64,000 nt of DNA. Source: a virus (taxonomy: Duplodnaviria > Heunggongvirae > Uroviricota > Caudoviricetes). Below the pieces are notes generated by a model. That model ran no database searches. It was not told where the DNA came from and saw nothing but the letters and a program-made list of their open reading frames with translations. The DNA is taken from the IMG/VR virus record IMGVR_UViG_2799113095_000002; one strand, given 5' to 3'. Numbering within the stretch: position 1 is the first letter of the stretch; each line of letters begins with the position of its first letter. Position numbers and translations under genes: made by a program. Of this stretch, positions 1 through 64,000 are shown piece after piece.

Positions 1-314
1 AACCACTCCCCGATCTGTGACAGCGGAATCAGCGGCAGGAGGCCCGGCTTGATCCACGACAGCACGTTCGAGAGGGAGTTCTGGAAGTCCTCCAGCCAGC
101 CCACGATCTCCGGTATCGGGTTGGCCGCGATGCCGAGGAGGGTGTCGATGAGCCGTTTGAGTTCGGCCTGGACCTTCTCGTTGAGCTGCGCGATGGCCTT
201 GCCGACATCCTTGACGTTCTTGCCCAACACTGACGCTGGGTCCTGCGCAAGCTGATTGGTGGGGTCGTAGTCGGCCTTGAATCCCTGTGGGACTAGATCG
301 ACCGCGCGGGGCAT
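1..314 (-). CDS. minor tail protein, N-terminal 104 codons only; the gene continues past the window start
   Basis: ATG at 312-314 overlaps the TAA of the upstream gene (TAATG). This frame reads MPRAVDLVPQGFKADYDPTNQLAQD...IAQLNEKVQAELKRLIDTLLGIAANPIPEIVGWLEDFQ with normal composition; the other frames are Arg-rich. Confidence 0.5.
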   Translation of the reverse strand, partial: MPRAVDLVPQGFKADYDPTNQLAQDPASVLGKNVKDVGKAIAQLNEKVQAELKRLIDTLLGIAANPIPEIVGWLEDFQNSLSNVLSWIKPGLLPLIPLSQIGEW

Positions 315-1720
315 TAGACCGGCGTCACCTGGACGTACAGCTGGGCGTTCGCCTTGTTGAACTGGTACGCCCCAGCGAGGCCGTCGTTGTACAGGTTGAC
401 GTACAGAGTGCCTTGTACCCCAGTGTGGTTCGCGGGGACCAGCGCGTACGAGTTGTCCGGGGTGATCGCGATGGTTGGATCGGCAGTGCTGGAGGCGTGG
501 GGCATCATGTGCGCCCAGGAGGCCGTGTTTCCGAATCCGCGGGCAATCAGCTGGCCGGAGGTGGGGTGGCCGAGCCTGATCTCGCAGCCGATGATCAGCG
601 GATCGGAGTCCAGCTCCAGGCCGGTGGCCTTGATGTGCCCAAACACGATTGGCTTCCACGGGAACGGCTGGGCCGGTACCGCGAACGATCCGATGGGAGC
701 GCGGGTGGAGATGCCCTGGTAGTTCGTGAACGCCGCCTCGGGCACCGTGTAGGGCCGGGGGATGATCGCGCCGATGGACATCGGTCGCCACTTGCCGCCG
801 GGCAGAATGTTCGCGTCGAACGCGAGCACCTGGAGATGCGAAGGCGGGGTGGACATGTCCACATCCGGGGACTGCGACAGATTGCCGGCGGGACCCTGCG
901 GGCCGCGCGGTACTGCCAGGTGCGCGATGACCGATGGAGCGTAGGGGCTGCCCGACTGCGACATGTAGGACTCGACGCCGCCGTCCGGGTCCAGAAGCTC
1001 TACACCCCAGGTGATGAGCGGGACCGGCCCCGGCGGGCCTTCGGTGCCCATCATGATGACGCGGTAGTGATCCCCGAACCACACATAGGCGCGGGAGCCG
1101 ATGAGGTTGGTGCCGCCCTGCTGGTTGGTGACCACATTCACCGCTGGGGAGGTGCCGCCGGTCGCGGCACCGGTGATGGGCGGCTGGTTGAGTCCAGCCT
1201 TCGTGCCGGTGAAGGTCACCGCGTAGGGTCCGCCCGCGACACCGGCCACAGCGACATCGCCGGGCGCGATGTTGGCGAGCGCTTCAAGAGCGGCTTGCAC
1301 AGCGGCGGAGGTAGCGCCTCCCGCGATAGAAGCCGTGGGTAGCCCGTCGTAGTTCAGGATGAATGACGTTGGGCCGCCGGTAACGGTGACGGTTTGGACC
1401 TCGTTGACAACGTCGTACTGGTTGATGACCCAGTACTTGCCGATGTCGTCATCGGTGTTCGTCAGGTTGGTGGGCAGGTCTTCGGGGTCGTCAATGGTGG
1501 AAACCTGCAGCCGCAAGGCGAAAGCGTGCTCACCGGCAGGGCCTTGCGGTCCGACGAGCGCCGGGATGACCAGTGTTGCTTGGTCGCCCGCAATCTCCAT
1601 CGTCGCGACATGCCCGTCCGGGGTTTCCCCGTCCCCGACCACGGCATAGATGTGCGTCGTGGTGGTGAGCGACTTGAGGTACTGCATCAGGCCAAGCGGC
1701 TGAATCACGGGTGCTGACAT
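314..1720 (-). CDS. minor tail protein, Gly-rich with short collagen-like GPQGPAG triplets
   Basis: 468-codon ORF. Start MSAPVIQPLG at 1720 follows a GAGGAG RBS and overlaps the upstream stop (ATGA). Position within the tail gene block. Confidence 0.55.
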   Translation of the reverse strand: MSAPVIQPLGLMQYLKSLTTTTHIYAVVGDGETPDGHVATMEIAGDQATLVIPALVGPQGPAGEHAFALRLQVSTIDDPEDLPTNLTNTDDDIGKYWVINQYDVVNEVQTVTVTGGPTSFILNYDGLPTASIAGGATSAAVQAALEALANIAPGDVAVAGVAGGPYAVTFTGTKAGLNQPPITGAATGGTSPAVNVVTNQQGGTNLIGSRAYVWFGDHYRVIMMGTEGPPGPVPLITWGVELLDPDGGVESYMSQSGSPYAPSVIAHLAVPRGPQGPAGNLSQSPDVDMSTPPSHLQVLAFDANILPGGKWRPMSIGAIIPRPYTVPEAAFTNYQGISTRAPIGSFAVPAQPFPWKPIVFGHIKATGLELDSDPLIIGCEIRLGHPTSGQLIARGFGNTASWAHMMPHASSTADPTIAITPDNSYALVPANHTGVQGTLYVNLYNDGLAGAYQFNKANAQLYVQVTPV

Positions 1721-2283
1721 CAGCTCTCCTCGGGTCGGGGTTCGTCGGTGTAGCGGACCTCGGCCTTTGTGTGCCACTGGGACATCACCATTGGGCCTTC
1801 TCCGTCGCGGCGGGCCGCGAGGCCGCGCACGTCCGGCGGCCGGAGCCGGTCTGCGCTGTAATCGCCTGGCTGGAGGTCGCGTTCGGCGTCATCGGGCGCC
1901 TTCACGTCCACCCAGGTGCAGGCGTTCGGGTAGACGCCCTCCAGATTGGTGAACCGGCGCTTTTTGATGAGCGGATCAGCGGAACGCCGGAAGCCGTACA
2001 GGGCAGCGGTCCACGCGATAGCCATCGGCGTGGACTGGGTCACCTGGTCGTCGCTGCCGGCCATGAGAATGTTCAGGTCGTGAGTCCGGCCGTTCTGATC
2101 GACCGGGTACTCCATGACCTCCAACAGCTCCAGGTAGGCGCGCTGAATATCGCGCATCGCCGCGACTCGCTGCGCCTTCTCCAAGTCGAGCCCGGCGTCG
2201 AGACCAATCTGTATGTCCGCCGGGATATCCCATGCCTCGCATTCGTCGGCTTCCGCGCAGACAGCTTGGTCGCGGGCGGACAT
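1720..2283 (-). CDS. hypothetical tail-region protein
   Basis: ORF 1720..2448 trimmed to internal start MSARDQAVCAEADE; the preceding 55 residues are Arg-rich and lie in the overlap with the upstream gene. Weak RBS. Confidence 0.4.
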   Translation of the reverse strand: MSARDQAVCAEADECEAWDIPADIQIGLDAGLDLEKAQRVAAMRDIQRAYLELLEVMEYPVDQNGRTHDLNILMAGSDDQVTQSTPMAIAWTAALYGFRRSADPLIKKRRFTNLEGVYPNACTWVDVKAPDDAERDLQPGDYSADRLRPPDVRGLAARRDGEGPMVMSQWHTKAEVRYTDEPRPEES

Positions 2284-2303
2284 TTGGAGGGTGTGCTGAT
2301 CGG

Positions 2304-4124
2304 TCAAAAGATGGTCCCTTCGCCGAGGAAGTGGGACAGGGTTGTCCAAACGGCCTGCAACGCACGAAGACCCCGCGCTGCGGGGTCTTCTTTGTCGTTG
2401 TCGTCGCCGATCGCGAGGGACACAGTTACCGGGTCTTGGCGGGACCATGTCCGCTTTATCGCGGTGATCTGGTCCGTGAAGATGATTCCGTGCTGCTCGA
2501 ACCCGGCCCGGTCACCGAGCCCAACGTCTACGTCGATGGCGTGGGGTCGTCCATTGACCACCTTGACCGTGAAGCCTTGCCAGGCACGGGTTTTGTAGTG
2601 GCCTACGCGGAGCGTCACGACACCGGAGAGGGTGTAGGCGGTGCCGCCGCCCTTCTCGAAATGCTCCTGCCAGGCCATGTCACCGGCCCATAAAGCTCGA
2701 GTTGGATCGGTGAACCGCATCCACGCCAGCAACGTATTGTCCAGCTGGCCTTGGTACAGGTTGTCCAAGCCTTCTGTGCCTTGAGCTTGGCCGTAGAACG
2801 CGATGGTCTGGGCTAGTTGCGATAGCGCATATCGGATAGCAAACGTCTGGGCTTGGTTGACGATCGCAGGCGACCGCGAGCCCGTCATGATCGTCTTGAC
2901 CGGCCCCTTGTGCTGTCTTCGCTCGGACTCGATGATCCCGCTGAATTGGCCGTCGTACCAGATGGTCTTTGGCTTCTCCGGTGCGACGCCAAAGAGCTTG
3001 CGGAACAGAGGATCTGTCTCGCCGTCCTGGTTCTCGTCCAGGTTGATCAGCGTCTCCGTGATCATGTCGTCCAACGTGGCGCCGATGAGGTTGATGACGC
3101 CGTCTACGGCGGTGCCTGTCGGGCCGGTGACGCCGGACTTGTCCTCGATGGCGAAGACGATGCAGTTCCGGTGGGGGCGGGTGGCCTGGTCTACGAAGTC
3201 CTCGGCGACGGTTCCCCGGGCGATGTCCACGAGTTCGGTGTGCGGGGAGTCTTCGTCCTCTTCCAGCCATGTGTAGGCACGGAATCCGCAGCCCGCGTCC
3301 TTGAGCATGTCGTCCATTGCGGAGTGCCAGTCGGTCCACGCGGAGCCGATGACGGAGAGTCTGGATTGGTCAAGCAGCGGGTTGACGAACGCGACTTGCA
3401 GCGGCCACGACAGCGGATCCAGTCCGGTGAGTCCGCCGTTGAGCCATGAGAACGGGTTGAAGATGTTGGTCGGGATCGACAGCAGCGGGAAGAACAGTCG
3501 CGCCAGGTTGATGAACATGGAGGCGGAGAGGATGGTGCGGGTGTTGCCCGGAAGCACCCACATCTTGGGCAGCTGGACCTCGGGTGGGAAGATCGGATTC
3601 GCTGCGAACAGAAGGTTTTTCGCGTGCTGCCGGTTGCTGATGGCCTCCAGCTCAAGCGTGTGAATGCCGGAGCTGTCGCGCTTGGCGTTGATCCCGGTGA
3701 TCTTCCCGCCCCATCGGGTTCGCCATGTTGGCGCTGTCGGGTTGGGGTCCACGACCAGGTGGAGGTCTTCGTGGATCTTCGTCTGGTGGAGGATGAAGTC
3801 GGTCAGCCAGTTCTCGTACCGGAGAACAACATTGGCTTGGCCGGAGTCGGACCACATCTCCTCCACTGAGGCCATCCGCTCGCCCGCGATCTGGGCGACC
3901 GGCTTCATGTTCTTGTCGAACAGGCGGAGCATCGGGCGCTGCCGGGCGGAGGCCTCGATGATGTCGCGGCGGCCCTTTACGTACCGGAACTGCGACATGG
4001 GGTCGCTGGGGTCTGGCTTCTCCTTCTCAGCGATGACCCGTTTGAACTGGTCGTTCATCCAGCGGGTGAACTCCAGCGGCGCCGTTACCAGTCCGGTATC
4101 GACGCCGTCGAGGAGGCTGCTCAT
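2304..4124 (-). CDS. minor tail protein (606 aa)
   Basis: Long ORF with non-biased composition directly downstream of the post-TMP gene. Size and position match siphophage minor tail or tip proteins. Confidence 0.55.
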   Translation of the reverse strand: MSSLLDGVDTGLVTAPLEFTRWMNDQFKRVIAEKEKPDPSDPMSQFRYVKGRRDIIEASARQRPMLRLFDKNMKPVAQIAGERMASVEEMWSDSGQANVVLRYENWLTDFILHQTKIHEDLHLVVDPNPTAPTWRTRWGGKITGINAKRDSSGIHTLELEAISNRQHAKNLLFAANPIFPPEVQLPKMWVLPGNTRTILSASMFINLARLFFPLLSIPTNIFNPFSWLNGGLTGLDPLSWPLQVAFVNPLLDQSRLSVIGSAWTDWHSAMDDMLKDAGCGFRAYTWLEEDEDSPHTELVDIARGTVAEDFVDQATRPHRNCIVFAIEDKSGVTGPTGTAVDGVINLIGATLDDMITETLINLDENQDGETDPLFRKLFGVAPEKPKTIWYDGQFSGIIESERRQHKGPVKTIMTGSRSPAIVNQAQTFAIRYALSQLAQTIAFYGQAQGTEGLDNLYQGQLDNTLLAWMRFTDPTRALWAGDMAWQEHFEKGGGTAYTLSGVVTLRVGHYKTRAWQGFTVKVVNGRPHAIDVDVGLGDRAGFEQHGIIFTDQITAIKRTWSRQDPVTVSLAIGDDNDKEDPAARGLRALQAVWTTLSHFLGEGTIF

Positions 4125-5114
4125 CTAGCGTGACCTCTTATAGCGTTGTGGCAGCAGGACAGTGATCTTGGCGTTGGGGTCGGAATGCTTGACGCGGATG
4201 TGCGCGACGGTCTTTGGGGCGATGGCCGCCATGAACCGCTTGTCGAACCGCTTCCACACCGGTTCGCCGCTGGCCGCGAGGTCGTGCAGGAAGAAGTCGA
4301 GGATCTTGGACTGGCGGGCGATCTTGTAGAAGATGTTGTCTACCGGGTCATTTGATGCTGTGAGCGTGCGCTGGGTGGGGTCGGTATCCACGAGCACGTA
4401 GCCGTCTTGCGGTGTGATGAGTGGGAGCTCCACCATGCGTCCGGTGTCGCCGTCCTCCACCCATGCCTTGCCGGGCGGAATGATGAACTGTGTGAAGGAC
4501 TTCAACTCGCCCCGGTTGGCGAGGGCTACGGTGCCCTCACCCTTGCCGTCATATTGGGCGGCGTTGGCCGGGGTGTTCTGCCATGTAGACCACAGCGAGG
4601 GCTTGCTGTAGTACGGCTTCTGGGCGAGCCATGTCAGGTTCCAGGTAGCGAAGTTGTTGCCGAATGCTACGGGGTCACGCTTGACCGAGCCGGTTACGGT
4701 TTTAGCGGGTCGGACCCTGATCCAGCGCCAGCCGGAGAACCGGGTGTAGATACCGAGCCACCCGTCGCGTTCTTCGTCTTGGCCTGCCCACCAGCGTGAT
4801 TCGGCCATCCGGTACTGGTACTCGTTGAACGGGATGCCCTTCCCGCCGATCTTCACCCCGAGGTTGATCTCTCGCTTGAGGATGTTGACGCGCTCGACCG
4901 TGGTTCCGAGCTCGTAGGCGCCCTCGCTGAGTAGCAGCTCGAAAGGCCAGTGGTGCTCGCCCTCGATCTCCTCGGCGAGGTGTACGCCCTGCCGGCCAGC
5001 GAGGACACCGCCGTGCAGGTCGTAGCGGTACCCGTCCGGGGTGATGTAGATGACGCGGGTCTCCAACCCCTGCAAGCGGGGTGGCAGCTTCTCCCATACG
5101 TCGTAGGCCGCCAT
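4125..5114 (-). CDS. minor tail protein (distal-tail-protein position)
   Basis: ORF 4125..5510 trimmed to MAAYDVWEKLPPRL; the upstream 132 residues are Arg-rich out-of-frame overlap with the TMP. It is the first gene after the tape measure. Confidence 0.5.
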   Translation of the reverse strand: MAAYDVWEKLPPRLQGLETRVIYITPDGYRYDLHGGVLAGRQGVHLAEEIEGEHHWPFELLLSEGAYELGTTVERVNILKREINLGVKIGGKGIPFNEYQYRMAESRWWAGQDEERDGWLGIYTRFSGWRWIRVRPAKTVTGSVKRDPVAFGNNFATWNLTWLAQKPYYSKPSLWSTWQNTPANAAQYDGKGEGTVALANRGELKSFTQFIIPPGKAWVEDGDTGRMVELPLITPQDGYVLVDTDPTQRTLTASNDPVDNIFYKIARQSKILDFFLHDLAASGEPVWKRFDKRFMAAIAPKTVAHIRVKHSDPNAKITVLLPQRYKRSR

Positions 5115-5134
5115 CTCTGCCTGCCGGATGAACC

Positions 5135-8100
5135 TCACGGTCGCGGCAGTCCTGACGCGTAGGTGCGGGAGCGTGCGTTCTGCTCGGTGTGTATCTCGGA
5201 TTTCAGTGCAGCGGGGTCCATTCCCACGTTCCCGGTGATGTTGATGGACTGATCGACGCTCGGCGGTGCCTGTGTCTGGCTGTTGGGCAAGAAGTCGCTT
5301 ACCTGCGGGAGCACTGACGCGATGGTGTCGCCTGCTGACGAGATGCCTCCGCCGTCGCCGAAGTTCATGCCGCTGAGGCCGCCGTCTTCGCTGCCGAGTG
5401 GGCCTCCGGCGAGGCCTGGGAAATTGCCCCGCTGCGGGCCGCCGAAGGCGTTCTTCGCCAGGCTGCCGAGGTAGTTCGCGCCTCCGGTGAAGAGCTTCCA
5501 GATGCCCCAATCCATTGGGTTGCTGAATATCTCGCCGTCGAAACCGAGGGCGTCCATGGCGCCGGAGAGCATGTCCTTCGCGAAGCTCTGTCCATCGGGT
5601 CCACTCCCCTTACTTCCCTTGTTGGCAGTGAACTTGCCTCGCTGTGCTTCGCCGAGGTCGTCACGGGCATCCCCTGCTTCGCGACGTGCCTTTGCGGCGT
5701 CGTTCTTGGCCTTATCGACCGCGTTCTGGGCCTGCATGACTTCCAGATCAGTTGCAGCCGCTGTGAGTTCCCGCTGCTTGGCTTCGGCTTCCTTGACGCG
5801 CAGATCAGCGTCTTTCACCCTCTGATCGGCGTCGGTGACACGCTCCTGCGCTTCCCGGACCTGCTTCGCATCTGGCCGGTAGTAGCCCGCGGTGCCGTCG
5901 TCGTCATAACCGGGAGTGGCGGGCATCCGCTGGTAGCCGTAGCCGCTGACTCCACCGCCACCACCTCCAAGACGGCTGTACGCGGCAGACGCAGCGCCAC
6001 TCTTGGACTGGATCTCCGTCTTGTATGCCTGCCGGCCACCGGAGTAGGCCGCCTCGGCTGAGGCTGCACCGGGCGCCTGCTGGAGCCAAAAGATGTCCTT
6101 CCAGATGTCCTTGGATGAGCCTCCGCTACTGCGCTTTTCATCAAGGCGGTTGAAGAACTCCCCGATGTTCTTGTTGGGGTCGTCGCGGCCGACGTAGGAG
6201 GTGTCCTGCTGGAACACGCCGTGCCATGCTCCGCCCCCACCAGAGGCTTTCGGGTTCAGGCCGGACTCTTGCATCGCGGTGGACAGCACCGCGACTGCCT
6301 CGTCTTGGCTGTACCCGCGACGTGTTGCCTCCCCGAGGATCGCCGAGGCAACGTCATCTGGGCTGGATTCCGGAGTCAGCTGACCGAGGCCCACGGACTG
6401 CTGCTGTTGCCGCCCCCCACCCGGCATCTGCCCATAGCTGCCGATCTCGTGCAGGGCGGCCACATGGATGTGGTCCCCGTGCTGCTTCATCGTGGATTCG
6501 CCGTAGATGCGGCGTGCAGCTTGGCCTTCGGCGTGTTCGCCGTTGACGTTGTACCAAACCTTCTGCGGGTCATCGAAGATGATCTGTGCGAGCTGGTCAC
6601 GCATAGACCAGAGCGCATCCAGGTTCCGGCGGGACGGATCAACGTCGATGGCCATGCCCTTGGGGTGGTAGCCGCCGTCTACGCCGTGATCGGTCTTGGC
6701 GCTGGTGAGTACCGCGCTCGGGTTTGATTCGCGCAGAGCCCGCAGGATGGACAGGTTTACCGTGCCGCCACCCATCCGGTTGAGCTCATCCTGGGAGACG
6801 TTGTTGAAGCCGCCCTGGTCGAACACGCCGAGCATCTGGCCGGTCTTGGCCCAGATGTCGATGGAGCGCTTCCCGCCCCTTATGGGTATGAATGCCTCAC
6901 CGCCTGTGGATGGTTCGGCCCACTGCACCAGCCCGGCGCCAGCGACTGGTGGCTGGAACATCGCGGTGCGGGGTAGCTTTCCGCCCGCGAACGACGCAAC
7001 CGAATCCCACACGTCGTAGATGCCGCCCCTGGCTCGGGGGGCGGCAGGCGGCGGCAACATCAGGGTGCTCCAGTCGCCCGGCGGTGGTGAGGAGGCGGGG
7101 GCGGGTGCTGTGATGTTCTTCTTGAAGTTGTCCCAATCCTCCTGTGCCTGCTTGGTATCCACGGTGACGGGGACTTCGAGCTTCTTGCCGCCTTGCTTCT
7201 GCCGCCACGCGTCGAGGGTCTTCTGGCCCTCTTCGGTGTTGGCGTTCACCTCGAACTTGCCGTCAGGCAGCTCCTTGACCTGGAGGCCGATCTTGGCGAG
7301 TTTCTCGGTGACCTCAGGGGCGTTCGAGTCGATGTAGACGGTCGTCTTGTCGTCACCGAGGGATACCTTTGCCTTGCCGAGCTTTTCGGTGAACTTGAGT
7401 GCTTCGGCGGTCTGGTTACCGGCCTCATCGAGCTTTTTGTTCAGCTCGTCAGCACCGCTGTTGGCGGCGTCCTTCCACTTCTTTGCCTTCTCGAACAGGC
7501 TGTCCGGTCCCGACTGCCAGGCAAAGAAGTCTTGCGCGCGTTTGAAATTCTGCTGTGCCTTGTCGTCGTTTCCGAGGACCTGGTCCCAGACGCCGCGCAG
7601 CTGCATCCATGTGCCGGCCACGTCGCCTGCGGCGGCTATGATGTCGCCGACCGCTGTCATCATGTCGGCAGCGAAGATGATGACGTGCCGCCCGGCGTCT
7701 ACCGCGCCCTCGGCGATGAGCGAGAAGAACTTCACGATGTCGGATTGGTGCTCGCTCACCCAATCGCCTAGACCCCCAAGGGCTTCGTTCGTGAAGTCGA
7801 AAACCTCGCTGGAGAGGGGCTGCAAAGCGCCAGCGGCCTTGTTCTTGAGGATCTGCCACTGCTGCGCGAAGTCATCGGTGGCGTCCACGTCTTCCTGGAT
7901 CGTGGTGCCGGTATGCGACAGCGCCTCATCGAGCTTCTTGACATCGAAGACTCCACGCCGGATTGCATCCACGAACTGCAACCCACCTCGGCCGCCAAAT
8001 AGCTTGTTACCGAGGTTGATTGCTCCTGCCTCATCGCCTACGTCGATGAGCCGCTGAATCTCGTTGGTCAGAGTGCGCAACGCCTCGGGTCCGCTCTGCC

Positions 8101-9319
8101 CCTTCTTGGCGAGGGTGCCGAGGCCCTTGGTGAGCGGAGCGATGATCTTCTCCGGCTCCATCCCGGCTTCCTCGAAGACGCCCATCATGGCCGTGGCCTT
8201 GCCAAGGTCCATCCCGAGTTGCCGCATGGCCGGGCCGCCCTTTGCAGCCAGCCCAATGAGTTCGTTGACGGGTATCTGTGTGGACTGAGAAGCGTTCTTG
8301 AATGAATTGAGAGCAGCTACTTGCTCTTTCGCGTCCTTGAGCGAGTACGCCTTGAAAACCTTGCCCAGCTGACGTACGTCGATGGGTTCTTCGGCGATGC
8401 GCGATAGGTTGGCGATATTCGTGGTGACCTCAACGAGACCGTCACCGGTTTGCCCAAGCGCCTTGTTGACTTGAGCGGTCATCGAGCCGATTTCCCCAGT
8501 GGTAAGGGGTACTTGGCTCGCGATGTCCATCGTGGCCTGCTTGAGGCCTTCCAACGCCGGGCCAGTCTCACCGGTCTTGAGGCGCAGCCTGTCGAACACC
8601 TCGTCGTACGACTCGCCGAGGTCGTACAGCTGCTTCATGGCGGCGGCAGCCCCGGCGCCCAACGCAGCGAGCCCAGCGCCCGCGACGGCGCCCGCCGCCG
8701 CGCCGAGAGCCACTGCCCCTGTCTCTGCGGTTCCCAGCGCCGCGCCGAGGCCTGTCGCACCACTGCTCAGCCTGCCCAGCATCGCCCCAAGTACGTTGCC
8801 CCCCGCGCCAAGGCGATCAGCGGCAGAGCCCGCTCTGCCTAGCGCACCGCCCAACACATTCACTGCGGCGGCGGATTCGCGGTGTCCGGCCGTGTTGTCC
8901 TGTTGGGCCCGACGTTGGTCCCTGAGCGCGCGCGTCAGATTGTCGGCCGCGAGCACCTGCGCGCGGCGGGCGCGTTCGACCGCTTCTTCGGCGGCCTTGC
9001 GTTGGCCGGCAGAGGCGCTGGACTTCTTGCGTACGTCCTCCAGCCGGGTCTCGGCTACGACAAGGCGCCCCGCAGCGTCGGCTTCGGCCTTCCGCGCAAC
9101 CTGTACCTTTTTGGAGGCCGCCTCCACCTTTTTGAGGCCGGACTCGGCTCGCTTGGTGCCCTCATCGAGACCGGATGCGAGCTGCTGCCCCATGACCTTG
9201 CCCGAGCGGCCGAAACGCTTTTCGGCCTTGTCGGCGATCTTCTCCACGCCCTCGTCCAGATGAGAGGCCTCCGGCCAGAGTGAGACCAGGACGCGGGCCA
9301 GTTCGATGGTTTCGGTCAC
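5135..9319 (-). CDS. tail tape measure protein with peptidase-M15-like and lytic-transglycosylase-like motifs
   Basis: About 1394 codons from a GTG at 9319 (RBS GAGAGGAGA, GTGA overlap with the chaperone stop). Coiled-coil and Ala/Gly-rich. Motifs GGYHPKGMAIDVD plus HGDHIHVAA (about 6450-6680) and AMQESGLNPKA (about 6240-6330). Confidence 0.85.
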   Translation of the reverse strand: MTETIELARVLVSLWPEASHLDEGVEKIADKAEKRFGRSGKVMGQQLASGLDEGTKRAESGLKKVEAASKKVQVARKAEADAAGRLVVAETRLEDVRKKSSASAGQRKAAEEAVERARRAQVLAADNLTRALRDQRRAQQDNTAGHRESAAAVNVLGGALGRAGSAADRLGAGGNVLGAMLGRLSSGATGLGAALGTAETGAVALGAAAGAVAGAGLAALGAGAAAAMKQLYDLGESYDEVFDRLRLKTGETGPALEGLKQATMDIASQVPLTTGEIGSMTAQVNKALGQTGDGLVEVTTNIANLSRIAEEPIDVRQLGKVFKAYSLKDAKEQVAALNSFKNASQSTQIPVNELIGLAAKGGPAMRQLGMDLGKATAMMGVFEEAGMEPEKIIAPLTKGLGTLAKKGQSGPEALRTLTNEIQRLIDVGDEAGAINLGNKLFGGRGGLQFVDAIRRGVFDVKKLDEALSHTGTTIQEDVDATDDFAQQWQILKNKAAGALQPLSSEVFDFTNEALGGLGDWVSEHQSDIVKFFSLIAEGAVDAGRHVIIFAADMMTAVGDIIAAAGDVAGTWMQLRGVWDQVLGNDDKAQQNFKRAQDFFAWQSGPDSLFEKAKKWKDAANSGADELNKKLDEAGNQTAEALKFTEKLGKAKVSLGDDKTTVYIDSNAPEVTEKLAKIGLQVKELPDGKFEVNANTEEGQKTLDAWRQKQGGKKLEVPVTVDTKQAQEDWDNFKKNITAPAPASSPPPGDWSTLMLPPPAAPRARGGIYDVWDSVASFAGGKLPRTAMFQPPVAGAGLVQWAEPSTGGEAFIPIRGGKRSIDIWAKTGQMLGVFDQGGFNNVSQDELNRMGGGTVNLSILRALRESNPSAVLTSAKTDHGVDGGYHPKGMAIDVDPSRRNLDALWSMRDQLAQIIFDDPQKVWYNVNGEHAEGQAARRIYGESTMKQHGDHIHVAALHEIGSYGQMPGGGRQQQQSVGLGQLTPESSPDDVASAILGEATRRGYSQDEAVAVLSTAMQESGLNPKASGGGGAWHGVFQQDTSYVGRDDPNKNIGEFFNRLDEKRSSGGSSKDIWKDIFWLQQAPGAASAEAAYSGGRQAYKTEIQSKSGAASAAYSRLGGGGGGVSGYGYQRMPATPGYDDDGTAGYYRPDAKQVREAQERVTDADQRVKDADLRVKEAEAKQRELTAAATDLEVMQAQNAVDKAKNDAAKARREAGDARDDLGEAQRGKFTANKGSKGSGPDGQSFAKDMLSGAMDALGFDGEIFSNPMDWGIWKLFTGGANYLGSLAKNAFGGPQRGNFPGLAGGPLGSEDGGLSGMNFGDGGGISSAGDTIASVLPQVSDFLPNSQTQAPPSVDQSINITGNVGMDPAALKSEIHTEQNARSRTYASGLPRP

Positions 9320-9768
9320 GGGTCTCCTCTCTTTTCCGGGCCGATCACTCGGCCTTGGGTCGGGGGTGTGCGGGCGTAGTTCTCGGCGCGTAGCCGCTCG
9401 AACTCCTCCAAGGTCATCGCGTCGAACGAATCGATGCGCCTTGGGTTTTGCTTCTGTACGGGCGGCTCTTCGGGTACGCCGGGGCGGGGCATCCGACGCT
9501 GGACTTCGATGAGCCCTTCGTTCTGCTCCATCTGGGTAGCGATGAGGTGGGCTTCCTTCGTCCACCCGCCGACTGCCAGAAACACAGAGCTATTCGCCGG
9601 GGGCGCAAGAACTATCGAGGCGAACTCATCCAGCGAGAGGTCTGTTCCGATGTCCTTGGCGCGGAATCCCAGGGCTAGAAGGTCGCGCTGAACCGCGTGC
9701 CAGTGATCACCGAACACACGGGTCAGCGCACCTATTTTTCCGCTGAGAGATTCGCCTCGGCGAACCAA
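9316..9768 (-). CDS. tail assembly chaperone -1 frameshift extension (T-like); expressed as a fusion with 9732..10124
   Basis: ORF in the -1 frame overlaps the G ORF by 37 nt. Putative slip site GCG GAA AAA TAG (rc of 9732-9742) immediately before the stop. Conserved G/T arrangement upstream of the TMP. Confidence 0.7.
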   Translation of the reverse strand: MVRRGESLSGKIGALTRVFGDHWHAVQRDLLALGFRAKDIGTDLSLDEFASIVLAPPANSSVFLAVGGWTKEAHLIATQMEQNEGLIEVQRRMPRPGVPEEPPVQKQNPRRIDSFDAMTLEEFERLRAENYARTPPTQGRVIGPEKRGDP

Positions 9769-10124
9769 CCATCAAGGAACACGCGGAACTCCTCCGGCGG
9801 CAGTTCAACGACGTTCCGCTGGATGGATTTCGGCACGTCGGCGTGATCCATCCAGATGAAAGGTTGGAAACGGGGCGCGGCGTTGTAGAGCTCCCACCAG
9901 AACACGTTGTCCGGCGGTGCGATAGCTGTGATCTTCGGGAAGAGGATCACAACCCCTGCGGCGCTGGTGTATTCGTACAGCGGCGTCCCATCCGGGTACG
10001 GCGAGACCGTCTTCGGCTTCGGCGGGACAGCCCCCGCCGGAGCGGGGGCGTCCTCACCTGCGGCCGTAGCGGCGGCCTTGCGCGGCGCTGCCTTCTTGGC
10101 GGGCGCCTTGCGTGCGGTGCTCAA
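9732..10124 (-). CDS. tail assembly chaperone (G-like, upstream frame)
   Basis: 130-aa ORF between major tail and TMP ending ...FAEANLSAEK-TAG. It overlaps the -1 frame ORF below at an A-run. Confidence 0.7.
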   Translation of the reverse strand: MSTARKAPAKKAAPRKAAATAAGEDAPAPAGAVPPKPKTVSPYPDGTPLYEYTSAAGVVILFPKITAIAPPDNVFWWELYNAAPRFQPFIWMDHADVPKSIQRNVVELPPEEFRVFLDGWFAEANLSAEK

Positions 10125-10702
10125 ATGGTCACCACGCCGTCGTTCCAGTACTGGTAGCCGTGGTTCCCGTCAGTGTCGGGGAACGGCTTGAGCGTGCACT
10201 CGTAAGCGGCCAGCTCGGAGTGGACCCACTTGAGCGGGCCAACCGAGGTGATACGACCGATCGGGATGACCAGCCGCATCGAGATCAGGTTGTAGAACCC
10301 TTCGATCAGCCACGCTCCGGTGTCGAGGAGCTTCGAGTTCAGCTTCGCCGCGATCTCAGCACCACTCGTGGTGCTGGCCGGGGTCACGGTGACGTTGCCG
10401 CTTCCGTGCACAGCCTTCTGCACGTCAGCGTTCATCACCTGGAGCAGCTTGAACTTCAACTCCAGGCCGTACTTCTCCTGGAGCACGGCGACCAGGTCGC
10501 CGCCCCAGTTGTTCTCTTCCTTGTTGGAGCGGTCCTCGGTGCGCTCAACACCGTCCACGCCAACATGTCCGAGGTTCTTGAACGCTGCGTCAGGCGCACC
10601 GATTGCCGTGGTGGGCAAGGTGGTTCCAACCGCAGCGCGCAGGATGCCGCCGGTAACTCGCGGAGACGGGGCGGCCAGCTCCAGCACATTGTTGAGAGCC
10701 AT
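10121..10702 (-). CDS. major tail protein
   Basis: 193-aa ORF immediately upstream of the chaperone pair (ATGA overlap). Normal composition. Position typical of the major tail subunit. Confidence 0.6.
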   Translation of the reverse strand: MALNNVLELAAPSPRVTGGILRAAVGTTLPTTAIGAPDAAFKNLGHVGVDGVERTEDRSNKEENNWGGDLVAVLQEKYGLELKFKLLQVMNADVQKAVHGSGNVTVTPASTTSGAEIAAKLNSKLLDTGAWLIEGFYNLISMRLVIPIGRITSVGPLKWVHSELAAYECTLKPFPDTDGNHGYQYWNDGVVTI

Positions 10703-10780
10703 GCGGGCTTTCCTCTCGTGATATGCGAAAGGCCGCCCCGGTTGGGACGGCCTCGTTTTCTCCCGCGCGAGGGCGGTGAG

Positions 10781-11218
10781 TTAGGGGGTGATCGGCGAGC
10801 CGAGGGGCTTGCCGGTGACGATCCAGGTCGCTTGGGACCGGTAACGCGCCATGTTCGGTACGTCAGGATCGGGGGTTCGGTGCGTGAGTACGTCGGCGAC
10901 CGCGTGACTGATGAACCAGCCATTTACCGTCTCGCCAGAGGCAGCTCCGAGTAGGGCCGTTGCCGTGATGGAGGTGTCGGCGGCGGCGTCTTCGTCAGCG
11001 TTGTAGCTGTGCAGGATCGTGTGGAGTCGAAACTCCAGCGGGTTGATCTGTCCCCCACCGCCAAACTCAGTGCGCAGGAAAGGTGCTGGCTTCGTGCGGT
11101 TCGGGGGCGTCGGCGGCAACTTGGTCCCCACCGCTACGGTGACTTCCGCGCGGCCACTGAGGTAGATGCCTGCGACCTTTTCCAAGTCGGGGTGAAGCAT
11201 CGGTGGGTACAGGCCCAC
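10781..11218 (-). CDS. head-tail joining or tail terminator protein
   Basis: 145-aa ORF between the connector genes and the major tail gene. Confidence 0.4.
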   Translation of the reverse strand: MGLYPPMLHPDLEKVAGIYLSGRAEVTVAVGTKLPPTPPNRTKPAPFLRTEFGGGGQINPLEFRLHTILHSYNADEDAAADTSITATALLGAASGETVNGWFISHAVADVLTHRTPDPDVPNMARYRSQATWIVTGKPLGSPITP

Positions 11219-11464
11219 TTACTTGCCCCTTATCTGGTTTACGGCCTTCATCAGGGTGGAGTTCTTGGCATCGTCAGCGCGGGCTTCTGCTGTTTCCGGC
11301 TCCACGAATGCCCTCGGGCGCTGCGTGTTCGAGCGCTTTTGCATCGTGACCTTGTATCCGGGACCGCACGCGTCGGCCAGCTCCTCGGCCTTCTTCTTCA
11401 CGTATTCCGCGTGGAGGTGCCGGATGCGCCGGTAGCCGCGCATGTTGTAGATGATCTTCGCCAT
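11219..11464 (-). CDS. head-tail connector region small protein
   Basis: ORF 11219..11545 trimmed to MAKIIYNMRGYRR right after the upstream stop at 11466. Confidence 0.35.
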   Translation of the reverse strand: MAKIIYNMRGYRRIRHLHAEYVKKKAEELADACGPGYKVTMQKRSNTQRPRAFVEPETAEARADDAKNSTLMKAVNQIRGK

Positions 11465-11465
11465 G

Positions 11466-11831
11466 TCAGCCAACCCGCCTGAGCTGGATCTCCCCGCCAA
11501 ACAGCTTGTTGTACTTGGCCCATGGCCCATTTCGCCAGTCACCATCTACGCCCGGCCCGACGACCTCGAACCGGCGGCCCGCGATATCTACTTCGTCCTG
11601 GTTGAAGTACTGCTCAGGCTTTCGCACGAGCATCGTCACCTCTGAGACGTACCGCGCCACGGTGTCGGCGGAGATCGGCTCTTGGGAGTACTTCCGGTAG
11701 AACGCGATTGCTTTCCGCATGACCGGGTCCTCGGATACCTCGCCGACCGCGTTGCCGTGGCTATCGACGGCTGCCGGTACCGCCGGGGTGAATGCGTAGT
11801 ACGGGATGCTGTGGGGTTCAGGGAAGATCAT
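11466..11831 (-). CDS. head-tail adaptor or tail completion protein
   Basis: 121-aa ORF; 4-nt overlap with the upstream gene. Confidence 0.4.
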   Translation of the reverse strand: MIFPEPHSIPYYAFTPAVPAAVDSHGNAVGEVSEDPVMRKAIAFYRKYSQEPISADTVARYVSEVTMLVRKPEQYFNQDEVDIAGRRFEVVGPGVDGDWRNGPWAKYNKLFGGEIQLRRVG

Positions 11832-12385
11832 CCGACGACCTGAATCCGATACCCAGCCAGCCGGTCTACTTGGTGGCTGGTGAGCGCGAGTCCAATCCCG
11901 GCGCCGAACTTGATTTGGAAAGGTCCGCCCTTGACCTCGCTCGCCGCCGACGCGGGCAATTCGATTGCCTTGGCGGCCAACTCCAGGATCACGGCCTTCA
12001 CGTCCATGGGTACGTCCTCATACCCGTGGGTGAATGTGACCTGTGCGGGCCGGTTGGCCGGGTACCCGTACACCGGCCAGTAGTAGCGGCGGGGCCACGT
12101 CACCGTGTTCCGGTTGATGAACCCCGCCGCGTCCCACTCGTATTCAGTTGTTTCGAGCTCCCGGTCCTCCACGATGACCTTTTCCACGTCGGTGACGTGA
12201 AGGGAGGGCAGCATGATGACGCCCATTTGGCCTACGGCGCAGCGGAGATCGACCACCCGCTCGGATGGCGCGATGTGCCATCCGCAGTACTTGCGAACAC
12301 CGGCCTCGGCGCAGCGGAGAAAGAACTCCGGGTCGCCGTCGTTGAACTTGTTGAGGTCGGCGAGTTCGACAAGGTTCCCGGCCAT
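11828..12385 (-). CDS. head-tail connector protein
   Basis: 185-aa ORF in the head-tail block, tightly coupled to its neighbours. Confidence 0.4.
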   Translation of the reverse strand: MAGNLVELADLNKFNDGDPEFFLRCAEAGVRKYCGWHIAPSERVVDLRCAVGQMGVIMLPSLHVTDVEKVIVEDRELETTEYEWDAAGFINRNTVTWPRRYYWPVYGYPANRPAQVTFTHGYEDVPMDVKAVILELAAKAIELPASAASEVKGGPFQIKFGAGIGLALTSHQVDRLAGYRIQVVG

Positions 12386-12694
12386 TTAGGCGCCCGCGTC
12401 TCCGGTGTTGTTGCCGGGCTTGGCCGGTGCCGCTGCCTTGGCGGGGGCGGCCTTCTCAGGCTTGGGCGCGGAGGCGGTGGCAGGAGTGGGCGGGACTGTC
12501 TTCTCGGGTGCTGTCGGCTCAGTCTTCTTTTCGAGCTCGGGCGCGGGGTCCTTGTCGCTTGAGGCGTCAGCCCATTCGGCGATCTTCTCGTCCACCGAGG
12601 CGGTGTCTTCCCCGACCGATACCAGCAGCGCACGGCGTGCCTTGAGCGCGGCGATGGTGTCCTTGGCGAAGTCTCGCTTCTCGTTCTTGGCCAT
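12386..12694 (-). CDS. hypothetical protein, Ala/Pro/Lys-rich low-complexity C-terminus
   Basis: 102-aa ORF directly downstream of the capsid gene. Confidence 0.35.
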   Translation of the reverse strand: MAKNEKRDFAKDTIAALKARRALLVSVGEDTASVDEKIAEWADASSDKDPAPELEKKTEPTAPEKTVPPTPATASAPKPEKAAPAKAAAPAKPGNNTGDAGA

Positions 12695-12773
12695 CAGGTT
12701 TCTCCTCAGATCGGTTGGCCTGGCGGCCCCGCCCTGCCGGGGGTCACCCAGCAGGGCGAGGGCCAGGGAACGG

Positions 12774-14147
12774 TCAGAACGTCGGGGCGGTCAGACCCGA
12801 GATCTCGACCACGGACTGCGCGTAGCGCTCAGCGGTGAAGGCCAGGTAGCCGTACACCTGGAGAGTCACCGTGAGATTCTTGCCGCCGACCTCGTTGAGG
12901 ACGCGAGTACGGATACCCGACTCGAACAGCAGCAGGTCGTTCGCCCGAACCACGTACACCAGGTCCTCGTTGGTACCGGTGCCGTAGGCAGTGCCGATGT
13001 TGGGATCGGTCACCACGGGGAGGCCCTGCAGTTCGCCGACAACCTGCTGCGACGCGACCGCGTCCAGGGTGGCGACGTTGTTCAGGCTGCGACCGGCAGG
13101 CAGAACCAGCGGGCGCAGATCACCGTCCAGCTGACCGGTCAGCCAACCCCAGCGACGCGGGTGCATCACGATGTGCGTCGGGGGCAGGTAGCGGGAGCTG
13201 TGCACCCGCTGAATGCCATCCGCGATAGCCGCGTAGAACGACTGGAGCGTCAGAGCGGTGATCGCGATGGACTGGATGCCAGGGGTGTTGTGGACACCCT
13301 TGACCTGACCGGCCGCATTGCTGCCGGCCAACACCTGGAGGTCAACCTTGGTGCCGTAGTCGGCGATGAGGTCCTGGAACACGACCTCGTCAAAGTTGAT
13401 GGGCGACTGGTCAAGCAGCTGGATAGCGACATCCTGCGAACCGGCGGCAGTCTTCACGTCCGCCCGGATGGAGCTGTCCTGGAGATCCTGCTCGGCCACG
13501 GCGGCGTTGTCGGCCGTCTGCATCCCGACGAGCGTTCCCCGCGTCACCTTGGGGATGTTGATGCTGTCGGTGCCAGCCGGGAGCGGCTGCTGCTGAACCA
13601 GGTTGGCGAAAGCACGCCCGGCGCGGGCGAGTTCGATGTACTGGCTCACCAGGTGGATGGGCGGCACGAAGTACCCGCCGTTGCCGTCCACGCGGTCCAG
13701 GTCGCGGTACTCCTGGCCCTGAACGTCAACGGCGTGGCGCCGGAGCCGTTCGGTGGCCTGGCCGTCCTGGTCCATGTTCAGGGACCGGCGGAGCAGATCC
13801 TTGAAGTACGAGCGGCCATTGCCCTTCTCGTAGGCGGCGGCTTCCTTCACGGACTCCACGCGAGAGATGGCCTTGCGGACCTTCGTCGCGTTCTCGTTGA
13901 GGCGGCCGGAGCGCTCGATTTCCTCGGACAGCTCCTTGATTCGCTCGTCCAGGCCCTCGCACTCGGTCTGCTTCTTGGCGATTTCCGCGCTCTTGACCCG
14001 GAACTCGGTGTCTTCCTCGGTGGTGAGGTCTTCGCGGGCCTCTTCCTTGACGAGGTCGGTGATGGCGGATCGCTCAGCCATCAGCTTCTCCAGCTCGTCG
14101 CCTGCCTTTGCACGCAGCGCGATGAGCCGCTTGAGACGTTCCTCCAT
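12774..14147 (-). CDS. major capsid protein, HK97 fold with N-terminal coiled-coil delta domain
   Basis: ORF 12774..14225 trimmed to MEERLKRLIALRAKAGDELEKL, which has a strong RBS (AAAGGAGGGA, 7-nt spacer). Coiled-coil N-terminus then capsid-like body. Lies next to protease and portal. Confidence 0.8.
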   Translation of the reverse strand: MEERLKRLIALRAKAGDELEKLMAERSAITDLVKEEAREDLTTEEDTEFRVKSAEIAKKQTECEGLDERIKELSEEIERSGRLNENATKVRKAISRVESVKEAAAYEKGNGRSYFKDLLRRSLNMDQDGQATERLRRHAVDVQGQEYRDLDRVDGNGGYFVPPIHLVSQYIELARAGRAFANLVQQQPLPAGTDSINIPKVTRGTLVGMQTADNAAVAEQDLQDSSIRADVKTAAGSQDVAIQLLDQSPINFDEVVFQDLIADYGTKVDLQVLAGSNAAGQVKGVHNTPGIQSIAITALTLQSFYAAIADGIQRVHSSRYLPPTHIVMHPRRWGWLTGQLDGDLRPLVLPAGRSLNNVATLDAVASQQVVGELQGLPVVTDPNIGTAYGTGTNEDLVYVVRANDLLLFESGIRTRVLNEVGGKNLTVTLQVYGYLAFTAERYAQSVVEISGLTAPTF

Positions 14148-14358
14148 GGGAGCGTCCCTCCTTTCGGATTGTCCCCAAATTGGTTGGGGTGGTTCGGATA
14201 TGGATTGGCGGCCCGAGCTGGGCACCAGCGGCCACCGAGCGGGTGGCGGCTGTTCGACCCGCGCACGAAAAAAGGCCCCCCGAGCTGGGAGGCCTTTGAT
14301 GTGGTTGTGGGCGGGTGGAATCTGGAGCGGTGCAGCGGTTTACCGCTACACGCGGGGG

Positions 14359-15267
14359 TTACTTGCTGCTCTGGGCAAGTGCTTCATCGAGGGTGAGGCT
14401 CTTTCCGTCCTCGCTCGCGAAGCCCTGGCGGGTGAGGGCTTCACGCAGCGACATGCCCTTCGGAGCGGGGTCGGCGTGTTGCCGAGTCTCGGCGAGGCGT
14501 CGGTTCGCTTCCGCCGCAACATCTGAAGCGGCAGCAGAACGTCTGAGGTCGTCGGCTGCCATTCCGACCGGGCCACCGATACGGACTGGTCCACCGAGCT
14601 TTTCGAGCGCGGCGCGGGCGCGGCGCAGGATGTCTTGATCGGAGCGCGCTTCCGCGAGCTGGCGGGGGTCGCATTCCGCGAGCATCGCCAAGGCTTCATC
14701 CACGGACTTCAACTCCGCCGAGGTGCTCGGGTTGGCGCCGAAGTTCACGACCGACACGTCTCCCTTGTGCAGAGATACCTCGGTGATGCACCGGTAGGCG
14801 TACTCGTCGTCGGGGAACTCGGGGGTGGACTTCCACACCTGGTTCTTGACGCGGAACGCAAACGACATCTCATCCATGTCCTTGCGGCGCATCTTGGGTG
14901 CGAGTCGCTGCACGTCAGGGTCCAGCGGGTCGAGCAGCGAATCTGTCAGCAGGCCAATACGGTCCACGCCGAGCTGGAGAGTCCCCGACTTGGTGCGCGC
15001 CAGCGGCATTCCCTCGTGGTTAATGAGCAGGTGTACGTCCGGGTCCTCCCGGAGGGTGGCGTTGAACGCGCCCCTGTCTATCTGTTCGATCCAGCCTCCG
15101 TTGGCGGGGCCTCCGTACATCTCGTACGGCTCGAACGTGGACGCGTAGCCGGTCAACCGGAGACCGCCCCCGCCCGAATCGGAGCGGAGATCGAACATCG
15201 GGATGGAGCGGTGCTCCCACACATCCTTACGGTTCTCCCGGTCGGCACGAGTTACCTTGGGCTTCAT
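14359..15267 (-). CDS. HK97-family prohead protease
   Basis: Motifs GYASTF, DRGAF, LINHEG (catalytic His region) typical of the phage prohead protease S78/U35 family. Lies between portal and capsid. Confidence 0.8.
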   Translation of the reverse strand: MKPKVTRADRENRKDVWEHRSIPMFDLRSDSGGGGLRLTGYASTFEPYEMYGGPANGGWIEQIDRGAFNATLREDPDVHLLINHEGMPLARTKSGTLQLGVDRIGLLTDSLLDPLDPDVQRLAPKMRRKDMDEMSFAFRVKNQVWKSTPEFPDDEYAYRCITEVSLHKGDVSVVNFGANPSTSAELKSVDEALAMLAECDPRQLAEARSDQDILRRARAALEKLGGPVRIGGPVGMAADDLRRSAAASDVAAEANRRLAETRQHADPAPKGMSLREALTRQGFASEDGKSLTLDEALAQSSK

Positions 15268-16550
15268 TGGTCCTCCTGTCCTGGGTCGCCTTCGACCTCG
15301 TCGGGTTCGGCGGCAGGGTCTTCTTCGGGGGTCTGTTCGGGTTGGCCGGCAGGGGCGCTGTCCGCTGGCGGGACATACCCGAGGGGCGCGTAGTTCATGG
15401 GCTGGAGCCGGATGTTGCCGTTCTCCACCGGTCCCATGTCTTCCTTGGCGCGCATCTCGTCCACGCTGTAGATGCCAATCTCGCGGCCGATCTTGTACGC
15501 CTCGAACCGGGACTTCATGTCGCCGCGCAGCAGGTCGTCCAGGGTGAACTTGACGTACTGCCCCTTCGGGAGGAGCAGCGAAAGGGACTGCTCGATGCAG
15601 GTCAGCCAGGCACGCAGCGTGAACTTCACGAAGCCGAGGGTCTGTTGCTCAATGCCGGTGCCCCAGCTGGTGGATTTCTCGGTGTCGCCAATCATGTGAG
15701 GCGGGATGCGGAATAGCATCGCGATCTCGCCGCGCTGGTAGCGGCGGGTTTCAAGGAACTGGGATTCGTTGGGGCTGATAGCGATTGGCTTCCACTTCAA
15801 CCCGCCGGTCAGGATGGCAGGGCGGCGACGCCCCGAGTGGGAGGCAATCCAGCGCTGCATCACGCCCTTGGTCTGGTCCGTATCCAACGTCTGGTCGGTT
15901 TCCAGCACTGAGGACGGGTTCGCGGAGTCCTTGAAGTAGTTGAGGCCGTATCGCTCAGCGGCCAAGGCGATTCCGACTGCGGCAGCGGCCCGCTGTACCG
16001 GAGACAACCCGAGCGCGGCGCCCGCTACCGGGTACCGCTTGATGTGAACCACATCGGCGGCGGGAACTTTCGTCCCATCTACCAGGTAGGTCGGTTCCAT
16101 CCAGCCGTTCTTGGCGGCGACGTTCACCGTCATAAAGTCGGGGTGGACGGGCATGATCGCTTTGGGGGTGTCGTCCGGGTTGCGTGCCGTGATGTAACCA
16201 AATCCGTTACCGGTGACCGCGAGTGCTTCCATCGTCATCCAGATCCAGTCGAACAGGGTGGTTTCTGGATAGGGGTTGGTGATGAGCTTTGGCTGCGGAT
16301 CGACGGGTACTGGGATGCCGCCTTGCAGCTGGTATGCGGTGAGGCTGAGTGAGGCGATGGTGTCGGCGAGTAGCGTGACGCAGGCGGTGAACGCCGCGAC
16401 CTGCGTTTCGCGGGCTCCGCGCGGGGTGACGCTGTAGCTGTTGCTCCCCCACGGGTACATCGCGTCGTCTTCGGCGGGTGTCGGAACGAAGGATGAGCCG
16501 CTGAGGACTCGCGCCTCAGGTGCACTGAACGCGCGCGACAGGAAGCTCAC
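15264..16550 (-). CDS. portal protein
   Basis: ORF 15264..16895 trimmed to a GTG at 16550 (GTGA overlap with the upstream stop); the N-terminal 115 residues are Arg-rich and out of frame. About 428 aa, downstream of terminase, with an acidic C-terminus. Confidence 0.8.
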   Translation of the reverse strand: MSFLSRAFSAPEARVLSGSSFVPTPAEDDAMYPWGSNSYSVTPRGARETQVAAFTACVTLLADTIASLSLTAYQLQGGIPVPVDPQPKLITNPYPETTLFDWIWMTMEALAVTGNGFGYITARNPDDTPKAIMPVHPDFMTVNVAAKNGWMEPTYLVDGTKVPAADVVHIKRYPVAGAALGLSPVQRAAAAVGIALAAERYGLNYFKDSANPSSVLETDQTLDTDQTKGVMQRWIASHSGRRRPAILTGGLKWKPIAISPNESQFLETRRYQRGEIAMLFRIPPHMIGDTEKSTSWGTGIEQQTLGFVKFTLRAWLTCIEQSLSLLLPKGQYVKFTLDDLLRGDMKSRFEAYKIGREIGIYSVDEMRAKEDMGPVENGNIRLQPMNYAPLGYVPPADSAPAGQPEQTPEEDPAAEPDEVEGDPGQEDQ

Positions 16551-16717
16551 TGGCCATCGGCCTTCGGTGCGCGGTTGGGCGGGTCGATAGCAAGCCCGAT
16601 GAGAATCAGTGCGAGACCGCCCATTACGAGACCGATCCACGGCGCCAACACCCAGCCCCCGGCGACTAGCACCGCGACCCCGGCCAGCTCGAACCCGGCC
16701 GAAATGAGGGGGCGCAT
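16547..16717 (-). CDS. small membrane protein (two predicted TM helices)
   Basis: ORF 16547..16768 trimmed to M18, which overlaps the terminase stop. Hydrophobic stretch LAGVAVLVAGGWVLAPWIGLVMGGLALILIGLAI. Confidence 0.3.
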   Translation of the reverse strand: MRPLISAGFELAGVAVLVAGGWVLAPWIGLVMGGLALILIGLAIDPPNRAPKADGQ

Positions 16718-18315
16718 CAGTAGAGGTCTTCTTTCTGCCACTCCATGATTTCCTCCTCGGAAGGCCATTCGTGCACGTCAGGCACCTTTTCGGGTCCGGC
16801 GAGCCGGACTGATTCAGCCCATGCAGCCGCCGCGCAGGCGACGAGGGGGCTTGCGTCGATGGGACTGCCTTGCCGGTCGAAAACCCATGCGTCACCGAGC
16901 TTTTTGGCGACTGTCGCGACGGCAGCTGTATCTAGGGCGGGTTGCGAGCGGTGGCGGACAATTCGCTGTACTACCTGGTCGTAGAAGTCGCCGCAGCCCT
17001 TGGTGAGGTCGCCGCCGCCCCATTCCAGGACCGGGATACCGGCCTCGACCATGTCCTCGATGAACCCTGAGGCCGGAGCGCCGCGCGCCTGCACGGCGAC
17101 GGTCTGGAACTTTCCGGGGCGTGCCTTGAACCACGGAATGATCCAGTCGGTACCGCGCTCCGCTGCAACAACTTCCACGTGGAGTAGGTCGTCGGCTCGG
17201 CGGGCGGCGATTGCGACGTAGCCGCGTGATCGTTGCCAATTCACATCAACGGCAGCCCACACAGGCGCCCCCTCAGCTCGCCGCGACAGCTCATCCAAGG
17301 TGGCTTGCCAGTCTTCGGCGGGGATGATGCCGGGGGCTAGCGAATCAACCCACTGGCATAGGTGTTCAGTCTTAAACCCGGCGATGTCAGCGCGTTTCGC
17401 TTCGAGCTTCCCCGCGACGGACGCTTCGTCGTGCCCGTCAAGCCAGCCCATCGCCGGGTTCGCCATCGGCCAGACGGAACGGTCGTACGGGTCAGATTCA
17501 TCCGGCGCGGACCACTCGAACAACCCGAGCTGGGTCTCCTCGGTCTTACCGGCGATTATCGCCTGCAAGCAGCCGTCCCGGACCGACCGCAGCACGATGG
17601 ATTTCTTGTCCCCGGCGTTACTGGCGGTAACGGCTTGGCTGTACTTACGGGCGGTGGTGGTGGGGACAACCGCGTCCCAGGTCTCCCAATTGGTGTGCTC
17701 ACGAAGCTCATCGAGCATTGCGAGGTCAATTGAGAAGGAGCGTCCCGCTTTTCGGTTCTGGGCGACAGCCCGCCAGGACCGTTTCCCGGTTAGGAACATC
17801 GCGTGCTTGCCGTTGGCGGTACGGTGCCGGACAAACTCCAGCCGGAGCTTCGAGGATTCCTTCACGTCATCCACGACGGCGGAGAGCGTGCCCTCCGCGT
17901 ACTCCAGCCCTTGTGCCGCGATGACCACCGTCTTGGCGGCCGGGCACCCGGCAGTCGATATGCCCTTGCTGTCCAGGTACAGCCGCCAGAGGCCAAGCCC
18001 CTTAAGCCACTGGGTCTTCCCGTTCTGCCGCGCGATGAGGATGACGACTGTGCGGAGCCGGAACCCTGTACCGTCCGCGCCTTTCTCCAAAGCGTGGATA
18101 TACAGCCACTTTTGGTACGGCAGGAGCGTCCAGCCGAGGAAATTCTCCAGAAAACCGATGCACTCGAATCCCCAGGAGGTATCCGGGTTCAGACCACAGC
18201 CGCACTCGCAGGCATCCGGGCGGCTGGGGTCGCAGTGCGCGGTGAGGGGCGGCGTGTACAGGCGGGGTTTGGTGTACCCCTTAAGCGTTGGTGCGCTTAC
18301 GACGCCAGTCGTCAA
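16717..18315 (-). CDS. terminase large subunit
   Basis: 532-aa ORF with an ATPase-like N-terminal region (LIARQNGKT) and a nuclease-like C-terminus. Canonical position upstream of portal. Confidence 0.85.
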   Translation of the reverse strand: MTTGVVSAPTLKGYTKPRLYTPPLTAHCDPSRPDACECGCGLNPDTSWGFECIGFLENFLGWTLLPYQKWLYIHALEKGADGTGFRLRTVVILIARQNGKTQWLKGLGLWRLYLDSKGISTAGCPAAKTVVIAAQGLEYAEGTLSAVVDDVKESSKLRLEFVRHRTANGKHAMFLTGKRSWRAVAQNRKAGRSFSIDLAMLDELREHTNWETWDAVVPTTTARKYSQAVTASNAGDKKSIVLRSVRDGCLQAIIAGKTEETQLGLFEWSAPDESDPYDRSVWPMANPAMGWLDGHDEASVAGKLEAKRADIAGFKTEHLCQWVDSLAPGIIPAEDWQATLDELSRRAEGAPVWAAVDVNWQRSRGYVAIAARRADDLLHVEVVAAERGTDWIIPWFKARPGKFQTVAVQARGAPASGFIEDMVEAGIPVLEWGGGDLTKGCGDFYDQVVQRIVRHRSQPALDTAAVATVAKKLGDAWVFDRQGSPIDASPLVACAAAAWAESVRLAGPEKVPDVHEWPSEEEIMEWQKEDLY

Positions 18316-18715
18316 GGTCGCTCACCGGGGCTTCGTCGCCGTCGTCGCCCTCGTCGTCCGGGTCGGGCAGGTTCGGCGGCTCGTTCATCCCTGGCGTCGC
18401 GGCGTCCAGCCCGTAGAGCCGGGTCTGCTGTGCGAGGAGCCTCCGGCAGAACTCGGCTGCTTTCACGTCGCCGTTCAGCGCGTTGCCGAAATGGGCCCGA
18501 AACAGCGCCTCCGAGCGCTCCACGTGCATCGCCAACGCCTGATCCGCTAAGTAATCACGGCGTTTCGCCGCCTTGGCCATCTCCCGCTGAACGATCTTCT
18601 CGACGGCGGTGTGAGTGATGTTGTGCCGCTCACCGATCTGCCGGTACGGGACACCAGCGATGAACAGCTGGAGCACTTGCGCGTCGCGCTTGGCCCGGGT
18701 GATCCGGTCCGTCAC
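18281..18715 (-). CDS. terminase small subunit-like HTH DNA-binding protein
   Basis: ORF 18281..18856 trimmed to a GTG at 18715 (GTGA overlap). HTH PYRQIGERHNITHTAVEKIV. Acidic C-terminus. Directly upstream of TerL. Confidence 0.45.
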   Translation of the reverse strand: MTDRITRAKRDAQVLQLFIAGVPYRQIGERHNITHTAVEKIVQREMAKAAKRRDYLADQALAMHVERSEALFRAHFGNALNGDVKAAEFCRRLLAQQTRLYGLDAATPGMNEPPNLPDPDDEGDDGDEAPVSDLDDWRRKRTNA

Positions 18716-19569
18716 CGGCCCCCGGCCTTCGCGGAGCGGACGCCGGGTGGCGGCGTGGTCGGGGGGTGCCCGGCGTGCCGCTTCTTCGGGGCGAGGGTGA
18801 TCTCGATGTAGCCGGTGTCCTTCTTGCGGGTGTTCCTGCGCACCAGGCCCGGCCACTGCTTCTCCAGCTCCTCGACGCTGAAAGCGACCTTGGCGGGGGT
18901 TCTTTGGAACTCACCGGGCGCCTGGCAGCCGCCAGGGTCCGTGTAGTAGTTCGCTTGGGCGGCAATTCCGTCGTGCCGGACTGTGCCACCGTCGTACCAC
19001 CATGCGCGCAGGCTCGTTTCGTGCTCGTCCTTGTACGGGACGGTGAACTCGTGGACGGGATGGCCGGGCCGGTTGAAGAACCCGATCACGGTGAAGATCA
19101 GAAATCGGAGGCCTTCGCTGACGCGGCCCGGCGACATGTAGAAGGCATTGACGACCGGCGACAGACCCCACACGTACAGGTCCCGCCCAGCGGTCTCGGT
19201 GAACATCCGCCGGAACAGTGAATCCACATCAGCCACGGGGCGAAGGGTTTTCGAGTCCACTGCCTCCACCAGGCCCGTCACGTCGTCGTCCAGGCACACA
19301 ATCGGGGTACCAGGCGCGAACTGGGTGGGTATGTAGGTCCGCTGTGCCGTGATACCGCGCATCGGGGTGGCGTTGAGGCGGACACCCGTCCTGCCGGCCA
19401 CCTCCTGGTAGGCCTCCAGCTGCGGATCGTTGTCGTGGAGGAACACCGTGATCCGGGCCGGGTCCACTCCGGTCGCGTTCAGCCAGGCGAGCGTCTTCCG
19501 CTCCAGCCCTTCGGCGCGCTGGTAGGAGGGGATCACGATCTGGTACTCGCGGGCCGGGGCGCGCCTCAC
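18712..19569 (-). CDS. GT-A fold glycosyltransferase (DxD type)
   Basis: N-terminal YQIVIPSYQR resembles the GT2 VIPTYNR motif; a DxD-like IVCLDDDV follows. GTG start overlaps the oxygenase stop. Confidence 0.55.
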   Translation of the reverse strand: MRRAPAREYQIVIPSYQRAEGLERKTLAWLNATGVDPARITVFLHDNDPQLEAYQEVAGRTGVRLNATPMRGITAQRTYIPTQFAPGTPIVCLDDDVTGLVEAVDSKTLRPVADVDSLFRRMFTETAGRDLYVWGLSPVVNAFYMSPGRVSEGLRFLIFTVIGFFNRPGHPVHEFTVPYKDEHETSLRAWWYDGGTVRHDGIAAQANYYTDPGGCQAPGEFQRTPAKVAFSVEELEKQWPGLVRRNTRKKDTGYIEITLAPKKRHAGHPPTTPPPGVRSAKAGGR

Positions 19570-20405
19570 TAGGGCTGCCTCCGCTCAGCGATGAGCCGCG
19601 CCTGATTCTGCTCCCGAGCGGTGCGCGCCTTTTGGGCGTATTCAGTCTCCAATGCACCCTCCAAGCACGATTTCATGCCCTTGAGGGCGTAATAGACGAC
19701 GCTCAGCCGGTATCCGTCCGGCTTACGGAGCTGCATCGGGGTGACCCCATGCACCAGCTGATGACCCGGGAAGAAGACCGCGGTGCTGTCTCGGCACGGC
19801 AGCACCACCCCGTACTCGGGGATGTGCAGGTGCCCACCGTTCATGCCGCGCCGGAACACTGGCATCGCGCTCCAGGTTGGGAAGTTGAACCCGTCGCGGT
19901 GGTAGGGCAGCGTCGAGCTCCGGTTGATGACACCCGAAGTCCAGAGCTCGGAATCGCCCAGCTTCCAGGTAGATCCGACCTGGAGCATGGTTTCCCGGTC
20001 GCGGGCCTCGATTTTCGCGTCAATTTGGCGGAGCATCCTCGCCAGCGCCCCGGCCCACGCATCCAGCGCTGCCTCGGCTGCCGGGAACTCCTTGGCGACA
20101 CCGGACGCCCGGCACGCGTCGCGGCTGTAGCTTGGCCGCCGGGGCTGGTACCCGAAGTTGGCCGACAGGTTCTTCGCGCCCGACGCACGCCGCAGATCCG
20201 TGTACTTCAATGACAGGCAGGCCCGCCGCAGATCCGGCGCCTCCACCGGCAGCACCGCCATCACGGTCTCACCGGTATCGGCGTCTGTAGCGATGAATGG
20301 CTCGCTGTGGGTCGGCTCGTGCTCCCCGACCCGCGTACCGACGAGGGTTGTCGCCTCCTCCGGGCTCACCACCCGCCGTAAACTCAGCCGCTCCACCGGT
20401 GTCAC
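19569..20405 (-). CDS. 2-oxoglutarate/Fe(II)-dependent dioxygenase
   Basis: HxD (PYHRDGF), distal His (LVHGVTP) and RxS (YRLSVV) 14 residues later form the classical 2OG-oxygenase triad plus 2OG-binding Arg. GTG start at 20405 overlaps the ParB-like stop (GTGA). Confidence 0.6.
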   Translation of the reverse strand: MTPVERLSLRRVVSPEEATTLVGTRVGEHEPTHSEPFIATDADTGETVMAVLPVEAPDLRRACLSLKYTDLRRASGAKNLSANFGYQPRRPSYSRDACRASGVAKEFPAAEAALDAWAGALARMLRQIDAKIEARDRETMLQVGSTWKLGDSELWTSGVINRSSTLPYHRDGFNFPTWSAMPVFRRGMNGGHLHIPEYGVVLPCRDSTAVFFPGHQLVHGVTPMQLRKPDGYRLSVVYYALKGMKSCLEGALETEYAQKARTAREQNQARLIAERRQP

Positions 20406-21097
20406 TCCGCGACCGCTGGCGCTGCGTCCAGCGCGGTCTCTTCCTGCTTGAGCAGGTGCACCAACACGGATGCGTTGCTCTCCAGTGCGTGAGCGTCCGC
20501 CACCCGCTGCAACGTCTCGACCACCCACAGGTACTCGTCGCCGACGAACGTCATCACGACCATCCGCTGGTCGGACTGGTCATAGTTGGTCTTCAAGTCC
20601 TCCAGGGACGTTGCGGTGCCCTGGTTTCCGGCCAACTCGTCCTCCGGCACCGGTTCCAGCTCCTCCAGGGCCGCCGCCAGGTCATCGAGATCGTCTTGCA
20701 CGTAACCGGTGCCATCCAGGGTGTCCAGGGACTCCAGGATTTCCAGCAACGCCTCGTTGTCGTACCCACCCAAGGCTGGGATCTTGTTGTCAGCAACGAC
20801 AATCGCCTTGGCCTGCTGCTCATCCACGTCCACCAGCCAGCAGTCGATATCTGCCCAGCCGAGTTCCCGCGCCGCGAGCAAGGTGTGGTTACCGGCCAAC
20901 ACCTCGTTGGGGCGCCCGGTGTGCGTCCCACGGTTCACCACGATGGGCCGGTACTGGCCATTGGCGGTAAGCGAGGCCGCGATATCCGGGACCGAACCTC
21001 TACGCGGGTTGCCCTTGAAGGTTTTTAGCTGGGACACGGGTAGCCGCGCAGCCGAATTAACTGCGGTACCTGCGGTGTTAACTGTGGGGTCAGTCAT
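20402..21097 (-). CDS. ParB-like nuclease domain (ParB/Srx fold) protein
   Basis: N-terminal KGNPRRGSVPDIAASLTANGQYRPIVVNRGTHTGRPNEVLAGNHTLLAARELGW matches the ParB N-terminal domain pattern. Acidic C-terminal half. Confidence 0.6.
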   Translation of the reverse strand: MTDPTVNTAGTAVNSAARLPVSQLKTFKGNPRRGSVPDIAASLTANGQYRPIVVNRGTHTGRPNEVLAGNHTLLAARELGWADIDCWLVDVDEQQAKAIVVADNKIPALGGYDNEALLEILESLDTLDGTGYVQDDLDDLAAALEELEPVPEDELAGNQGTATSLEDLKTNYDQSDQRMVVMTFVGDEYLWVVETLQRVADAHALESNASVLVHLLKQEETALDAAPAVAE

Positions 21098-21441
21098 GCG
21101 GGCGCGCTCCTAGCTGGTAGCTGCTGGCTAACTTCTTGGCAACATTTTTCGAGGGGGGGCGGAACCCTTGCCGGTCCGAGGGACCTTGGGTTCGGCGGGC
21201 AACTTTTCACCCCGCCCCCGGGTATCTGCGGTGGCCGTGTGGTCCGTTGGGGCCTGGTGACGAGGGGTTCGTCTCTGGGTCGGGGTCGTTCGGGTGTGTG
21301 CTCGTACAGCGATGGTGGTGGGGTGGGCCCGCAGCGGTGTTGGCGCGGTTGGCTAACTCGCCTCGTTCCCCGAGGTTGGGAGGGGTGTTAGCCAACGGTG
21401 TCCGGGTGTTAGCTGGGTGTGGGGCGTTGTTAGCTGGCGGG
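21098..21441. repeat. 344-bp intergenic region with clustered short repeats (TTAGCTGG x3; inverted GTTGGCTAAC / GTTAGCCAAC); candidate parS-like or packaging (cos/pac) site
   Basis: Motif copies at about 21104, 21125, 21349, 21387, 21408 and 21428. It is the only large non-coding gap in the packaging region. Confidence 0.5.
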
Positions 21442-22170
21442 TTACCAGGTTTCGGACGGTTGGCCGATGGCGATGTTGGGTTCGGCGTCGCCTCGGCGGA
21501 TGTTGCAGTTCAGGTGGCTGGGTCGGAAGTTCCTGGGGTCCAGCGCGAGCTCGGGGGCCTCGGATACCGGGATGGCGTGGTCCACGGAGAAACTGTCCGG
21601 GTGGGGTGCTTTGAGGCTGTAGTCGATGGGGCGCTGGTCCAGCCAGCACACGTCGCCGCGCTCCTCGCACTCCTTACGGAAGGTGGCCTTGAGTTCTTGG
21701 TAGTGGCGGCCGCGTGGGCGTCCTTGTGCGTCGAGGCCGGGCACATGCTGGGCGGGGGTGCTGCCGGTGGTGGGGTGTTCCTCGTACCAGCGTTTGATGG
21801 CGCCCTGTAGCTGCCATGGCCGTTCGGCGCGTGCGCGTTCCATGACGGTGTCTTGGCCGGGGTCGATGGTGATGACCTCAGCGCCGTACGAGCGGTACTT
21901 CGTGAGCATCGCGGTGCTCGGGGTGGAGTGGATCAGGAACACGTCGTGCTCACCGACGAGGGTGAGGGCGGTGTCGATGGCTGCCTGTCGGGCCGCCTTG
22001 GTGACTGCCTTCACGTGGTCGGGGTGGTCGTGGCGGTGGGGGCTGTCGTCTTGTGGGGTGAGGGTGCAGGCGAGGGCGTCGTAGTCGATGGTGATGTCAC
22101 CGGGCCGCGAGTTGTCCCGCACCCATGTGGACTTGCCTGCTGCCGGCGGACCAACCACCACGAACAGCAC
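21442..22170 (-). CDS. P-loop nucleotide/polynucleotide kinase-like domain fused to an HNH nuclease domain
   Basis: ORF 21442..22314 trimmed to a GTG at 22170 (TAGTG overlap). Walker A VVVGPPAAGKSTW at the N-terminus. C-terminal VDHAIPVSE...PSHLNCN resembles the HNH motif. Confidence 0.55.
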   Translation of the reverse strand: MLFVVVGPPAAGKSTWVRDNSRPGDITIDYDALACTLTPQDDSPHRHDHPDHVKAVTKAARQAAIDTALTLVGEHDVFLIHSTPSTAMLTKYRSYGAEVITIDPGQDTVMERARAERPWQLQGAIKRWYEEHPTTGSTPAQHVPGLDAQGRPRGRHYQELKATFRKECEERGDVCWLDQRPIDYSLKAPHPDSFSVDHAIPVSEAPELALDPRNFRPSHLNCNIRRGDAEPNIAIGQPSETW

Positions 22171-22394
22171 TAGACCGCCACCAGGTGGCCGCACTCCAGG
22201 CAGCGGGGTGTACCGCAGTAACCGGTGATGCGCATGCGATCGTCGGCTGCCAGCACCACGGCGCCGTGGGCGGGTGCGCCCGGTCCGGCCAGGGTGCCGT
22301 CCAGGCGGAACCATTCGCTACCGCATTTGACGCACTGGTGGTTGGTGGTCGGTGGGGTGCGGTGCTCGCCGAGTTGGATGACGTTGTCTGCCAT
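22170..22394 (-). CDS. small zinc-ribbon protein
   Basis: MADNVIQLGEHRT...CVKCGSEW...CGTPRCLECGH carries two CxxC pairs. ORF 22170..22466 trimmed to M25. Confidence 0.4.
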   Translation of the reverse strand: MADNVIQLGEHRTPPTTNHQCVKCGSEWFRLDGTLAGPGAPAHGAVVLAADDRMRITGYCGTPRCLECGHLVAV

Positions 22395-22636
22395 CAGCGC
22401 AACCACCGGAGCAGGCGCAGGAACGGTCGCTTCCACCGTGGCGCGGTGAGGTAGCGCACCGTCCAATGGGTATCTGCGATGAGCGTGTGGGCGCGGGTGA
22501 GCGGGTCCGGGCGGTCGAGTGGTTCTAAGTCAGGTGTAAGTCCGCCGAACCCATAGACCCCTGAATGTTTCTCGACATGGACGACACCGCCGATAACTAC
22601 ACCCACGAGTCCCTGGTGGGGTGCCAGGTGCGTCAT
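22394..22636 (-). CDS. hypothetical protein
   Basis: ORF 22394..22840 trimmed to MTHLAPHQGLVG; the upstream part is Pro/Arg-rich overlap. Confidence 0.3.
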   Translation of the reverse strand: MTHLAPHQGLVGVVIGGVVHVEKHSGVYGFGGLTPDLEPLDRPDPLTRAHTLIADTHWTVRYLTAPRWKRPFLRLLRWLR

Positions 22637-22968
22637 CAGCTTCCCCAGCCACGCGGGGTGCCAGGGAGGTTCGGCTGGACGTGCTCCCGGTAGTACTCCA
22701 TCTGCGCTTGCCACTTCGTGAAGGCGGCGAGGTACGTCCGGCGGCGTTCGTTGTTCCGTTCCCGCGCCGCGACCCGGAGGCAGTCCAGCGGGTCCGTCTC
22801 GTGGCAGCGCATGCAGCGGACATCGCCGCACGTCCGGCACTTGTAGCCGCCGTGGACGCCGCTGATGTCGATGTAGGCGCTGGTGTCCCAGTCGTGGGCC
22901 TGGTCCGGGAGGTGTTCCTCTTCGTATTCCGGTTTGAGCGGGCGTGCCGGTGCCGGGATCGTGGTCAT
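22636..22968 (-). CDS. Cys-rich zinc-finger-like protein
   Basis: MTTIPAPARPLKPEYEEEHLPDQ...CRTCGDVRCMRCHETDPLDC. Coupled ATGA overlaps on both sides. Confidence 0.4.
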   Translation of the reverse strand: MTTIPAPARPLKPEYEEEHLPDQAHDWDTSAYIDISGVHGGYKCRTCGDVRCMRCHETDPLDCLRVAARERNNERRRTYLAAFTKWQAQMEYYREHVQPNLPGTPRGWGS

Positions 22969-23390
22969 GCGTTCACCGAGGGCTGCTCGGTGGGTGCCGG
23001 GTCGCTGTCCACGGCGCACGGGCACTGCGGGGCCGGTTCACCATCCACCGGTGCCGCGAGCCACGGTGTGGCGGCCTCGGTGCAGCCGTTCGCCTTGTGC
23101 GGCGGGTGGGGGCAGTATCCGCACACTGGATCCGAGTCCGCGGCTTCGGGGCGTTCCGCGTACGCGACGAACTCATGCCACGTGTACGCCTCGATCGGCA
23201 GGTCCAAATGGTCCTCAGCTGCCCGGGGAATGGCCTCCGGCGGAACGGTGCTCGCCCGGTACTCGACTATTTGGAGGCCTTCGGCGGCGGCGGTCCGCTC
23301 GAACGATTCCCGCGCCAGCCACCGCAGCACATCCGCGTCGGTGTCGGGTGGCTGCGGGAACAAGGTCCGCAGCTGTCGCGCGGCGCTCAC
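22965..23390 (-). CDS. hypothetical protein
   Basis: 141-aa ORF with unbiased composition in the coupled gene array. Confidence 0.4.
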   Translation of the reverse strand: MSAARQLRTLFPQPPDTDADVLRWLARESFERTAAAEGLQIVEYRASTVPPEAIPRAAEDHLDLPIEAYTWHEFVAYAERPEAADSDPVCGYCPHPPHKANGCTEAATPWLAAPVDGEPAPQCPCAVDSDPAPTEQPSVNA

Positions 23391-23773
23391 GCTGACGCCG
23401 CCACGTACACACGCCCTATGACGCGCGGCAGCACCTCGACGGGGATGTCCTCACTGCCGGCCACCACGAACGCGTCCGCGTTGCCCCGGTAGTAGCCGCC
23501 GGTACGCGCCGACATGAAGTGGGCGGTGCCTCCCCACACGTGGTGCACGCGCATATCGCCGACGCTGGTACGGGTGGACTCGATTTCAGGCTGGGCGAGG
23601 TGTCCATCCTCGATGAGGGACCGCATCGCGGATAGCGCTTCCTCGTGGCGCTGGGCAAGGTAGATCACCCGGCGCTGGTGACGGAGCTCGGCAGCGACCA
23701 ACTCGAGTACGGCGTATCGCGCAGCCTTGGGATCGGGTGCGTCGATGGTTATGACGCCGGTTGGGGCGGTCAT
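23387..23773 (-). CDS. hypothetical protein
   Basis: 128-aa ORF; 4-nt overlap with its neighbours. Confidence 0.4.
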   Translation of the reverse strand: MTAPTGVITIDAPDPKAARYAVLELVAAELRHQRRVIYLAQRHEEALSAMRSLIEDGHLAQPEIESTRTSVGDMRVHHVWGGTAHFMSARTGGYYRGNADAFVVAGSEDIPVEVLPRVIGRVYVAASA

Positions 23774-24108
23774 GCGGATGGCCCTGCTGCAGTGTTGATC
23801 GAGCCCGAATCATCAATCAGTTCAGCCTCGGTGGCAGGGATGAAGCCGATGACCCCGGATCTGACTGTGCCAACCGGCTGGGGGGCGGTCTTCGCGATGG
23901 AGGCGTTGGACCACATCAGGGCCTCCTCCAGCTTCGTCAACGCGAGGGACTTCTCTCGACCGGGCGGCAGCACCTCATCAAGGCAGTGGGCGATGTGGGC
24001 GCATTGCCCCCGGACGTAGTCGAGCGTGACCACCCGGTCCTCGCCGGAAAGGTGGTAGTTGAAGCGTTGGTCGATGTCTGCACGGCTGCTTGGGGTGGCG
24101 TGACTCAT
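23770..24108 (-). CDS. hypothetical protein
   Basis: ORF 23770..24384 trimmed to MSHATPSSRADIDQ, which has an AGGAGA RBS 8 nt upstream. Confidence 0.4.
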   Translation of the reverse strand: MSHATPSSRADIDQRFNYHLSGEDRVVTLDYVRGQCAHIAHCLDEVLPPGREKSLALTKLEEALMWSNASIAKTAPQPVGTVRSGVIGFIPATEAELIDDSGSINTAAGPSA

Positions 24109-24179
24109 GCTGGGTTCTCCTGTGCTGCTGGGTGTGGGCTGGGTTTCGTCGCTGGGGAGCCAGAGTCGGCGAGTGAGGG

Positions 24180-24680
24180 TCAGACCGGGTTCGGCGCCGG
24201 GTTGTTCTGGAACCACTGCTCGTACTGGGTCTGGGTGAGGAACGGGTAGCGCTGCACCGTGGTCAGATTCACCTCGGTACCGGCGGTCACGGGCGCGATG
24301 ATCGCGAAGTTCCGCCAGGTACGGTCCCCCCGGTTGAACACCACGTTCGAGAAGCTGATGTCGATGAAGAGGTCTGCCGGCCACGCGAGGAGCGCGGTGT
24401 TGGCGAACAGCTTCATCCCGAGAGTGCCGTTGGGGTGGCGGAGGCGGCCTTCATCGAGGCGCCCCTCAAACGTGTCGAGGGCGAAGTCCGTTGGGCGGGG
24501 GTCGTAGTTCGCGGCCCGGAACGCCCAGCCCTGCGGGAGCCGGTACCGGAACAGGACCGTGGCCGTGATGGGGCGGATGTCGGGCTCGTTATCCAGGTCG
24601 GTGTTGCGGTCTGCGACGCCCGCCCACGTGTCGTACATGACCGTGAACGACTGCGGGACAGCGAGACCCGGACCGGTCAC
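24180..24680 (-). CDS. hypothetical protein
   Basis: 166-aa ORF with normal composition. Confidence 0.45.
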   Translation of the reverse strand: MTGPGLAVPQSFTVMYDTWAGVADRNTDLDNEPDIRPITATVLFRYRLPQGWAFRAANYDPRPTDFALDTFEGRLDEGRLRHPNGTLGMKLFANTALLAWPADLFIDISFSNVVFNRGDRTWRNFAIIAPVTAGTEVNLTTVQRYPFLTQTQYEQWFQNNPAPNPV

Positions 24681-24979
24681 TTGGCTTTGTTGCCCTTGCC
24701 GTTGTCGGCGGTGGTCTCGTAAGCGGAGCCGTCGTGGACGGTCTCCAGTACCTCGGGGTCGCCGTTACCTTCGGGTTCGTCGCCCTCGGGGCCGTCTACC
24801 GCTGGGTCGGTGAGTAGCGGGTTGGTTTCGGTGGTGAGGACGGTCAGCTCTCCGCTGGCGTTCGCGCGGGTGGCCGCGATCGACAGCGCGCCGTCCGGCC
24901 CTTCCACGAGGGAGAAGTTCTCCACGTCCTGCGCGTACTCGATCCGGTCGTTGAACCGGATCTCCAAACGTCCTGGCAT
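24677..24979 (-). CDS. hypothetical acidic protein
   Basis: ORF 24677..25090 trimmed to MPGRLEIRFNDRIEY, which has a GAAGGAGCA RBS. Very acidic C-terminus. Confidence 0.4.
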   Translation of the reverse strand: MPGRLEIRFNDRIEYAQDVENFSLVEGPDGALSIAATRANASGELTVLTTETNPLLTDPAVDGPEGDEPEGNGDPEVLETVHDGSAYETTADNGKGNKAK

Positions 24980-25404
24980 GGTGTGCTCCTTCGGTATCCA
25001 GGTGTGATGCTCGGCTGCTAGCTCGAACACCCCGCGTAGCCACGGCGGGCTTGCCGGATTTGGCATTAGCTTAATTCCCTTGTGCTGCAACTATTTTGAG
25101 GTGCGCCGGGCGGTAGTTGTCGCCCGTCGTCGTGACGCGTAGCTGCCAGACGTGTTCCACGCGAGGGCGGATAGCCCGGCCCGGCGCACCAGCTCAATGA
25201 CTTCCCGCCCCGCGCGACGCGCAGCGCGCCCTCCACCCCTACGAGGCTTCCTGGGTGTCCGGCCAATCCTCCGCCCCAGCAAGACGGTAATGACGGGATC
25301 GGCCTGCAATAGCCCGGCGCAACAGCTGTCGCGGCAACGGGCCGCGCGCTTACCGGGCAAGCACATACCGGCTCAACGAGGCGCGCGGGGCGGAAAGGGT
25401 CAGA

Positions 25405-25450
25405 AACGAGAAAAGGCCCCCGGAAGACTCACGGAGGCCTGAACTCTGGG
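25405..25450 (-). terminator. putative intrinsic terminator: GC stem-loop followed by a U-rich tract on the minus strand
   Basis: Minus-strand RNA AGGCCUCCGUGAGUCUUCCGGGGGCCU followed by UUUCUCGUUUCUG, about 100 nt downstream of the membrane-protein gene end. Confidence 0.45.
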
Positions 25451-25547
25451 CATAGCTCTGCCCACCACACCTGTATAACACGTTACGTCCAACAACCCAC
25501 GGAGGCGGAGGGCAACTTTTCGGAAATCCCGAAGAGTTCCCGCCTGG

Positions 25548-26159
25548 CTATCGGCTGCCTTGCTCCTGCGAAGCGGGAGCAGGTCCCGGCTCAGCCTCGG
25601 GTTGGGGCGTCGCCTCGGGCTCAGGTATTGCGTCCGGCAGCTCGGCGGACGCCGCGTGAAGGCGTTTCAACTGGCCGCGCAGCCCCATGACTGCTTCGGT
25701 ATTGCCCTGTAGGAAGAAATCGGACAACCCAGGTACTCGATAGTCCTTCTTAAATGAGAAGTAAGCGAGCGCCCAGCCGCTGCCCACCATGACTATCACC
25801 ATGGCTATCCCGATAATCACCCCGACCGTGTCGCGTTGGCGGGCCATCATGCCGACAAACCAGAAGGCGCCCACGCCAGCTGCGATGAAGAAGCAGCCTA
25901 TGAACCCGTTCAGCAGGTCGGAACGCGGACGGCTATCAGCCATCGCCCGCCCTTTGAGCCGAACCGCCACCGACTGGCGCAGCCACAAGGCGTGCGCGGC
26001 GAGCCCGACAGCGGACAACTTGTCCGCCAGCTCAAGGTCTTTGGATAGAGCCTCCCAGGTGCGATGCCGCGAACCCCTCCAGGCCGCCAATGCCCATCCA
26101 GACAGGAGGGTCACGACCGGCAGCACGACCGCCGTCACTACGGTTGCCTTGTCGTCCAT
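25548..26159 (-). CDS. integral membrane protein (3 predicted TM helices, Pro/Glu-rich C-terminal tail)
   Basis: Hydrophobic segments VVTAVVLPVVTLLSGWALAAW and FIGCFFIAAGVGAFWFVGMM...VIIGIAMVIVMVGSGWALAY. Last gene before the terminator. Confidence 0.5.
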   Translation of the reverse strand: MDDKATVVTAVVLPVVTLLSGWALAAWRGSRHRTWEALSKDLELADKLSAVGLAAHALWLRQSVAVRLKGRAMADSRPRSDLLNGFIGCFFIAAGVGAFWFVGMMARQRDTVGVIIGIAMVIVMVGSGWALAYFSFKKDYRVPGLSDFFLQGNTEAVMGLRGQLKRLHAASAELPDAIPEPEATPQPEAEPGPAPASQEQGSR

Positions 26160-26166
26160 GAAGGCC

Positions 26167-26355
26167 CTACTTCGGTTCTACGGGTGCGCCCTGCACGTTG
26201 AACGCGCACCCGGCGTATCGATCCAACGCCGATAGGTCGCGGCATCGCTGCTTGGCGTCGTCTTCGTCCAGCCAGATCGACTCCACCTCGTAGTGATGGA
26301 TGATGTCCGAGTCTTTCTCCCAGAACACGGCGATTGCTGCGTACATGGTCGTCAC
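26167..26355 (-). CDS. small hypothetical protein (62 aa)
   Basis: MTTMYAAIAVFWEKDSDIIHHYEVESIW...; 7-nt gap to the membrane gene and ATGA overlap with the upstream gene. Confidence 0.4.
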   Translation of the reverse strand: MTTMYAAIAVFWEKDSDIIHHYEVESIWLDEDDAKQRCRDLSALDRYAGCAFNVQGAPVEPK

Positions 26356-26774
26356 GCTGGCTCCCCTCGATCCTTCGGTGCCAGAACCTTAGCCCGGCAG
26401 GTGTGCACCGCCAGCAGCGCCGCCGCGACCGCTGGAACGTCGGCCCCTCGGAGTGGTCGCGGGATGCCGGCCAACGCGATGCGCCCCGCCTTGTCGAGGC
26501 AGACCTCACCATCCGCCCAGGGCTGCTCACTCAACGGGACCCGCACCGCCCAGCCGCCGTACCCGTCCGGTCCGACATTCGGTATCTCCACCAGGAGGAT
26601 TCCCTCGGCCGCGAGGAGATCTGGGAGCACGGACGCTATTCGCCCGGCCACCTCCTCCGGCGTCCGCACTTCAACGAAAGCCTCAGGGTCCCGGATGAAG
26701 CTCGGGTCATGGGTACGGCTCAACAGGTGCGGGATACCCGCGATCACCCGCGCCAACACCGTGCCGACTGCCAT
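26352..26774 (-). CDS. hypothetical protein, first gene of a small leftward operon
   Basis: ORF 26352..27038 trimmed to MAVGTVLARVIAGIPHLL; the upstream part is antisense to the + strand gene. Divergent from 26826..27359. Confidence 0.4.
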   Translation of the reverse strand: MAVGTVLARVIAGIPHLLSRTHDPSFIRDPEAFVEVRTPEEVAGRIASVLPDLLAAEGILLVEIPNVGPDGYGGWAVRVPLSEQPWADGEVCLDKAGRIALAGIPRPLRGADVPAVAAALLAVHTCRAKVLAPKDRGEPA

Positions 26775-26825
26775 AGACCACGTTCTACCCGCCGCCACCG
26801 ACACAACCCACCTATCGTGAGCGGC

Positions 26826-27359
26826 ATGAAACTCTCTGAGAGTGTGGTGGACGCCCTGGACGCCTACGAGGAATTTCTCATCGTCAAGGACGTGCGCACG
26901 AAGATTGACGACATGCTGTTCTGGGCGAGGAAGCGGCGCGCGCAGTACAGCCCTATCTACGCCCTCTCCGAGTATTACGTGTCGTACCAGAACGCGTGGT
27001 ACATCGAGGTGACCCGCGACCGCCAGAGTGAAGCGCACGCGGCTGTGAAGGCCGCTGCCGAGAAATACAAGAAAGCACTTCAGATTGCGTGGATGCCAGG
27101 CGCGGAAACGGTCTTAGGTGGCCTCGGATTGCCGAACGCTGCCGACATAGAAGAGCAGGTCGCCCACCGTCCGGCTCTGTGGAAGTGGCAGTACCGAATC
27201 GGCTACCGGTGGAGCCCCATCCTGCCGCACCAGCACCTACCCGGCCAATCATCCCTACTGTCATCCGAATCCAAGCTCTACCCGCTGAATGTCCCTGATC
27301 CGTCAGCAGCAGTGCACTTTTGGAGGGAAGTCGCGAGAGAGAGCCGCAGGACCAGCTAG
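26826..27359 (+). CDS. hypothetical protein; the only plus-strand gene inside the prophage body
   Basis: ORF 26334..27359 trimmed to MKLSESVVDALDAYEEFLIVKD; the upstream 164 residues are Arg-rich. Lys/Tyr/Trp-containing, unbiased sequence. Convergent with 27356..27781. Confidence 0.45.
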   Translation: MKLSESVVDALDAYEEFLIVKDVRTKIDDMLFWARKRRAQYSPIYALSEYYVSYQNAWYIEVTRDRQSEAHAAVKAAAEKYKKALQIAWMPGAETVLGGLGLPNAADIEEQVAHRPALWKWQYRIGYRWSPILPHQHLPGQSSLLSSESKLYPLNVPDPSAAVHFWREVARESRRTS

Positions 27360-27781
27360 TCCCATGGGTTGTCGTATCGCCAGTCGCCCATGATGTCGCC
27401 GGGGTGTTCCCTGAACCCCCGCCGGGTGATCTGTTGCCATTCCATCGAGATAGGCATGAGCGGGGGCCGGTCGATCAGTAAGTCCAGGTAGCGCGGTACC
27501 TGCTCGAAGACGGGGGCCGCCTCGGTGCCCGAGCGGTGCTCATCCCAGCCCAGCATGTAGTCAGAGGGCCACACATCCACACGGGATGACGCGAGCACCA
27601 CCGTCAGGTAAGTGCCGTGCTCATCGACGGACAGCACTCCCCGTGCCCGCGCCGTCCTCTGGTCACGGATGTTCGGGCCCAACCGCCACCAGCAGTCCAA
27701 CGCTCCCGGCACACGCCGGGCCGATGCCTCACGCGGCGCGGCCTCGATCCGCGCCGGCAGGCGGTCAGGCATCGCCGTCAC
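27356..27781 (-). CDS. hypothetical protein
   Basis: 141-aa ORF from a GTG at 27781 that overlaps the upstream small-ORF stop (GTGA). Confidence 0.4.
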   Translation of the reverse strand: MTAMPDRLPARIEAAPREASARRVPGALDCWWRLGPNIRDQRTARARGVLSVDEHGTYLTVVLASSRVDVWPSDYMLGWDEHRSGTEAAPVFEQVPRYLDLLIDRPPLMPISMEWQQITRRGFREHPGDIMGDWRYDNPWD

Positions 27782-27900
27782 GCCCGCTCGCGCTCTCGCC
27801 GTGCCGCCAGCATCGGGCAGTCATTGCCTCCGCAGCCCAGTTCGCAAGGTCTTCCTCGGTAGCCGCACTTTGGGCATTGTTCCGGAACGTCAATACTCAT
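27781..27900 (-). CDS. small zinc-ribbon peptide (about 40 aa)
   Basis: MSIDVPEQCPKCGYRGRPCELGCGGNDCPM..., found by hand below the track's length threshold. ATGA/GTGA overlaps at both ends. Confidence 0.3.
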
Positions 27901-28202
27901 CCGCGCTGGTCTTCCCACTCGCGCAGGCGATTCCACGCCGTCATCACGAGATGGTTATCCGCGTCTGTAGGTACGCCGTCGAAGATGTGCAGCGCGGTGT
28001 AGCCGGGCGTGAAATAGGTGAGGCCGTGCTGGCTGGAGACCCCGCCGCCGTACGCGTCGCCCTCGATCTCCCACTCAACGACGGGGCCACCGTCCGGCGC
28101 CACAATGACGATGCGCTCGGTGACTGTCGTGTCCGCGATGCGGTGAGCCAGCTGTACCAGACGCCAAGCAACCCAGCGGCGGATACCCAACTCCCGGATC
28201 AT
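27897..28202 (-). CDS. hypothetical protein
   Basis: ORF 27897..28277 trimmed to MIRELGIRRWVAWRL, which overlaps the upstream stop (ATGA). Confidence 0.35.
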   Translation of the reverse strand: MIRELGIRRWVAWRLVQLAHRIADTTVTERIVIVAPDGGPVVEWEIEGDAYGGGVSSQHGLTYFTPGYTALHIFDGVPTDADNHLVMTAWNRLREWEDQRG

Positions 28203-28528
28203 TCGCCCGGCACCTCGGTCCAGCTCGACGCCCAATGCGACATGACCTTCCACGACATAGGGTGCTGTCGCGCGCAATAACGGGCAGTCCCCTCACTGCC
28301 GATGGTCACCTCGTCATCGCCGATCATCTGCGCACCCCATACACGCGTGATTCCCCCGAAGGCTTTGTCTATCTCAGCGGACTGGTGTGCGGTCGCTTCT
28401 CCTACGTTCCCGAATGACTCTTTGCATCCCGTGCAGATGAATTGATCAAGGTACGCAATCCGGTGCTCGCTCAAGACTTCCGACATGAGCTGCTGTGCTT
28501 CGCTTTTCGCAGGACGGCGGTCAGACAC
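28199..28528 (-). CDS. hypothetical protein
   Basis: 109-aa ORF MSDRRPAKSEAQQLMSEV... with normal composition. Confidence 0.45.
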   Translation of the reverse strand: MSDRRPAKSEAQQLMSEVLSEHRIAYLDQFICTGCKESFGNVGEATAHQSAEIDKAFGGITRVWGAQMIGDDEVTIGSEGTARYCARQHPMSWKVMSHWASSWTEVPGE

Positions 28529-28952
28529 CTTGGACCTTCACCCCGATATAGATGGCGCCCGGCGTGAGATCGTCATCCACCAGGGCCATCTCACCAAACA
28601 GGGTTGCCTTGTCCCCCGACTTGGGGTTGTAGGGCGGGACGGACTCACCGTTGAAGAGGACGTGAAGTGTTTTCGCGTCCTCCGGGCACACGTAGATGAA
28701 GCCGTGGACCGGCTGGTTCGTCGCAACCCGTATGTCCCTCAACGTGTCGATGATGCGTGTGACCATGCGTCTCACCGGGTCGCGGCGAGGAATATCAACT
28801 ACCTCCGTCTTTGCGGCGGCAACAGCGGTAGACATCGACCTCATCGCCGCGACGATTTGCGCCAGAGCGAGTTTCAGGTTTCCCGCGTTCAGAGCATCCT
28901 CAGCGCCGTTGACCCAAGAGTCGAAATATTCCAGGGGCTCTGTGTCACTCAT
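28521..28952 (-). CDS. hypothetical protein
   Basis: 143-aa ORF with normal composition. Confidence 0.45.
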   Translation of the reverse strand: MSDTEPLEYFDSWVNGAEDALNAGNLKLALAQIVAAMRSMSTAVAAAKTEVVDIPRRDPVRRMVTRIIDTLRDIRVATNQPVHGFIYVCPEDAKTLHVLFNGESVPPYNPKSGDKATLFGEMALVDDDLTPGAIYIGVKVQGV

Positions 28953-29338
28953 GATTCGACCACAACGATCATCGGCTTGTCAGGCATCATGTCGGCCAAC
29001 TCGGATAACGGGTCGATGTGGGTGTGGTCGTCGTCGGGCAGAGGCGTCACGGCCAGCTCCGCGTCATAGGTGTCCTCCAGACCGGCGAGGTACGCCATAT
29101 ACGCGTTGGCGTCCGGGAGATCGGGTACGGCGATGTCGGCGAGCTGCGGATGCTGTTCCAGCAGCGCTGGTTTGCATTCGCCTGCGGCACGAGGCAACTG
29201 ATGGGTGAACAGGTTGTCGCCGGTCATGAAGTTGAGGAGTTCGTAGATGTCGCCGATATCGCGCGCGAGCATCCGGTCGGTGGTGACGGTCAAGATGGCT
29301 CCGAGGCCGAACATGCGTGAGGTGGGTGTGGTCATCAT
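28949..29338 (-). CDS. hypothetical acidic protein
   Basis: 129-aa ORF; 4-nt overlap downstream. Confidence 0.45.
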   Translation of the reverse strand: MMTTPTSRMFGLGAILTVTTDRMLARDIGDIYELLNFMTGDNLFTHQLPRAAGECKPALLEQHPQLADIAVPDLPDANAYMAYLAGLEDTYDAELAVTPLPDDDHTHIDPLSELADMMPDKPMIVVVES

Positions 29339-29361
29339 TTACTCCAATGTCGATTGGGCAA

Positions 29362-29709
29362 CTAGCGATTTCGCGTGCGCGGCGGCGCTTCGCGTGTGCC
29401 AAACATTCGGCCAACCTGTCGGGAAGTGTTGTCGAAACATCCGGGGCGAGTTTCATACTGGTAGTCGCACTCGACGTCCGTATCGTAGAGATCATCACGC
29501 CCAGCGTGGTAGCGGTACAGCCCGGATACGACACCAAGTTTCTCGCCGGTTTGCGCATCGTAGATGTCATCTCCGACTTGAAGTTTCGATGTTTCACGCA
29601 TCTTCCCGTCCAGCCATTCGCGGCGCGCGTCTATCGCTGCCTGCACTGCCGCGTTCAAGGCATCCAGTTCCGAATGCTCGTCGGCATTCAACGGTCTCTG
29701 GGTCCTCAT
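29362..29709 (-). CDS. hypothetical protein
   Basis: ORF 29362..29757 trimmed to MRTQRPLNADEH (ATGA overlap with the upstream stop). Confidence 0.4.
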   Translation of the reverse strand: MRTQRPLNADEHSELDALNAAVQAAIDARREWLDGKMRETSKLQVGDDIYDAQTGEKLGVVSGLYRYHAGRDDLYDTDVECDYQYETRPGCFDNTSRQVGRMFGTREAPPRTRNR

Positions 29710-30182
29710 CACGCCAGCTCCTCGCTTGTGAAGATCAGAGGTGCGAGCTCGCTCCACGCTTGACCAAGGTCACGACGCAGGAGCTCGATAGACCAATTGG
29801 CCGACCAGTCCCGTATCGGTTTCAAAGCCTCACGGGCAGTGGCGTTCATTGCGTCGGTCATCGTCCGGTAGTACGCGGGACCGCCGTCTTCTTCCACCCA
29901 TGCCCGTTGCGTGGCTTTGATAGCAGGGTCAGACATGGGGTTCTCCAGCGTTCCAGCCCTTGAGGCCTCCAGCGCGGCATTAAGCCGTTTGACAGCAGAC
30001 CTTTTCGCGGCCTCGGTTGGTAGTGACTCGTACCGCTTTAGCCATCTAGCGCCTGCCTCCTCCGCCCCTATGGCATCGGCCAGCTCAGCATCGGTGCGTT
30101 GCTCGGGGTCTGGGAAACATTCAAGTTCACGAGCCCGAGCTACGAGCTTGTCTCGGAATGCACTCGATTCCGTCATCGCCAT
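29709..30182 (-). CDS. hypothetical helical protein
   Basis: 157-aa ORF with an Ala/Glu/Arg-rich helical composition. Confidence 0.45.
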   Translation of the reverse strand: MAMTESSAFRDKLVARARELECFPDPEQRTDAELADAIGAEEAGARWLKRYESLPTEAAKRSAVKRLNAALEASRAGTLENPMSDPAIKATQRAWVEEDGGPAYYRTMTDAMNATAREALKPIRDWSANWSIELLRRDLGQAWSELAPLIFTSEELA

Positions 30183-31030
30183 CTACTTCGACTGACGGCG
30201 ATGTTGTGTGCGTTTCGGATCGCGCCGGAGAGTCGGGCTTCGGACCTGGTACCGCGAGTACGCCAGTGCCGCTGGTACATATCAACCAACCACGTGTTGA
30301 TCCGAACCCAGTCCGGGGTATCCGGCAGAGGCTCGGTCGAGATGAAGTGCTCCAGACTCCAGGTCAGATCCGCGAGCCAGCTCTTCACCTCGGGGAGCGA
30401 GGTCTCGCCGCGCCGAACGCGGAGCAGCGCATCACGATGGGCCTTGACCATCGGCAGGTGCAGCTTCCTCTCCGTGACGAGCTGGATACCCTGCATGCCG
30501 AGGCGCAGGGCGTGATACGCGTACTTGGTGTCGAAACCGTACTGTTCGATGAGTTCGGGCCGGTTGGTGTGCCGGTGATGGGTACCTTCGAGTCCTTCAC
30601 GCTGAGAGTTCAAGTAGCTCAAGAACTTCTGTCCAGCCTGCGTGGTGACGAACATCTCCGAGGCTGCCTGAAGTTCGGCGCCGAGTTGGCTTTTCACCGT
30701 CAGCTCATTGTCGGGTATCCAAAGCATCAGCAGCACTGAGGGATTGCCATTGGCGGCCAGCCGTGTCCACTTCCGCAGGCTGTAGACACACAGATCGAGG
30801 TCGCCGGGGCCGGAGCGGGCGCCGTCCGGTTGGGTGCGGTACATGTACTGCTCGAACTTCTCCAAACCGATTACGGCCTCGGGAGGTTCGATGCAGATGC
30901 CCATTTCGTCGCGGTCGTCGGCGCCGGTCGTGACACCATGCAGGCCGGAGCCGACCTGCCCACGAAGAATCGTGTTCTCGTCCGCGATAGCGCGGTGCCG
31001 CTCCGTGCCGTGGCGTGCTTCTGTACTCAC
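30173..31030 (-). CDS. Pol-beta-superfamily nucleotidyltransferase (GS-x9-DDxDE motif) with a roughly 160-aa C-terminal helical domain
   Basis: LRGQVGSGLHGVTTGADDRDEMGICIEP matches the hG[GS]x9-13 Dh[DE] nucleotidyltransferase signature. GTG start overlaps the upstream small ORF stop. Confidence 0.55.
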   Translation of the reverse strand: MSTEARHGTERHRAIADENTILRGQVGSGLHGVTTGADDRDEMGICIEPPEAVIGLEKFEQYMYRTQPDGARSGPGDLDLCVYSLRKWTRLAANGNPSVLLMLWIPDNELTVKSQLGAELQAASEMFVTTQAGQKFLSYLNSQREGLEGTHHRHTNRPELIEQYGFDTKYAYHALRLGMQGIQLVTERKLHLPMVKAHRDALLRVRRGETSLPEVKSWLADLTWSLEHFISTEPLPDTPDWVRINTWLVDMYQRHWRTRGTRSEARLSGAIRNAHNIAVSRSRWR

Positions 31031-31194
31031 AGTCCACGCTCCAAGTGCTTCTTGAATTGCTTCTTGTCCATGACAATTCCCGTTGTCCAGTCCGGTGTAG
31101 CAATGGTTTTCGCTAGCGCGCAGTCCGTTTCAGTCGTGAACGGGCCAACGTGCTTCCCGTTGAGCCGGTTCACGATATGGAAAGGGCCGCTACT
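31030..31194 (-). CDS. small hypothetical protein (about 54 aa), locally lower GC
   Basis: MSSGPFHIVNRLNGKHVGPFTTETDCALAKT..., found by hand. GTGA overlap with the nucleotidyltransferase start. Confidence 0.3.
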
Positions 31195-31415
31195 CATCGG
31201 GAGGTGGCCGTTCTACCGTCGATGATTTTCTGGATGAGTTGGGGGCTGCACTTCACGGCGGTGGCGAGAGTGGCGTGGGTCCACTTCTCGCGCTCGTTCG
31301 TCCAGAGTTCCCGTACGAGCCGGTCGCGCTGGCTTCGGTGCTGGCTGGCGGAGTCGCGCTCTTCCCCGGCCAGCCGGTGGTGCTCGCGGGCTTGCTGTGC
31401 CCTCGGGTCCATCAA
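31194..31415 (-). CDS. small HTH DNA-binding protein
   Basis: C-terminal WTHATLATAVKCSPQLIQKIIDG looks like a helix-turn-helix. Confidence 0.4.
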   Translation of the reverse strand: MMDPRAQQAREHHRLAGEERDSASQHRSQRDRLVRELWTNEREKWTHATLATAVKCSPQLIQKIIDGRTATSR

Positions 31416-31846
31416 CGTCCCCTGATGTCCACGCGGCGGCGGGATATCTTCTCGATCGCGGTGATGGCTTCCTCTCCGGGGTCTTCGATCTCGAAGATGC
31501 CGTGCTCTGCTGCGTCACGGCCTGACTCGAACAGCGGGACAGGGCTCACATATTCGAATGCGGCCTGTACGTCTTCGGGAGACAGCGCGCCCGTGGCCGC
31601 GCCGATGCGTATCGCAAGTAGTTCCTCGCCGCCGTGGCAGCCGACCCAGCCCGCACAAAGCCGGGCCGCTGCGTCGGCGGCGTCCGTCTGGTGGCACAGG
31701 AACAGGCCGGGCGGCTGCTCCGAGGTGGGGCCGTCGTAGGCGATGAGTTTCTGATACTCGGTGGCATGCCACACGCCGCTGGGTACGTCCTCCCGGTAGG
31801 GGCACGACGCGCAGGGGCGCGGCGCGGGGCCGCCGACCCTGCCCAT
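31412..31846 (-). CDS. Cys/His-containing hypothetical protein co-transcribed downstream of rsr
   Basis: CASCPYR...LFLCHQ...CAGWVGCHGG. ATGA overlap with the rsr stop. Confidence 0.45.
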   Translation of the reverse strand: MGRVGGPAPRPCASCPYREDVPSGVWHATEYQKLIAYDGPTSEQPPGLFLCHQTDAADAAARLCAGWVGCHGGEELLAIRIGAATGALSPEDVQAAFEYVSPVPLFESGRDAAEHGIFEIEDPGEEAITAIEKISRRRVDIRGR

Positions 31847-31848
31847 CG

Positions 31849-33549
31849 TTACAGGTCACCTCGGGCGAAGTCCGAGATGAGCTGCGGTACAGCGCTATCG
31901 AACCCGGACACGTCGAGCTGGCGCGGGTCCGAAGGATCTGCGATGGTCTGCCGACCGCCGGTCATCGCGACCACCATCAGGCTGGTGTCCAGGCTGAGCT
32001 TGTTCCGGTACTCGGTGAGAGCCTGGTGCGGGTGGATACCCCCGTACCAGGTCTCGTTGTCGGTGAGGATCACGATGGCGTCGTAGGGGCGAAGCTGCGC
32101 CTTCGCCCAGATCATGGGGAGCGCGCAGTCGGTAGCGCCCATAGGGAGGCCTGCGGTGTATCGGCACACGTCATCGAGGCGGCGGCGCGGCGTGATGTCC
32201 AACTCCGTGATCCCTGATGAGCGGAAGCTCCCACCGGCCCCGGCGGTGAACCCGATGATGTCGTGGTTGGGCTCCACGTTGGCGGTCACCAGTGCGAGCG
32301 CGGCGGCGGCCTCGCGGCACGTCAGCGGCATACCGGAGATCGCGGCGCTCATGGAGCCGGAGATGTCCAGTGCCAGCAGGGTCCGCTTACCCGAGGGCTC
32401 GACGGCGCCGTAGGCGTTGTAGAACGCGGCGTCGAGCGCGTCAACGATGCGGCGGTTCGGAGTCCAGGTGGACTCACCGCGCGCAGAACGCCCAGAGGCA
32501 TAGGTGCGCTGTGCGACAAGGACATTGATCGGGTGGACGCGGCCCTTTCGTAGCCGGTCTGTGTCCTGGAGCTGCGCGGAGACCCGGCTGCCGAGCTGAC
32601 CGTTCAGCACGCCGAGGCGGGTTAGGCGGGGCAGCTGCCGCATGAGGGCGGTCTGCGGGAGGCCGTGCTCGATCAGCGCCTCCCAGATCGCAGGCTCGGT
32701 GAGGGCCTTGTCGGGGAACGCCTCCCACGGTAGGCCGTTGCCCCGGCGGATGATCGCCAGCCACTCGTTGACGGTGGTGGCACGCTGCGCGGCTTCGTAG
32801 TCCGCGATGATGGCAAGCGGGTGCCCGTCAGCCAGTTCCACATTGGGCAGCTTCGGTAGAGCGGGGTTGCGCTCTCCGGCCTTGAGCTGCTCCGGAGTGA
32901 GGAGCGGCTGCTTCCAGTTGTAGTCGTTGAGCCCCTTGCCGACAGCCCAGTTGAACGCCATGCGGCGTGCGGGGTCGCTGGTGGCGGGGCCGCTGAGCCG
33001 GAGCATGTCGCGGTGGGTCCAGCCGTCACGCTGCCGGTACTTGACCAGCTGGTAGGCGAGCCGGTCCACGGGCTTGTCCAGGTACCAGCTGGAGACGGCG
33101 CGCTTCATCGCCGGTCCCCAGCCCCGGAACTGCTCCATGTACTTGGTGAACAGGTACAGGTGGGTGGCGGTGCGCGCGACTCGGGGCAGTGCGGCGGCGG
33201 CGGCACGGCGGCCTTCCACGTTCTCGGAGGCCGAAGCGATAGCGAGCGCGAACAGGGCCGGGTTCTGCTTGGGGGCGCGTCCGGCCTCGGAGACCTCAAC
33301 GATCTTCTGCACGAGGGTGACGGGATCGGTTGCGGCGAGCCGGATCACGACATCGGCGGCGTCGCGGGTGAGGTCCTCGGCGGAGGTGTAGTAGGTGCCG
33401 CCGGTCGTGCCGAGGGTCAGGAATCGGTGGAGCCGGGTCCAGTCGTCGGCCTGGAAGGTGTAGCCCCCGGCGGCGTTCTTGACCTGGCGCGGGTCCGCCT
33501 TCTGGGCCTGAGGGGTGCGCCGCGTGCTGATCGAGGATAGAACGTCCAC
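31849..33549 (-). CDS. rsr: Ro60/Rsr-like ribonucleoprotein (TROVE domain plus C-terminal vWA domain with MIDAS DxSxS)
   Basis: 566 aa. GTG start with an AGGAG RBS 6 nt upstream. vWA MIDAS LLALDISGSMS...T...D. Size and domain order match bacterial Rsr. A Y-RNA-like array lies immediately upstream. Confidence 0.75.
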   Translation of the reverse strand: MDVLSSISTRRTPQAQKADPRQVKNAAGGYTFQADDWTRLHRFLTLGTTGGTYYTSAEDLTRDAADVVIRLAATDPVTLVQKIVEVSEAGRAPKQNPALFALAIASASENVEGRRAAAAALPRVARTATHLYLFTKYMEQFRGWGPAMKRAVSSWYLDKPVDRLAYQLVKYRQRDGWTHRDMLRLSGPATSDPARRMAFNWAVGKGLNDYNWKQPLLTPEQLKAGERNPALPKLPNVELADGHPLAIIADYEAAQRATTVNEWLAIIRRGNGLPWEAFPDKALTEPAIWEALIEHGLPQTALMRQLPRLTRLGVLNGQLGSRVSAQLQDTDRLRKGRVHPINVLVAQRTYASGRSARGESTWTPNRRIVDALDAAFYNAYGAVEPSGKRTLLALDISGSMSAAISGMPLTCREAAAALALVTANVEPNHDIIGFTAGAGGSFRSSGITELDITPRRRLDDVCRYTAGLPMGATDCALPMIWAKAQLRPYDAIVILTDNETWYGGIHPHQALTEYRNKLSLDTSLMVVAMTGGRQTIADPSDPRQLDVSGFDSAVPQLISDFARGDL

Positions 33550-33573
33550 CGTGAGCTCCTTGCTGGGTTAGGT

Positions 33574-33650
33574 GGCGCGGGCGTGTGAGTGACCGCCGGG
33601 GTTCATCCAGTTTCGAGGTTGGGGTAACCGACCGTCGTCCTGCTCGCGCC
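33574..33650 (-). ncRNA. Y-RNA-like module 1 (minimal: conserved 5-prime and 3-prime boxes only, no tRNA-like domain)
   Basis: On the minus strand it carries the shared boxes GYGAGCAGGACG...GGUCGGUUAYC (5-prime) and CCGGUCA...CACACGCCC (3-prime). Terminal GGCGCG/CGCGCC can pair. Confidence 0.45.
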
Positions 33651-33668
33651 AAAAGGGGGTTCGGGGTG

Positions 33669-33787
33669 ATGTGGGCGTGTATGTGCTGACCGGGATTTCG
33701 CTTTTACACCCGCACCGAGGCGCGAGCGACAGGGGTCGAACCTGCATTACCAATTGAGTGATAACCGACCGAGCGTCCTGCTCACAT
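33669..33787 (-). ncRNA. Y-RNA-like module 2 with tRNA-like D-loop and T-arm elements
   Basis: Minus strand: box GUGAGCAGGACGCUCGGUCGGUUAUC, then CUCAAUUGGUAAUG (D-loop-like), CAGGUUCGACCCCUG (T-arm), and 3-prime box CCGGUCAGCACAUACACGCCCAC. Confidence 0.55.
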
Positions 33788-33821
33788 CGAAAAGCTATGG
33801 AGTTATTGATGATTCGCGTAG

Positions 33822-33966
33822 GTGGTGCGGGCGTGTGATTGCTGACCGGTGTTTTAGGTGCTCTACCAAGCTGAGCTATACGGACGCACTACGCGCCCGC
33901 AGCTGGATTTGAACCAGCGACCACCCGCTCCAGATGCGATAACCGATCCTGCGTCCTGCTCACACC
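33822..33966 (-). ncRNA. Y-RNA-like module 3 (YrlA-type): circularly permuted tRNA-like domain flanked by the conserved terminal boxes
   Basis: Minus-strand order: 5-prime box, T-arm GCUGGUUCAAAUCCAGC, closed acceptor hairpin CGGGCGC-GUAGU-GCGUCCG (7 bp), D-arm UAGCUCAGCUUGGUAGAGCA, 3-prime box CCGGUCAGCAAUCACACGCCC. Confidence 0.6.
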
Positions 33967-33986
33967 ATCTACTACGAAGCCTTGGG

Positions 33987-34122
33987 GATGATGCGGGCGT
34001 GTGTGTGCTGACCGGGGGTAAGCGCTCTACCGACTGAGCTACAACCACTTTCGCGGCTGACGGGACTCGAACCCGCGACCTTTCCATTAGAAGTGGTAAC
34101 CGACCTGCGTCCTGCTCGCATC
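33987..34122 (-). ncRNA. Y-RNA-like module 4 (permuted tRNA-like domain)
   Basis: Minus strand: 5-prime box GCGAGCAGGACGCAGGUCGGUUACC, T-arm GCGGGUUCGAGUCCCGU, acceptor-like hairpin, D-arm GUAGCUCAGUCGGUAGAGCGC, 3-prime box CCGGUCAGCACACACACGCCCGC. Confidence 0.6.
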
Positions 34123-34146
34123 ATCAATGTGAAGTTGTATCCGGGA

Positions 34147-34314
34147 TGGCGTGGGCGTGTGAGGTGCTTACCGGCGTTGATCTTGGATCAATGCATTCGG
34201 CCGCTCTGCCACGTTCCGCCCGATGAAAGCCCGAAGCTCTTTCAAGCAGCCCGGCGGGATTCGAACCCGCGATCTGATGATTTTCAGATAACCGACTCGC
34301 GTCCTGCTCACGCC
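34147..34314 (-). ncRNA. Y-RNA-like module 5 (longest; permuted tRNA-like domain with Ser-type D-arm and extra hairpins)
   Basis: Minus strand: 5-prime box GGCGUGAGCAGGACGCGAGUCGGUUAUC, T-arm GCGGGUUCGAAUCCCGC, extended acceptor hairpin, D-arm GGCAGAGCGGCCGAAUGC, hairpin UUGAUCCAAGAUCAA, 3-prime box CACCUCACACGCCCACGCC. Confidence 0.55.
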
Positions 34315-34334
34315 ATCCATGTTTTTGTTGACTA

Positions 34335-34360
34335 CGCCAAGAACTATACCTCAGTAATGC
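34335..34360 (-). promoter_or_regulatory. candidate promoter (-10 TATAGT on minus strand) for the Y-RNA/rsr transcript
   Basis: AT-richer 150-bp gap between the immunity gene and module 5. The minus strand reads ...GAGGTATAGTTCTTGGCG about 35 nt upstream of module 5. No clear -35. Confidence 0.25.
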
Positions 34361-34472
34361 CTGTTCAGGGCATATTTTTTGAGGAAATGTTGATTCGCTG
34401 GAAGGTGACTCCCGTACCGGGGAAAGTATGCCGTCGAGGCCCTCGACCTGGCTACCGAATATCGGTGCCAGC

Positions 34473-35222
34473 TCAGTGAGGTACTTCGTCTAGGCCGTTC
34501 TCGCGGAGGGTCGCGGTGACCGCCTCCACGACGCGCGTAGCGGGCCAGTCGTCGGGCGCGGAGATCAGGGTGCCCCCGGCCAGCTCGGTCTTTGTGAGAA
34601 GGTCAACGAGATGGTCAATCTCGCCGACTTCCTTGCTGATCCAGGTGCGGTATCCGGCACCGATCTTCCAATTGTTGCGCCGAGCAAGGCGCATTGCCGC
34701 AAGATCAGTGAGGGTGAAAGTGGCGGGCTGCCAGGTTGAAGCCACAGCGGCGCACACCTTGTCGCCAACCTCGCTAGAGACGCCGCCCGGCGCGGTCTCG
34801 GTCAGGTCGATGTGGAGGTTGTGCGCCGGCAGTCTCCCGCCGAGACCGATAGACCCCGCACCGATGAAGACCTTGGCAGTGATGGCAGGACCGACGCCCT
34901 TCAGGACGATCGAGTACCCCTCCCTGGGGAGAGCATCGCCGCTGGCGCCGTCAGGGAGTGCTTCGCGCACCGGGCAGCTCCGAACGATGTCGGCCAATGC
35001 CTCGCTGGGCCCAGCCCAAGTCTCCCAGTGGTGCCCCTTCGGGATGTCCCACTGCGCGATTCCCAGATCCGTTCCTAGCTGCGTCAGCAGCGCATCGGTG
35101 CGCGCCGCGATCCATTCGGGTGATTCGCCGGTCGCGACCCAGAACGCGTTCACGAACGACTCTCTCGCCCAGACGGGAGACGCGTTGGTTGGCCCGTTCA
35201 CAGCATCGAATTCTACGGTCAT
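34473..35222 (-). CDS. putative immunity protein of the polymorphic toxin system
   Basis: 249-aa ORF whose ATG overlaps the toxin stop (ATGA). Assigned by the toxin/immunity gene-order convention only. Confidence 0.45.
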   Translation of the reverse strand: MTVEFDAVNGPTNASPVWARESFVNAFWVATGESPEWIAARTDALLTQLGTDLGIAQWDIPKGHHWETWAGPSEALADIVRSCPVREALPDGASGDALPREGYSIVLKGVGPAITAKVFIGAGSIGLGGRLPAHNLHIDLTETAPGGVSSEVGDKVCAAVASTWQPATFTLTDLAAMRLARRNNWKIGAGYRTWISKEVGEIDHLVDLLTKTELAGGTLISAPDDWPATRVVEAVTATLRENGLDEVPH

Positions 35223-37102
35223 GGCTTCTCCGGGGTGTAGATCACGTCAACGTCGAGACCGCGGCCCTCTAGCAGATTCCGAATTATCGCTGCGCTCTGT
35301 GGGTTAGCGACGTGCCACTCAAGGCCAGTCTCAGGGGGCAGGACGCGTATCTGTCGCTGAGCCTCTCTGACGAGCTCGTTCTGGATGTTCTCAGTCCACG
35401 GCGCATCTGGACTCTTGATCAGGGGCGTGTAGTTGTGCTTTGCGTCTAGGAACACCTGCTGATTGCCCCGTTCGATGGGTCCGCTGTCGAATCTGACCAC
35501 CTCGCCGGTCTCGGGGTTGGTCATGACGTACTCGGGGATGCGTCCGTCAGGTGTTCGTTCGATACCCGTGATCTGCTCCTGGAAGCCCATCCAGGGCTTG
35601 TCGGGACCACGGTTGACATGCTCCCAACCTGGCGTGGGGTCACCCTTGGTCCAGGTTGCCTCTGGGGTGTGGGGCGGCCACCCACCCGGATGGTGCGGAT
35701 CGCCCGACGTGTAGTGCTGCCCCACGCTGGGGTCGAACTGATCGGGTGTCGGTAGTTGGTGCTGGGTTGGGGGTGGGGAGTGGTCGGCGACCGTGGGCGG
35801 TGGATGGTCTACAACCGGCGCGGGGTGGGTTGCGTCACTCGGGTCTGCGGTGTGCGCTGCGGGTGCTGGTGTGTCATGGAGTGCGCCGGGGCTCGGAAGG
35901 TCCGGGTGCGCGCCCAGGCGTGCAGCGGCGGCTTCTTCGAGTCCAGCGCGTGGCAACAGGCCTTCGGGACCGCCTGCCATTAGCGCCCCGCCATCGACCA
36001 GTTTTTCCCCGAAGTATTGGCCGGGGTTTTCGATGTTGTGCTTGATGCCTTCGGCGATATCGGCGCCCGGCGGGGTGGTCATGTGGTGCTTAAAGGACTC
36101 CCATTCTCGCCTACCGGCCTCTTCATTGGCCTCCCAAAAACCCTTGTCCCCCAACCCAAGACGGTCCCGCAGATCCGTGAACGGCGCAACCAACTTATCG
36201 ACGCCCTTGTCAATGCCCTCGGAAATATCCGTCTTGAAACGCTCGGCAGCCGATGGTTTGTGCTCCTCCGGTGGCTTGTCGTTGCGATTCAGGTAGGTGA
36301 CGCTTTCGCCCAGGCCACCCACCTTGGTCTTGTCGATAGTGTCCTTAGCGAACGGGCCGTACTGCGGGGCATTCGGATCGGCAGCAGCGGTGGCAGCGGT
36401 CGGGGTTGTCGCGGGATTCTTGATGTGCTCCAGCTTGTCGCCGAGCGTCCCGGCACCAGGATCGATGGAGGCCGGATCGGTGGCCTTGGGGTACCAGTCC
36501 TTGTAGAAGTTCGCGGGCTGGGCGCTCGGGTCGCCGGGCTTCGGGGTCGCGGCGTCGCGCAGGGCCTTGCGCCCGTCCACAAGCGCCGTTTTGGGGTTGA
36601 TGCAGCCGGTGATCGTTTGGGCGGTGGCGTCGGCCTGGGTTTTGAGGGTTTGACAGCCCTTCTCCCACTTGGCGACATACTCTTCGATCTGCCGTTGGAT
36701 GTCGGCGACGTGGGCGCGGTTTCGGGCTATCGAGTCATCGCTTTCACCCTCGGCGGGGTGGTAGTCCATCTTGTAGTCCTGAGCGATGGAGACGCCCTGG
36801 TCCTTGTGCGCCAGCACGCTCTCGATGAGGCGTTGGCCGTTGACCAGGGGATCGACCACCTCGTATTGGATGGTGGCGGCAACGAGTTTTCCGCCGTCTT
36901 CGGCGGTGTCGTGGGTGTTATCCGAGCCGTGGCAATCAGTGGATGCAGTGTCATAGGCGGCGTTCGAGGTGCGCCCGGTCCATTCGGTGCCATCGGGAGC
37001 CCCGACCCACCGTTTGTATTCGTCGTAGATTTCCTTGAACTGCCGGGTCTGTGGAAGCCAGGTATCCACCACCGCCATATAGTCATTGGCCTTCTTGGCC
37101 AT
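35219..37102 (-). CDS. polymorphic toxin: N-terminal WXG100-type (T7SS/ESX) secretion domain, long Pro/Thr/His-rich linker, C-terminal PD-(D/E)xK nuclease-like toxin domain
   Basis: ORF 35219..37231 trimmed to MAKKANDYMAVVDTWLPQ (or the GTG 21 nt upstream, which has an AGGGGG RBS). WxG motif KRWVGAPDGTEWTG. C-terminal EYVMTNPETGEVVRFDSGPIERGNQQVFLDAKHNY carries D...D-A-K. Confidence 0.6.
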   Translation of the reverse strand: MAKKANDYMAVVDTWLPQTRQFKEIYDEYKRWVGAPDGTEWTGRTSNAAYDTASTDCHGSDNTHDTAEDGGKLVAATIQYEVVDPLVNGQRLIESVLAHKDQGVSIAQDYKMDYHPAEGESDDSIARNRAHVADIQRQIEEYVAKWEKGCQTLKTQADATAQTITGCINPKTALVDGRKALRDAATPKPGDPSAQPANFYKDWYPKATDPASIDPGAGTLGDKLEHIKNPATTPTAATAAADPNAPQYGPFAKDTIDKTKVGGLGESVTYLNRNDKPPEEHKPSAAERFKTDISEGIDKGVDKLVAPFTDLRDRLGLGDKGFWEANEEAGRREWESFKHHMTTPPGADIAEGIKHNIENPGQYFGEKLVDGGALMAGGPEGLLPRAGLEEAAAARLGAHPDLPSPGALHDTPAPAAHTADPSDATHPAPVVDHPPPTVADHSPPPTQHQLPTPDQFDPSVGQHYTSGDPHHPGGWPPHTPEATWTKGDPTPGWEHVNRGPDKPWMGFQEQITGIERTPDGRIPEYVMTNPETGEVVRFDSGPIERGNQQVFLDAKHNYTPLIKSPDAPWTENIQNELVREAQRQIRVLPPETGLEWHVANPQSAAIIRNLLEGRGLDVDVIYTPEKP

Positions 37103-37136
37103 GAACTCATCCAGTGGCGTCACCACGCGCGTGCCC

Positions 37137-37457
37137 CTATGCCCGCTTCGGTGGCTGATAGATGCTGGGCAGATTGCCGTACCCGGCCGCCAGTGAACTC
37201 TCCGTGATCTTGAAAGCTTGCTGGGCCTCATCAGCGAAATCAGCGATCGTATTCAACCGCGCTGCCCCGATCCGCTTCACATCCGCGATGGCCTTGGACA
37301 CTCCATACAGCGCCGCCAAACCTGGATCAGCACCAGCCGGTGGCGAGACACTGGCCGCCGTGCTCTGCGTCAGCTGACCGGCGAGCGTCCTCAGATGCGG
37401 ACCGAGCTTCCCCAAGGCCGCAAGATCAAACTTGAGAACGTTCTCATCGCCCGACAT
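37137..37457 (-). CDS. small helical protein upstream of the toxin (possible secretion partner or chaperone)
   Basis: ORF 37137..37496 trimmed to MSGDENVLKFDLAALGKL, which has a GAAGGGGG RBS. About 106 aa. 35 nt upstream of the toxin start. Confidence 0.4.
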   Translation of the reverse strand: MSGDENVLKFDLAALGKLGPHLRTLAGQLTQSTAASVSPPAGADPGLAALYGVSKAIADVKRIGAARLNTIADFADEAQQAFKITESSLAAGYGNLPSIYQPPKRA

Positions 37458-37551
37458 GACACCCCCTTCGGCAACCAACTGTGTGATTGCCAGCACACTA
37501 CAGGAGCAGTAGTGGGTTCCGCAGGGGGAGTTGCCAGGGGTGCGGTGTTCG

Positions 37552-38073
37552 CTAGTCGAACAAGGCCAGCTGGCCTACGGGTTCCTCATCGAACTGGAAC
37601 GCCCGACGAACAAGCACCTTCTCCAGGTCGAGTATGCGCCAGTGCTCGGCGCGGGCGGTGTCGTCCTCGGCGGCGGTGGGGTGGTAGCGCTTGCATGGCT
37701 CCGAGTGCTCGTGGCGTGCCTCGTGCTGCCAAGGGCAGTGGCACCAGCCATACTGCGTGAGGTTGAGCGCGTGGCTGTCTTTGCGGCATCGCTCGATCTC
37801 GGCGCGGAGGTCCGCCGGCAGGGCGAGGCCGTACGCGGTGATCCGGGTGACCTTGATCGACAGGATGGGCGTTCCGAACGCCGGGCAGTGGACCTTTCCG
37901 CCGTTGGTGCTGAACCCGCCCCGGAGCCATTCGGGGCCGCCTTCAACGTGGCGCAGCGTGCCGCCCCAGTGGCTCTGGGCTAGGTAGTCTGCGCCTGCCT
38001 TGCTGAGGAGTGCGTCGAGGATCATCCAGCCGCCCATCGCGAACAGGAGCCAGCGTTCTTCTTCGGTCAGCAC
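37552..38073 (-). CDS. Cys/His-rich hypothetical protein
   Basis: 173-aa ORF; contains ...CPAFG...WCHCPWQHEARHEH... Confidence 0.4.
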   Translation of the reverse strand: MLTEEERWLLFAMGGWMILDALLSKAGADYLAQSHWGGTLRHVEGGPEWLRGGFSTNGGKVHCPAFGTPILSIKVTRITAYGLALPADLRAEIERCRKDSHALNLTQYGWCHCPWQHEARHEHSEPCKRYHPTAAEDDTARAEHWRILDLEKVLVRRAFQFDEEPVGQLALFD

Positions 38074-38435
38074 GGCGGGTCGTTCTCGCGGTGGTATCGG
38101 GCCCAGGCCAGTTTCCGCCGGGATTCGAGGTGGTGTTTCTCGGCGGCGCGGCGGGCCGCGCGTAGGTCGTGGCCTCGGTATAGCTCCGAGGGCACGATGA
38201 TGACACCGGGTTCGGTTGGGTGGTCGTATTCTGCGATCCAGTGTCGTTCAACAACATTCCGGGGCTCGTACCTACCGTCAATCAGATTGCCCAACATATG
38301 AACTGTGTACTCCCTGAAGTGCAGCCGGAGGCGGTACCTCCCCTCGCTGGCATCGCGGTGGGGCGCGAACCAGCTGACCCCCTTGTCCCAGCGGTCGTAT
38401 TGGCCGCGTTGCCAATCCAGGCTTCCGTCGATCAT
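38067..38435 (-). CDS. hypothetical protein
   Basis: ORF 38067..38534 trimmed to MIDGSLDWQRGQYDRW (ATGA overlap with the upstream stop). Confidence 0.35.
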   Translation of the reverse strand: MIDGSLDWQRGQYDRWDKGVSWFAPHRDASEGRYRLRLHFREYTVHMLGNLIDGRYEPRNVVERHWIAEYDHPTEPGVIIVPSELYRGHDLRAARRAAEKHHLESRRKLAWARYHRENDPPC

Positions 38436-39196
38436 CACGGAACCCTCACGGGCTGCATACCGGGGATTGCCATGCGGATGAGCCTGCCTGGGCTCGCCTC
38501 GAATCCGTTGAGCGTGAACGTAAGCATCTGCCACTCATCCCAACGGGCCATCTGGAGCCAGCCTTTCGCCGGTACAAGCTCCAGGGGCACGCGCTGCACA
38601 TAGGGGCCGACATGGAGTAGGGCTTCCACGGGGATAACGATCCGCCGTTCGTGCACCGATCCTGATCTCCGCTCGGTGATCCGGACGCAAGCGAGGTCTC
38701 TCCACTGGTCGTACACACTGGATATCTCTACCTCGATGGTGGGGACCACCGGCTCAGCCTCGGGCACTTCTTCCGTCACGCTCCAGCGGACCATTGGCAC
38801 CGCCGCCATCAGCGCCAGTCGATGTATCGGGCGCTCAATCAGAGCGGCGATTTCCTCTTGAGTGGGTTCCGGTGGGACCACGTCAACATCGGGAACCACG
38901 TCAACTTGGAACATCGTGGGCGCTGATGTCTGGTACATCCCGATCCCCTGTTGGTTTCGGCGCTGACCGTAGGACGGGTTGCCCGTGTTCCGGTAGGCCG
39001 TCTTCTGCTCGGGTGTTCCGTATGGTCCGGGGCAGCCGCCCAATGCGAGGCCGTGCCATTCGCGGCCGCACACCGCGCACTTGTCCTGGTTGACGTTGTA
39101 GTCGTATCCGCTTCGCTGGCTGTAGCCGGACAGCTGCTCATCAACCAGATCGCCGATAGCGTCGATCACGTCTTGCTCTGGGTTGCGGGTGTTCAA
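38435..39196 (-). CDS. hypothetical protein
   Basis: ORF 38435..39418 trimmed to a TTG at 39196, which has an AAGGAGA RBS 6 nt upstream and a TTGA overlap with the upstream stop. Contains CAVCGREWHGLALGGCPGPYG. Confidence 0.45.
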   Translation of the reverse strand: MNTRNPEQDVIDAIGDLVDEQLSGYSQRSGYDYNVNQDKCAVCGREWHGLALGGCPGPYGTPEQKTAYRNTGNPSYGQRRNQQGIGMYQTSAPTMFQVDVVPDVDVVPPEPTQEEIAALIERPIHRLALMAAVPMVRWSVTEEVPEAEPVVPTIEVEISSVYDQWRDLACVRITERRSGSVHERRIVIPVEALLHVGPYVQRVPLELVPAKGWLQMARWDEWQMLTFTLNGFEASPGRLIRMAIPGMQPVRVP

Positions 39197-39615
39197 CGGG
39201 ATCTCCTTGCGCGGCGGCGCTTTTTGTATTCGAGTACGTCTCCCCACCGGAAGCGGGGGCCGTCTGGGGTGTCGATGGCTCGGACACCGTCGAGGCCTTG
39301 CTTGGCGCGGCTGTTCCACATACGCACGGCGGCGGGTGAGACATAGGCGTGAGCGGCCACTTCGGACGTGGTAAGTAGGTCGTCCTCGGCGGGCGGGGCA
39401 AGCTGAGGCACCACCCACAGCTGGTTGCCTTGGCTGTCGTCCTGCCAGTAGCGGTCGAGGTCGGCGACCGCCTCAAGCGCGCGGTGGTCGGGTGGTAGAT
39501 GCTCGGCGAGCACCTCAGTGAGTTGTTCGGCGAGGCGCCGATACGAGAGGGCGACGCGCCGGGTCAGCTCTACCGGTGAGTCCCCCCGGTACCGGTGGAC
39601 GTTCGGGTTGGTCAA
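39193..39615 (-). CDS. MerR/excisionase-like HTH DNA-binding protein
   Basis: LTTSEVAAHAYVSPAAVRMWNSR...GLDGVRAID...RFRWGDVLEY resembles the Xis/MerR-type winged helix. Basic C-terminal tail. Confidence 0.5.
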   Translation of the reverse strand: MTNPNVHRYRGDSPVELTRRVALSYRRLAEQLTEVLAEHLPPDHRALEAVADLDRYWQDDSQGNQLWVVPQLAPPAEDDLLTTSEVAAHAYVSPAAVRMWNSRAKQGLDGVRAIDTPDGPRFRWGDVLEYKKRRRARRSR

Positions 39616-39809
39616 CGGGATTCCGCCACCTTCGGCTCAACGAGCGCGGATTCCAGTGCTGGAGTGGCCGGTACAGCTTGCCCCTCGATGTCGTAGGGCA
39701 TTCCGAAGTTGAGCTCCAACACGCCTTCAATCATCTTGGCACTCTTGAGTTTTGCTGTCACCCAGCGTCCCGTCTCCGGGTCATGGAAGCTGAGGCTTTC
39801 GATGCTCAC
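39612..39809 (-). CDS. small hypothetical protein
   Basis: 65-aa ORF coupled (ATGA) to both neighbours. Confidence 0.35.
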   Translation of the reverse strand: MSIESLSFHDPETGRWVTAKLKSAKMIEGVLELNFGMPYDIEGQAVPATPALESALVEPKVAESR

Positions 39810-40807
39810 TTCTTGGGGCCTTTCACTGTTTGGCGTTCCTTCGGGGTTTGGTGTGGGATTAGGCCGTTGTTGAGGACACTCTGGATGCTTTCCGCGACGA
39901 CGCGGCCCGCGCCGGGCAGATCGACAGCCGGGTCGCTCTCTGCCTTCTTGACGAGGGCAGATATCTCATCAAGCCTCGAATATGCCTCGGCGAGAAGGAA
40001 TTTCAACAAGTCTGTCTCCTCTTGTTCTTTGATCAGGTCAATTACTAGTCCTTGGAGCCACTGGTACTCGCGCTCAGGCCAGCGGGCACCGCATGTGGTG
40101 CAGTCGTATTCGGCGGTGCCGTCCCAGCGGCCAACGGTGTAGGCGCCGCATTGCTCGCCTTTGTGATTGACCGCCGGGCACGGCATAGGGTCTGAGTGCC
40201 GGAGCGCGGCGCGGCCAAGTTCCTGGTAGACGAGCCTGGATGCGTGAACGATCTGCGTCGCGATGTCCACGCCGTCGAAGGATTGGAGTTCCCGTGGTTG
40301 TCCGTTCTGGGGGTGCCAGCCTTCATCGCCGTCAGGTATTCGGCCCCACACGAGCATGTCCTGCTCTTTTTGGGCCAGCAGCACATCGAGATTGGGCTCC
40401 AGGATTTTCACGGCGTGCACGACGGTCGCCTTGTCGTGGGCGGGGAATCCTCTCCGGCCGTGCCGCTGCCGGCCGTTGATGTTCATCGCGGTTTCGACCA
40501 TCTCGGCGGCGCGGTCGGCGAGGTCAACGATGTGGGCCTGGAGGGCTTCGCGGTGCTCGTTGATGACGAGGGCGTGTTCGTGGGTGCCGGATACCTTGGC
40601 GCCTCCGGCGATGAACCTCTCCCCCATCCCGTGGTGGAGCCGTTCCCAGTCGGCGGGCATGCCTTTCACCGCGTAGCGGAGTTTTGTGAGGCACCCGTCG
40701 CAGACCACGCCGTCTGCGATTTGCGCGCCGACATGCTCGTCATCGAGGAGTTCGCGGCGGGTGCAGCGGGCCTCGAAAGCGCAGCGGTACGGGTCGCGTT
40801 GTGTCAC
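39806..40807 (-). CDS. Cys-rich hypothetical protein (333 aa)
   Basis: Several CxxC pairs (CDGC, CTTCG). Confidence 0.45.
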   Translation of the reverse strand: MTQRDPYRCAFEARCTRRELLDDEHVGAQIADGVVCDGCLTKLRYAVKGMPADWERLHHGMGERFIAGGAKVSGTHEHALVINEHREALQAHIVDLADRAAEMVETAMNINGRQRHGRRGFPAHDKATVVHAVKILEPNLDVLLAQKEQDMLVWGRIPDGDEGWHPQNGQPRELQSFDGVDIATQIVHASRLVYQELGRAALRHSDPMPCPAVNHKGEQCGAYTVGRWDGTAEYDCTTCGARWPEREYQWLQGLVIDLIKEQEETDLLKFLLAEAYSRLDEISALVKKAESDPAVDLPGAGRVVAESIQSVLNNGLIPHQTPKERQTVKGPKK

Positions 40808-41184
40808 TCGGGGTCTCCGTTCGCAAGTTCAAGGAGGACATCGGCATGGCAGGGTTGGTCGAGCGGGCAGTAGCAGCACAGGTCGTGTCCGCGTAGCAGC
40901 GGGACTAGGTCCTCTACGCGCTTCATCGAGCCGAGAAGCCAGCGACGGTAAAGCCGCACCGCGTAGGCGGCTGCCCATTCACGTGTCCCGGTGCCCTGGA
41001 AAAACGTTCCGGGACCCTCGACGGTCCAGACCCGTTCGCGGCGTCGGCTGAATAGGCCGGGCTCTGTTCCGGCGGATATGACCTTGAACGGGTTGCCCCA
41101 GCGTCCGGGCCGGGTGACGCAGATGGCGCCCTCTGGTTTGCGCCAGCCCTTGACTCGTTTCCGCTGGATACGTTGTGGGCTCAT
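40804..41184 (-). CDS. DUF4326-like protein
   Basis: VTRPGRWGNPF...LCCYCPLDQPCHADVLLELAN matches the DUF4326 pattern (RxxWGNPF, CxCxP..CH.DVL) recalled from Pfam. Confidence 0.5.
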   Translation of the reverse strand: MSPQRIQRKRVKGWRKPEGAICVTRPGRWGNPFKVISAGTEPGLFSRRRERVWTVEGPGTFFQGTGTREWAAAYAVRLYRRWLLGSMKRVEDLVPLLRGHDLCCYCPLDQPCHADVLLELANGDPE

Positions 41185-41423
41185 TTACTCACCCCGAGGT
41201 AGTCGGCGAGCACCTTATGCACGAGCGCGAGCGCCCCGTCGCGGTGGTAGTGATCGACCCTCCCCGATGCCGGTTCCGCTCGGTCGCTGCTAGTCACGGA
41301 GTATTCGTAGCCTCGGGTGTCCGTGTAATCGCTCCACTCAACGCAATTGACTTCCACGTGACCGACTAGTAGCCCGTTTACCGTGAGATCGACTGAAAGG
41401 CTCACGTGGCCTCCTGTTCCCAT
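41181..41423 (-). CDS. small hypothetical protein
   Basis: 80-aa ORF. Confidence 0.35.
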   Translation of the reverse strand: MGTGGHVSLSVDLTVNGLLVGHVEVNCVEWSDYTDTRGYEYSVTSSDRAEPASGRVDHYHRDGALALVHKVLADYLGVSK

Positions 41424-41842
41424 GAATTAGCACAGGTGATGCAGGTGCGAAGGAGATACCGGCGCACCGGGTATCCGCCCCAGCCCCAGCCGGTGTCGCA
41501 GAATCTTTCGAGTTCGGGCACCTCGATGAGGTGGACTGTTTCCGTCGCGCAGGCGGGGCAGGTGTCAAACGAGTTGAACACCATCGGGATTCGATATGGA
41601 CGCGTCTTTCTTATGAACCATCCGCTGTCACCCTCACGAGCACCAGGGGGCCAAACTCCAACATCGACCCAAGCGGGCCTCTCTGTGGTGATGCCTGGTA
41701 GCTCTATCCGATCTCCGGGGTGGAGGGTGTCGATCAGGACGAGAGTCGGTAGTTCATCCTTCTGATAGAAGAGGTTGAAAGATATAGGCCACCGTTTCCC
41801 GTTGCGTTCCAGCCAGATTGAATCCGGGGTGTGGGCGATCAT
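41402..41842 (-). CDS. hypothetical protein
   Basis: 146-aa ORF containing CPACATE...CITCAN. Confidence 0.4.
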   Translation of the reverse strand: MIAHTPDSIWLERNGKRWPISFNLFYQKDELPTLVLIDTLHPGDRIELPGITTERPAWVDVGVWPPGAREGDSGWFIRKTRPYRIPMVFNSFDTCPACATETVHLIEVPELERFCDTGWGWGGYPVRRYLLRTCITCANSWEQEAT

Positions 41843-42741
41843 TTCTCACCCCACTGCATTTTGCAGTTGGTGCATTCGCGGCCGATGGCGGCGCCTTCGG
41901 GCAGGTCTATGGTGTGGAGGTAGTGGGCATCCACCCAGCCACAGCGAGGGCAGCTGCAAGTGGCTTTGAACTCACGTACCGGGATTGGGCTGGCGTAGCC
42001 GAGTAGGAACTCGGGTGGTGCTGGTTGCTCCGGGATGGCCTCGGCACCCTCGATAACGAAACGTGTACCGGTCCAGAGGTATCCGCACCGCCCAGTCTCG
42101 TCGTAGAACAAGGTGTTCTTGTCTTTCAAGGTCAGTCCAGCAGGAAGCTCACCTACGTGCTGGACGGCTGGTCCCATCTTCAAAGTGGCCGCGATACTTT
42201 GGACTCGGTACAGGCCAGCGAGGATGGCCGCCAGTTCGGGGCGGTCATCCAAGTGCGGGGCGCCTTCCTGCTGTTCCGCGAGCTGCCGTTCCCATGGTGT
42301 TTGGGGGCGAATCGTGTCAGATTTGGCGAGCCCGTTCGGGCCTCGGGCGAGAGCCTCCTGGAGACTCTTGGCGTACAAATTGGTAACGAGGGCAGGCTGA
42401 ATCGTTGACGGATGCCCACGGCACGCTTCTGAACCACACGCACATGCGGGTGCCTGTTCCCAGCACCGGCCATCCCGCGTGATTCCAGCCCGGAGCGGAG
42501 ATGTCGAAGCCTGCCCTTGACCGATCGTGACGGCGCCGTCGATGGTGTGGGCGGCAAGGGAGCCGTTCACGGCAGTGATGGTGATGTTGGTGCCGGATAT
42601 CTGTGTGGAGTTGTCGCCAGCCACCTGAACCCGGCTCGGGCCAGAATGGTCGCGCCTCCGGCTCCAGACGAGGAGCCATGCAACGTTGCACAACACGACC
42701 AGCGCCAAGGCGATGAGTGCGACCAATACCATTGCGGTCAC
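41839..42741 (-). CDS. membrane-anchored protein (N-terminal TM helix)
   Basis: MTAMVLVALIALALVVLCNVAWLLVW followed by a roughly 270-aa domain with several Cys. Confidence 0.45.
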   Translation of the reverse strand: MTAMVLVALIALALVVLCNVAWLLVWSRRRDHSGPSRVQVAGDNSTQISGTNITITAVNGSLAAHTIDGAVTIGQGQASTSPLRAGITRDGRCWEQAPACACGSEACRGHPSTIQPALVTNLYAKSLQEALARGPNGLAKSDTIRPQTPWERQLAEQQEGAPHLDDRPELAAILAGLYRVQSIAATLKMGPAVQHVGELPAGLTLKDKNTLFYDETGRCGYLWTGTRFVIEGAEAIPEQPAPPEFLLGYASPIPVREFKATCSCPRCGWVDAHYLHTIDLPEGAAIGRECTNCKMQWGEK

Positions 42742-42971
42742 GTCTTTCTCCTGCTCTCTATCGCTAGGATGTCGTAGACGCAGCCGAGTGCGTCAGGCTG
42801 GGAATCGAACGCGGCCATGGGTTTCAGCTGGCCGGGCCGCCATACCCACCAACGTGGCGTCGGAATGACACCGGGTAGTGGGGGCAGCTCAGGCCACGGC
42901 GGGCGCTCACCCTTCAAGGATTTCCGTATCCGCCAGCGTTCTAGTTGTTCTGGTGTCCAGTCACGCCCCAT
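42738..42971 (-). CDS. small hypothetical protein
   Basis: 77-aa Trp/Pro-rich ORF. Confidence 0.3.
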   Translation of the reverse strand: MGRDWTPEQLERWRIRKSLKGERPPWPELPPLPGVIPTPRWWVWRPGQLKPMAAFDSQPDALGCVYDILAIESRRKT

Positions 42972-43371
42972 CGGGGAACACCTCCTCGTACGGGCGTACC
43001 GAACGCAAGATGTCCCGGTGGTTCCTTATCGGCGCTTCACATGTTTCGCAGCGCAGGGATTCACCTCGGCCGGAGAGAATCGCGTGGAGGCCGCGTGAAG
43101 CTACGTCCATGCAGATCTTGATGACCATCTGGGTAGCGCATTCATGGCACATGAAGATCACCCAGTTGCCGAACTCGTTGACGCCGTCGTCCTTGCATTC
43201 ATCGGTCGCGTGGGCCTCAATCACGTAGACGGCGGCGTTCGGGCATGGTCCGTCATAGTGTGCGGCGCACTGGCATCCGGTTCGATGGCCTTGGAACTGC
43301 CCGTTCAGATCTGGTAGCTCTGAGGCAATGAGCGCCTGAATCCGAGCCTCCGACAACCGTTCCACCATCAT
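42961..43371 (-). CDS. Cys-rich hypothetical protein
   Basis: ORF 42961..43740 trimmed to MMVERLSEARIQ (ATGA overlap with the upstream stop). Multiple Cys/His (CQCAAHYDGPC, CHEC, CETCE). Confidence 0.4.
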   Translation of the reverse strand: MMVERLSEARIQALIASELPDLNGQFQGHRTGCQCAAHYDGPCPNAAVYVIEAHATDECKDDGVNEFGNWVIFMCHECATQMVIKICMDVASRGLHAILSGRGESLRCETCEAPIRNHRDILRSVRPYEEVFPDGA

Positions 43372-43601
43372 TGCGCCCCGGCGTACGGCGGATAGGTTAT
43401 GGGCATCGAGGAGAGGACGGTCACGTACTTGCGCATCCGGTCGGCGATGACCGGGCCGCCGTCCTCGGCGGTCTCCTCGTAGTCGGCCGCATCGGAGAGG
43501 CACAAGCGCGCCAGTCGCAACCCGAGGTCGATCCCTTCCTGGAAGGCGGTTTGTATGGCCTCCGGCGTGGCGCTGGCGCCTTCGTGGTTCGGCTGGGTCA
43601 T
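43368..43601 (-). CDS. small acidic hypothetical protein
   Basis: 77-aa ORF. Confidence 0.35.
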   Translation of the reverse strand: MTQPNHEGASATPEAIQTAFQEGIDLGLRLARLCLSDAADYEETAEDGGPVIADRMRKYVTVLSSMPITYPPYAGAQ

Positions 43602-44212
43602 CGGTCGCTCCTGACCGGTTCACCGCAACCGGCGGCCCCGAACTCATCCCACGGGATGAAGCGTTCGACCTCGACCTGACCGTCAGTGGAGGCGACGATC
43701 CTGTCCAGATCGTCGTAGGTTTCCGCTGACCATGTGTCAACCGTTCGACGGCACCAGAATCCCCATAGGCGTCTCCGGCGCCCGGTGATGATCAGGGTCC
43801 AGCAGGGGGTGCGCCCGGTGTTCCATAGGCGCACGCGCGGTGGCCTCTGCCCGTCCGCTTCGAGCTCGCCGACTTCCTGGAGGGTCTTGTCGAGGATGAC
43901 CCGGTGCCTCCACTTGGCCGGGCGGAACGCGACGGAACCGGCGCGGCGGCGGCGTTCACCGGTGGGTGTCATTTCGGTGTAGCTGCCCCGCAGGACGATA
44001 GAAACGAACCACCACGGGTGATCGTGTAGGGCGCGGTCTTCGTCGTCGCGTAGGAACTTGTGGAGGTAGACGTTCAGCCAGCGGTTCCTCGGGATCACGT
44101 ACCAGCGCAGCAGGTACGTGGGTTCGCCTTCGGCGCCGATGGGCTGGTGGGGTTCCAGCCGGAGCCACTTCCGCAGCCATCGGTGGTTGTTCGGTCCTGT
44201 GGTGGTGCTCAT
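43598..44212 (-). CDS. hypothetical protein (204 aa, Trp/Arg-rich)
   Basis: ORF 43598..44566 trimmed to MSTTTGPNNHRW; the upstream part is Pro/Arg-rich out of frame. Confidence 0.45.
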   Translation of the reverse strand: MSTTTGPNNHRWLRKWLRLEPHQPIGAEGEPTYLLRWYVIPRNRWLNVYLHKFLRDDEDRALHDHPWWFVSIVLRGSYTEMTPTGERRRRAGSVAFRPAKWRHRVILDKTLQEVGELEADGQRPPRVRLWNTGRTPCWTLIITGRRRRLWGFWCRRTVDTWSAETYDDLDRIVASTDGQVEVERFIPWDEFGAAGCGEPVRSDR

Positions 44213-44384
44213 CGGTTCTCCTTGGCTGCTGGTTGGTTGGGTCGTTGCTTCTGGTGGAGTGGCATCACGCCGTCGCGGCGGATGCGGTACGAGCGCTGGC
44301 AGGTGGGGCAGTAGGCGCGGCCTTCGCGCGGTCGGGTGAGCGGGACCTTGCCGCTGCCGGCGCAGACCTCGTCGCGGACGTTCA
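44212..44384 (-). CDS. small zinc-ribbon peptide (about 57 aa)
   Basis: VNVRDEVCAGSGKVPLTRPREGRAYCPTCQRSY..., found by hand. GTGA overlap with the DnaJ-gene stop and ATGA overlap with the next start. Confidence 0.3.
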
Positions 44385-45026
44385 CCGCTGGTCCTGGAGG
44401 CGCCCGAAGGCGCGGAGCACGGCAGCGGCGGCCTCAACGGAGTCCCACGCGGAGCGATCCCCGCTGTTGCGGTCCGGGTGGGCTCTAGCTCGTGCGGCTC
44501 GGTAGACCTTGTCGAGCGGCGAATTTTTGTCGCCAGCGGCAAGCCGGAGGTGGAGTTCAGCGTCATCGGCGGATTGGCCTCCGGGGGCTGGAGCTCCTGC
44601 GGAAGGGAGTTGCTTCCACCCGGCGTACTGCTGCCCGGTTTGGGTGACGCCGTAACGGTCCACCTTGCGGAGCGCTTCGAGCGCGAGGGCGATGGCGCGG
44701 AGGTTGTCCTGCCAGTTGGTGAAGGTGTCGCAGGGGAACGACAGTGGCCCTGTGCGGGATTCGACGTTCAGGATGACGCCGGGGTGCTCGGGTTTGGCTG
44801 TGGCGCGGGGCATCCCGTCCACGCGGAAGTCTTGCTCACGCATCGCGATCTGGAGGACGGCTGGCGCGTTCCGCTGGCCGTTCCCGAGGTGCCAGAGTTC
44901 CCGGTCGAGCAGGTTGAGGGTTTCGCTCCACTGCGCGGAGAAGTTGGAACGGCGCCGTTCCTCGGTGAGCTGGTGCGGCCAGGCGGTGATCGGGCGCAGG
45001 GTCATGTTCGTGGGGTAGCTCGTCAT
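44382..45026 (-). CDS. DnaJ (J-domain) containing protein
   Basis: C-terminal KVYRAARARAHPDRNSGDRSAWDSVEAAAAVL has the HPD motif of J-domains. ORF 44382..45056 trimmed to M11 (ATGA overlap). Confidence 0.5.
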   Translation of the reverse strand: MTSYPTNMTLRPITAWPHQLTEERRRSNFSAQWSETLNLLDRELWHLGNGQRNAPAVLQIAMREQDFRVDGMPRATAKPEHPGVILNVESRTGPLSFPCDTFTNWQDNLRAIALALEALRKVDRYGVTQTGQQYAGWKQLPSAGAPAPGGQSADDAELHLRLAAGDKNSPLDKVYRAARARAHPDRNSGDRSAWDSVEAAAAVLRAFGRLQDQR

Positions 45027-45961
45027 GCGGACTCCTTGGGTGCTTCGGGGTTGCATTGGCAGCGGCGGAGGCTGTTGTCGTCGGTGTCGATCCAGCCGCG
45101 CCCGTCGCAGTCAGTGCAGGCGGCGATGCGGGCGCGGCGTTCGGCTTTCTCGCGGGCGGGGCGTTCGGCGTCCCAGGCCTCGCGGCGTTCGCGGTGCCGC
45201 TGGCATGCGCGGCACGGTTCGTCGGTGCCGCCGGGGTGCTTGGGGCAGTAATCGGGGGGCGGCGCGGAGCGCTCCCCAACCCAGGTACCTACGGAAGGTG
45301 AGATAACACCCTGACCCTCACCCTGACCCGACCCTGAGGCGAACCCTTCTCCAAAGGGTTTCGGGAAGGGTTCCATTTCCCCAGGTGGCGGAAACCCTTC
45401 CGGAAACCCTTCACCAAAGCCTTCTGTAAAGGGTTCAGGAAAGGGTTCCGATAACCCTCGGGTAAGGGTTCCCAAGTGCGCCAACGCTTCCGCGTGTGCC
45501 CGCTTCAAGTTGTCGCGGAGCTTCACCGCTTTCGGGCTTTCACCCGCGATCGACGGCAGAGGTACCCGCTCCAGCTCTTCGGCGAGGACGTAGGCGAGTT
45601 TCGGTGACTCCACGTGGGCCGCCGAGCGGAGCGCGGACAGCATCACGTTGGGCTGCTTGCCAACCTCGTCTCGGCGCATGAACGACCGCACCAAGGTTTC
45701 CCCGGTGTCCTCGTCGGTGAACACGTACCGGCTGCGTTCCAGCCGCGCCAGGGCCTCCTCCACGGCCGTCTCCGGGGGGATGCGTCCGCCGTGGCGGAGG
45801 GCCTTCCGCCAGCGCCGCATGCTGATCGGCTGCACCCCGGCGTAGTTCATGGCCGGTTGCGCGATCAGCACACAGAACAGGAGCTTGTCGAACACCTCCT
45901 GCGCGCAGAAGTCCTCATCGGTCCACATCGAGAACCACATACGCCCGTACTCGCGAGGCAC
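45023..45961 (-). CDS. replication-initiator-like protein with embedded iteron-like DNA repeats and a C-terminal Cys-rich zinc finger
   Basis: N-terminal MPREYGRMWFSMWTDEDFCAQEVFDKLLFCVL resembles phage replisome-organizer N-termini. Central low-complexity EPFPEPFTEGFGEGFPEGF repeat. C-terminal CPKH...CRAC...CTDCDGRG...CQC. Confidence 0.4.
   Translation of the reverse strand: MPREYGRMWFSMWTDEDFCAQEVFDKLLFCVLIAQPAMNYAGVQPISMRRWRKALRHGGRIPPETAVEEALARLERSRYVFTDEDTGETLVRSFMRRDEVGKQPNVMLSALRSAAHVESPKLAYVLAEELERVPLPSIAGESPKAVKLRDNLKRAHAEALAHLGTLTRGLSEPFPEPFTEGFGEGFPEGFPPPGEMEPFPKPFGEGFASGSGQGEGQGVISPSVGTWVGERSAPPPDYCPKHPGGTDEPCRACQRHRERREAWDAERPAREKAERRARIAACTDCDGRGWIDTDDNSLRRCQCNPEAPKESA
45300..45440. 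repeat. cluster of about 9 short AAGGGTTYC / GAACCCTT motifs in alternating orientation inside the coding sequence (candidate origin iterons)
   Basis: Examples: gaacccttc, aagggtttc, gaagggttcc, ggaaacccttcc, ggaaacccttc, aaagggttc, aaagggttcc, gtaagggttcc within about 140 bp. Confidence 0.4.
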
Positions 45962-45989
45962 TACCGCTCCCCTTCCATCTTGTCGTTGT

Positions 45990-46697
45990 TCACCAGCCGA
46001 ACTCCGTGGGGACGTACACCTGTGTCTGAGACCGGATGAATCCCGAATCCAACGGGGGCTGGTCTGATTCCGTCACCCGGATGAGGAGCCGCCACCCACG
46101 CCAATCCGCAGTCGTCGCGGTGTGAACGTTCCACCAATTCCACGAAAGCCACTGCTCCAGCGGAGAATCCAGATACGCGCCTCGCTCGGAATATGGCGCG
46201 CTCTCAACCTTTTGTGACAGTTCGCGATACAGGCCCGAGTCCTCGCCATGTTCCAGGTCAACGGCCCACGGTTTGCGCATGAACCTTGTTGGGCAGTGGT
46301 TTCCGACATGGATCGTGTGGAAGCGGGGCCGGTAACCCTTCGCCTCTTGGGCGCATTGAGCCTCCATGGACGGCGGGCCAGCGTTGAACGGTGATCCAAC
46401 CTGCTCCGTTACGGTGTGGAGACGTGGGACGCCATCGGTGTGCCAGCCCGGTATCGCCGGGATGAAGCCCGGCAGTAGCAGCGAGACCTTCGTGTCCACA
46501 AATACGTGCTTGTGGTCACCGACAATTGGCGCCTTTTCCAGGCAGCGCTTGACCGCAGGGCCGCCGAACAGCACTGCGTTCTGGAGGCTCGCGCGCTCCA
46601 GGTTCGGTGTGGCCGGCAGGCATCCCCGCTCCTGCGCGTCGAGCTCGACTCGCGCGCCGTGCTTGGGCGGCTCTACGTTGAACGTGTAGGCGGTCAC
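45990..46697 (-). CDS. hypothetical protein (possible cupin/dioxygenase-like HxD...H)
   Basis: 235-aa ORF; PGWHTDG and FHTIHVGNH about 45 aa apart. Weak signal. Confidence 0.35.
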   Translation of the reverse strand: MTAYTFNVEPPKHGARVELDAQERGCLPATPNLERASLQNAVLFGGPAVKRCLEKAPIVGDHKHVFVDTKVSLLLPGFIPAIPGWHTDGVPRLHTVTEQVGSPFNAGPPSMEAQCAQEAKGYRPRFHTIHVGNHCPTRFMRKPWAVDLEHGEDSGLYRELSQKVESAPYSERGAYLDSPLEQWLSWNWWNVHTATTADWRGWRLLIRVTESDQPPLDSGFIRSQTQVYVPTEFGW

Positions 46698-46990
46698 AGT
46701 TCACCTCCCGCGTCTCGGCGCTGCCGCCTTCGCCGTAGGAGATCCATGGATTCCCTACTCATGTAGCCGATTTGAGTGGCGCCGAGCTTGATAGCTTCCT
46801 GGCGTTTGGATTCGGTTACGTCGTAGTGCGCGGTCACTTTGCCCTCGTGTTGGAACCACGAGCGCCGCAACCCAAGCCGGGCCGCGAAGGCGTGCAGCTC
46901 CTTGTCTGTGTCTGCCATCAGGTGCGACCAGTTGGCTTGGAGGCGGCCGACTCTGGCGGGTCTGCACATGTCATCTATGTAGACGGTCAC
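46694..46990 (-). CDS. DUF4031-like protein
   Basis: VTVYIDDM...WSHLMADT..ELHAFAARLGLRRSWFQ...HYDV matches the DUF4031 pattern as recalled. Start taken as the GTG that overlaps the upstream stop. Confidence 0.45.
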   Translation of the reverse strand: MTVYIDDMCRPARVGRLQANWSHLMADTDKELHAFAARLGLRRSWFQHEGKVTAHYDVTESKRQEAIKLGATQIGYMSRESMDLLRRRRQRRDAGGEL

Positions 46991-47409
46991 TGGACTACCT
47001 GCCACGGCTTGTCGTCGCGGACGTGCCACCCGAGCCCCGGCAGCTCAGGCCCACTTTCGACTTCCACCTGCTTGTCGCTCGGCGGCTGAACCACGAGCCA
47101 TGTCAACCGCTGCTCAGCGTCCGAGTAGTAGCGGCGGGCGAGCCGCCCATCCCCATGGGTAGCGACGGTCCCCTCGGCGTACCCAAGGCGCGTGGAATTG
47201 ATCCGCTGCAGGAGCGCGATCGCAAGAGCTTGAGCCGCTTTCGTATCGATCTTCTTCGTCTGGCCAGCGCCGTAGTCCGGCTTGAAGTTGACAGCTAGCC
47301 ATGAGTCATCCACTGTCTCGCGCAGCAGCCGAACCAAGTTGGCTAGCTCGCCCTCGGATACGGTCACGCGACCATCCAGCCTTCTAGGCGTTGGAGGGGT
47401 GTCGGTCAT
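46987..47409 (-). CDS. hypothetical protein
   Basis: ORF 46987..47655 trimmed to MTDTPPTPRRLDG (ATGA overlap). Confidence 0.4.
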   Translation of the reverse strand: MTDTPPTPRRLDGRVTVSEGELANLVRLLRETVDDSWLAVNFKPDYGAGQTKKIDTKAAQALAIALLQRINSTRLGYAEGTVATHGDGRLARRYYSDAEQRLTWLVVQPPSDKQVEVESGPELPGLGWHVRDDKPWQVVQ

Positions 47410-47891
47410 GGTGTGTTCTCCGCTCTCTTGATGATCGCCATGCCCGCAGCCCGGTATGCGAGGGCCTGTACTACGTGCTGTGGCAATGGTTCTGGTGTCT
47501 TGTTGATCGAGACTTTGCGCTTCACTTCGACGCGCCCGAGCGGGTATATAGCGGTCGGTTCGTGAATCCACCACAGGCCGCAGCCGTAAACGGGCGGATG
47601 CTCGATGAGTTCGGCGGGCACGACGTACACGAACCGGTGGCACACCCGGCGCCACGGTTGGACCTTCTCCCAGGTCTCCCTTGCTGCGTCGGCCTTGGAG
47701 ACCTTGATCTCAATCGCGGTGCGCTCCAGGCTGTCGAACATCAGCGCGTCTATCCGACGCGTGTAGGGCTGGCCGTGCCCATCGGGTAGCTCAGCCCAGG
47801 TTGGATGGTCGTCGTGTATCACCACTTCGGGTACCAGAGCGGCGTCGCGGTGGTGTTTACGCAGCGCGGCGAGCACATCGGCGGCGTTCAC
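47406..47891 (-). CDS. PD-(D/E)xK nuclease-like protein
   Basis: RIDALMFDSLERTAIEIKVSKAD gives a D...E-x-K arrangement. 161 aa. Confidence 0.4.
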   Translation of the reverse strand: MNAADVLAALRKHHRDAALVPEVVIHDDHPTWAELPDGHGQPYTRRIDALMFDSLERTAIEIKVSKADAARETWEKVQPWRRVCHRFVYVVPAELIEHPPVYGCGLWWIHEPTAIYPLGRVEVKRKVSINKTPEPLPQHVVQALAYRAAGMAIIKRAENTP

Positions 47892-48529
47892 GACGCGCCA
47901 CCCCGTTCAAGGAACTCGATGCCTTCTGCGAGGGTGTCGAGCCCTACCGGCGCCATGTTCCAGGCGTCCACACCGACATGAAGCTGGCGCTGATGCACGT
48001 AAGGCAGATAGCTTGCGGTGCTGTGGGTATGGCCGTGGAGAAGCCACGCGCCTTCATCACGGAGCCGGTACTGGTTGTAGCGCTCGGCAGTGGTGTGGTC
48101 CCCCTGGTAGGGCAGGTGCGACATGAGCACCGTTCGGCCCCCGATACGGCGCCGCGCGAACGGCTGCACCGACTGGAATACCTGGAGGTAGTCGCGCTGC
48201 CATTTGTGGGAGTCGCGGTACATCGGGTGGCATCGGTCGTGATTGCCGGGCACTAGGTGCTTCTCCCCCGGCCTCCGGTACAGCCAAGCAAGGGACTTCA
48301 TCTGGGCGGCGTTCGTCCCAGAGCTGTTGTCCCCCAAGTCCCATACCTGGTCCCCGGGGTGAACGACGGCATCCCACTTCTCCGCCAAAGTCCGGTCATG
48401 CCACTCGATAGCCACAAGCTGCCGATCCGCAGGATTGGCCGGCAGGGCGATACCGGCCCGCTCCGCCCGGATCACAGCGACGAGCGCGTGCCCGATATGC
48501 AGGTCCGAAACGAACCAGACGGTCGTCAT
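47888..48529 (-). CDS. calcineurin-like metallophosphoesterase
   Basis: Motifs VSDLHIGH, GDQVWDLGDN, GNHD, GHTH. ORF 47888..48562 trimmed to MTTVWFVSDLH. Confidence 0.7.
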   Translation of the reverse strand: MTTVWFVSDLHIGHALVAVIRAERAGIALPANPADRQLVAIEWHDRTLAEKWDAVVHPGDQVWDLGDNSSGTNAAQMKSLAWLYRRPGEKHLVPGNHDRCHPMYRDSHKWQRDYLQVFQSVQPFARRRIGGRTVLMSHLPYQGDHTTAERYNQYRLRDEGAWLLHGHTHSTASYLPYVHQRQLHVGVDAWNMAPVGLDTLAEGIEFLERGGAS

Positions 48530-49494
48530 TGGGCTACCGCCTTCTCGGGGTACTGGTCCCACGTGCGCCCGTCCAGCTCACGCCCGGCGCGCTTCTTGCC
48601 GACACGTTGCATCTGTGCTCGTGGATCATCTACATACGGCGGCTTGGACAGCTTGCGGCAAGGATCATTTCGGCAGATGTCAGCCTCCCGTCCGTCGTAC
48701 CAGTCACAGACGCATGCACGGAGCGGGGGATGTTGGTTGGGTGCCCACTCGCCCCACTGTTTGAACAGGAATGGCACACCGGCCGCGACGCACTGGTCGC
48801 GCAACGATCGCGCCCAGTCGGGGTGCATCGGCCTTGCGCCGGGGCCGGATTCGCCGCCCACGATCACCCAACTCAGTGGCGGAAGGTCGAACTTCTCGCC
48901 ATCGTCCTCCACGAACCGGGAGAGGTCGATCGGTCCGAGCAGTGGCTCAGCACTGATGAACCGGACGGCGGCGGGGGTGTCGAGCAGTGCTGGGATGCGG
49001 AGGTCGGCGCGCTTCTGGTCCTCGGCGCTCACTCCCAACCAGACGTTGGGCAGCGGCCAGTAGTCGCCCATCACATCGCCCGGTAACTCCAGCGCTTGGC
49101 ACTTGAATACCAACTCGCGGAATGCTTCTGAGTTCAGCAGCGACCGCATGCGCCCATGCCGCTTGGTCAGGAGTTGAAATGTGTGCCGCTCGGCGCACGC
49201 CATGACAGAGAACACGCGAGCTATGTACTCGTCAGACACCTTTTCGTGGAACAGATCTGACATCGAGTTGACGAACACCTTGCGCGGCTTGGTCCAGCGC
49301 AGCGGCAACGCGAGCTTGTCGGGGCGCAACTGAACATCGAACCCGTGCTCGAAGTAATGCCCCTCGGTCCCTCGCCAGCGCTCGGCAAACGTCTCCGCAT
49401 AGCAGTGGTCACAACCTGGAGATACCTTGTCGCAACCCGTAATTGGGTTCCAGGTCGAGTCGGCCCACTCTATGCCTGTCTTGTCACCCATCAC
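48526..49494 (-). CDS. phage Gp37/Gp68 family protein (DUF5131)
   Basis: N-terminal TGIEWADSTWNPITGCDKVSPGCDHCYAETFAERW matches the Gp37Gp68 family signature. Confidence 0.6.
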   Translation of the reverse strand: MMGDKTGIEWADSTWNPITGCDKVSPGCDHCYAETFAERWRGTEGHYFEHGFDVQLRPDKLALPLRWTKPRKVFVNSMSDLFHEKVSDEYIARVFSVMACAERHTFQLLTKRHGRMRSLLNSEAFRELVFKCQALELPGDVMGDYWPLPNVWLGVSAEDQKRADLRIPALLDTPAAVRFISAEPLLGPIDLSRFVEDDGEKFDLPPLSWVIVGGESGPGARPMHPDWARSLRDQCVAAGVPFLFKQWGEWAPNQHPPLRACVCDWYDGREADICRNDPCRKLSKPPYVDDPRAQMQRVGKKRAGRELDGRTWDQYPEKAVAQ

Positions 49495-49820
49495 TTACCC
49501 GCCTTCACCGGAATGGGATGCTGATCCTCGAACGATGTCCCGTAGCCGCATACGGTGCAGCTACCTCCGTAACTAACTGTCACGACACCGGTTTCAGCCC
49601 CATATATCTCGTAGTCCTCACGGAACGTGCGGCCCAGCGGAGCCGCTTTGATCTCTGCGATTGCAGCCTCTACGCGGCCGCGAAGGCTGTCGTATTCCTC
49701 CTGTGACACCTGTCCGTACGCGTCTTCGATGAGCTTCCGCTGCTCGGCAATGCGTTCGTCATCAGCATCGGCGCGCCGGGTCTGGCAGGCGTAGCAGGTA
49801 GTCCAGTTGTTGGCGCTCAC
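49491..49820 (-). CDS. small Cys-containing hypothetical protein
   Basis: ORF 49491..50021 trimmed to a GTG at 49820 (GTGA overlap). CYAC...CTVCGYG. Confidence 0.35.
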   Translation of the reverse strand: MSANNWTTCYACQTRRADADDERIAEQRKLIEDAYGQVSQEEYDSLRGRVEAAIAEIKAAPLGRTFREDYEIYGAETGVVTVSYGGSCTVCGYGTSFEDQHPIPVKAGK

Positions 49821-50272
49821 CGGGCTGCCGCCTCGGCCACAGAGCTGAGCAGCGTCGCAACCGCGCGCGTCAGGTTGCTGCCACCTATGCCGTAGCCGCG
49901 CTCCAGTCGCCCGGCGGCTGCCGCGTACATCGAGGCGTCGGTATCGCGTGGCCCTTTGTGTGCAACCCGTGGGACCTGAACGACCACATGCCCTTCCTCG
50001 GCCAACATCTCTCGAATGCATGCGACCACGCTTCCGGCATCACCGCCCAGTTCCAGTTCCTCAGCGGCGGCGCCGGTCAACACTTCCCAGATTCCCTCTG
50101 GTGGTGCGACGTTCGGCGTATCCGGCTCCGTCTCGAACTCGCGGCCTTCGTTCCGGTGCCCGAGCGGGCAGTGGAACGGGTGCCCGCTGAGCCACAGCGG
50201 CACACCGAAGTAGGTGTCGCAGTGGTCGCAGATCACCGCTTCCAGAACGAGTTTCACTTTCAGTGTCGTCAT
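49817..50272 (-). CDS. hypothetical protein with N-terminal Cys/His cluster
   Basis: MTTLKVKLVLEAVICDHCDTYFGVPLWLSGHPFHCPLGH.... ORF 49817..50311 trimmed to M14. Confidence 0.4.
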   Translation of the reverse strand: MTTLKVKLVLEAVICDHCDTYFGVPLWLSGHPFHCPLGHRNEGREFETEPDTPNVAPPEGIWEVLTGAAAEELELGGDAGSVVACIREMLAEEGHVVVQVPRVAHKGPRDTDASMYAAAAGRLERGYGIGGSNLTRAVATLLSSVAEAAAR

Positions 50273-50466
50273 GCGCATTCTCCTGCGTGCTGGCACCAGC
50301 AGTTGGGGCATATGTCCCGTATGTCGGTGGGGGTTACTGGGTTTGGGCAGTTGGTGTGTACGAGGGTGTCGTCGTCGTAGCGGACTTCATCGCCAGGGCG
50401 GATCGGGTCGTCTCCGTATTCGCACCAGCCCCCGAACTCCGCACGGAATGGGCGGCTGCTGCTCAT
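50269..50466 (-). CDS. small Cys-rich protein
   Basis: 65-aa ORF containing CPNPVTPTDIRDICPNCWCQHAGEC. Confidence 0.35.
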   Translation of the reverse strand: MSSSRPFRAEFGGWCEYGDDPIRPGDEVRYDDDTLVHTNCPNPVTPTDIRDICPNCWCQHAGECA

Positions 50467-50750
50467 CGCCGGAGTCCGATGTTGTCTCCGGCGTCACCGA
50501 GGCCTAGGAGGTACTGGAGGCCGGGGTTGTCGTAGAGGTTGAATGTCATGGTCACGCGGTTCATCAGGTGGACGTTGTGCCCGCGTAGAGCGCGGTGGCG
50601 GACCGCGAACCGCTCGGCTTGCTTGAGACCGTCTCGGCAGGCGGGGAACTCCCACGTGGCTTTCACTTCATGGCCGTAGTCCTCGTCCTTGGTGGTGGGG
50701 CAGTCCTGGCACTCGGCGACCCATTTCCGCGCTTCCGGCTCGGGGTTCAT
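50463..50750 (-). CDS. small hypothetical protein
   Basis: ORF 50463..50849 trimmed to MNPEPEARKWVAECQDCPT (ATGA overlap). Confidence 0.35.
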   Translation of the reverse strand: MNPEPEARKWVAECQDCPTTKDEDYGHEVKATWEFPACRDGLKQAERFAVRHRALRGHNVHLMNRVTMTFNLYDNPGLQYLLGLGDAGDNIGLRR

Positions 50751-50935
50751 GGCTGTTCCCCGTACCCGGCGATGTGATCGGCGGCGGCCTGCGTCAGCGC
50801 TTCCAGTAGGTCCACGGTCTCGCCGAGCTGCTTGTCGGTGGTGCCCCACTGCATCCAGCCGAGCGGTGCGATCTGGAACTTGCGGGTCACACCATCGGTG
50901 GTGGTGATTTGTCCGCGTATCAGCTGGACCTTCAC
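50747..50935 (-). CDS. small hypothetical protein
   Basis: ORF trimmed to a GTG at 50935 that overlaps the upstream stop (GTGA). Confidence 0.3.
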   Translation of the reverse strand: MKVQLIRGQITTTDGVTRKFQIAPLGWMQWGTTDKQLGETVDLLEALTQAAADHIAGYGEQP

Positions 50936-51291
50936 GGGTACATCCCCAGCACCCGGTACGTGCGCGTCACGTGGCGGGAGACGCCATCCCAGTGCAGATG
51001 ACCCATGGCGCACGCCTGGCACACCCAAAGCGTTTCCGGGGCGGTCAGCTGGTCCATGCTGCGAGGGCACAGCTCGCAGGTCACCTTGATGACCGCACCC
51101 ACCGTTGGCCGCTGCTCCGCCGTCTGCCCGGCTCCCGGTTCATCGGCAGGGGTGACGGTGGCGCGCAGACCCGTTATCCACGCGAGCAGTTGCTGGCCCT
51201 CCGCGTTCTCGATGGTGTCTGCGGCGCGGCGGACAGCTTTCGCCGCGTACCGGGCTCCCACCTCAAGAAGTTCTGCGAGATTGCTTGCCAT
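50932..51291 (-). CDS. hypothetical protein
   Basis: 119-aa ORF containing CELCPRS...CQACAMGH. Confidence 0.4.
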   Translation of the reverse strand: MASNLAELLEVGARYAAKAVRRAADTIENAEGQQLLAWITGLRATVTPADEPGAGQTAEQRPTVGAVIKVTCELCPRSMDQLTAPETLWVCQACAMGHLHWDGVSRHVTRTYRVLGMYP

Positions 51292-51571
51292 GCTTGGTAT
51301 CTCCTAGTAGTCGGCGCTGGCGTCGGTTCAGCCCAAACGGTGACTGCTGCTCCCGTCTCCGGGTCGTGGGCTGCCGGCGGGGAATCGGACGGAACGTGGC
51401 CTTGGTCTGGTCGGTGGCCGGGTCGTACACCGCCGAGACGGGCGCGTAGTAGGCGCCGTGTAGGTCGGGGCCGAATGGGTGGGTGTCGGCCAGGATGTGT
51501 GCGGCGATGTCGCCCCGGTAGTTGGCGACGTTGCGGGTGGCGCCGGGGAACAGGTCTGCGAACTCAGTCAT
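51263..51571 (-). CDS. hypothetical protein with basic C-terminus
   Basis: 102-aa ORF. Confidence 0.35.
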   Translation of the reverse strand: MTEFADLFPGATRNVANYRGDIAAHILADTHPFGPDLHGAYYAPVSAVYDPATDQTKATFRPIPRRQPTTRRREQQSPFGLNRRQRRLLGDTKHGKQSRRTS

Positions 51572-51948
51572 CAGGAGGCCGCCTTCCGGCTGCCCCAGAG
51601 ATGCTGGATTTCATCGACGCTGGCGCGATGTTGGTAGGCGTCCCCGGGGCAAGCCTCCACCAACACTTCCTTGCCCCAGCGCTTCTCACACTTAGTGCCC
51701 CAGCGTCGGACCTTCTCCACTTCGGCGGACTCGGGGGCCAGCGAGTCCAGGAACCGGTGCTGGTCGAGTAGAAACTTCTGGCAGAAGTCCTTAGCCCTCG
51801 GGACCTGGTTGATGGTGATCGGTCCGCCGGTCATGAACCCGAGGAGCGCTTGCACTTCGCTGACCTTGCATAGCGCGCCTTCGGGTAGCCCGGCGGCGAC
51901 GGTCAGTACGGCAGCGAGCGGGAACCGTTGCTTGCGTGCGCGGCTCAT
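51571..51948 (-). CDS. hypothetical protein
   Basis: 125-aa ORF. Confidence 0.4.
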   Translation of the reverse strand: MSRARKQRFPLAAVLTVAAGLPEGALCKVSEVQALLGFMTGGPITINQVPRAKDFCQKFLLDQHRFLDSLAPESAEVEKVRRWGTKCEKRWGKEVLVEACPGDAYQHRASVDEIQHLWGSRKAAS

Positions 51949-52157
51949 TCGGTCCTCCAGGTGGGGTCGCCGATGAATGGGGCTTTTGCCTCTACGGGCG
52001 GCCCGGCGATGTATGCGGATTCAGCTAGCAGCTCGAACACGGCGAGGGAAGCGTTGAGCTGTGCCTCCGCGATGAGCGGAGCTGACTGTGCCTTGGGGAG
52101 GCCCTGCGCCTCTTCGTAGAGACGCAGGGCTTCCTCATGGTGTTCGGTAGCGGACAC
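51945..52157 (-). CDS. small helical hypothetical protein
   Basis: 70-aa ORF. Confidence 0.35.
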   Translation of the reverse strand: MSATEHHEEALRLYEEAQGLPKAQSAPLIAEAQLNASLAVFELLAESAYIAGPPVEAKAPFIGDPTWRTE

Positions 52158-52159
52158 GT

Positions 52160-53014
52160 CTACCGGCTGTACTCGTTGCTGAACGGCTGAACCGGCTCAG
52201 GTGCGGGGCCATACGCGACGGGCAAACTGTCGGTGATCTTCTCGACCTCTGCGTCGAACGCCGCATCAACGACTTCCTGTGCCCGGTCGAGCTTGTATCC
52301 GAACGCGACGCCTTGCGGCCCGAGTCGGTACATGAAGTTCGCCAACAGCTCGTAACGCGCGCCGCGCTCGTAGATCGGGAGCCTCAGCGTGAGTACCTGC
52401 GGGATCTCGATAGTCCCGGCGGTTCCGCCGCCCGCATCCGAGGTCTCCTCGACGTACTCGAACTGAACCTCGCCATTGGCGATATCCCGAGCCGACTTGA
52501 ACGAGAGGGACCGCTTGGCCTGAAACTTCCGAACGATCTCCACCAGGTCGGCCGCCGGGGGGTTGTAGATCTCGGAGAGCCCATCCTGGAGGTGGTCAGC
52601 GAACCTAGCCTGAGGCAGGAACTCACCGTCGAGCTGGGACCAGTGCTGCCACTCACGGGAATGCTTCAAATGCAGCGCTATCCGGTGATCACCCCAACCC
52701 TCGTAATTGAGGATCGCGGTCACCCGGTTGCTTGCGCGGTCGGCGAACCCGAGCGCGTCAAGCTGCTGGACCTTACCCAGAAGCAGGTTCAAGCTATCCG
52801 CATCGAGAACCGCAGTAGTCCCGCGCTGGCGGCGCGGATTCGGCAGGTACTTCTCCAGCGAATGAAACTGCTGGGTCTCGTCATTTCGGACCGTGTACGT
52901 GAAAACGTCCGCTGTATCAGGAGATACGGCGTCCACGCGGTCAGCGGCCAGCCGGGCAATATCGGCTGCCGCATCGACCTCCGTACGGGAACTGGTGTCG
53001 GTGAATGATGCCAT
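52160..53014 (-). CDS. hypothetical protein (284 aa)
   Basis: Long unbiased ORF; no motif recognised. Confidence 0.45.
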   Translation of the reverse strand: MASFTDTSSRTEVDAAADIARLAADRVDAVSPDTADVFTYTVRNDETQQFHSLEKYLPNPRRQRGTTAVLDADSLNLLLGKVQQLDALGFADRASNRVTAILNYEGWGDHRIALHLKHSREWQHWSQLDGEFLPQARFADHLQDGLSEIYNPPAADLVEIVRKFQAKRSLSFKSARDIANGEVQFEYVEETSDAGGGTAGTIEIPQVLTLRLPIYERGARYELLANFMYRLGPQGVAFGYKLDRAQEVVDAAFDAEVEKITDSLPVAYGPAPEPVQPFSNEYSR

Positions 53015-53389
53015 TTACTGGGCTTCCTTTCTGGTGTTGTCCTCGGCGGGTACCGGGGTGGGTACGGCTTGGATGGAGTTGAAATCGAGTTGGTTCGGGT
53101 CCGATCGGGTGGGGTTGCCGTCTTTGTCCACGAACCACAGTGAGCGCGTCCGGTCCGGCTTCGGGAGCTTGGGCGTCACATCGTCGTCAATGATCAGCAT
53201 CGGCGTCTTCTTCTCCTGCGACACAACCAAAGTCAGCGTGAGGGAGCCCTTCTTGCCGGTGGCTTTCACCGCCGCTAGAAGATCGTGGAGACCCTTGGAC
53301 AACTCGTCATGGACACGGCCCTTGTTGAGTTCCTGAAGGAACGCGGCGAACGGGCGAACAACCTTCTCGTCCTCGTCTGGATCAGCCAT
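53015..53389 (-). CDS. hypothetical protein
   Basis: 124-aa ORF. Confidence 0.4.
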   Translation of the reverse strand: MADPDEDEKVVRPFAAFLQELNKGRVHDELSKGLHDLLAAVKATGKKGSLTLTLVVSQEKKTPMLIIDDDVTPKLPKPDRTRSLWFVDKDGNPTRSDPNQLDFNSIQAVPTPVPAEDNTRKEAQ

Positions 53390-53726
53390 GGGTCACCGCC
53401 GTTCCGTCCGCCGTGCCCTTCTCTGAATCCTTCACTGGCGGAACCCATCCGGCATTCATGAAACGGACCATGGTTTCCCTGAACTCCGCCGTGTTCTCAC
53501 CGAACGCTGCACCGACCTGTGCCTTAGCAGCGACGTTGGACAACAGGTAGGCAGCCCGCTTGGGGAGCTTCCCCTCTTCGGCCAGGGCCTCAATTTTCCC
53601 GGCCGCGCTCTCCGCGATCTTGAGGACTGTAGTGATCATCGGTTCGGTGGCGACATCGAACTTGGCTGCTCTGGCATATGTTTCGGATAGGGGCGGTAGC
53701 CCCGGAGGTAATTCATTTCCGTACAT
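53382..53726 (-). CDS. hypothetical protein
   Basis: 114-aa ORF. Confidence 0.4.
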   Translation of the reverse strand: MYGNELPPGLPPLSETYARAAKFDVATEPMITTVLKIAESAAGKIEALAEEGKLPKRAAYLLSNVAAKAQVGAAFGENTAEFRETMVRFMNAGWVPPVKDSEKGTADGTAVTHG

Positions 53727-53753
53727 CGGACTGTTCTCCTTCTGGGTTGGGTG

Positions 53754-54641
53754 TTATTTGGTTGGGGCGGGGATCGTGGCGAGAGCGCTAGTACCGGGCC
53801 AGCAGCCCCACGGGGACATGCCTTTATCGAGTGCCTTGGTGATGCAGTTCTGAACAATCACGTTGGGGTCGTTGGATACAGACGAGGCGAGGATGCGGTT
53901 CGCTTCCGCCTGTTCGGTGGCCGTCTTCTTCGCCTGCTCGGCCTTGGCGGTGTTCGCGCGTTCCGCGTTCAGCTCATTGATACGAGCTTCGGTGCCGTCG
54001 TCGTAGTCGATGGTGGGCACGGCTACGTCGAGGATGTCCACCTGCTCACCGACAAGCTTCCGCAGCTTCTCGGAGGTCTCCTTGGCGAATGTCTCCAGCG
54101 GTAAGCCGTTGGCCCACTTGGTCGCCAGTGGGTCCAGCTTGGAAAACACGTCATTGAGCGCGACCTGCAAGTTCCTGGTGATGAGGTTGGTTCGGACGTT
54201 GTCGAATGATCGGTACTGGACGTACAGCTCATCGGCGGCATCCTGTTTGATCTGCCAGCGCACGGACACATCCGCATCGGCGGTGGATGAGTTACCGAGT
54301 CTGACCTTGATCCGGTGGTCCCCTTCGTACTTGTCGATCTGGACGGCGGCGTCCATCTCATCGACCGTTGCCCAAGGCCTCTTCCAGTGCAGCCCGTTGG
54401 AAAGTGTTTCCCCGGAGGGCTTTCCGAACACGGTTTCGATGCCGACTTTTCGGGTTCCGACGACAGTGAAGCAGCCCAGCAAAAGGACGACGACAGCGAC
54501 TACGAGGGCAATACCTCCGGCGACGAGCGAAACGTAGGGGCCTTCGGCATCCCGGTCGATTCGATGGGCGACGAAGCCGCCGCCACATAGGGCCACGGCG
54601 ATGAGGCCGAAGATCAGGAACGTGACAAATTCCCAGGACAT
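53754..54641 (-). CDS. SPFH/band-7 (prohibitin-like) domain membrane protein
   Basis: N-terminal TM helix, then GIETVFGKPSG...VDEMDAAVQID...VRW typical of the SPFH domain. Coiled-coil Ala/Glu-rich C-terminal part. Confidence 0.55.
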   Translation of the reverse strand: MSWEFVTFLIFGLIAVALCGGGFVAHRIDRDAEGPYVSLVAGGIALVVAVVVLLLGCFTVVGTRKVGIETVFGKPSGETLSNGLHWKRPWATVDEMDAAVQIDKYEGDHRIKVRLGNSSTADADVSVRWQIKQDAADELYVQYRSFDNVRTNLITRNLQVALNDVFSKLDPLATKWANGLPLETFAKETSEKLRKLVGEQVDILDVAVPTIDYDDGTEARINELNAERANTAKAEQAKKTATEQAEANRILASSVSNDPNVIVQNCITKALDKGMSPWGCWPGTSALATIPAPTK

Positions 54642-54645
54642 GTGC

Positions 54646-55740
54646 TTACTTCTCCTTCTCGGTATTGGTTAGGACGGCGATGATTTCGGCGGCCAGGTCG
54701 TCGGACAGCGAGTCGATGTCCGTGACTTCTTGGGATACGCACTGGGACACGAACTCCAGTGCTTCCTTCATGCCCTGCTTGGTGCGGAGCTGGTACTTCT
54801 CCGCCGTGAGCAGGTCACGGACTTTCTGGATGGTGGCGCTGTCGGCTTTGCCGCTGCCGGGCGGCGGGGTGTTGTCGTCACCGCCGTCCGGCGCGGTGGC
54901 CTCTTGCGCGTCGGTTGCTGTTGGGGCTGGCTCCGGCTCGGGGGCAGGGGCGGGCTCAACGTTGGTGTCCGGTTGGGTGGGGTCTGGCCCCTGTTCCGCC
55001 GTCTCTGCCTGCCGGCGTTCCTCGATGGCGGCTTGCAGACCGGCGAGGCCCTTCTGTTGCGCAGGTGGCCGGGTGACCCGCTGCACGGAAACCGTCTCCG
55101 AGAGTTGTAGCTCTTCAACGGAATGGCTCATACCGAGGAGCACGTCCTGGAAGAGGATGCGGCAGACCTCCGCTTGCGCCTTCGCACGCAGCATCTCAGT
55201 GGGCTGCTTCTTGTAGAGGTCGTTGCTGGTGAAACCTGCGGTGGTGGCGCGGTCGATGGTCCACTCGGATGCGGCGGGCCTACCATCTCGACGCCCGGCC
55301 CACACGACGCGCTCCGGTGATGCCGCGACCTCCCAGACACCATCGCCGTCTGGACCGCCAGTTCCGTTGTTGTCGATCCATCGCCGTACCTGCGCGACCA
55401 TGGTCTTGCTGTAGACACCGGGCGAGCCGTGGACAGTGAACACGTTCTGCGCCGCCTGCATCGCGGACATACCGAGCTCGGCGCCGTACATAATGGCTGC
55501 GGCCAAGTCCTGTGCAGCCTTGTCCCCGAGCGGTTCCCGTTGATTCCTTGGGATATGTGACTGCTGGAAATGCTGAGGCACCATCGATGTTTTCGACAGC
55601 GACTTCGCCATGTTGTAAGCGGTCTGGAGTGCTCGGGCTTCGGCCTCCATACGCTTGATTGCAGGTGTGGTCGGCTCATCCATGAACACCTCCGGCACTG
55701 GCGGTGCTTCCACTTGGACGATGTCGGCGGTTTCGGACAT
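54646..55740 (-). CDS. RecT-like single-strand annealing protein (putative)
   Basis: ORF 54646..55851 trimmed to MSETADIVQV, which has an AGAAGGAGAG RBS. Lies immediately downstream of a YqaJ/RecE-type exonuclease. Acidic, Pro-rich C-terminal tail. Confidence 0.45.
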   Translation of the reverse strand: MSETADIVQVEAPPVPEVFMDEPTTPAIKRMEAEARALQTAYNMAKSLSKTSMVPQHFQQSHIPRNQREPLGDKAAQDLAAAIMYGAELGMSAMQAAQNVFTVHGSPGVYSKTMVAQVRRWIDNNGTGGPDGDGVWEVAASPERVVWAGRRDGRPAASEWTIDRATTAGFTSNDLYKKQPTEMLRAKAQAEVCRILFQDVLLGMSHSVEELQLSETVSVQRVTRPPAQQKGLAGLQAAIEERRQAETAEQGPDPTQPDTNVEPAPAPEPEPAPTATDAQEATAPDGGDDNTPPPGSGKADSATIQKVRDLLTAEKYQLRTKQGMKEALEFVSQCVSQEVTDIDSLSDDLAAEIIAVLTNTEKEK

Positions 55741-55762
55741 GCTGGCTCTCCTTCTGGTTGTT

Positions 55763-56656
55763 TCACTGGACCGCGTACAGGGAAACCGATCCGCCCCTGC
55801 CTGGTTGTCTGCGGGCGACACGGACACCGCCCGCTGTCGCGTACTGGGCATCGCCCATGAGGTCGAGAATCTTTGTCTTGGCTCCGCGTTCGCGGTTGGT
55901 GGCCTCCTTCGCTTCGGCTACTGCGGTGAGATAGTCAGTGCCGTCTTCGGGGGTGATCTGGACTGTGATTCCGCGCGCGATGTCGGGGTGCTGCTCGCGC
56001 ACAAATTCATAGGTGGCGACCGAGTTGTCGAGCGGTGGCGGCTCCGTCTCATCGAGTGAGTCCCAGAACTCCTTGCACGCCTTGATGATCGCGGCGGCTG
56101 CGGCCATGTTGTACGGGATGACGTACGTGTGGTGTTGGAACCGCGGACCCATGACGACGAGGTGCGCAGGTTCTTTCGTCAGCCCCGAAAACACCTGCTG
56201 GGTAAGAACTTGCGTGAAATAGTCTGGTGGAGCTTCATCGGTGAAGTCGTCGCCCCACTCCTCCAATGAGCGCGCGATCTTGAACTCCACGTCGCGGCGG
56301 CGGCGGCCTCGGCGTCCGCGTCGGTCGAGCGTGACCAGGTACGGGAAACCGAACTTCTCCGGGTCACCGACGTACTGGACCTCGCCGGGTGACAGCTGCC
56401 AGCCGGGGTTGTCGTACCGCCACAGTTCGGCGAGGGCGAGCTCGAACGCGTGCCCTACACGGAATATGTCCTTCTCTGGTTCCGGCGCGGCGAGGCCCTT
56501 CATCCTGTGCCACAGGCAGTATGGCGAGTCCCACCGGGAGAGGCCCATGATCGCGGCGACCTTGGAAGGGCTGATGAGCATTGAGTGCTCCGGCGAGCCA
56601 GGGGCGATGAATCCCGGTTCGCCGGGCCGGTAGATACCCGGCTTGATATCGGTCAT
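55763..56656 (-). CDS. YqaJ/lambda-exonuclease-like recombination exonuclease (RecE-like)
   Basis: ORF 55763..56794 trimmed to MTDIKPGIYRPGEP (ATGA overlap). Has a YqaJ-like N-terminal region (SPSKVAAIMGLSRWDSPYCLWHRMKG). Confidence 0.6.
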   Translation of the reverse strand: MTDIKPGIYRPGEPGFIAPGSPEHSMLISPSKVAAIMGLSRWDSPYCLWHRMKGLAAPEPEKDIFRVGHAFELALAELWRYDNPGWQLSPGEVQYVGDPEKFGFPYLVTLDRRGRRGRRRRDVEFKIARSLEEWGDDFTDEAPPDYFTQVLTQQVFSGLTKEPAHLVVMGPRFQHHTYVIPYNMAAAAAIIKACKEFWDSLDETEPPPLDNSVATYEFVREQHPDIARGITVQITPEDGTDYLTAVAEAKEATNRERGAKTKILDLMGDAQYATAGGVRVARRQPGRGGSVSLYAVQ

Positions 56657-57021
56657 CGCGCGTTCTTCCCTGCTGGTAGGTAGTTGTCGTGAAGCCAGAG
56701 GTCCGGCTGGCGGTTGGGGCGGTTGCGCACCGGCACCGCCGCTGGAGGTATGTGGGGGTGTCCGGGGATGGAGAGGCCAACGGATTGCGCCCATTCGGGG
56801 CTAACGGTGACTTCCCGGTGGTCGGCGGAGCAGAGGTCAATGATGTTGGCGGGATGCCATTTGCCGCCCTGTGAGCGGTTGATGCGGTGGTGTTTCTCAG
56901 TGGCCTTTTCCTTGCCGCACCACTCGCACCAGCCCATCGAGCGCCCGGCGACGTGGGCGCGGGTGAGGGGTTCATCCCAGTTGGTGATGAACTCTTCGTC
57001 CCAGATCGACGGCGCTGTCAC
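56653..57021 (-). CDS. HNH endonuclease
   Basis: CEWCGKEKATEKHHRINRSQGG...NIIDLCSADHRE carries the HNH motif with a Cys pair. Confidence 0.65.
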   Translation of the reverse strand: MTAPSIWDEEFITNWDEPLTRAHVAGRSMGWCEWCGKEKATEKHHRINRSQGGKWHPANIIDLCSADHREVTVSPEWAQSVGLSIPGHPHIPPAAVPVRNRPNRQPDLWLHDNYLPAGKNAR

Positions 57022-57221
57022 TGAACCGGCCTGAGGACGATGGACGATTTGGCCGGCAAGACATCTACGTGTAGAACGTCGTTGCTATCGAGAGGCGTGG
57101 CGCACTCCCATTGATCGAGGCCGTCCGCGTCTTTCCCGACATAGGCGAGTTCGCAAATGATCTTCCGGCCATTGGCTTTAGTGATGTAGACGCCTTGCGG
57201 GCGCTCTGGTTGCTCGCTCAT
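57018..57221 (-). CDS. small hypothetical protein
   Basis: 67-aa ORF. Confidence 0.35.
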   Translation of the reverse strand: MSEQPERPQGVYITKANGRKIICELAYVGKDADGLDQWECATPLDSNDVLHVDVLPAKSSIVLRPVQ

Positions 57222-57433
57222 ACGTCGTCCGGTTCGGGTTCGGTGTGGGCGGGTTTGGCTGTGAAGTTCCGCGCGAATTTCCTGCCAGCTGCGGCGGCGA
57301 CAGCCTTTGTGGTGTATGGGCCGTAGTTGAAGTGTTCATTCCCCTTGGGGCTGGTCCACTTCCACGCGAACCCTTCGTTGTCCTTCCGGGGGAACGCTTC
57401 GACGGTGCCAGGCACCGGCTTGGCTTTGGTCAC
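57218..57433 (-). CDS. small hypothetical protein
   Basis: 71-aa ORF. Confidence 0.35.
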   Translation of the reverse strand: MTKAKPVPGTVEAFPRKDNEGFAWKWTSPKGNEHFNYGPYTTKAVAAAAGRKFARNFTAKPAHTEPEPDDV

Positions 57434-58221
57434 GCTGCGCCTTCCTTCCTCGTCGCGGCCTTGATCCGTTGCAGCTGCCGTTCAACGGATTCCGGCTTCA
57501 CGTCGAGCCTCTGCGCGAGCTGATAGGTATCGGTGACGCCCATGTCTTGGAGTTCTTCCAGCCGCTCTGTGGCGGTGCTGAAATTGCTGCCGTAGATCGG
57601 CTGCACGGCGGGGTCATCGATGGTGTCTTCGTCCCACTGGAGAGGTAGCGGCCAACCCTTTTGGGTTGCTCGCTGGCGGGCGACACGGCTCGGGCCTTCG
57701 GTCATTTGCAGCTTGTTGAACAGGTCGGCTATCGCTTGCGCACGTTGCGCCGTGACGTTCTTGGCTCTTCCGGAGTACAAGCCGCTGAGGGCGGTTGGGT
57801 CTGAGAGCCCCAGACTGGCCGTGATCTGCGGGCCGCCGTACCCGATCCGGGCGAGGGCGCGGAGGCGACGCACTGAACCCGTCGAATCCACGAGTGCTGA
57901 TGCGCTTGCGAGATCGACAGCGGACGCGGGTACAGCGAGGCCCATGATTAGTTCGTGGGTGCGGCGGTCGATCCAGCGGCGTTCGGCAGCAGCTAATCGC
58001 ATGATGGTGCTGCGCGATAGCCCGGTGAGGCTCCGTATCTGCCGCGTCCCGATACCGGCGGCTTGAAGTTGTGCAAGCCGTTCGCGGGCTTCGTCTACGG
58101 AGTGCCTTCCGTTGTCGAAACGTCCGTAAGCCCGCAGGCGGTAGACATGCCGTTTCCGGTGGGTGTCACAGAGGCCATGACCTACAACCGGCCTTTTGCA
58201 GAGTCGGCACTGCGCCCTCAC
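57430..58221 (-). CDS. DNA-binding protein with N-terminal Cys4/His zinc ribbon and HTH
   Basis: GTG start. CRLCKRPVVGHGLCDTHRKRH, then HTH-like IRSLTGLSRSTIMRLAAAERR. Confidence 0.45.
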   Translation of the reverse strand: MRAQCRLCKRPVVGHGLCDTHRKRHVYRLRAYGRFDNGRHSVDEARERLAQLQAAGIGTRQIRSLTGLSRSTIMRLAAAERRWIDRRTHELIMGLAVPASAVDLASASALVDSTGSVRRLRALARIGYGGPQITASLGLSDPTALSGLYSGRAKNVTAQRAQAIADLFNKLQMTEGPSRVARQRATQKGWPLPLQWDEDTIDDPAVQPIYGSNFSTATERLEELQDMGVTDTYQLAQRLDVKPESVERQLQRIKAATRKEGAA

Positions 58222-58354
58222 GGATTACCCTTCCGCCCCGAGAAGAAGTAGTGCGAGAGCATCGCCGCGACGATGGCGGGTACCAGCCATCCGCCCTGCG
58301 CTGTCACTGCGCCGACGCCCGCGAACACGAAAGAGGCTGCCAGTGAAGCCCAGC
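58222..58354 (-). CDS. small single-TM peptide (about 44 aa)
   Basis: MRQGWASLAASFVFAGVGAVTAQGGWLVPAIVAAMLSHYFF..., found by hand. GTGA overlap with the downstream start. Confidence 0.25.
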
Positions 58355-58360
58355 CCTGCC

Positions 58361-58702
58361 TCATGATTCGACCGCCAGAGGGTTGTACGCGTTGCCTCGT
58401 GCGAACCGGCGGCGACGCTTCTGTGCGTAGTTGAGGCGCGACTGGCGGGCGATGGCCGCAGTGTTTCCGCGCCGGGCGCGGCGGGCGTGGCGGTTCTTCT
58501 TCCGCCGTCGCTCTACCTCCTCTACGGGAACGGACCCCGCGTACACGTTGGAGCCTTGGAGTGCGAGGAGTACTGACTTCTCAAACTTGCCTGGCTCCAG
58601 TGGCTTTGGTGTGGGCTCCAGCTGGTATATGCCGGTCTCTGGCTTCTTGGCTGCTTCGGTGCGCGCGTTCTGGTCGCGGAGCAGCTTGTACATATCAGGC
58701 AT
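58361..58702 (-). CDS. hypothetical basic protein
   Basis: 113-aa ORF with an Arg/Lys-rich C-terminal half. Confidence 0.4.
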   Translation of the reverse strand: MPDMYKLLRDQNARTEAAKKPETGIYQLEPTPKPLEPGKFEKSVLLALQGSNVYAGSVPVEEVERRRKKNRHARRARRGNTAAIARQSRLNYAQKRRRRFARGNAYNPLAVES

Positions 58703-59267
58703 GGGGATCGGCTCCTATTCCCTTCTTGTCGCGCTCGTACGCGCGGCGGAAGCAATCTCGGGTGGCCCGCGTGTCGCCGAGCGCCGTGTGTTCGGCGGTG
58801 TTGGTGACACCCAGCAGCTCGCAGCACCTCGCAAGGCCGGGTGGGTCGGCGGGGTCGATCTGGAAAAGACCTGCGGTGTAGGCAGATAGGTCCGAGAGCC
58901 GATACCGCCAAGGCTCTTTCGTCCGGGTCTGCGCACGCCAGACGTGCTCGTAACCGGCTATCAGCATGTCCGCGTCAAATCGCGGGTTAGCACCGCCGAG
59001 GGTCTTCCCGTCCAGCAGTTCGAACAAGTCCTGGTAGCAGTTCAGCGTCGCGGTATCGGTGAGCTGATCGCGGTAGAGGGCACGCTCGTAGTACCGGTTG
59101 ATACGCATCGACTCTGGGTCCGCGTAGCCCAATGCCTCCGCCGAAATGAATGGGACGAAATGGATTTCGCGGCCCGTCTTCAAGTGGATCGCCGCGACCT
59201 CCACCGGCAGGTGCCGGTTGCGGTCCAATCCGGTTGTCTCAACGTCAACAACCCATAGCTCGCTCAT
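58695..59267 (-). CDS. DnaQ-like DEDDh 3-prime to 5-prime exonuclease
   Basis: ORF 58695..59450 trimmed to MSELWVVDVETTGLD (Exo I motif). HTALGDTRA (Exo III) near the C-terminus. Confidence 0.65.
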   Translation of the reverse strand: MSELWVVDVETTGLDRNRHLPVEVAAIHLKTGREIHFVPFISAEALGYADPESMRINRYYERALYRDQLTDTATLNCYQDLFELLDGKTLGGANPRFDADMLIAGYEHVWRAQTRTKEPWRYRLSDLSAYTAGLFQIDPADPPGLARCCELLGVTNTAEHTALGDTRATRDCFRRAYERDKKGIGADPHA

Positions 59268-59563
59268 ATGGTCCTCCAGCGGGCCGACTTCACGTAGAGG
59301 TCGAGAAGCGGCTGCTGCCAAGGGCAGTAAGCCTCCACGGACAGCCGGACAATGCGGCCCGCGTCGGGGTAGCTGAACCCTCGCTCGTGGAGTGCATTCC
59401 CGATGCGGTTGATGCCGTTGAAAGTTGGATCGCCGCTGATCGCGATGCACAGCGCGCCACCGACATCATTCGCGGCATCGTTCACCGGGTCGGCAGCCGC
59501 CGGGGCGGCGCAGGAGACCACCACCGCGAACGCGACGAAAGTCGCCAAGACTATGCGTATCAT
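59264..59563 (-). CDS. secreted small protein (signal peptide), DUF732-like
   Basis: ORF 59264..59689 trimmed to MIRIVLATFVAFAVVVSCAAPAAADP, which reads as a signal peptide. Two Cys. About 99 aa. Size and pattern recall mycobacterial DUF732. Confidence 0.4.
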   Translation of the reverse strand: MIRIVLATFVAFAVVVSCAAPAAADPVNDAANDVGGALCIAISGDPTFNGINRIGNALHERGFSYPDAGRIVRLSVEAYCPWQQPLLDLYVKSARWRTI

Positions 59564-59700
59564 GCGGCAGCGCTCCAGATCTCGGCTGGTGTGCCGTGCC
59601 TTGCGGACAGTTCGTCCCAGATCGGATTCAGGCTTGGCGGCGCCGGTTCGGGTGCCGGTTGGATACCGAACAAGACACGCCGCAACCATCGGTGCTTCAT
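59562..59700 (-). CDS. small hypothetical peptide (about 46 aa)
   Basis: MKHRWLRRVLFGIQPAPEP..., found by hand. GGGAGA RBS and ATGA overlap with the downstream start. Confidence 0.25.
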
Positions 59701-59724
59701 GTTGTCTCCCTGTGCTGGTTGGTT

Positions 59725-60081
59725 TTACGTGAGGGTGAGCTGCTGGGAACCGCCCAGCCGGTAGTGCATTTCGCCGATACCGGCGGCGGTGACGTGGATG
59801 ATCTGTGGGCGCTCCTTGGTCACACCGGTAGGTGTTTCGTACTCGCCGCCGGGCCGCAGAGCGATGTACCCGAGGGTCACGCTCTCCGGGTATGCGTGCC
59901 AGCGTTGATCGCGGCCCCGCGTGATCCAGTCCTCGTTAGCCATTGCCTCGAACAACTGGTCGCGCCCGATGTTGATGGCAGGGTCTACGGACAGCAGGCG
60001 TGCGGCCTCGGATACGGGGTAGTCCCCCGTGAGATCCGTGAGATGCGCTGGCAGCTCAGGGCGTTGAAGGATGCGCGCCAT
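59725..60081 (-). CDS. hypothetical protein
   Basis: ORF 59725..60267 trimmed to MARILQRPELPAHLTDL. Confidence 0.4.
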   Translation of the reverse strand: MARILQRPELPAHLTDLTGDYPVSEAARLLSVDPAINIGRDQLFEAMANEDWITRGRDQRWHAYPESVTLGYIALRPGGEYETPTGVTKERPQIIHVTAAGIGEMHYRLGGSQQLTLT

Positions 60082-60085
60082 GGTG

Positions 60086-60190
60086 ATCACCTGCTGGCGA
60101 GGACGTTCGTCATCAGGACGGAGCCGAAGAACACGCCGAAGGCGAGGGCCCAGAGGACAGGCACCAGGGTCTCCCGGAGCCAGGGCACCA
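60086..60190 (-). CDS. possible small TM peptide (about 39 aa)
   Basis: MFRETVVPWLRETLVPVLWALAFGVFFGSVLMTNVLASR lies in the 124-nt gap. TGATG overlap with the ParB-like stop. Confidence 0.2.
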
Positions 60191-60205
60191 CGGTCTCGCG
60201 GAACA

Positions 60206-61066
60206 TCACGCGAGCACCTGCTGTGTGGTGCCGATAACCTTGGGGAAGTTCGTTCCGTTCCACCCACCCTTGGGCTGCTGGAGCTTCGCGATGTGGCTGC
60301 CGGTCATCCAGCGGTTGAACGCGACAATGAAATAGCCGATGGCTTCGCGGTCAGAAATCTTGAAGCCCTCGCCGCGCACGCGGTCTAAACGGTTACGCAG
60401 GGCGAGGATTGGCGAGCCTGCCTCTAGCCCAGCACCGTCGAGTACTCGCTGGAAGAACACGCTGGTTGTCTCAACCCCATGCCAGTACGCGATGCCTGCG
60501 AACACCGCACGCACCAGGCCGGGCCGGGCCTTCACGCGATTGAAGGCGCCACCCCTGCGGATGAGCTCGAACAACTCGGGATGCTCGGTGGCCCACTGCA
60601 CAACATCCGTGGTCGTGATAGCGCCGGAGGCCTTATCGGTGTACAGCCAGCCGCGCTGCCACACCATGAACGTCTTGACAGCGGAAGCATCCGAGTTCGT
60701 GGAGTTGATACCGGCGAGGTTCAGCTGATCGGATGCGCTCCGCCGGAGGCCCTGGTCCATGGTGCTCTGCGATTCCGCCGGCAGGCCCCGAACCACAAGC
60801 ATTTCCACGGGCACGCCGCACAGGGAGATCGCGTGGAGGCGGTGCTGCCCGTCGAGAAGTGAGCCGTCCAGGCTGAACTTGATCGCCTCGCCGTTGAACT
60901 GCCAGCGGCCCGCCTCCATGTCGGCGGCTAGCTGGAGAATCTTCTTCTCGCTGAGGGGCCGGTTACGGACGTTGAACTTGAGGTACTCGTCGGCGAGCTT
61001 GCCGTCGATCCTCTCGACATCGGACGTGACCATTTGGTTCCTCCGAAGTGGGATAGCATTCGACAC
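60206..61066 (-). CDS. ParB-like nuclease domain protein (second copy of the ParB/Srx fold in the window)
   Basis: NVRNRPLSEKKILQLAADMEAGRWQFNGEAIKFSLDGSLLDGQHRLHAI matches the ParB N-terminal domain, including the DGQHR core. Confidence 0.55.
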   Translation of the reverse strand: MSNAIPLRRNQMVTSDVERIDGKLADEYLKFNVRNRPLSEKKILQLAADMEAGRWQFNGEAIKFSLDGSLLDGQHRLHAISLCGVPVEMLVVRGLPAESQSTMDQGLRRSASDQLNLAGINSTNSDASAVKTFMVWQRGWLYTDKASGAITTTDVVQWATEHPELFELIRRGGAFNRVKARPGLVRAVFAGIAYWHGVETTSVFFQRVLDGAGLEAGSPILALRNRLDRVRGEGFKISDREAIGYFIVAFNRWMTGSHIAKLQQPKGGWNGTNFPKVIGTTQQVLA

Positions 61067-61087
61067 TGAGGTGCTCCTTCTGCTGGT

Positions 61088-61969
61088 TTACGAGGGCAAC
61101 TTCTCGATGACGCGTTGCAGCGCGTCTCGCGCGCGGATCAGATCGCTTGCGTAGATGGCGATTTGGTCCGCGTTCTTGTCGAAGCGGTCGTCGGCTGCCA
61201 GTGCCTCTACCCGCTTCACCGCCTTCGTCATGGCCGTGGTGGCTTCGGCGAAGGAGTCTGTGATCGGCTTCCGGCGGGGGATGGGCACGGGAACCGGGAC
61301 GGGGGCGGCGGGTGTGGGGAGCACGCAGGACTGGTGCTCGTCGCGCCAGTCCTGGAGGGCCAAGCGGTCTTCGTCTGCCGCCCCGGAGTAGAGGGCCATG
61401 GTGGATCCGCACACGCACTTGGCGAAGCTCTCCACGGTCTCGGAGGTGGCGGCAGCGGGGGGAGCGCTCACCTCCGAGACCGTGGGAGCGCCCGTGGCCG
61501 CCTGCGCGGGGGGAGGCGCAGCATTGGCAGCCGCCGGGGGCTCATTCGGGAGGTCTGGGACAACCGTCAGCGTGGGCCGTACCGGCTGGGTCGGCTGGTA
61601 GGTCTTGCCGTTGGTGCCGGTGACGGGTCCTACTGAGTCATTTGACTCAGTAGGGGGTGCAGGGAGTTCGCGTTGCACGGTGCTCTGGCTGACCCCGGTT
61701 GCCGCCGCGATAGCGCGGGTGGAGAGCCCGGAGTCGCGGAGGGACAGCACTACCTCGGCGCGGGTCTCGCGGGGCAGCTTGAACCAGGTGGAGGCGAACT
61801 CGCGCTCGCAGTACACGTCCCAGGACGGGTATCCGAGGACAGCCCATGCCCGCTGGGTGTATGCCTTAGCTATGAGGTCCCAGACGCGATCGACGGAGCT
61901 GCGGATGCTCTCGGTGAGTGCCCGCGCATCAGTCGGCGACATCGCGGTCACGGAGACGGCGGACATCAT
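61088..61969 (-). CDS. HTH DNA-binding protein with Pro/Ala-rich linker
   Basis: HTH SLRDSGLSTRAIAAATGVSQSTVQREL; 293 aa. Confidence 0.5.
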   Translation of the reverse strand: MMSAVSVTAMSPTDARALTESIRSSVDRVWDLIAKAYTQRAWAVLGYPSWDVYCEREFASTWFKLPRETRAEVVLSLRDSGLSTRAIAAATGVSQSTVQRELPAPPTESNDSVGPVTGTNGKTYQPTQPVRPTLTVVPDLPNEPPAAANAAPPPAQAATGAPTVSEVSAPPAAATSETVESFAKCVCGSTMALYSGAADEDRLALQDWRDEHQSCVLPTPAAPVPVPVPIPRRKPITDSFAEATTAMTKAVKRVEALAADDRFDKNADQIAIYASDLIRARDALQRVIEKLPS

Positions 61970-62220
61970 GCGGCCTTGGAGGCGGAGTCGGGCAGAAGAG
62001 AGGTGAGGGAGATGCCCAGAAACCGGGCGATGCCGTCGAGGTCGGCGAGGGTGAAGCTCAATTCCCCTGTGAGTCGGCGACTTACGTACTGCCGGGTGCG
62101 CCGGAGGGGAACGGCGGCGTCAGTGGCGGTGAAGCGGCGGCGGGCGAGCTCGGCTCGGATGGTCGCACCAACCATTTCGTCCAACGTCAGAACGTTACTC
62201 ACAGCGTAACGATAACTCAC
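61966..62220 (-). CDS. Cro-like small DNA-binding protein, divergent from the repressor
   Basis: 84-aa ORF (GTG at 62220, or ATG about 62175). Helix-turn-helix-like RRTRQYVSRRLTGELSFTLADLDGIARFLGIS. Leftward, opposite the repressor. Confidence 0.45.
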   Translation of the reverse strand: MSYRYAVSNVLTLDEMVGATIRAELARRRFTATDAAVPLRRTRQYVSRRLTGELSFTLADLDGIARFLGISLTSLLPDSASKAA

Positions 62221-62290
62221 AGCAAGTAACGGCGCTACCGTTTGGAGATACGGCGCGCCGGTTTAAGTGAGGTGTGAGTTACTTTTCCGG
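62190..62290. promoter_or_regulatory. divergent promoter/operator region with four copies of GTGAGTNAY in both orientations
   Basis: gttactcac (62193), ataactcac (62211), gtgagttac (62273) and a partial gtgaggtgt. Putative leaderless repressor promoter: -10 TATCAT 7 nt upstream of ATG 62346, with TTTCAC as -35 at 17-bp spacing. Confidence 0.4.
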
Positions 62291-62336
62291 TCGTTTAGTT
62301 AGCTTTAACTTTCACCACGACCGCTAGACGGTTATC

Positions 62337-62645
62337 ATGAGCGCTATGAGTACGTTGTATTCGGTTCCGAACGAGACCCTGTCCCAGACGGTGGCCCGCC
62401 GAATCCGGGGGCTGCTCGGGGAGAAGCGCATCTCTCAGGCCAAGTTCGCCAAGATGCTGGAGACGAACACCGCGAGCATGTCGCGGCGGCTCTCAGGCGA
62501 GTACCCCATCGACCTGGCTGAGGTTGAAAAGTATGCAGCCGCACTGGGGGTGTCCCCAATGCGGCTGTTGACTGGTCGGCCTGACGGCAGTGGCCCCGAT
62601 GGACCGGATGTGCGCCCGAAGGGATTCGAACCCCTAACCTTCTGA
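62337..62645 (+). CDS. XRE-family HTH immunity repressor whose 3-prime end is fused to host tRNA-Arg sequence (integration-truncated form)
   Basis: HTH TLSQTVARRIRGLLGEKRISQAKFAKMLETNTASMSRRL. The last 11 codons (RPKGFEPLTF, stop) are encoded by the 3-prime half of the tRNA-Arg gene on the opposite strand. Confidence 0.7.
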   Translation: MSAMSTLYSVPNETLSQTVARRIRGLLGEKRISQAKFAKMLETNTASMSRRLSGEYPIDLAEVEKYAAALGVSPMRLLTGRPDGSGPDGPDVRPKGFEPLTF

Positions 62646-62683
62646 TCCGTAGTCAGATGCTCTATCCGTTGAGCTACGGGCGC
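62611..62683 (-). tRNA. tRNA-Arg (anticodon ACG)
   Basis: Minus strand reads GCGCCCGUAGCUCAACGGAUAGAGCAUCUGACUACGGAUCAGAAGGUUAGGGGUUCGAAUCCCUUCGGGCGCA, a cloverleaf with anticodon loop CUACGGA. No encoded CCA. Confidence 0.8.
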
Positions 62684-62731
62684 TTACTATTCAATTGTTG
62701 CAGGTCAACAGGTTTGGCCTGCAGACCGACG

Positions 62732-62820
62732 CGGAGGCGAGAGGATTTGAACCTCCGGTCCCCCGTAAAGGGGACAACTCATTAGCAGTGAGTCCCATTC
62801 GGCCGCTCTGGCACGCCTCC
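62732..62820 (-). tRNA. tRNA-Ser (anticodon GCU), long variable arm
   Basis: Minus strand reads GGAGGCGUGCCAGAGCGGCCGAAUGGGACUCACUGCUAAUGAGU...GGUUCAAAUCCUCUCGCCUCCG; 89 nt. Confidence 0.8.
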
Positions 62821-62956
62821 TGAACTTCCTGAGCGGGACTCCGAACCCATAAAAATGGATCCCGAACCGCCGAGGGCACAGAGTACAGGGCCGCGCGCCC
62901 CAAAGGCAAAGCCGTTGGTCGTCATCGGGCCCCACGTGCCCCGATAGTCTGGTGAC

Positions 62957-64000
62957 GTGCCCGCACGACTTCGCCCCGAGCTGACCGAACTACCGGCCTA
63001 CACACCGGGCCGAAACGTCCCCGGCGCCATCAAGCTCGCCAGTAATGAGACCGTGCAGGAACCACTGCCGAGCGTGCGGGCCGCCCTCGCCGAGGCGGGA
63101 TCGCTAATCAATCGGTACCCCGATAACGGCTACGCCGAGCTGCGCTCGCACCTGGCCAAGCACGTCGACATGCCACCCGAGCACATCGCGGTGGGGTGCG
63201 GGTCGGTGAGCCTATGCCAGCAGCTGGTCCAGATCACCGCAACGGTGGGCGACGAGGTGCTGTTCGGCTGGCGGTCCTTTGAGACCTATCCGTTGGTGGT
63301 GCGGGTCGCGGGGGCGACTCCGGTGCAGGTACCGCTGGTCGACCACACCTATGACCTCGCCGCCATGGCGGCCGCCGTGACCGACGTCACCCGGCTGATC
63401 TTCGTCTGCAACCCCAACAACCCGACCGGCACCGTGGTGCGGCCCGCCGAACTGCGGCGGTTCGTCGAGTCGGTGCCGCCGCATATCCTGATCGCGATCG
63501 ACGAGGCATACGTCGAGTACGTACGCGAGGACTTCACCGACAGCCTCGCACTGGTGCGTGAGCACCCCAATGTCGTTGTCTTACGCACCTTCTCGAAGGC
63601 ATACGGCCTGGCAGGGCTGCGAGTCGGCTACGCGGTCGGCGATCCCGATGTAATCACCACACTGGGCAAGGTGTACGTACCGTTCAGTGCGTCGAGCCTC
63701 GCGCAAGCTGCCGCGGTGGCTTCCCTCGGCGCCGCCGAGGAGCTGCTCGCGCGCACCAATGACGTTGTCACCGAACGCGCCCGGGTGACCAGCGCACTGC
63801 GGGAAGCCGGCTATCAGGTGCCGCCGTCGCAGGCTAACTTCGTGTGGTTGCCGCTGGGCGAGCGCTCCACCGAATTCGCCCAGGCCTCCGCGGAGGCTCG
63901 AATCATCGTGCGCCCCTTTGGCACTGACGGAGTCCGGGTGACCATCGGAGCACCGATGGAGAACGACGCGTTCCTGAAGTTCGCGCGCACCTGGCGCTAG
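62957..64000 (+). CDS. PLP-dependent class I/II aminotransferase (histidinol-phosphate/aromatic aminotransferase family); host gene
   Basis: 347 aa from a GTG. Typical aminotransferase sequence including the FSKAYGLAGLRVGY PLP-lysine region. Resembles the mycobacterial HisC2/Pat type. Confidence 0.8.
   Translation: MPARLRPELTELPAYTPGRNVPGAIKLASNETVQEPLPSVRAALAEAGSLINRYPDNGYAELRSHLAKHVDMPPEHIAVGCGSVSLCQQLVQITATVGDEVLFGWRSFETYPLVVRVAGATPVQVPLVDHTYDLAAMAAAVTDVTRLIFVCNPNNPTGTVVRPAELRRFVESVPPHILIAIDEAYVEYVREDFTDSLALVREHPNVVVLRTFSKAYGLAGLRVGYAVGDPDVITTLGKVYVPFSASSLAQAAAVASLGAAEELLARTNDVVTERARVTSALREAGYQVPPSQANFVWLPLGERSTEFAQASAEARIIVRPFGTDGVRVTIGAPMENDAFLKFARTWR

What the first reader, a model, noticed from the sequence alone, without database searches (positions are those of the whole stretch)
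33822..34314. Circularly permuted tRNA-like domains inside modules 3-5
Read on the minus strand, each module runs in this order: 5-prime box, variable segment, canonical T-arm (for example GCUGG-UUCAAAU-CCAGC, or GCGGG-UUCGAAU-CCCGC), then an acceptor stem closed by a 4-5 nt loop (CGGGCGC-GUAGU-GCGUCCG in module 3), then a canonical D-arm (UAGCUCAGCUUGGUAGAGCA), then the 3-prime box. That is a tRNA opened at the anticodon loop with its acceptor ends joined. The 5-prime/3-prime box helix sits where the anticodon stem would be. The D-arms differ by module (Ser-type GGCAGAGCGGCCGAAUGC in module 5), as if captured from different tRNAs. tRNA scanners would miss them and could miscall fragments.
Basis: seen in the sequence. 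Interest (0 to 1): 0.8.

Follow-up and report, generated by a model that had tools for sequence, protein, structure and literature searches.

The report
Prophage Y RNAs with tRNA-like domains
The permuted tRNA-like domains are real, but they are the already described tRNA-mimicking part of bacterial Y RNAs (YrlA type), here as five tandem copies in front of the Ro60/Rsr gene of a Mycobacterium abscessus-type prophage.

Summary
Observation confirmed. On the minus strand, modules 3-5 each run: closing helix, V hairpin, T arm, closed acceptor-like hairpin, D arm, closing helix. The acceptor pairs in exact tRNA register (mean 6.4/7 pairs; 1.7-3.9 when slid). Across 21 distinct cores from homologous prophages, 94.7% of cells pair, 13 of 17 pairs show changes on both sides, and the 15:48 Levitt pair covaries. 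De-permuted in silico, 16/16 constructs are called tRNA by ARAGORN; native modules 0/8.

This is known biology. The array ends 23 nt upstream of a Ro60/Rsr gene (TROVE + vWA_Ro60) on the same strand. Rfam's YrlA model aligns to modules 3 and 4, and module 4 is colinear with the experimentally characterised M. smegmatis YrlA. Chen et al. 2014 and Wang et al. 2018 describe this architecture and call it circularly permuted tRNA-like.

Modestly new points:
- Five modules sit in tandem: three YrlA-type, one YrlB-like, one minimal.
- The core in slot 3 is swapped like a cassette between related prophages.
- Module 5 has a class-II core whose D arm matches the resident tRNA-Ser(GCT) at 19 of 20 positions.
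- The V hairpins look like anticodon arms.
- Public phage records leave these RNAs unannotated or call them tRNAs.

Function is inferred: Rsr-bound tRNA mimics in RNA decay or repair.

The parts
34144..34318 (-). Module 5: YrlA-type Y RNA (175 nt) with a class-II (Ser-like) tRNA-like core. Terminal stem GGAUGGCGUG/CACGCCAUCC; 5' box 34289-34308; V hairpin 34272-34289; T arm 34254-34270; long acceptor-like arm 34212-34253; D arm 34192-34211; extra hairpin 34177-34191; 3' box core 34154-34160.
   Evidence: In tRNA register the acceptor pairs 5/7 with tandem A.G; in homologue L007 these positions become G-C and A-U. The D arm matches tRNA-Ser(GCT) of the window at 19 of 20 positions. The de-permuted construct is called tRNA.
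33987..34125 (-). Module 4: YrlA-type Y RNA (139 nt), the closest counterpart of M. smegmatis YrlA. 5' box 34097-34116; V hairpin (loop CUUCUAA) 34082-34098; T arm 34060-34076; 7-bp acceptor hairpin with GAAA loop 34042-34059; D arm 34023-34041; 3' box core 33996-34002.
   Evidence: Rfam YrlA core hit, 33.4 bits, E=2.9e-5. Colinear with M. smegmatis YrlA. The published YrlA-5' probe matches at 22 of 23 positions, 34099..34077. Acceptor 7/7, D stem 4/4.
33818..33972 (-). Module 3: YrlA-type Y RNA (155 nt; further flanking pairing extends it to 33813-33978). 5' box 33940-33960; V hairpin (loop AUCUGGA) 33924-33940; T arm 33902-33918; acceptor hairpin 33879-33901 (7 bp in tRNA register plus 2 more, G73 C74); D arm 33859-33878; 3' box core 33830-33836.
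   Evidence: Full-length Rfam YrlA alignment, 37.9 bits, E=1.5e-6. Acceptor 7/7, D stem 4/4. The T-acceptor core is replaced in L004, L005 and L203; in L005 the flanks are nearly identical, in L203 and L004 less so.
33668..33788 (-). Module 2: YrlB-like Y RNA (121 nt) with T arm 33729-33745 and a 7/7 acceptor-like hairpin 33707-33728, but no D arm.
   Evidence: no D arm found; aligned with M. smegmatis YrlB.
33573..33651 (-). Module 1: minimal Y RNA-like unit (79 nt) with the closing helix and boxes only, and no tRNA-like arms.
31849..33549 (-). rsr: Ro60 orthologue (566 aa). Its start codon lies 23 nt downstream of module 1 on the same strand.
   Evidence: Pfam TROVE 6.8e-50 and vWA_Ro60 3.5e-56. 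PHROG 850 RNA-binding protein 8.7e-100. NCBIfam RNA-bind_Rsr 8.1e-140. 67% identical to M. smegmatis Rsr.
34343..34348 (-). -10-like hexamer TATAGT, about 25 nt upstream of module 5: candidate promoter of the array-rsr transcript (inferred).
   Evidence: Read from the sequence. A similar GGTATAGC precedes the array in prophiGD43A-5. The consensus scan found no full sigma-70 promoter.
30173..31846 (-). Downstream genes in the same orientation: DUF6283 (31412-31846), two small ORFs, and an RlaP-family nucleotidyltransferase (30173-31030). This is an RNA-repair-type neighbourhood.
   Evidence: Pfam DUF6283 6.3e-38 and RlaP 2.3e-35. PHROG 388 nucleotidyltransferase 3.1e-64. Same gene order in L224-L227.

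Best explanation
The region is a tandem array of five Y RNA genes on the minus strand, immediately upstream of the Ro60 orthologue (rsr) of a Mycobacterium abscessus-type prophage and probably co-transcribed with it.

Each unit is closed by a variable 6-12 bp terminal stem. That stem flanks a conserved, bulged box region (5' AGCAGGACG-N3-4-GUCGGUUA; 3' CCGGUCAGCA-N3-ACACGCC), which is the presumed Rsr-binding module.

Modules 5, 4 and 3 are YrlA-type. Inside the closing helix they carry a V hairpin, a canonical T arm, an acceptor stem closed by a loop, and a D arm, that is, a circularly permuted tRNA mimic expected to fold into the tRNA L-shape. Module 2 is YrlB-like (T arm and acceptor hairpin only). 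Module 1 is a minimal unit.

By analogy with characterised Y RNAs, the closing helix docks on the Rsr ring, and the tRNA-like module is the effector-binding or recognition surface. It is seen by tRNA enzymes (TruB, Dus, RNase P, CCA-adding enzyme) and may tether Rsr to an RNA decay or repair partner.

Modules 3 and 4 have exact 7-bp acceptor stems like M. smegmatis YrlA. They are therefore predicted to be cut by RNase P 5' of position 1. The 5' fragment would then be trimmed and completed to CCA; module 3 already encodes G73-C74.

Shown here: the architecture, the covariation, the homology to validated YrlA/YrlB and the link to Rsr. Inferred: expression, Rsr binding, processing, and the biological role in the prophage.
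For: - The flanking ORF is Ro60/Rsr.
- Rfam YrlA (RF02553) aligns end to end to module 3 (E=1.5e-6) and to the core of module 4 (E=2.9e-5), with T, acceptor and D in the same order.
- Module 4 is colinear with M. smegmatis YrlA and module 2 with YrlB. The published YrlA-5' probe matches at 22 of 23 positions.
- tRNA-register geometry and covariation hold: all 7 acceptor pairs, 3 of 5 T pairs and 2 of 4 D pairs change on both sides. The Levitt 15:48 pair is C:G in 18 cores and U:A in 3. U8, A14, G53, T54, T55, C56 and A58 are invariant and G19 nearly so.
- ARAGORN de-permuted constructs as tRNA, 0/8 native modules and 0/160 controls.
- The terminal stem sits in a fixed register outside the boxes: 7.5/9 paired versus 1.5-4.9 when slid.
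- The same arrays occur in at least 18 related prophage contigs, all next to rsr where the flank is held.
Against: - Both Rfam YrlA scores (37.9 and 33.4 bits) are below the gathering score of 69. However, the experimentally validated M. smegmatis YrlA also scores only 45.1 bits.
- The published GNCGAAN0-1G motif is absent from the 5' strands. It is also absent from M. smegmatis YrlA and YrlB.
- Single-sequence folding energies are not better than shuffles (z from -1.7 to +0.7), so thermodynamics alone gives no support.
- There is no expression, binding or processing data for this prophage.
- No consensus promoter was found.
- Module 5 departs from the family consensus: it has UG instead of UA at positions 8-9, a 3-bp class-II D stem and a long acceptor arm with a tandem A.G.
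Confidence: 0.92

Rival explanations
1. Isoacceptor-specific tRNA decoys or adaptors. The three different cores (Ser-like class II; UCU-loop type; CUG-loop type) each mimic a particular tRNA, including its anticodon arm. They would either soak up or redirect tRNA-specific enzymes or tRNA-targeting toxins, or give the Rsr particle several alternative specificities. This extends the main explanation rather than excluding it.
For: The module 5 D arm matches tRNA-Ser(GCT) at 19 of 20 positions, and its V arm abuts the T stem as in class-II tRNAs. The V hairpins of modules 3 and 4 have anticodon-arm geometry with U33 and R37, and their loop sequences are conserved in very distant phages. Slot 3 carries different cores in different prophages. 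A polymorphic toxin cassette and an RNA-repair-type nucleotidyltransferase flank the locus.
Against: The acceptor and T arms of module 5 do not resemble tRNA-Ser. The loop 'anticodons' vary among close homologues (UCU, UGU, and 8-nt loops). No tRNA-targeting toxin was identified here. Nothing was tested experimentally.
Confidence: 0.12
2. Decayed tandem (dimeric) tRNA genes: non-functional remnants of a phage tRNA cluster that only look like permuted tRNAs because the T arm of one relic is followed by the D arm of the next.
For: The Rfam tRNA model scores 40.3 bits across two adjacent modules in L001. Phage Sparky has a real tRNA cluster directly upstream of its Y RNA. Chen et al. warn that dimeric tRNAs can mimic YrlA hits. 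The 5' box resembles a D arm.
Against: Acceptor strands are joined by 3-9 nt loops (longer, structured arm in module 5) and pair 6-7/7 with compensatory changes across prophages, which implies selection on the hairpin. The boxes and terminal stems are conserved in every unit. The position next to rsr on the same strand is constant in all loci. The M. smegmatis homologue is expressed and Rsr-bound.
Confidence: 0.03
3. True circularly permuted tRNA genes that are processed into functional decoding tRNAs: the closing helix is excised, the ends are ligated, and the acceptor loop is opened by RNase P/Z, as in some algae and archaea.
For: Modules 3 and 4 contain every tRNA arm, including an anticodon-arm-like V hairpin and a 5-nt variable loop. 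They have 7-bp acceptor stems, and M. smegmatis YrlA is cut by RNase P and receives CCA. Wang et al. raise this possibility.
Against: The loop 'anticodon' is not conserved among close homologues, and some have 8-nt loops. The V stems have only 3-4 good pairs. No RNA ligase or splicing endonuclease gene was found among the neighbours examined. The conserved boxes point to a protein-binding role for the closing helix. Module 5 has no anticodon-like loop.
Confidence: 0.02

Closest known systems
Mycobacterium smegmatis YrlA and YrlB (Chen et al. 2014, RNA 20:1715; PMC4201824)
   Same: Same position (directly upstream of rsr, same strand). Same closing-helix boxes (AGCCGGACGUCGAUCGGUUA versus AGCAGGACGCAGGUCGGUUA...CACACGCC). 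Same V hairpin (CCACUUCUAAUGG), T arm, 7-bp closed acceptor stem, UA linker and D arm in module 4. Module 2 parallels YrlB (T arm, no D arm).
   Different: M. smegmatis has two modules; this prophage has five, three of them with a full tRNA-like domain. The acceptor hairpin sequences are unrelated (CCGCCCU/AGGGCGG versus CAGCCGC/GUGGUUG). Module 5 has a class-II-like core with a long acceptor arm. The locus is on a prophage. Nothing has been tested experimentally here.
Salmonella Typhimurium YrlA: Rfam RF02553, crystal structure PDB 6CU1 (Wang et al. 2018, bioRxiv 10.1101/312249)
   Same: Order of elements (closing stem, variable region, T arm, closed acceptor stem, UA, D arm). Conserved tertiary-contact nucleotides, the Levitt pair, and YUAY at the start of the V region.
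   Different: The Salmonella acceptor stem is 6 bp and is not an RNase P substrate. It has no V hairpin with anticodon-arm geometry. The rsr-yrlBA-rtcBA operon is RtcR/sigma-54 controlled, whereas here there is no rtcB or rtcA nearby. Rfam scores here are far below the gathering cutoff.
Y RNA-like RNAs of other phages (mycobacteriophages such as Sparky, Caulobacter phage CcrColossus, Microbacterium phage Magritte, Thermus phage phiLo Yrl1/Yrl2; PMC4201824, PMC12135203)
   Same: Encoded just upstream of a phage Ro60/TROVE gene. CcrColossus has several tandem modules, one 93% identical to module 3 over the V hairpin and T arm. Magritte and Sparky each carry a module-4-like unit.
   Different: Numbers and core types differ. 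Several are annotated as tRNAs or not at all. The phiLo Yrls are described with a CGAA-bulge motif, and the tRNA-like terms I searched for in that paper gave no matches.
Circularly permuted tRNA genes of Cyanidioschyzon merolae and some archaea (cited in 10.1101/312249)
   Same: The acceptor stem is first a closed loop, and the 5' and 3' ends of the transcript pair with each other.
   Different: Those precursors mature into decoding tRNAs through ligation. Here the closing helix carries conserved protein-binding boxes, the 'anticodon' is not conserved, and the RNAs belong with Ro60.

Membership tests
YrlA-type bacterial Y RNA (Chen et al. 2014; Rfam RF02553) | Encoded within about 4 kb of a Ro60/Rsr (TROVE) gene, on the same strand | tested here: met
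   The array lies at 33573-34318 (-), and rsr at 33549-31849 (-) starts 23 nt after module 1.
YrlA-type bacterial Y RNA (Chen et al. 2014; Rfam RF02553) | The 5' and 3' ends pair to form the stem that carries the Ro60-binding site | tested here: met
   A terminal stem of 6-12 bp sits directly outside both boxes in all five modules: 7.5/9 paired versus 1.5-4.9 when slid, with 23 distinct sequence combinations. Binding to Rsr itself cannot be tested here.
YrlA-type bacterial Y RNA (Chen et al. 2014; Rfam RF02553) | GNCGAAN0-1G motif in the 5' strand of the Ro-binding stem | tested here: inconclusive
   The strict motif is absent from the 5' strands of all five modules. It is equally absent from the validated M. 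smegmatis YrlA and YrlB, which share the window's box (GCMGGACG-N3-RUCGGUUA). So the motif is not diagnostic for mycobacterial members.
YrlA-type bacterial Y RNA (Chen et al. 2014; Rfam RF02553) | tRNA-like T arm (5-bp stem, loop UUCRANY) | tested here: met
   5/5 stem pairs in modules 2-5. G53, T54, T55, C56 and A58 are invariant in 21 cores, and 3 of 5 pairs show compensatory changes.
YrlA-type bacterial Y RNA (Chen et al. 2014; Rfam RF02553) | Closed acceptor-like stem-loop directly between the T arm and the D arm | tested here: met
   No spacer after the T stem and exactly 2 nt before the D stem. Pairing is 7/7 (M3, M4) and 5/7 with tandem A.G (M5). All 7 pairs covary.
YrlA-type bacterial Y RNA (Chen et al. 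2014; Rfam RF02553) | tRNA-like D arm preceded by UA, with A14, R15, G18G19 and A21 | tested here: met
   M3 and M4 have UA-GCUC-AG..GG.A-GAGC. M5 is a variant: UG-GCAG-AGCGGCCGA-AUGC, class-II type.
YrlA-type bacterial Y RNA (Chen et al. 2014; Rfam RF02553) | Levitt pair 15:48 kept through compensatory change (G15:C48 or A15:U48) | tested here: met
   C48:G15 in 18 cores and U48:A15 in 3 cores, with none unpaired.
YrlA-type bacterial Y RNA (Chen et al. 2014; Rfam RF02553) | Conserved YUAY at the start of the V region | tested here: met
   UUAU or UUAC follows the GUCGG strand in all five modules.
YrlA-type bacterial Y RNA (Chen et al. 2014; Rfam RF02553) | Rfam gathering score (69 bits) | tested here: not met
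   37.9 bits (M3) and 33.4 bits (M4). This is a property of the model rather than of the family: the experimentally validated M. smegmatis YrlA scores 45.1 bits, and all other actinobacterial and phage members tested score 30-49 bits.
YrlA-type bacterial Y RNA (Chen et al. 2014; Rfam RF02553) | [quoted passage not shown] | not testable with these tools
   Only sequence prerequisites can be read: U55, 7-bp acceptor stems in M3 and M4, and G73-C74 encoded in M3.
Canonical tRNA gene | Cloverleaf in the order acceptor 5', D, anticodon, T, acceptor 3', detectable by tRNA scanners | tested here: not met
   ARAGORN and Rfam at gathering threshold find only the two genuine tRNAs at 62610-62820. Native modules give 0/8 calls. 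The best tRNA hit in the array is 25.3 bits, below 29, and needs a 46-nt insertion.
Circularly permuted tRNA genes that mature into decoding tRNAs | Conserved, functional anticodon loop | tested here: not met
   Loop triplets differ among close homologues (UCU, UGU, GCU), some loops are 8 nt, and module 5 has no such loop.
Circularly permuted tRNA genes that mature into decoding tRNAs | Processing junction recognised by a splicing endonuclease or ligase | not tested
   No ligase or endonuclease gene among the neighbours examined. A bulge-helix-bulge motif was not searched for.
tmRNA (including two-piece permuted forms) | tRNA-like domain plus tag-peptide reading frame | tested here: not met
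   ARAGORN finds no tmRNA. Only an 18-nt T-arm fragment matches the Rfam tmRNA model (14.1 bits versus 47).

The most novel reading that the evidence does not exclude
The prophage array is a set of whole-tRNA mimics with distinct identities (a class-II Ser-like core, a UCU-loop type and a CUG-loop type). Their V hairpins are functional anticodon-arm mimics, and their cores are exchanged like cassettes between prophages. Each module would then direct the phage Ro60 particle to, or protect the cell from, a different tRNA-specific enzyme or tRNA-targeting toxin. [quoted passage not shown]
Probability: 0.12. Interest if true: 0.7.

Novelty: new member of a known kind. Interest (0 to 1): 0.3.

Why it matters
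The tRNA-like domain is textbook for bacterial Y RNAs, so the finding mainly matters as a correct identification and an annotation fix. These RNAs are unannotated, or annotated as tRNA-Thr, tRNA-Gln or tRNA-Arg, in public phage records. The Rfam YrlA model also misses actinobacterial and phage members, including the validated M. smegmatis RNA.

Beyond that, the array is a natural comparison set for an open question: what does the tRNA-like module of YrlA bind? It offers three co-resident, diversified cores on one Rsr-binding scaffold, cassette swaps at one slot between related prophages, and V loops conserved across distant phages. The relic-like D-arm-shaped 5' box, anticodon-arm-shaped V hairpin and host-tRNA-like D arm also fit the dimeric-tRNA origin model for Y RNAs. 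Because the host is the pathogen M. abscessus, where prophages shape fitness and phage therapy outcomes, a prophage-encoded Ro60/Y RNA system is worth testing.

Tried and rejected
- Genome-contig scan with single-protein peptide patterns from Rsr: 46 stretches, none confirmed.
- Single-sequence MFE folding: z-scores from -1.7 to +0.7 and wrong local folds for modules 4 and 5. I relied on comparative evidence instead.
- My first acceptor search chose the best-pairing 7-mer and mis-registered module 5. I replaced it with a D-arm anchor that does not depend on acceptor pairing.
- A fuzzy-regex probe search over the whole window timed out. I redid it ungapped on the array.
- Supplementary tables of Chen et al. 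2014 and the two Wolin-lab reviews (PMC10870794, PMC6542706) are not held. I could therefore not check how many modules per phage were previously listed.
- I first took the CcrColossus 'tRNA-Gln' and Magritte 'tRNA-Arg' BLAST hits as independent tRNA references for the origin of modules 3 and 4. I rejected this on finding that both lie directly upstream of Ro/TROVE genes and are Y RNA modules themselves.
- I considered that a 5-6 module array might be unique to this prophage lineage. I rejected that: CcrColossus has up to six T-arm modules and M. fortuitum three.
- Consensus promoter scan: nothing found.
Full report
**What is there.** Read on the minus strand, window 34318-33573 holds five tandem units separated by 14-29 nt. 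Unit 1 is followed after 23 nt by the GTG start of a 566-aa ORF (33549-31849). Every unit begins with AGCAGGACG-N3-4-GUCGGUUA and ends with ...ACACGCC. Directly outside these two boxes lie 6-12 nt that differ between units but pair with each other (GGAUGGCGUG/CACGCCAUCC in module 5, GAUGAUGCG/CGCAUCAUC in module 4, and so on). The units are:

| Module | Window (minus strand) | Length | Type |
|---|---|---|---|
| M5 | 34318-34144 | 175 nt | YrlA-type, class-II (Ser-like) core |
| M4 | 34125-33987 | 139 nt | YrlA-type |
| M3 | 33972-33818 | 155 nt | YrlA-type |
| M2 | 33788-33668 | 121 nt | YrlB-like |
| M1 | 33651-33573 | 79 nt | minimal |

**Checking the observation.** I tested the tRNA reading without fitting. 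I anchored only on the T loop (UUCRA), and separately on a D arm defined by U8, A14, a GG in the loop and A21. In this set-up the T stem pairs 5/5. The 7 nt immediately 3' of the T stem pair with the 7 nt immediately 5' of U8-N9 at a mean of 6.37/7 over 27 cores with 17 distinct acceptor combinations. Registers slid by 1-3 nt give 1.7-3.9.

On an alignment of 21 distinct cores from this window and homologous prophages, the T, acceptor and D helices plus the 15:48 Levitt pair form standard pairs in 94.7% of cells, versus 30-55% when slid. Of 17 pairs, 13 change on both sides, including all seven acceptor pairs, and 0 of 500 shuffles reach the observed values for four of the five measures (1 of 500 for the number of further pair types). 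The Levitt pair is C48:G15 in 18 cores and U48:A15 in 3. U8, A14, G53, T54, T55, C56 and A58 are invariant, and G19 nearly so.

As a direct test of 'permuted tRNA', I joined acceptor-5' strand + D arm, a generic anticodon arm, and variable loop + T arm + acceptor-3' strand + N73 + CCA. ARAGORN called 16/16 such constructs as tRNAs, 0/8 native modules, and 0/160 constructs with shuffled arms.

**What it is.** The ORF that follows is a Ro60 orthologue:
- Pfam TROVE 6.8e-50 and vWA_Ro60 3.5e-56.
- PHROG 850 'RNA-binding protein' 8.7e-100.
- NCBIfam RNA-bind_Rsr 8.1e-140.
- 67% identity to M. smegmatis Rsr.

A permissive Rfam scan aligns the YrlA model ('Y RNA-like', RF02553) end to end to module 3 (37.9 bits, E=1.5e-6) and to the core of module 4 (33.4 bits, E=2.9e-5), with T arm, acceptor hairpin and D arm in the same order.

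Chen et al. 2014 (PMC4201824) defined this family. The RNAs are encoded next to Ro60 on the same strand. Their ends pair to form the Ro60-binding stem, which encloses a V region, a T arm, an acceptor-like stem-loop and a D arm. The authors found them in 254 bacteria and 22 phages, including mycobacteriophages. The RNAs carry pseudouridine 55 (made by TruB) and dihydrouridine (made by DusA). M. smegmatis YrlA, which has a 7-bp acceptor stem, is cut by RNase P and receives CA to complete a CCA end. YrlB, between YrlA and rsr, has only a T arm, and both are processed from one precursor.

Wang et al. 2018 (bioRxiv 10.1101/312249) solved the structure of this domain. It has a tRNA L-shape with the same tertiary contacts. 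[quoted passage not shown]

I fetched the M. smegmatis locus (L229). Module 4 is colinear with YrlA, sharing boxes, V hairpin CCACUUCUAAUGG, T arm, a 7-bp acceptor of unrelated sequence, UA and D arm. Module 2 parallels YrlB. The published YrlA-5' probe matches module 4 at 22 of 23 positions.

The sub-threshold Rfam scores are not evidence against membership. The validated M. smegmatis YrlA scores only 45.1 bits against a gathering score of 69, and other actinobacterial or phage members score 30-49. The published GNCGAAN0-1G motif is absent from the window modules, but also from M. smegmatis YrlA and YrlB.

**Context.** The window is a siphovirus-type prophage:
- minor tail proteins, tape measure, capsid, protease, portal and terminase at 0.3-18.3 kb;
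- a replication initiator at 45 kb;
- RecE/RecT at 54.6-56.8 kb;
- all on the minus strand.

It is distantly related (about 78%) to M. abscessus prophages prophiT37-1 and prophiGD43A-5. The identical Rsr protein occurs in assemblies GCA_900135135.1 and GCA_001296325.1 and in many sequencing runs. The closest named homologues are from Mycobacteroides abscessus. Downstream of rsr are DUF6283 and an RlaP-family nucleotidyltransferase, which Pfam describes as 'RNA repair pathway'. Upstream are a 249-aa ORF and a polymorphic toxin with a weak Tox-REase-5 C-terminus.

**How it most likely works.**

Shown here: the architecture, the selection on the helices, the homology to validated YrlA and YrlB, and the constant linkage to rsr.

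Inferred from the family:
- The array is transcribed with rsr. A -10-like TATAGT lies at 34348-34343, and a similar element precedes the array in prophiGD43A-5, although no consensus promoter was found.
- The transcript is cut into units.
- Each unit docks on the Rsr ring through the bulged box helix.
- The tRNA-like module is the surface seen by tRNA enzymes and by a still unknown effector. In other systems, Y RNAs tether Ro60 to PNPase.
- Modules 3 and 4 have exact 7-bp acceptor stems and should be RNase P substrates. Module 3 encodes G73-C74 just as M. smegmatis YrlA encodes A73-C74.
- Module 5, with a 12-bp arm containing a tandem A.G that continues into a further hairpin, should stay closed.

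**What goes beyond the published picture (all modest).**
1. Copy number. Using one simple box pattern, M. smegmatis, M. franklinii and phage Sparky show two units with one full tRNA-like domain, while this prophage lineage shows 5-6 units with three. This is not unique: M. fortuitum has three T-arm units, and CcrColossus has up to six upstream of its TROVE gene.
2. Cassette exchange. In slot 3, the T-acceptor core differs completely between related prophages, while the flanks stay almost identical between the window and L005 and are less conserved in L203 and L004.
3. Module 5 is class-II-like. Its D arm matches the genuine tRNA-Ser(GCT) at 62731-62820 at 19 of 20 positions, and its V hairpin abuts the T stem with one intervening nucleotide, as a long variable arm does. 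Its T arm and acceptor are not Ser-like.
4. In modules 3 and 4 and many homologues, the V hairpin has anticodon-arm geometry: a 3-5 bp stem, a 7-nt loop with U33 and R37, then a 5-nt RGGUC linker to the T stem. The loops are conserved across distant phages: AUCUGGA in module 3 and CcrColossus, and CUUCUAA in module 4, M. smegmatis, M. fortuitum and Magritte, where the stem changes CCA/UGG to UCA/UGA. Together with a 5' box that folds like a D arm, this fits the dimeric-tRNA origin model cited by Wang et al.. It also means the closing helix leaves the core between the D arm and this hairpin, not at an opened anticodon loop.
5. Annotation. ARAGORN calls the module-4 homologue of prophiGD43A-5 and of another prophage tRNA-Thr(tgt). 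GenBank carries that call, as well as 'tRNA-Gln' in CcrColossus and 'tRNA-Arg(tct)' in Magritte. All three sit directly upstream of Ro genes. prophiT37-1 has no annotation there.

**Rivals.**
- Decayed dimeric tRNA genes are unlikely, given the compensatory change in the acceptor hairpins, the conserved boxes and the constant linkage to rsr.
- Permuted genes for decoding tRNAs are unlikely because the loop triplet varies among close homologues and some loops have 8 nt.
- An isoacceptor-specific decoy or adaptor role is not excluded. It is the most novel reading, and I put it at about 0.12.

**Verdict.** It is a member of a known family (YrlA/YrlB Y RNAs next to Ro60). The interest is modest: an expanded, diversified prophage array, and clear annotation and Rfam-model gaps.

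Noticed in passing
L002 5893-5971 (prophiGD43A-5 gene 51); L205 841-919; L233 1479-1546 (CcrColossus); L234 1487-1563 (Magritte gene 117): Y RNA modules directly upstream of Ro/TROVE genes are annotated or called as tRNA-Thr(tgt), tRNA-Gln and tRNA-Arg(tct). The scanners use the 5' box as a D arm and the V hairpin as an anticodon arm.
   Followed up: yes
window 34082-34098 and 33924-33940 (-); L229, L230, L232, L233, L234: The V hairpins have anticodon-arm geometry (7-nt loop, U33, R37, then a 5-nt RGGUC linker). Their loop sequences are conserved between a mycobacterial prophage, M. smegmatis, a Microbacterium phage and a Caulobacter phage.
   Followed up: partly
L233 1250-2310 (CcrColossus); L230 1860-2260 (M. 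fortuitum): CcrColossus has up to six T-arm-bearing modules upstream of its TROVE gene, three of them hit by Rfam YrlA. One encodes ACCA right after a 7-nt acceptor 3' strand. M. fortuitum has three T-arm modules.
   Followed up: partly
L229 2239-2303; also L230-L234: The experimentally validated M. smegmatis YrlA scores 45.1 bits against Rfam RF02553 (gathering score 69). All actinobacterial and phage members tested fall below threshold, so the model under-detects this branch.
   Followed up: yes
L001 6076-6233: The Rfam tRNA model scores 40.3 bits (above its gathering score of 29) by joining the D arm of one module to the T arm of the next across 158 nt. This is a false tRNA produced by tandem Y RNA paralogues.
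   Followed up: no
window 34357-34373: A 17-bp inverted repeat, ATGCCTGTTCAGGGCAT, flagged as terminator-like on the + strand, lies just upstream of the -10-like TATAGT that precedes module 5. It could be an operator or a terminator for the upstream gene.
   Followed up: no
window 34473-35222, 35219-37231, 37137-37457 (-): A polymorphic-toxin cassette lies directly upstream of the array: a 627-670 aa protein with a weak Tox-REase-5 C-terminus, a 249-aa ORF with no family match (possible immunity protein), and a small upstream ORF. The DNA around the toxin N-terminus and the small upstream ORF matches the polymorphic toxin / WXG-motif gene pair annotated in other M. abscessus prophages at about 87%.
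   Followed up: partly
window 30173-31846 (-): DUF6283 and an RlaP-family nucleotidyltransferase ('RNA repair pathway') follow rsr in the same orientation. The order is conserved in four of five related contigs; DUF6283 is missing in one.
   Followed up: partly
window 19569-20528 (-): An ORF matching PHROG 6059 'queuine tRNA-ribosyltransferase' (2.9e-82), next to the terminase end of the structural module. It may be a DpdA-like DNA-modification enzyme rather than a tRNA enzyme.
   Followed up: no
window 62610-62820 (-): Genuine tRNA-Arg(ACG) and tRNA-Ser(GCT) genes lie near the right end of the window, possibly near the prophage/host junction. The tRNA-Ser D arm matches that of Y RNA module 5 at 19 of 20 positions.
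   Followed up: partly
L232 1881-2439 (phage Sparky): A cluster of four tRNA genes (Ser, Pro, Trp, Tyr) sits immediately upstream of Sparky's Y RNA and Ro gene. This is in line with the idea that Y RNAs arose from tRNA clusters.
   Followed up: no

Follow-up and report, generated by a model that had tools for sequence, protein, structure and literature searches.

Layout of the cassette and its place in the prophage

The window (the whole 64,000-nt stretch of DNA analysed) carries three adjacent minus-strand genes that encode a 106-aa partner protein, a polymorphic toxin and an immunity protein, in that order (Table 1). The partner and toxin genes are separated by 34 nt. The toxin and immunity genes overlap by 4 nt in an ATGA, in which the immunity ATG overlaps the toxin TGA. 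This order of three co-oriented genes is that of the PT-Imm/PEST cassettes (PEST, phage-encoded ESX-secreted toxin). The sequence-only reading had placed all of these genes here, with the 249-aa gene over the toxin stop and the 106-aa gene upstream, and each was present at its position. The rsr gene and the Y-RNA-like array are neighboring context and lie outside the cassette.

The toxin was read from the ATG at 37102, which gives 627 aa. The longest open reading frame (670 aa from 37231) would run into the upstream gene, and public gene calls give 627, 634 or 635 aa. A protein identical to the toxin (P0115) comes from M. abscessus subsp. massiliense. The partner matches PHROG 18870 (E 1.1e-41). 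The alignment begins at residue 17 of a 119-aa frame with a GTG start; the internal Met from which the 106 aa are counted lies 3 residues before this point.

The prophage is ~75.6 kb long and is integrated at a tRNA-Arg gene (62610..62683). Homology to prophiGD43A-5 stops at position 1 of that record, and the 35-bp attachment core at this junction recurs, letter for letter, at the opposite end of the prophage (L017, 6637-6671). The cassette lies 25.2-28.2 kb from the tRNA-Arg junction and ~47-50 kb from the other. Mapping of the core thus puts the cassette inside the prophage, in agreement with the earlier statement that it sits in the middle and not at an attachment-site end. Location of the core at both ends rules out the internal position as an artefact of virion versus prophage coordinates. 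Published PT-Imm/PEST arrangements are close to attR or attL (Dedrick 2021, PMC8092301; Abad 2023, PMC10654092), a linkage that is typical of the family but not strictly defining, and that is absent here. The segment from LysB to the integrase and attR was searched and holds no cassette component. The usual site is empty, and a second, canonical cassette near attR was rejected. Also rejected as a cassette member was the upstream 173-aa gene (37552..38073), an ordinary early gene found in many unrelated prophages ~6-17 kb from the left (attL) end. The cassette has the orientation of the early lytic genes.

Table 1. Features of the cassette and its surroundings in window coordinates (public contig coordinate = 62640 minus window coordinate).
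Feature	Position	Strand	Basis or comment
rsr (Ro60 orthologue)	31849..33549	minus	Pfam TROVE, E 6.8e-50; vWA_Ro60, E 3.5e-56
Five tandem Y-RNA-like units	33576..34311	minus	repeated 5' and 3' motifs
Exchangeable cargo slot of the prophage lineage	34466..37551	.	flank homology, differing contents
Immunity gene, 249 aa	34473..35222	minus	third gene of cassette
Polymorphic toxin gene, 627 aa	35219..37102	minus	second gene of cassette
C-terminal toxin domain, aa 475-627	35222..35680	minus	Tox-REase-5
Tox-REase-5 PD-(D/E)xK core, aa 504-601	35300..35593	minus	Pfam and fold
Candidate catalytic residues	D539 35486..35488; D553 35444..35446; K555 35438..35440	minus	motif
Pro/Thr/His-rich linker, aa 430-505	35588..35813	minus	composition: P 24%, T 11%, H 11%
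Conserved N-terminal secretion region, aa 1 to ~210	36473..37102	minus	homologue conservation
Partner gene, 106 aa	37137..37457	minus	first gene of cassette
Intergenic element upstream of cassette	37458..37551	minus	alignment of window with L029-L031
35-bp attachment core, 3' end of tRNA-Arg	62610..62644	.	junction matching prophiGD43A-5 position 1

Toxin, partner and immunity proteins

The string KRWVGAPDGTEWTG, in which a WxG export signature had been noticed, contains two W-x-G triplets. The conserved one is W41-T-G43 (36974..36982), whose W and G do not vary in any of 120 homologues; conservation of W32-V-G34 is only partial (W in 93/120, G in 69/120). A YxxxD/E export motif is present as Y80-x-x-x-D84 (36851..36865) and is only partly conserved across the family, with Y80 in 83/120 homologues and D or E at position 84 in 50/120. 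The three-part architecture proposed for the toxin stands at the N-terminus and at the nuclease end. The Pro/Thr/His-rich linker is real but shorter than proposed: residues 1 to ~210 are a conserved domain followed by a variable middle region, and only the stretch at ~aa 430-505 has the linker composition.

The N-terminal 210 aa are 85% identical to prophiGD43A-5 gp111, and nucleotide homology to other cassettes (85-88%) stops at ~36466-36470. The 147 homologues that share this N-terminal region carry Tox-REase-5, GH-E, Endonuclea_NS_2, Colicin-DNase, TNT or glutamine-deamidase domains at their C-termini, and the N-terminal ~70% of the toxin is up to 84% identical to proteins bearing other C-terminal domains. 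At least six Pfam toxin domains thus stand behind the same N-terminus, the variable C-terminus of PT-Imm/PEST toxins. The partner has 94% aa identity to prophiGD43A-5 gp112 and ~90% to prophiT46-2 gp94 and prophi58-1 gp83. Its homologues in described prophages are labeled 'WXG motif protein' or 'ESAT6-like protein'. The partner itself has no Trp residue and so is not literally a WXG protein. Searches with Pfam WXG100 (PF06013) matched neither the partner nor the toxin N-terminus, NCBIfam matched none of the three proteins, and PHROGs matched neither the toxin nor the immunity protein.

The C-terminal domain alone matches Tox-REase-5 (PF15648) over profile positions 1-95 of 95 with 26.9 bits against a cut-off of 25, and 39 of 39 homologues match the same profile. 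The full-length toxin scores 23.7 bits, just under the cut-off. The predicted structure is a restriction-endonuclease fold with a conserved D...(D/E)xK. In the RFDSG...FLDAKH core, D539 and K555 do not vary among the 39 homologues, and position 553 is occupied by D or E. These data agree with the PD-(D/E)xK-like core seen in the sequence-only reading: by fold and motif, the domain is a Tox-REase-5 PD-(D/E)xK nuclease with predicted activity. By analogy with TseT, D539, D553 and K555 are probably the catalytic residues. Tox-REase-5 is among the C-terminal motifs listed for M. abscessus prophage toxins (Dedrick 2021, PMC8092301), and polymorphic toxins from 11 records are 47-51% identical (aa) to the present domain. 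The word-indexed homologue search returned only four fragments for the 153-aa domain alone and gave the homologue set with the full-length toxin as query.

The immunity protein has a predicted Imm52/TsiT-like fold and lacks an N-terminal hydrophobic segment. It gave no Pfam match, Imm52 (PF15579) included, at E up to 1, and Imm52 was matched by 4 of 66 immunity homologues with a best E of 0.01. The fold and the place directly downstream of a Tox-REase-5 toxin support its earlier assignment as the cognate immunity gene. Identities of toxin domain and immunity protein co-vary (84/85% in L011, 78/56% in L029 and 47/58% in prophiT46-2), and cassettes with another type of C-terminal domain have no detectable counterpart of either. 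Such co-variation of immunity protein and toxin C-terminus is a feature of PT-Imm/PEST cassettes. M. abscessus contigs also carry the toxin domain and immunity protein, 84-85% identical, behind an unrelated N-terminal domain. The 249-aa protein would act in the cytoplasm and neutralize the nuclease by direct binding.

The atypical position and the 23.7-bit full-length score could be taken as signs of a decayed or inactive remnant stranded by recombination at a non-functional position. This explanation carries next to no weight. The three reading frames are intact, with the toxin and immunity genes coupled through the ATGA, and the catalytic D and K are invariant. In the public assembly collection, 73 indexed blocks contain an identical immunity protein, and toxin domains and immunity proteins still diversify in place inside the slot.

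Relatives among prophage, ESX and type VI systems

The prophages of the drug-refractory pathogen M. abscessus abound in PT-Imm/PEST cassettes, for which an influence on virulence, competition or phage defense is suspected. Megablast with the partner gene and the toxin N-terminus gave 75-88% nt identity to 13 described M. abscessus/chelonae phage or prophage records, in which the matched genes are annotated 'polymorphic toxin' and 'WXG motif protein'. PT-Imm/PEST1 cassettes of prophiGD43A-5 (gp110-112), prophiT46-2 (gp92-94), prophiGD08-3 and prophi57-1 have the same three-gene order, and in prophiT46-2 the C-terminal domain is likewise Tox-REase-5 and the immunity protein is homologous. Two differences were found. 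The usual site of these cassettes is near att whereas the present one has early genes on one side and the Y-RNA/rsr module on the other. The present toxin-domain/immunity allele is also only ~50-58% identical to those of described phages. The WXG-type nuclease toxin with immunity gene recognized from the letters alone thus belongs to a known prophage family (Dedrick 2021; Abad 2023), and on homology and gene order it is an ordinary PEST1-type member.

PEST1-3 have been defined and a PE25/PPE41-like heterodimer predicted for PEST1, and two PEST cassettes gave toxicity with immunity protection in M. smegmatis (Abad 2023, PMC10654092). Lysogenic expression, ESX-dependent export and immunity-relieved toxicity have been shown for other cassettes only (PMC8092301; PMC10654092). 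By analogy with the family, the 106-aa helical protein would pair with the WXG-type N-terminal domain of the toxin. The two may assemble into a helical bundle of the PE/PPE or EsxAB kind, which a host ESX (type VII) system would recognize and export. The C-terminal nuclease would be the toxic activity, and the immunity protein is predicted to bind and neutralize it in the producing cell.

CpnT with EsxE/EsxF and PE25/PPE41 of M. tuberculosis offer a like arrangement, with a helical export domain of WXG type at the N-terminus, a toxic domain at the C-terminus and, as here, a small helical partner gene immediately upstream (PMC10654092). The toxic domain of CpnT is a NAD+ glycohydrolase whereas the present one is a nuclease. 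Unlike the M. tuberculosis ESX systems, the present cassette is phage-borne and has a single upstream partner without a WxG.

The TseT-TsiT pair of the Pseudomonas aeruginosa type VI secretion system (T6SS; PA3907-PA3908, PDB 7dym, 9oz0) has the PD-(D/E)xK core in common with the present toxin, at a sequence identity of only 13-19%. TseT is delivered by PAAR/T6SS, whereas the present toxin has an ESX/type VII WXG-type N-terminal domain. Phmmer and hmmsearch searches of PDB sequences with the toxin, the immunity protein and the family profiles found neither TseT nor TsiT, so the link rests on predicted structures. At the level of predicted fold, both halves of the mycobacterial ESX pair correspond to TseT-TsiT, an illustration of one toxin-antidote module re-used across different secretion systems.

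A cargo slot beside the rsr/Y-RNA module

The cassette fills a slot that runs from the end of the 173-aa early gene, at its stop, to a conserved flank leading into the Y-RNA array. Homology to the siblings L030-L032 on the Y-RNA side begins at 34458-34465, and homology to L032 on the early-gene side stops at 37552. The cargo at this site is different in four sibling prophages, whose Rsr proteins are 93-95% identical. Their cargo consists of other ESX cassettes, the one in L032 lying on the opposite strand. One sibling cassette is 81% identical (nt, over 3.2 kb) to the attR-proximal gp110-112 of prophiGD43A-5, and this homology is confined to the stretch between 11 nt before the first ATG and the immunity stop. 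In prophiGD43A-5 and prophiT37-1, more distant than the siblings but the nearest relatives described, BrnT/BrnA (gp49-50 and gp46-47, respectively) take up the corresponding place between the Y-RNA/rsr module and the early genes that follow. BrnT/BrnA are unrelated proteins on the opposite strand and form a type II toxin-antitoxin pair, not a secreted toxin system. The slot is lineage-specific, with ordinary early genes on one side and the rsr/Y-RNA module on the other. Probably the whole cassette moved into it from the usual site near attR, between the lysis genes and the integrase, after which the toxin-domain and immunity half was probably replaced by recombination within the toxin gene.

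The intergenic element at 37458..37551 is nearly invariant among the internal-slot cassettes. It holds CCTGTAGTGTGCTGGCAATCACA, which includes a TANNNT-type -10-like hexamer, and is a candidate promoter or operator; a scan for sigma-70 consensus promoters found 0 sites. Terminator-like sites were found on the plus strand only, no commoner than in shuffled sequence, and the 156 nt past the immunity stop fold into hairpins without a U-tract (z = -1.5). Homology to canonical-site cassettes begins only ~11-23 nt upstream of the first ATG, so the cassette is without their upstream region, the expected place of a native promoter. With this region not shared and the genes in early-gene orientation, the lysogenic expression usual for the family cannot be assumed.

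The limit of homology to attR cassettes and the same-orientation early genes around the slot would suit an intracellular defense (abortive infection or superinfection exclusion) or a lytic-cycle weapon with the immunity protein as antidote, in place of a mainly exported toxin. BrnT/BrnA, the alternative cargo of relatives, is a classical toxin-antitoxin pair, and prophage-mediated viral defense is one of three open roles for PEST cassettes (Abad 2023, PMC10654092). Such a role is nevertheless improbable. The full secretion apparatus is conserved, with a partner 94% identical to the canonical one and an invariant W41-x-G43, and the near-invariant upstream element suggests that the cassette has its own control region.

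On the same strand, the cassette is followed directly by the Y-RNA-like elements and rsr, to which the sequence-only reading had found it adjacent, and an RlaP 'RNA repair pathway' gene comes after rsr. The contiguity of cassette and array is a shared strand and a gap of ~160 nt, nothing more. The functional link suggested from this arrangement is not supported, because cargo changes while rsr and Y RNAs stay constant. Siblings with a near-identical module differ in cargo, prophiGD43A-5 and prophiT37-1 retain rsr and Y RNAs yet carry BrnT/BrnA, and the closest toxin-domain/immunity copies (82-85% aa) have no rsr near them and occupy conventional sites at prophage ends. The best explanation, which we hold with high confidence as a whole, is a three-gene ESX toxin-immunity cassette in an internal slot of an M. 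abscessus-type prophage, with an adjacency to rsr that appears positional and not functional.

Coupling would make the cassette, the five Y RNAs and rsr one lysogenic operon, or would have the RNA-repair module buffer or respond to toxin damage. It would account for the shared strand and short gap, on which no consensus terminator was found, and for the retention of an ESX cassette beside rsr in at least five sibling prophages. Every cargo seen at this place is a toxin system (Tox-REase-5, a toxin guarded by Tdi1 or, in relatives, the BrnT RNase), the RlaP gene is close by, and some Tox-REase-5 effectors are reported to degrade RNA besides DNA (review PMC9990079). However, all the siblings come from a single prophage lineage, and inheritance without selection can account for the adjacency they share. 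The ESX cassette of L032 and the BrnT/BrnA of relatives are on the opposite strand, and the nearest toxin-immunity homologues are at sites without rsr. Whatever the cargo, the conserved flank is part of the Y-RNA side, and so are its hairpins just past the immunity stop. Ro60 and YrlA-like RNAs are on record from mycobacteriophages, in passages that mention no toxin cassette (PMC4201824). Taken together, coupling is quite unlikely. It is very doubtful that the slot is a dedicated dock for nucleic-acid-damaging toxins, functionally tied to a Ro60/Y-RNA surveillance module. If it were, the module might be co-expressed in lysogens to clear or repair toxin-damaged RNA, or might sense the damage, and this would be the first link of bacterial or phage Ro60/Y RNA with toxin-immunity systems.

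The cassette brings no new mechanism, and its one unusual feature is the internal slot beside the Ro/Y-RNA genes. A whole cassette can occupy either of two sites in related prophages, and the internal one is a cargo slot in which toxin-domain/immunity pairs turn over in place. Pipelines that search for PT-Imm/PEST cassettes only near att junctions would miss the present lineage.

The neighboring array contains five copies each of AGCAGGAYG (5' motif) and ACACGCCC (3' motif), and two of the Y-RNA-like units give sub-threshold matches to Rfam YrlA (E 1.9e-6 and 3.7e-5).

Composition of the cassette

Three closely packed ORFs occupy the minus strand of the window from 34473 to 37457, and a Y-RNA-like array and rsr follow on the same strand. 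The sequence-only reading had described the three genes and their place next to the Y-RNA/rsr unit, and what it says of the sequence is correct. A protein homologue search retrieved an identical toxin, P0115, from M. abscessus subsp. massiliense. By megablast, genes in 13 described phage or prophage records share 75-88% nucleotide identity with the partner gene and with the ~210 opening codons of the toxin gene; the records name the partner 'WXG motif protein' or 'ESAT6-like protein' and the toxin 'polymorphic toxin'. The N-terminal ~70% of the toxin is common to its homologues with up to 84% identity (n = 147), and the C-termini behind it are of the Tox-REase-5, GH-E, Endonuclea_NS_2, Colicin-DNase, TNT and glutamine-deamidase types. 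One N-terminus joined to differing C-terminal toxin domains is what 'polymorphic' denotes. The conserved WxG is W41-T-G43, which is invariant in 120/120 homologues; the adjoining W32-V-G34 is only partly conserved. A Y80-x-x-x-D84 motif is also found in the window toxin, with partial conservation within the family. The C-terminal 153 residues (aa 475-627) score 26.9 bits over the whole Pfam Tox-REase-5 profile (cut-off = 25 bits), and all 39 homologues of the toxin domain match this profile. Residues D539 and K555 are invariant among the toxin-domain homologues, and residue 553 is D or E.

The immunity protein has no match in Pfam, NCBIfam or PHROG. Its 110 homologues include the annotated immunity protein of prophiT46-2, an M. 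abscessus prophage, and every organism-named one is mycobacterial apart from a single frame-fused entry under another organism name. The public assembly collection has 73 blocks in which an identical protein is indexed. The link to Imm52 is marginal by sequence (4 of 66 homologues match, best E = 0.01). The predicted folds of the toxin domain and the immunity protein both match a characterized effector-immunity pair, TseT-TsiT, and this likeness of both halves strongly supports a toxin-immunity reading in which the 249-residue protein would bind and neutralize the toxin. The pairing proposed from sequence is supported and, from the Pfam domain and the fold, sharpened to a Tox-REase-5/Imm52-like pair of a PEST1 cassette.

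The small partner is 94% identical to gp112 of prophiGD43A-5 and has no match to Pfam WXG100. Tryptophan is absent from all five aligned PEST1-type copies, that of the window included, and the names 'WXG motif protein' and 'ESAT6-like', given to its homologues in GenBank phage records, do not describe the sequence. A PE25/PPE41-like heterodimer is predicted for PEST1 partner/toxin pairs (Abad et al. 2023, PMC10654092).

Coordinates of the features (window positions unless another record is named)
Feature	Coordinates	Strand	Remarks
Intergenic element	37458-37551		94 nt; upstream of cassette; contains CCTGTAGTGTGCTGGCAATCACA
Small partner gene	37137..37457	minus	106 aa
Toxin gene	35219..37102	minus	627 aa
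Immunity gene	34473..35222	minus	249 aa; ATG overlaps stop of 627-aa gene (ATGA)
Y-RNA-like array	33576-34311	minus	five tandem units; directly downstream of cassette
rsr	31849..33549	minus	after array; TROVE and vWA_Ro60
DUF6283 gene	31412..31846	minus	after rsr
RlaP gene	30173..31030	minus	after rsr; 'RNA repair pathway DNA polymerase beta family'
ORF with Acb2/Tad1 hairpin domain	23770-24384	minus	PF24729
tRNA-Arg	62610..62683
att core	62610..62644		35 bp
L030 immunity gene	5453-6091		GAD-like and T6SS_Tdi1_C
L031 immunity gene	5444-6088		GAD-like and T6SS_Tdi1_C
L032 inverted cassette	331-3313		IMGVR_UViG_3300031251_000010; EspC-like (PF10824), 751-aa protein with EspA-like TPR repeats (PF23275), 137-aa ORF

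An internal position in the prophage

In M. abscessus prophages, Dedrick et al. (2021, PMC8092301) described 21 PT-Imm arrangements, each near attR or attL and lysogenically expressed, with Tox-REase-5 as one of the C-terminal motifs. Cassette swapping, including that in MabK prophages, was linked to attL or attR (Amarh et al. 2023), and the systems were named PEST by Abad et al. (2023, PMC10654092), who report 1,063 unique prophages that carry them. Neither the kind of system nor its type of toxin domain is therefore new; what differs is the position, a modest twist.

The window is almost wholly prophage. Read in reverse, it aligns colinearly with two MabK prophages of M. abscessus, prophiGD43A-5 and prophiT37-1, at ~77% nucleotide identity. 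Homology to prophiGD43A-5 stops at its position 1, which corresponds to window 62644 within tRNA-Arg. The att core recurs at the far end of the prophage on L017, an IMG/VR contig that overlaps, at 100% identity, public contigs bearing the tail gene of the window. Positions on one public 75.6-kb contig equal 62640 minus the window position. This coordinate rule and the core shared by both ends therefore give a prophage length of about 75.6 kb, with the cassette 25.2-28.2 kb away from the junction at tRNA-Arg and ~47-50 kb away from the opposite one. In the relatives, the annotation places attP within the immunity repressor gene (integration-dependent immunity) and the integrase is at the far (attR) end, as at the right end of prophiGD43A-5 (L023, L024); the window prophage uses the same tRNA-Arg core.

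In prophiGD43A-5 the cassette (gp110-112) lies near attR, flanked by lysis genes and the integrase, whereas the LysB-to-attR segment of the window prophage contains no cassette component and no ORF >400 aa. Where the window prophage has its cassette, the opposite strand of prophiGD43A-5 and prophiT37-1 encodes BrnT/BrnA. The closest immunity alleles (82-85% identical) also reside at conventional prophage-end sites, beside lysis or host genes.

Exchange of cargo among sibling prophages

Four IMG/VR prophages (L029-L032) with Rsr 93-95% identical to that of the window share its flanks. Flank homology reaches window 34458-34465 on one side in three of the four, and in L032 it breaks at window 37552 on the other side too. 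The content between the flanks differs. L029 carries a Tox-REase-5 cassette with a toxin domain 78% and an immunity protein 56% identical to those of the window. L030 and L031 have the window-type partner and toxin N-terminus; their C-terminal domain is another one and their immunity protein belongs to the GAD-like/Tdi1 type, which makes theirs another toxin-immunity pair common to T6SS and ESX delivery. L032 has its EspC-like and EspA-TPR-like genes on the opposite strand, and Pfam gives no match for two other plus-strand genes in its slot (488 and 169 aa). PEST1 components are absent near LysB in all four siblings. Att mapping and this comparison establish that the unusual internal position noted earlier is real, and that it is a lineage-specific exchangeable slot.

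The L030 cassette aligns over its whole length with the attR-proximal gp110-112 of prophiGD43A-5 (81% nucleotide identity over 3.2 kb); the homology begins 11 nt before the first ATG and goes no further than the stop of the immunity gene. The L031 cassette aligns in two pieces at 77-86%. The cassette behaves as a discrete unit, found at two separate locations across related prophages. The gp110-112 toxin is annotated NTox15.

The 94-nt element is almost invariant in four prophages with internal-slot cassettes (that of the window and L029-L031), whose coding DNA on either side has only 85-89% identity. The element includes a -10-like hexamer, TAGTGT, and may be the control region of the cassette at the internal slot. 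Perhaps by coincidence, its 10-mer GCAATCACAC is also part of the 3' stem motif in Y-RNA-like unit three.

The Rsr/Y-RNA neighborhood

The stem motifs of the Y-RNA-like units are AGCAGGAYG...TCGGTTA (5') and CGGTCAGCA...ACACGCCC (3'); AGCAGGAYG and ACACGCCC each occur five times in the array. Only two of the five units match Rfam YrlA, both below the gathering score (E = 1.9e-6 and 3.7e-5). In the homologous array of prophiGD43A-5, a gene annotated 'tRNA-Thr (tgt)' probably represents the tRNA-like module of one YrlA-type RNA. The DUF6283 and RlaP genes beyond rsr extend the RNA-surveillance/RNA-repair neighborhood past rsr and the Y RNAs.

The sequence-only reading had also raised a functional link between the toxin cassette and Rsr/Y RNA. 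The cargo at the slot is a toxin system in every case seen, some Tox-REase-5 effectors are reported to cut RNA (review PMC9990079), and the neighbors Rsr, Y RNAs and RlaP are of RNA-surveillance or RNA-repair type. However, the rsr/Y-RNA module is constant and the cargo varies in type and orientation, the same toxin-immunity pair occurs at prophage-end sites with no rsr nearby, and the conserved flank 3' of the immunity gene's stop, hairpins included, belongs to the Y-RNA side. The comparative evidence goes against coupling, which we consider very improbable; the sequence features, the toxin-immunity pairing and the atypical position stand.

Elsewhere in the window, the Acb2/Tad1 hairpin domain (E = 4.3e-16) marks its ORF as a candidate cyclic-nucleotide signal sponge, i.e., with an anti-CBASS or anti-Thoeris function.
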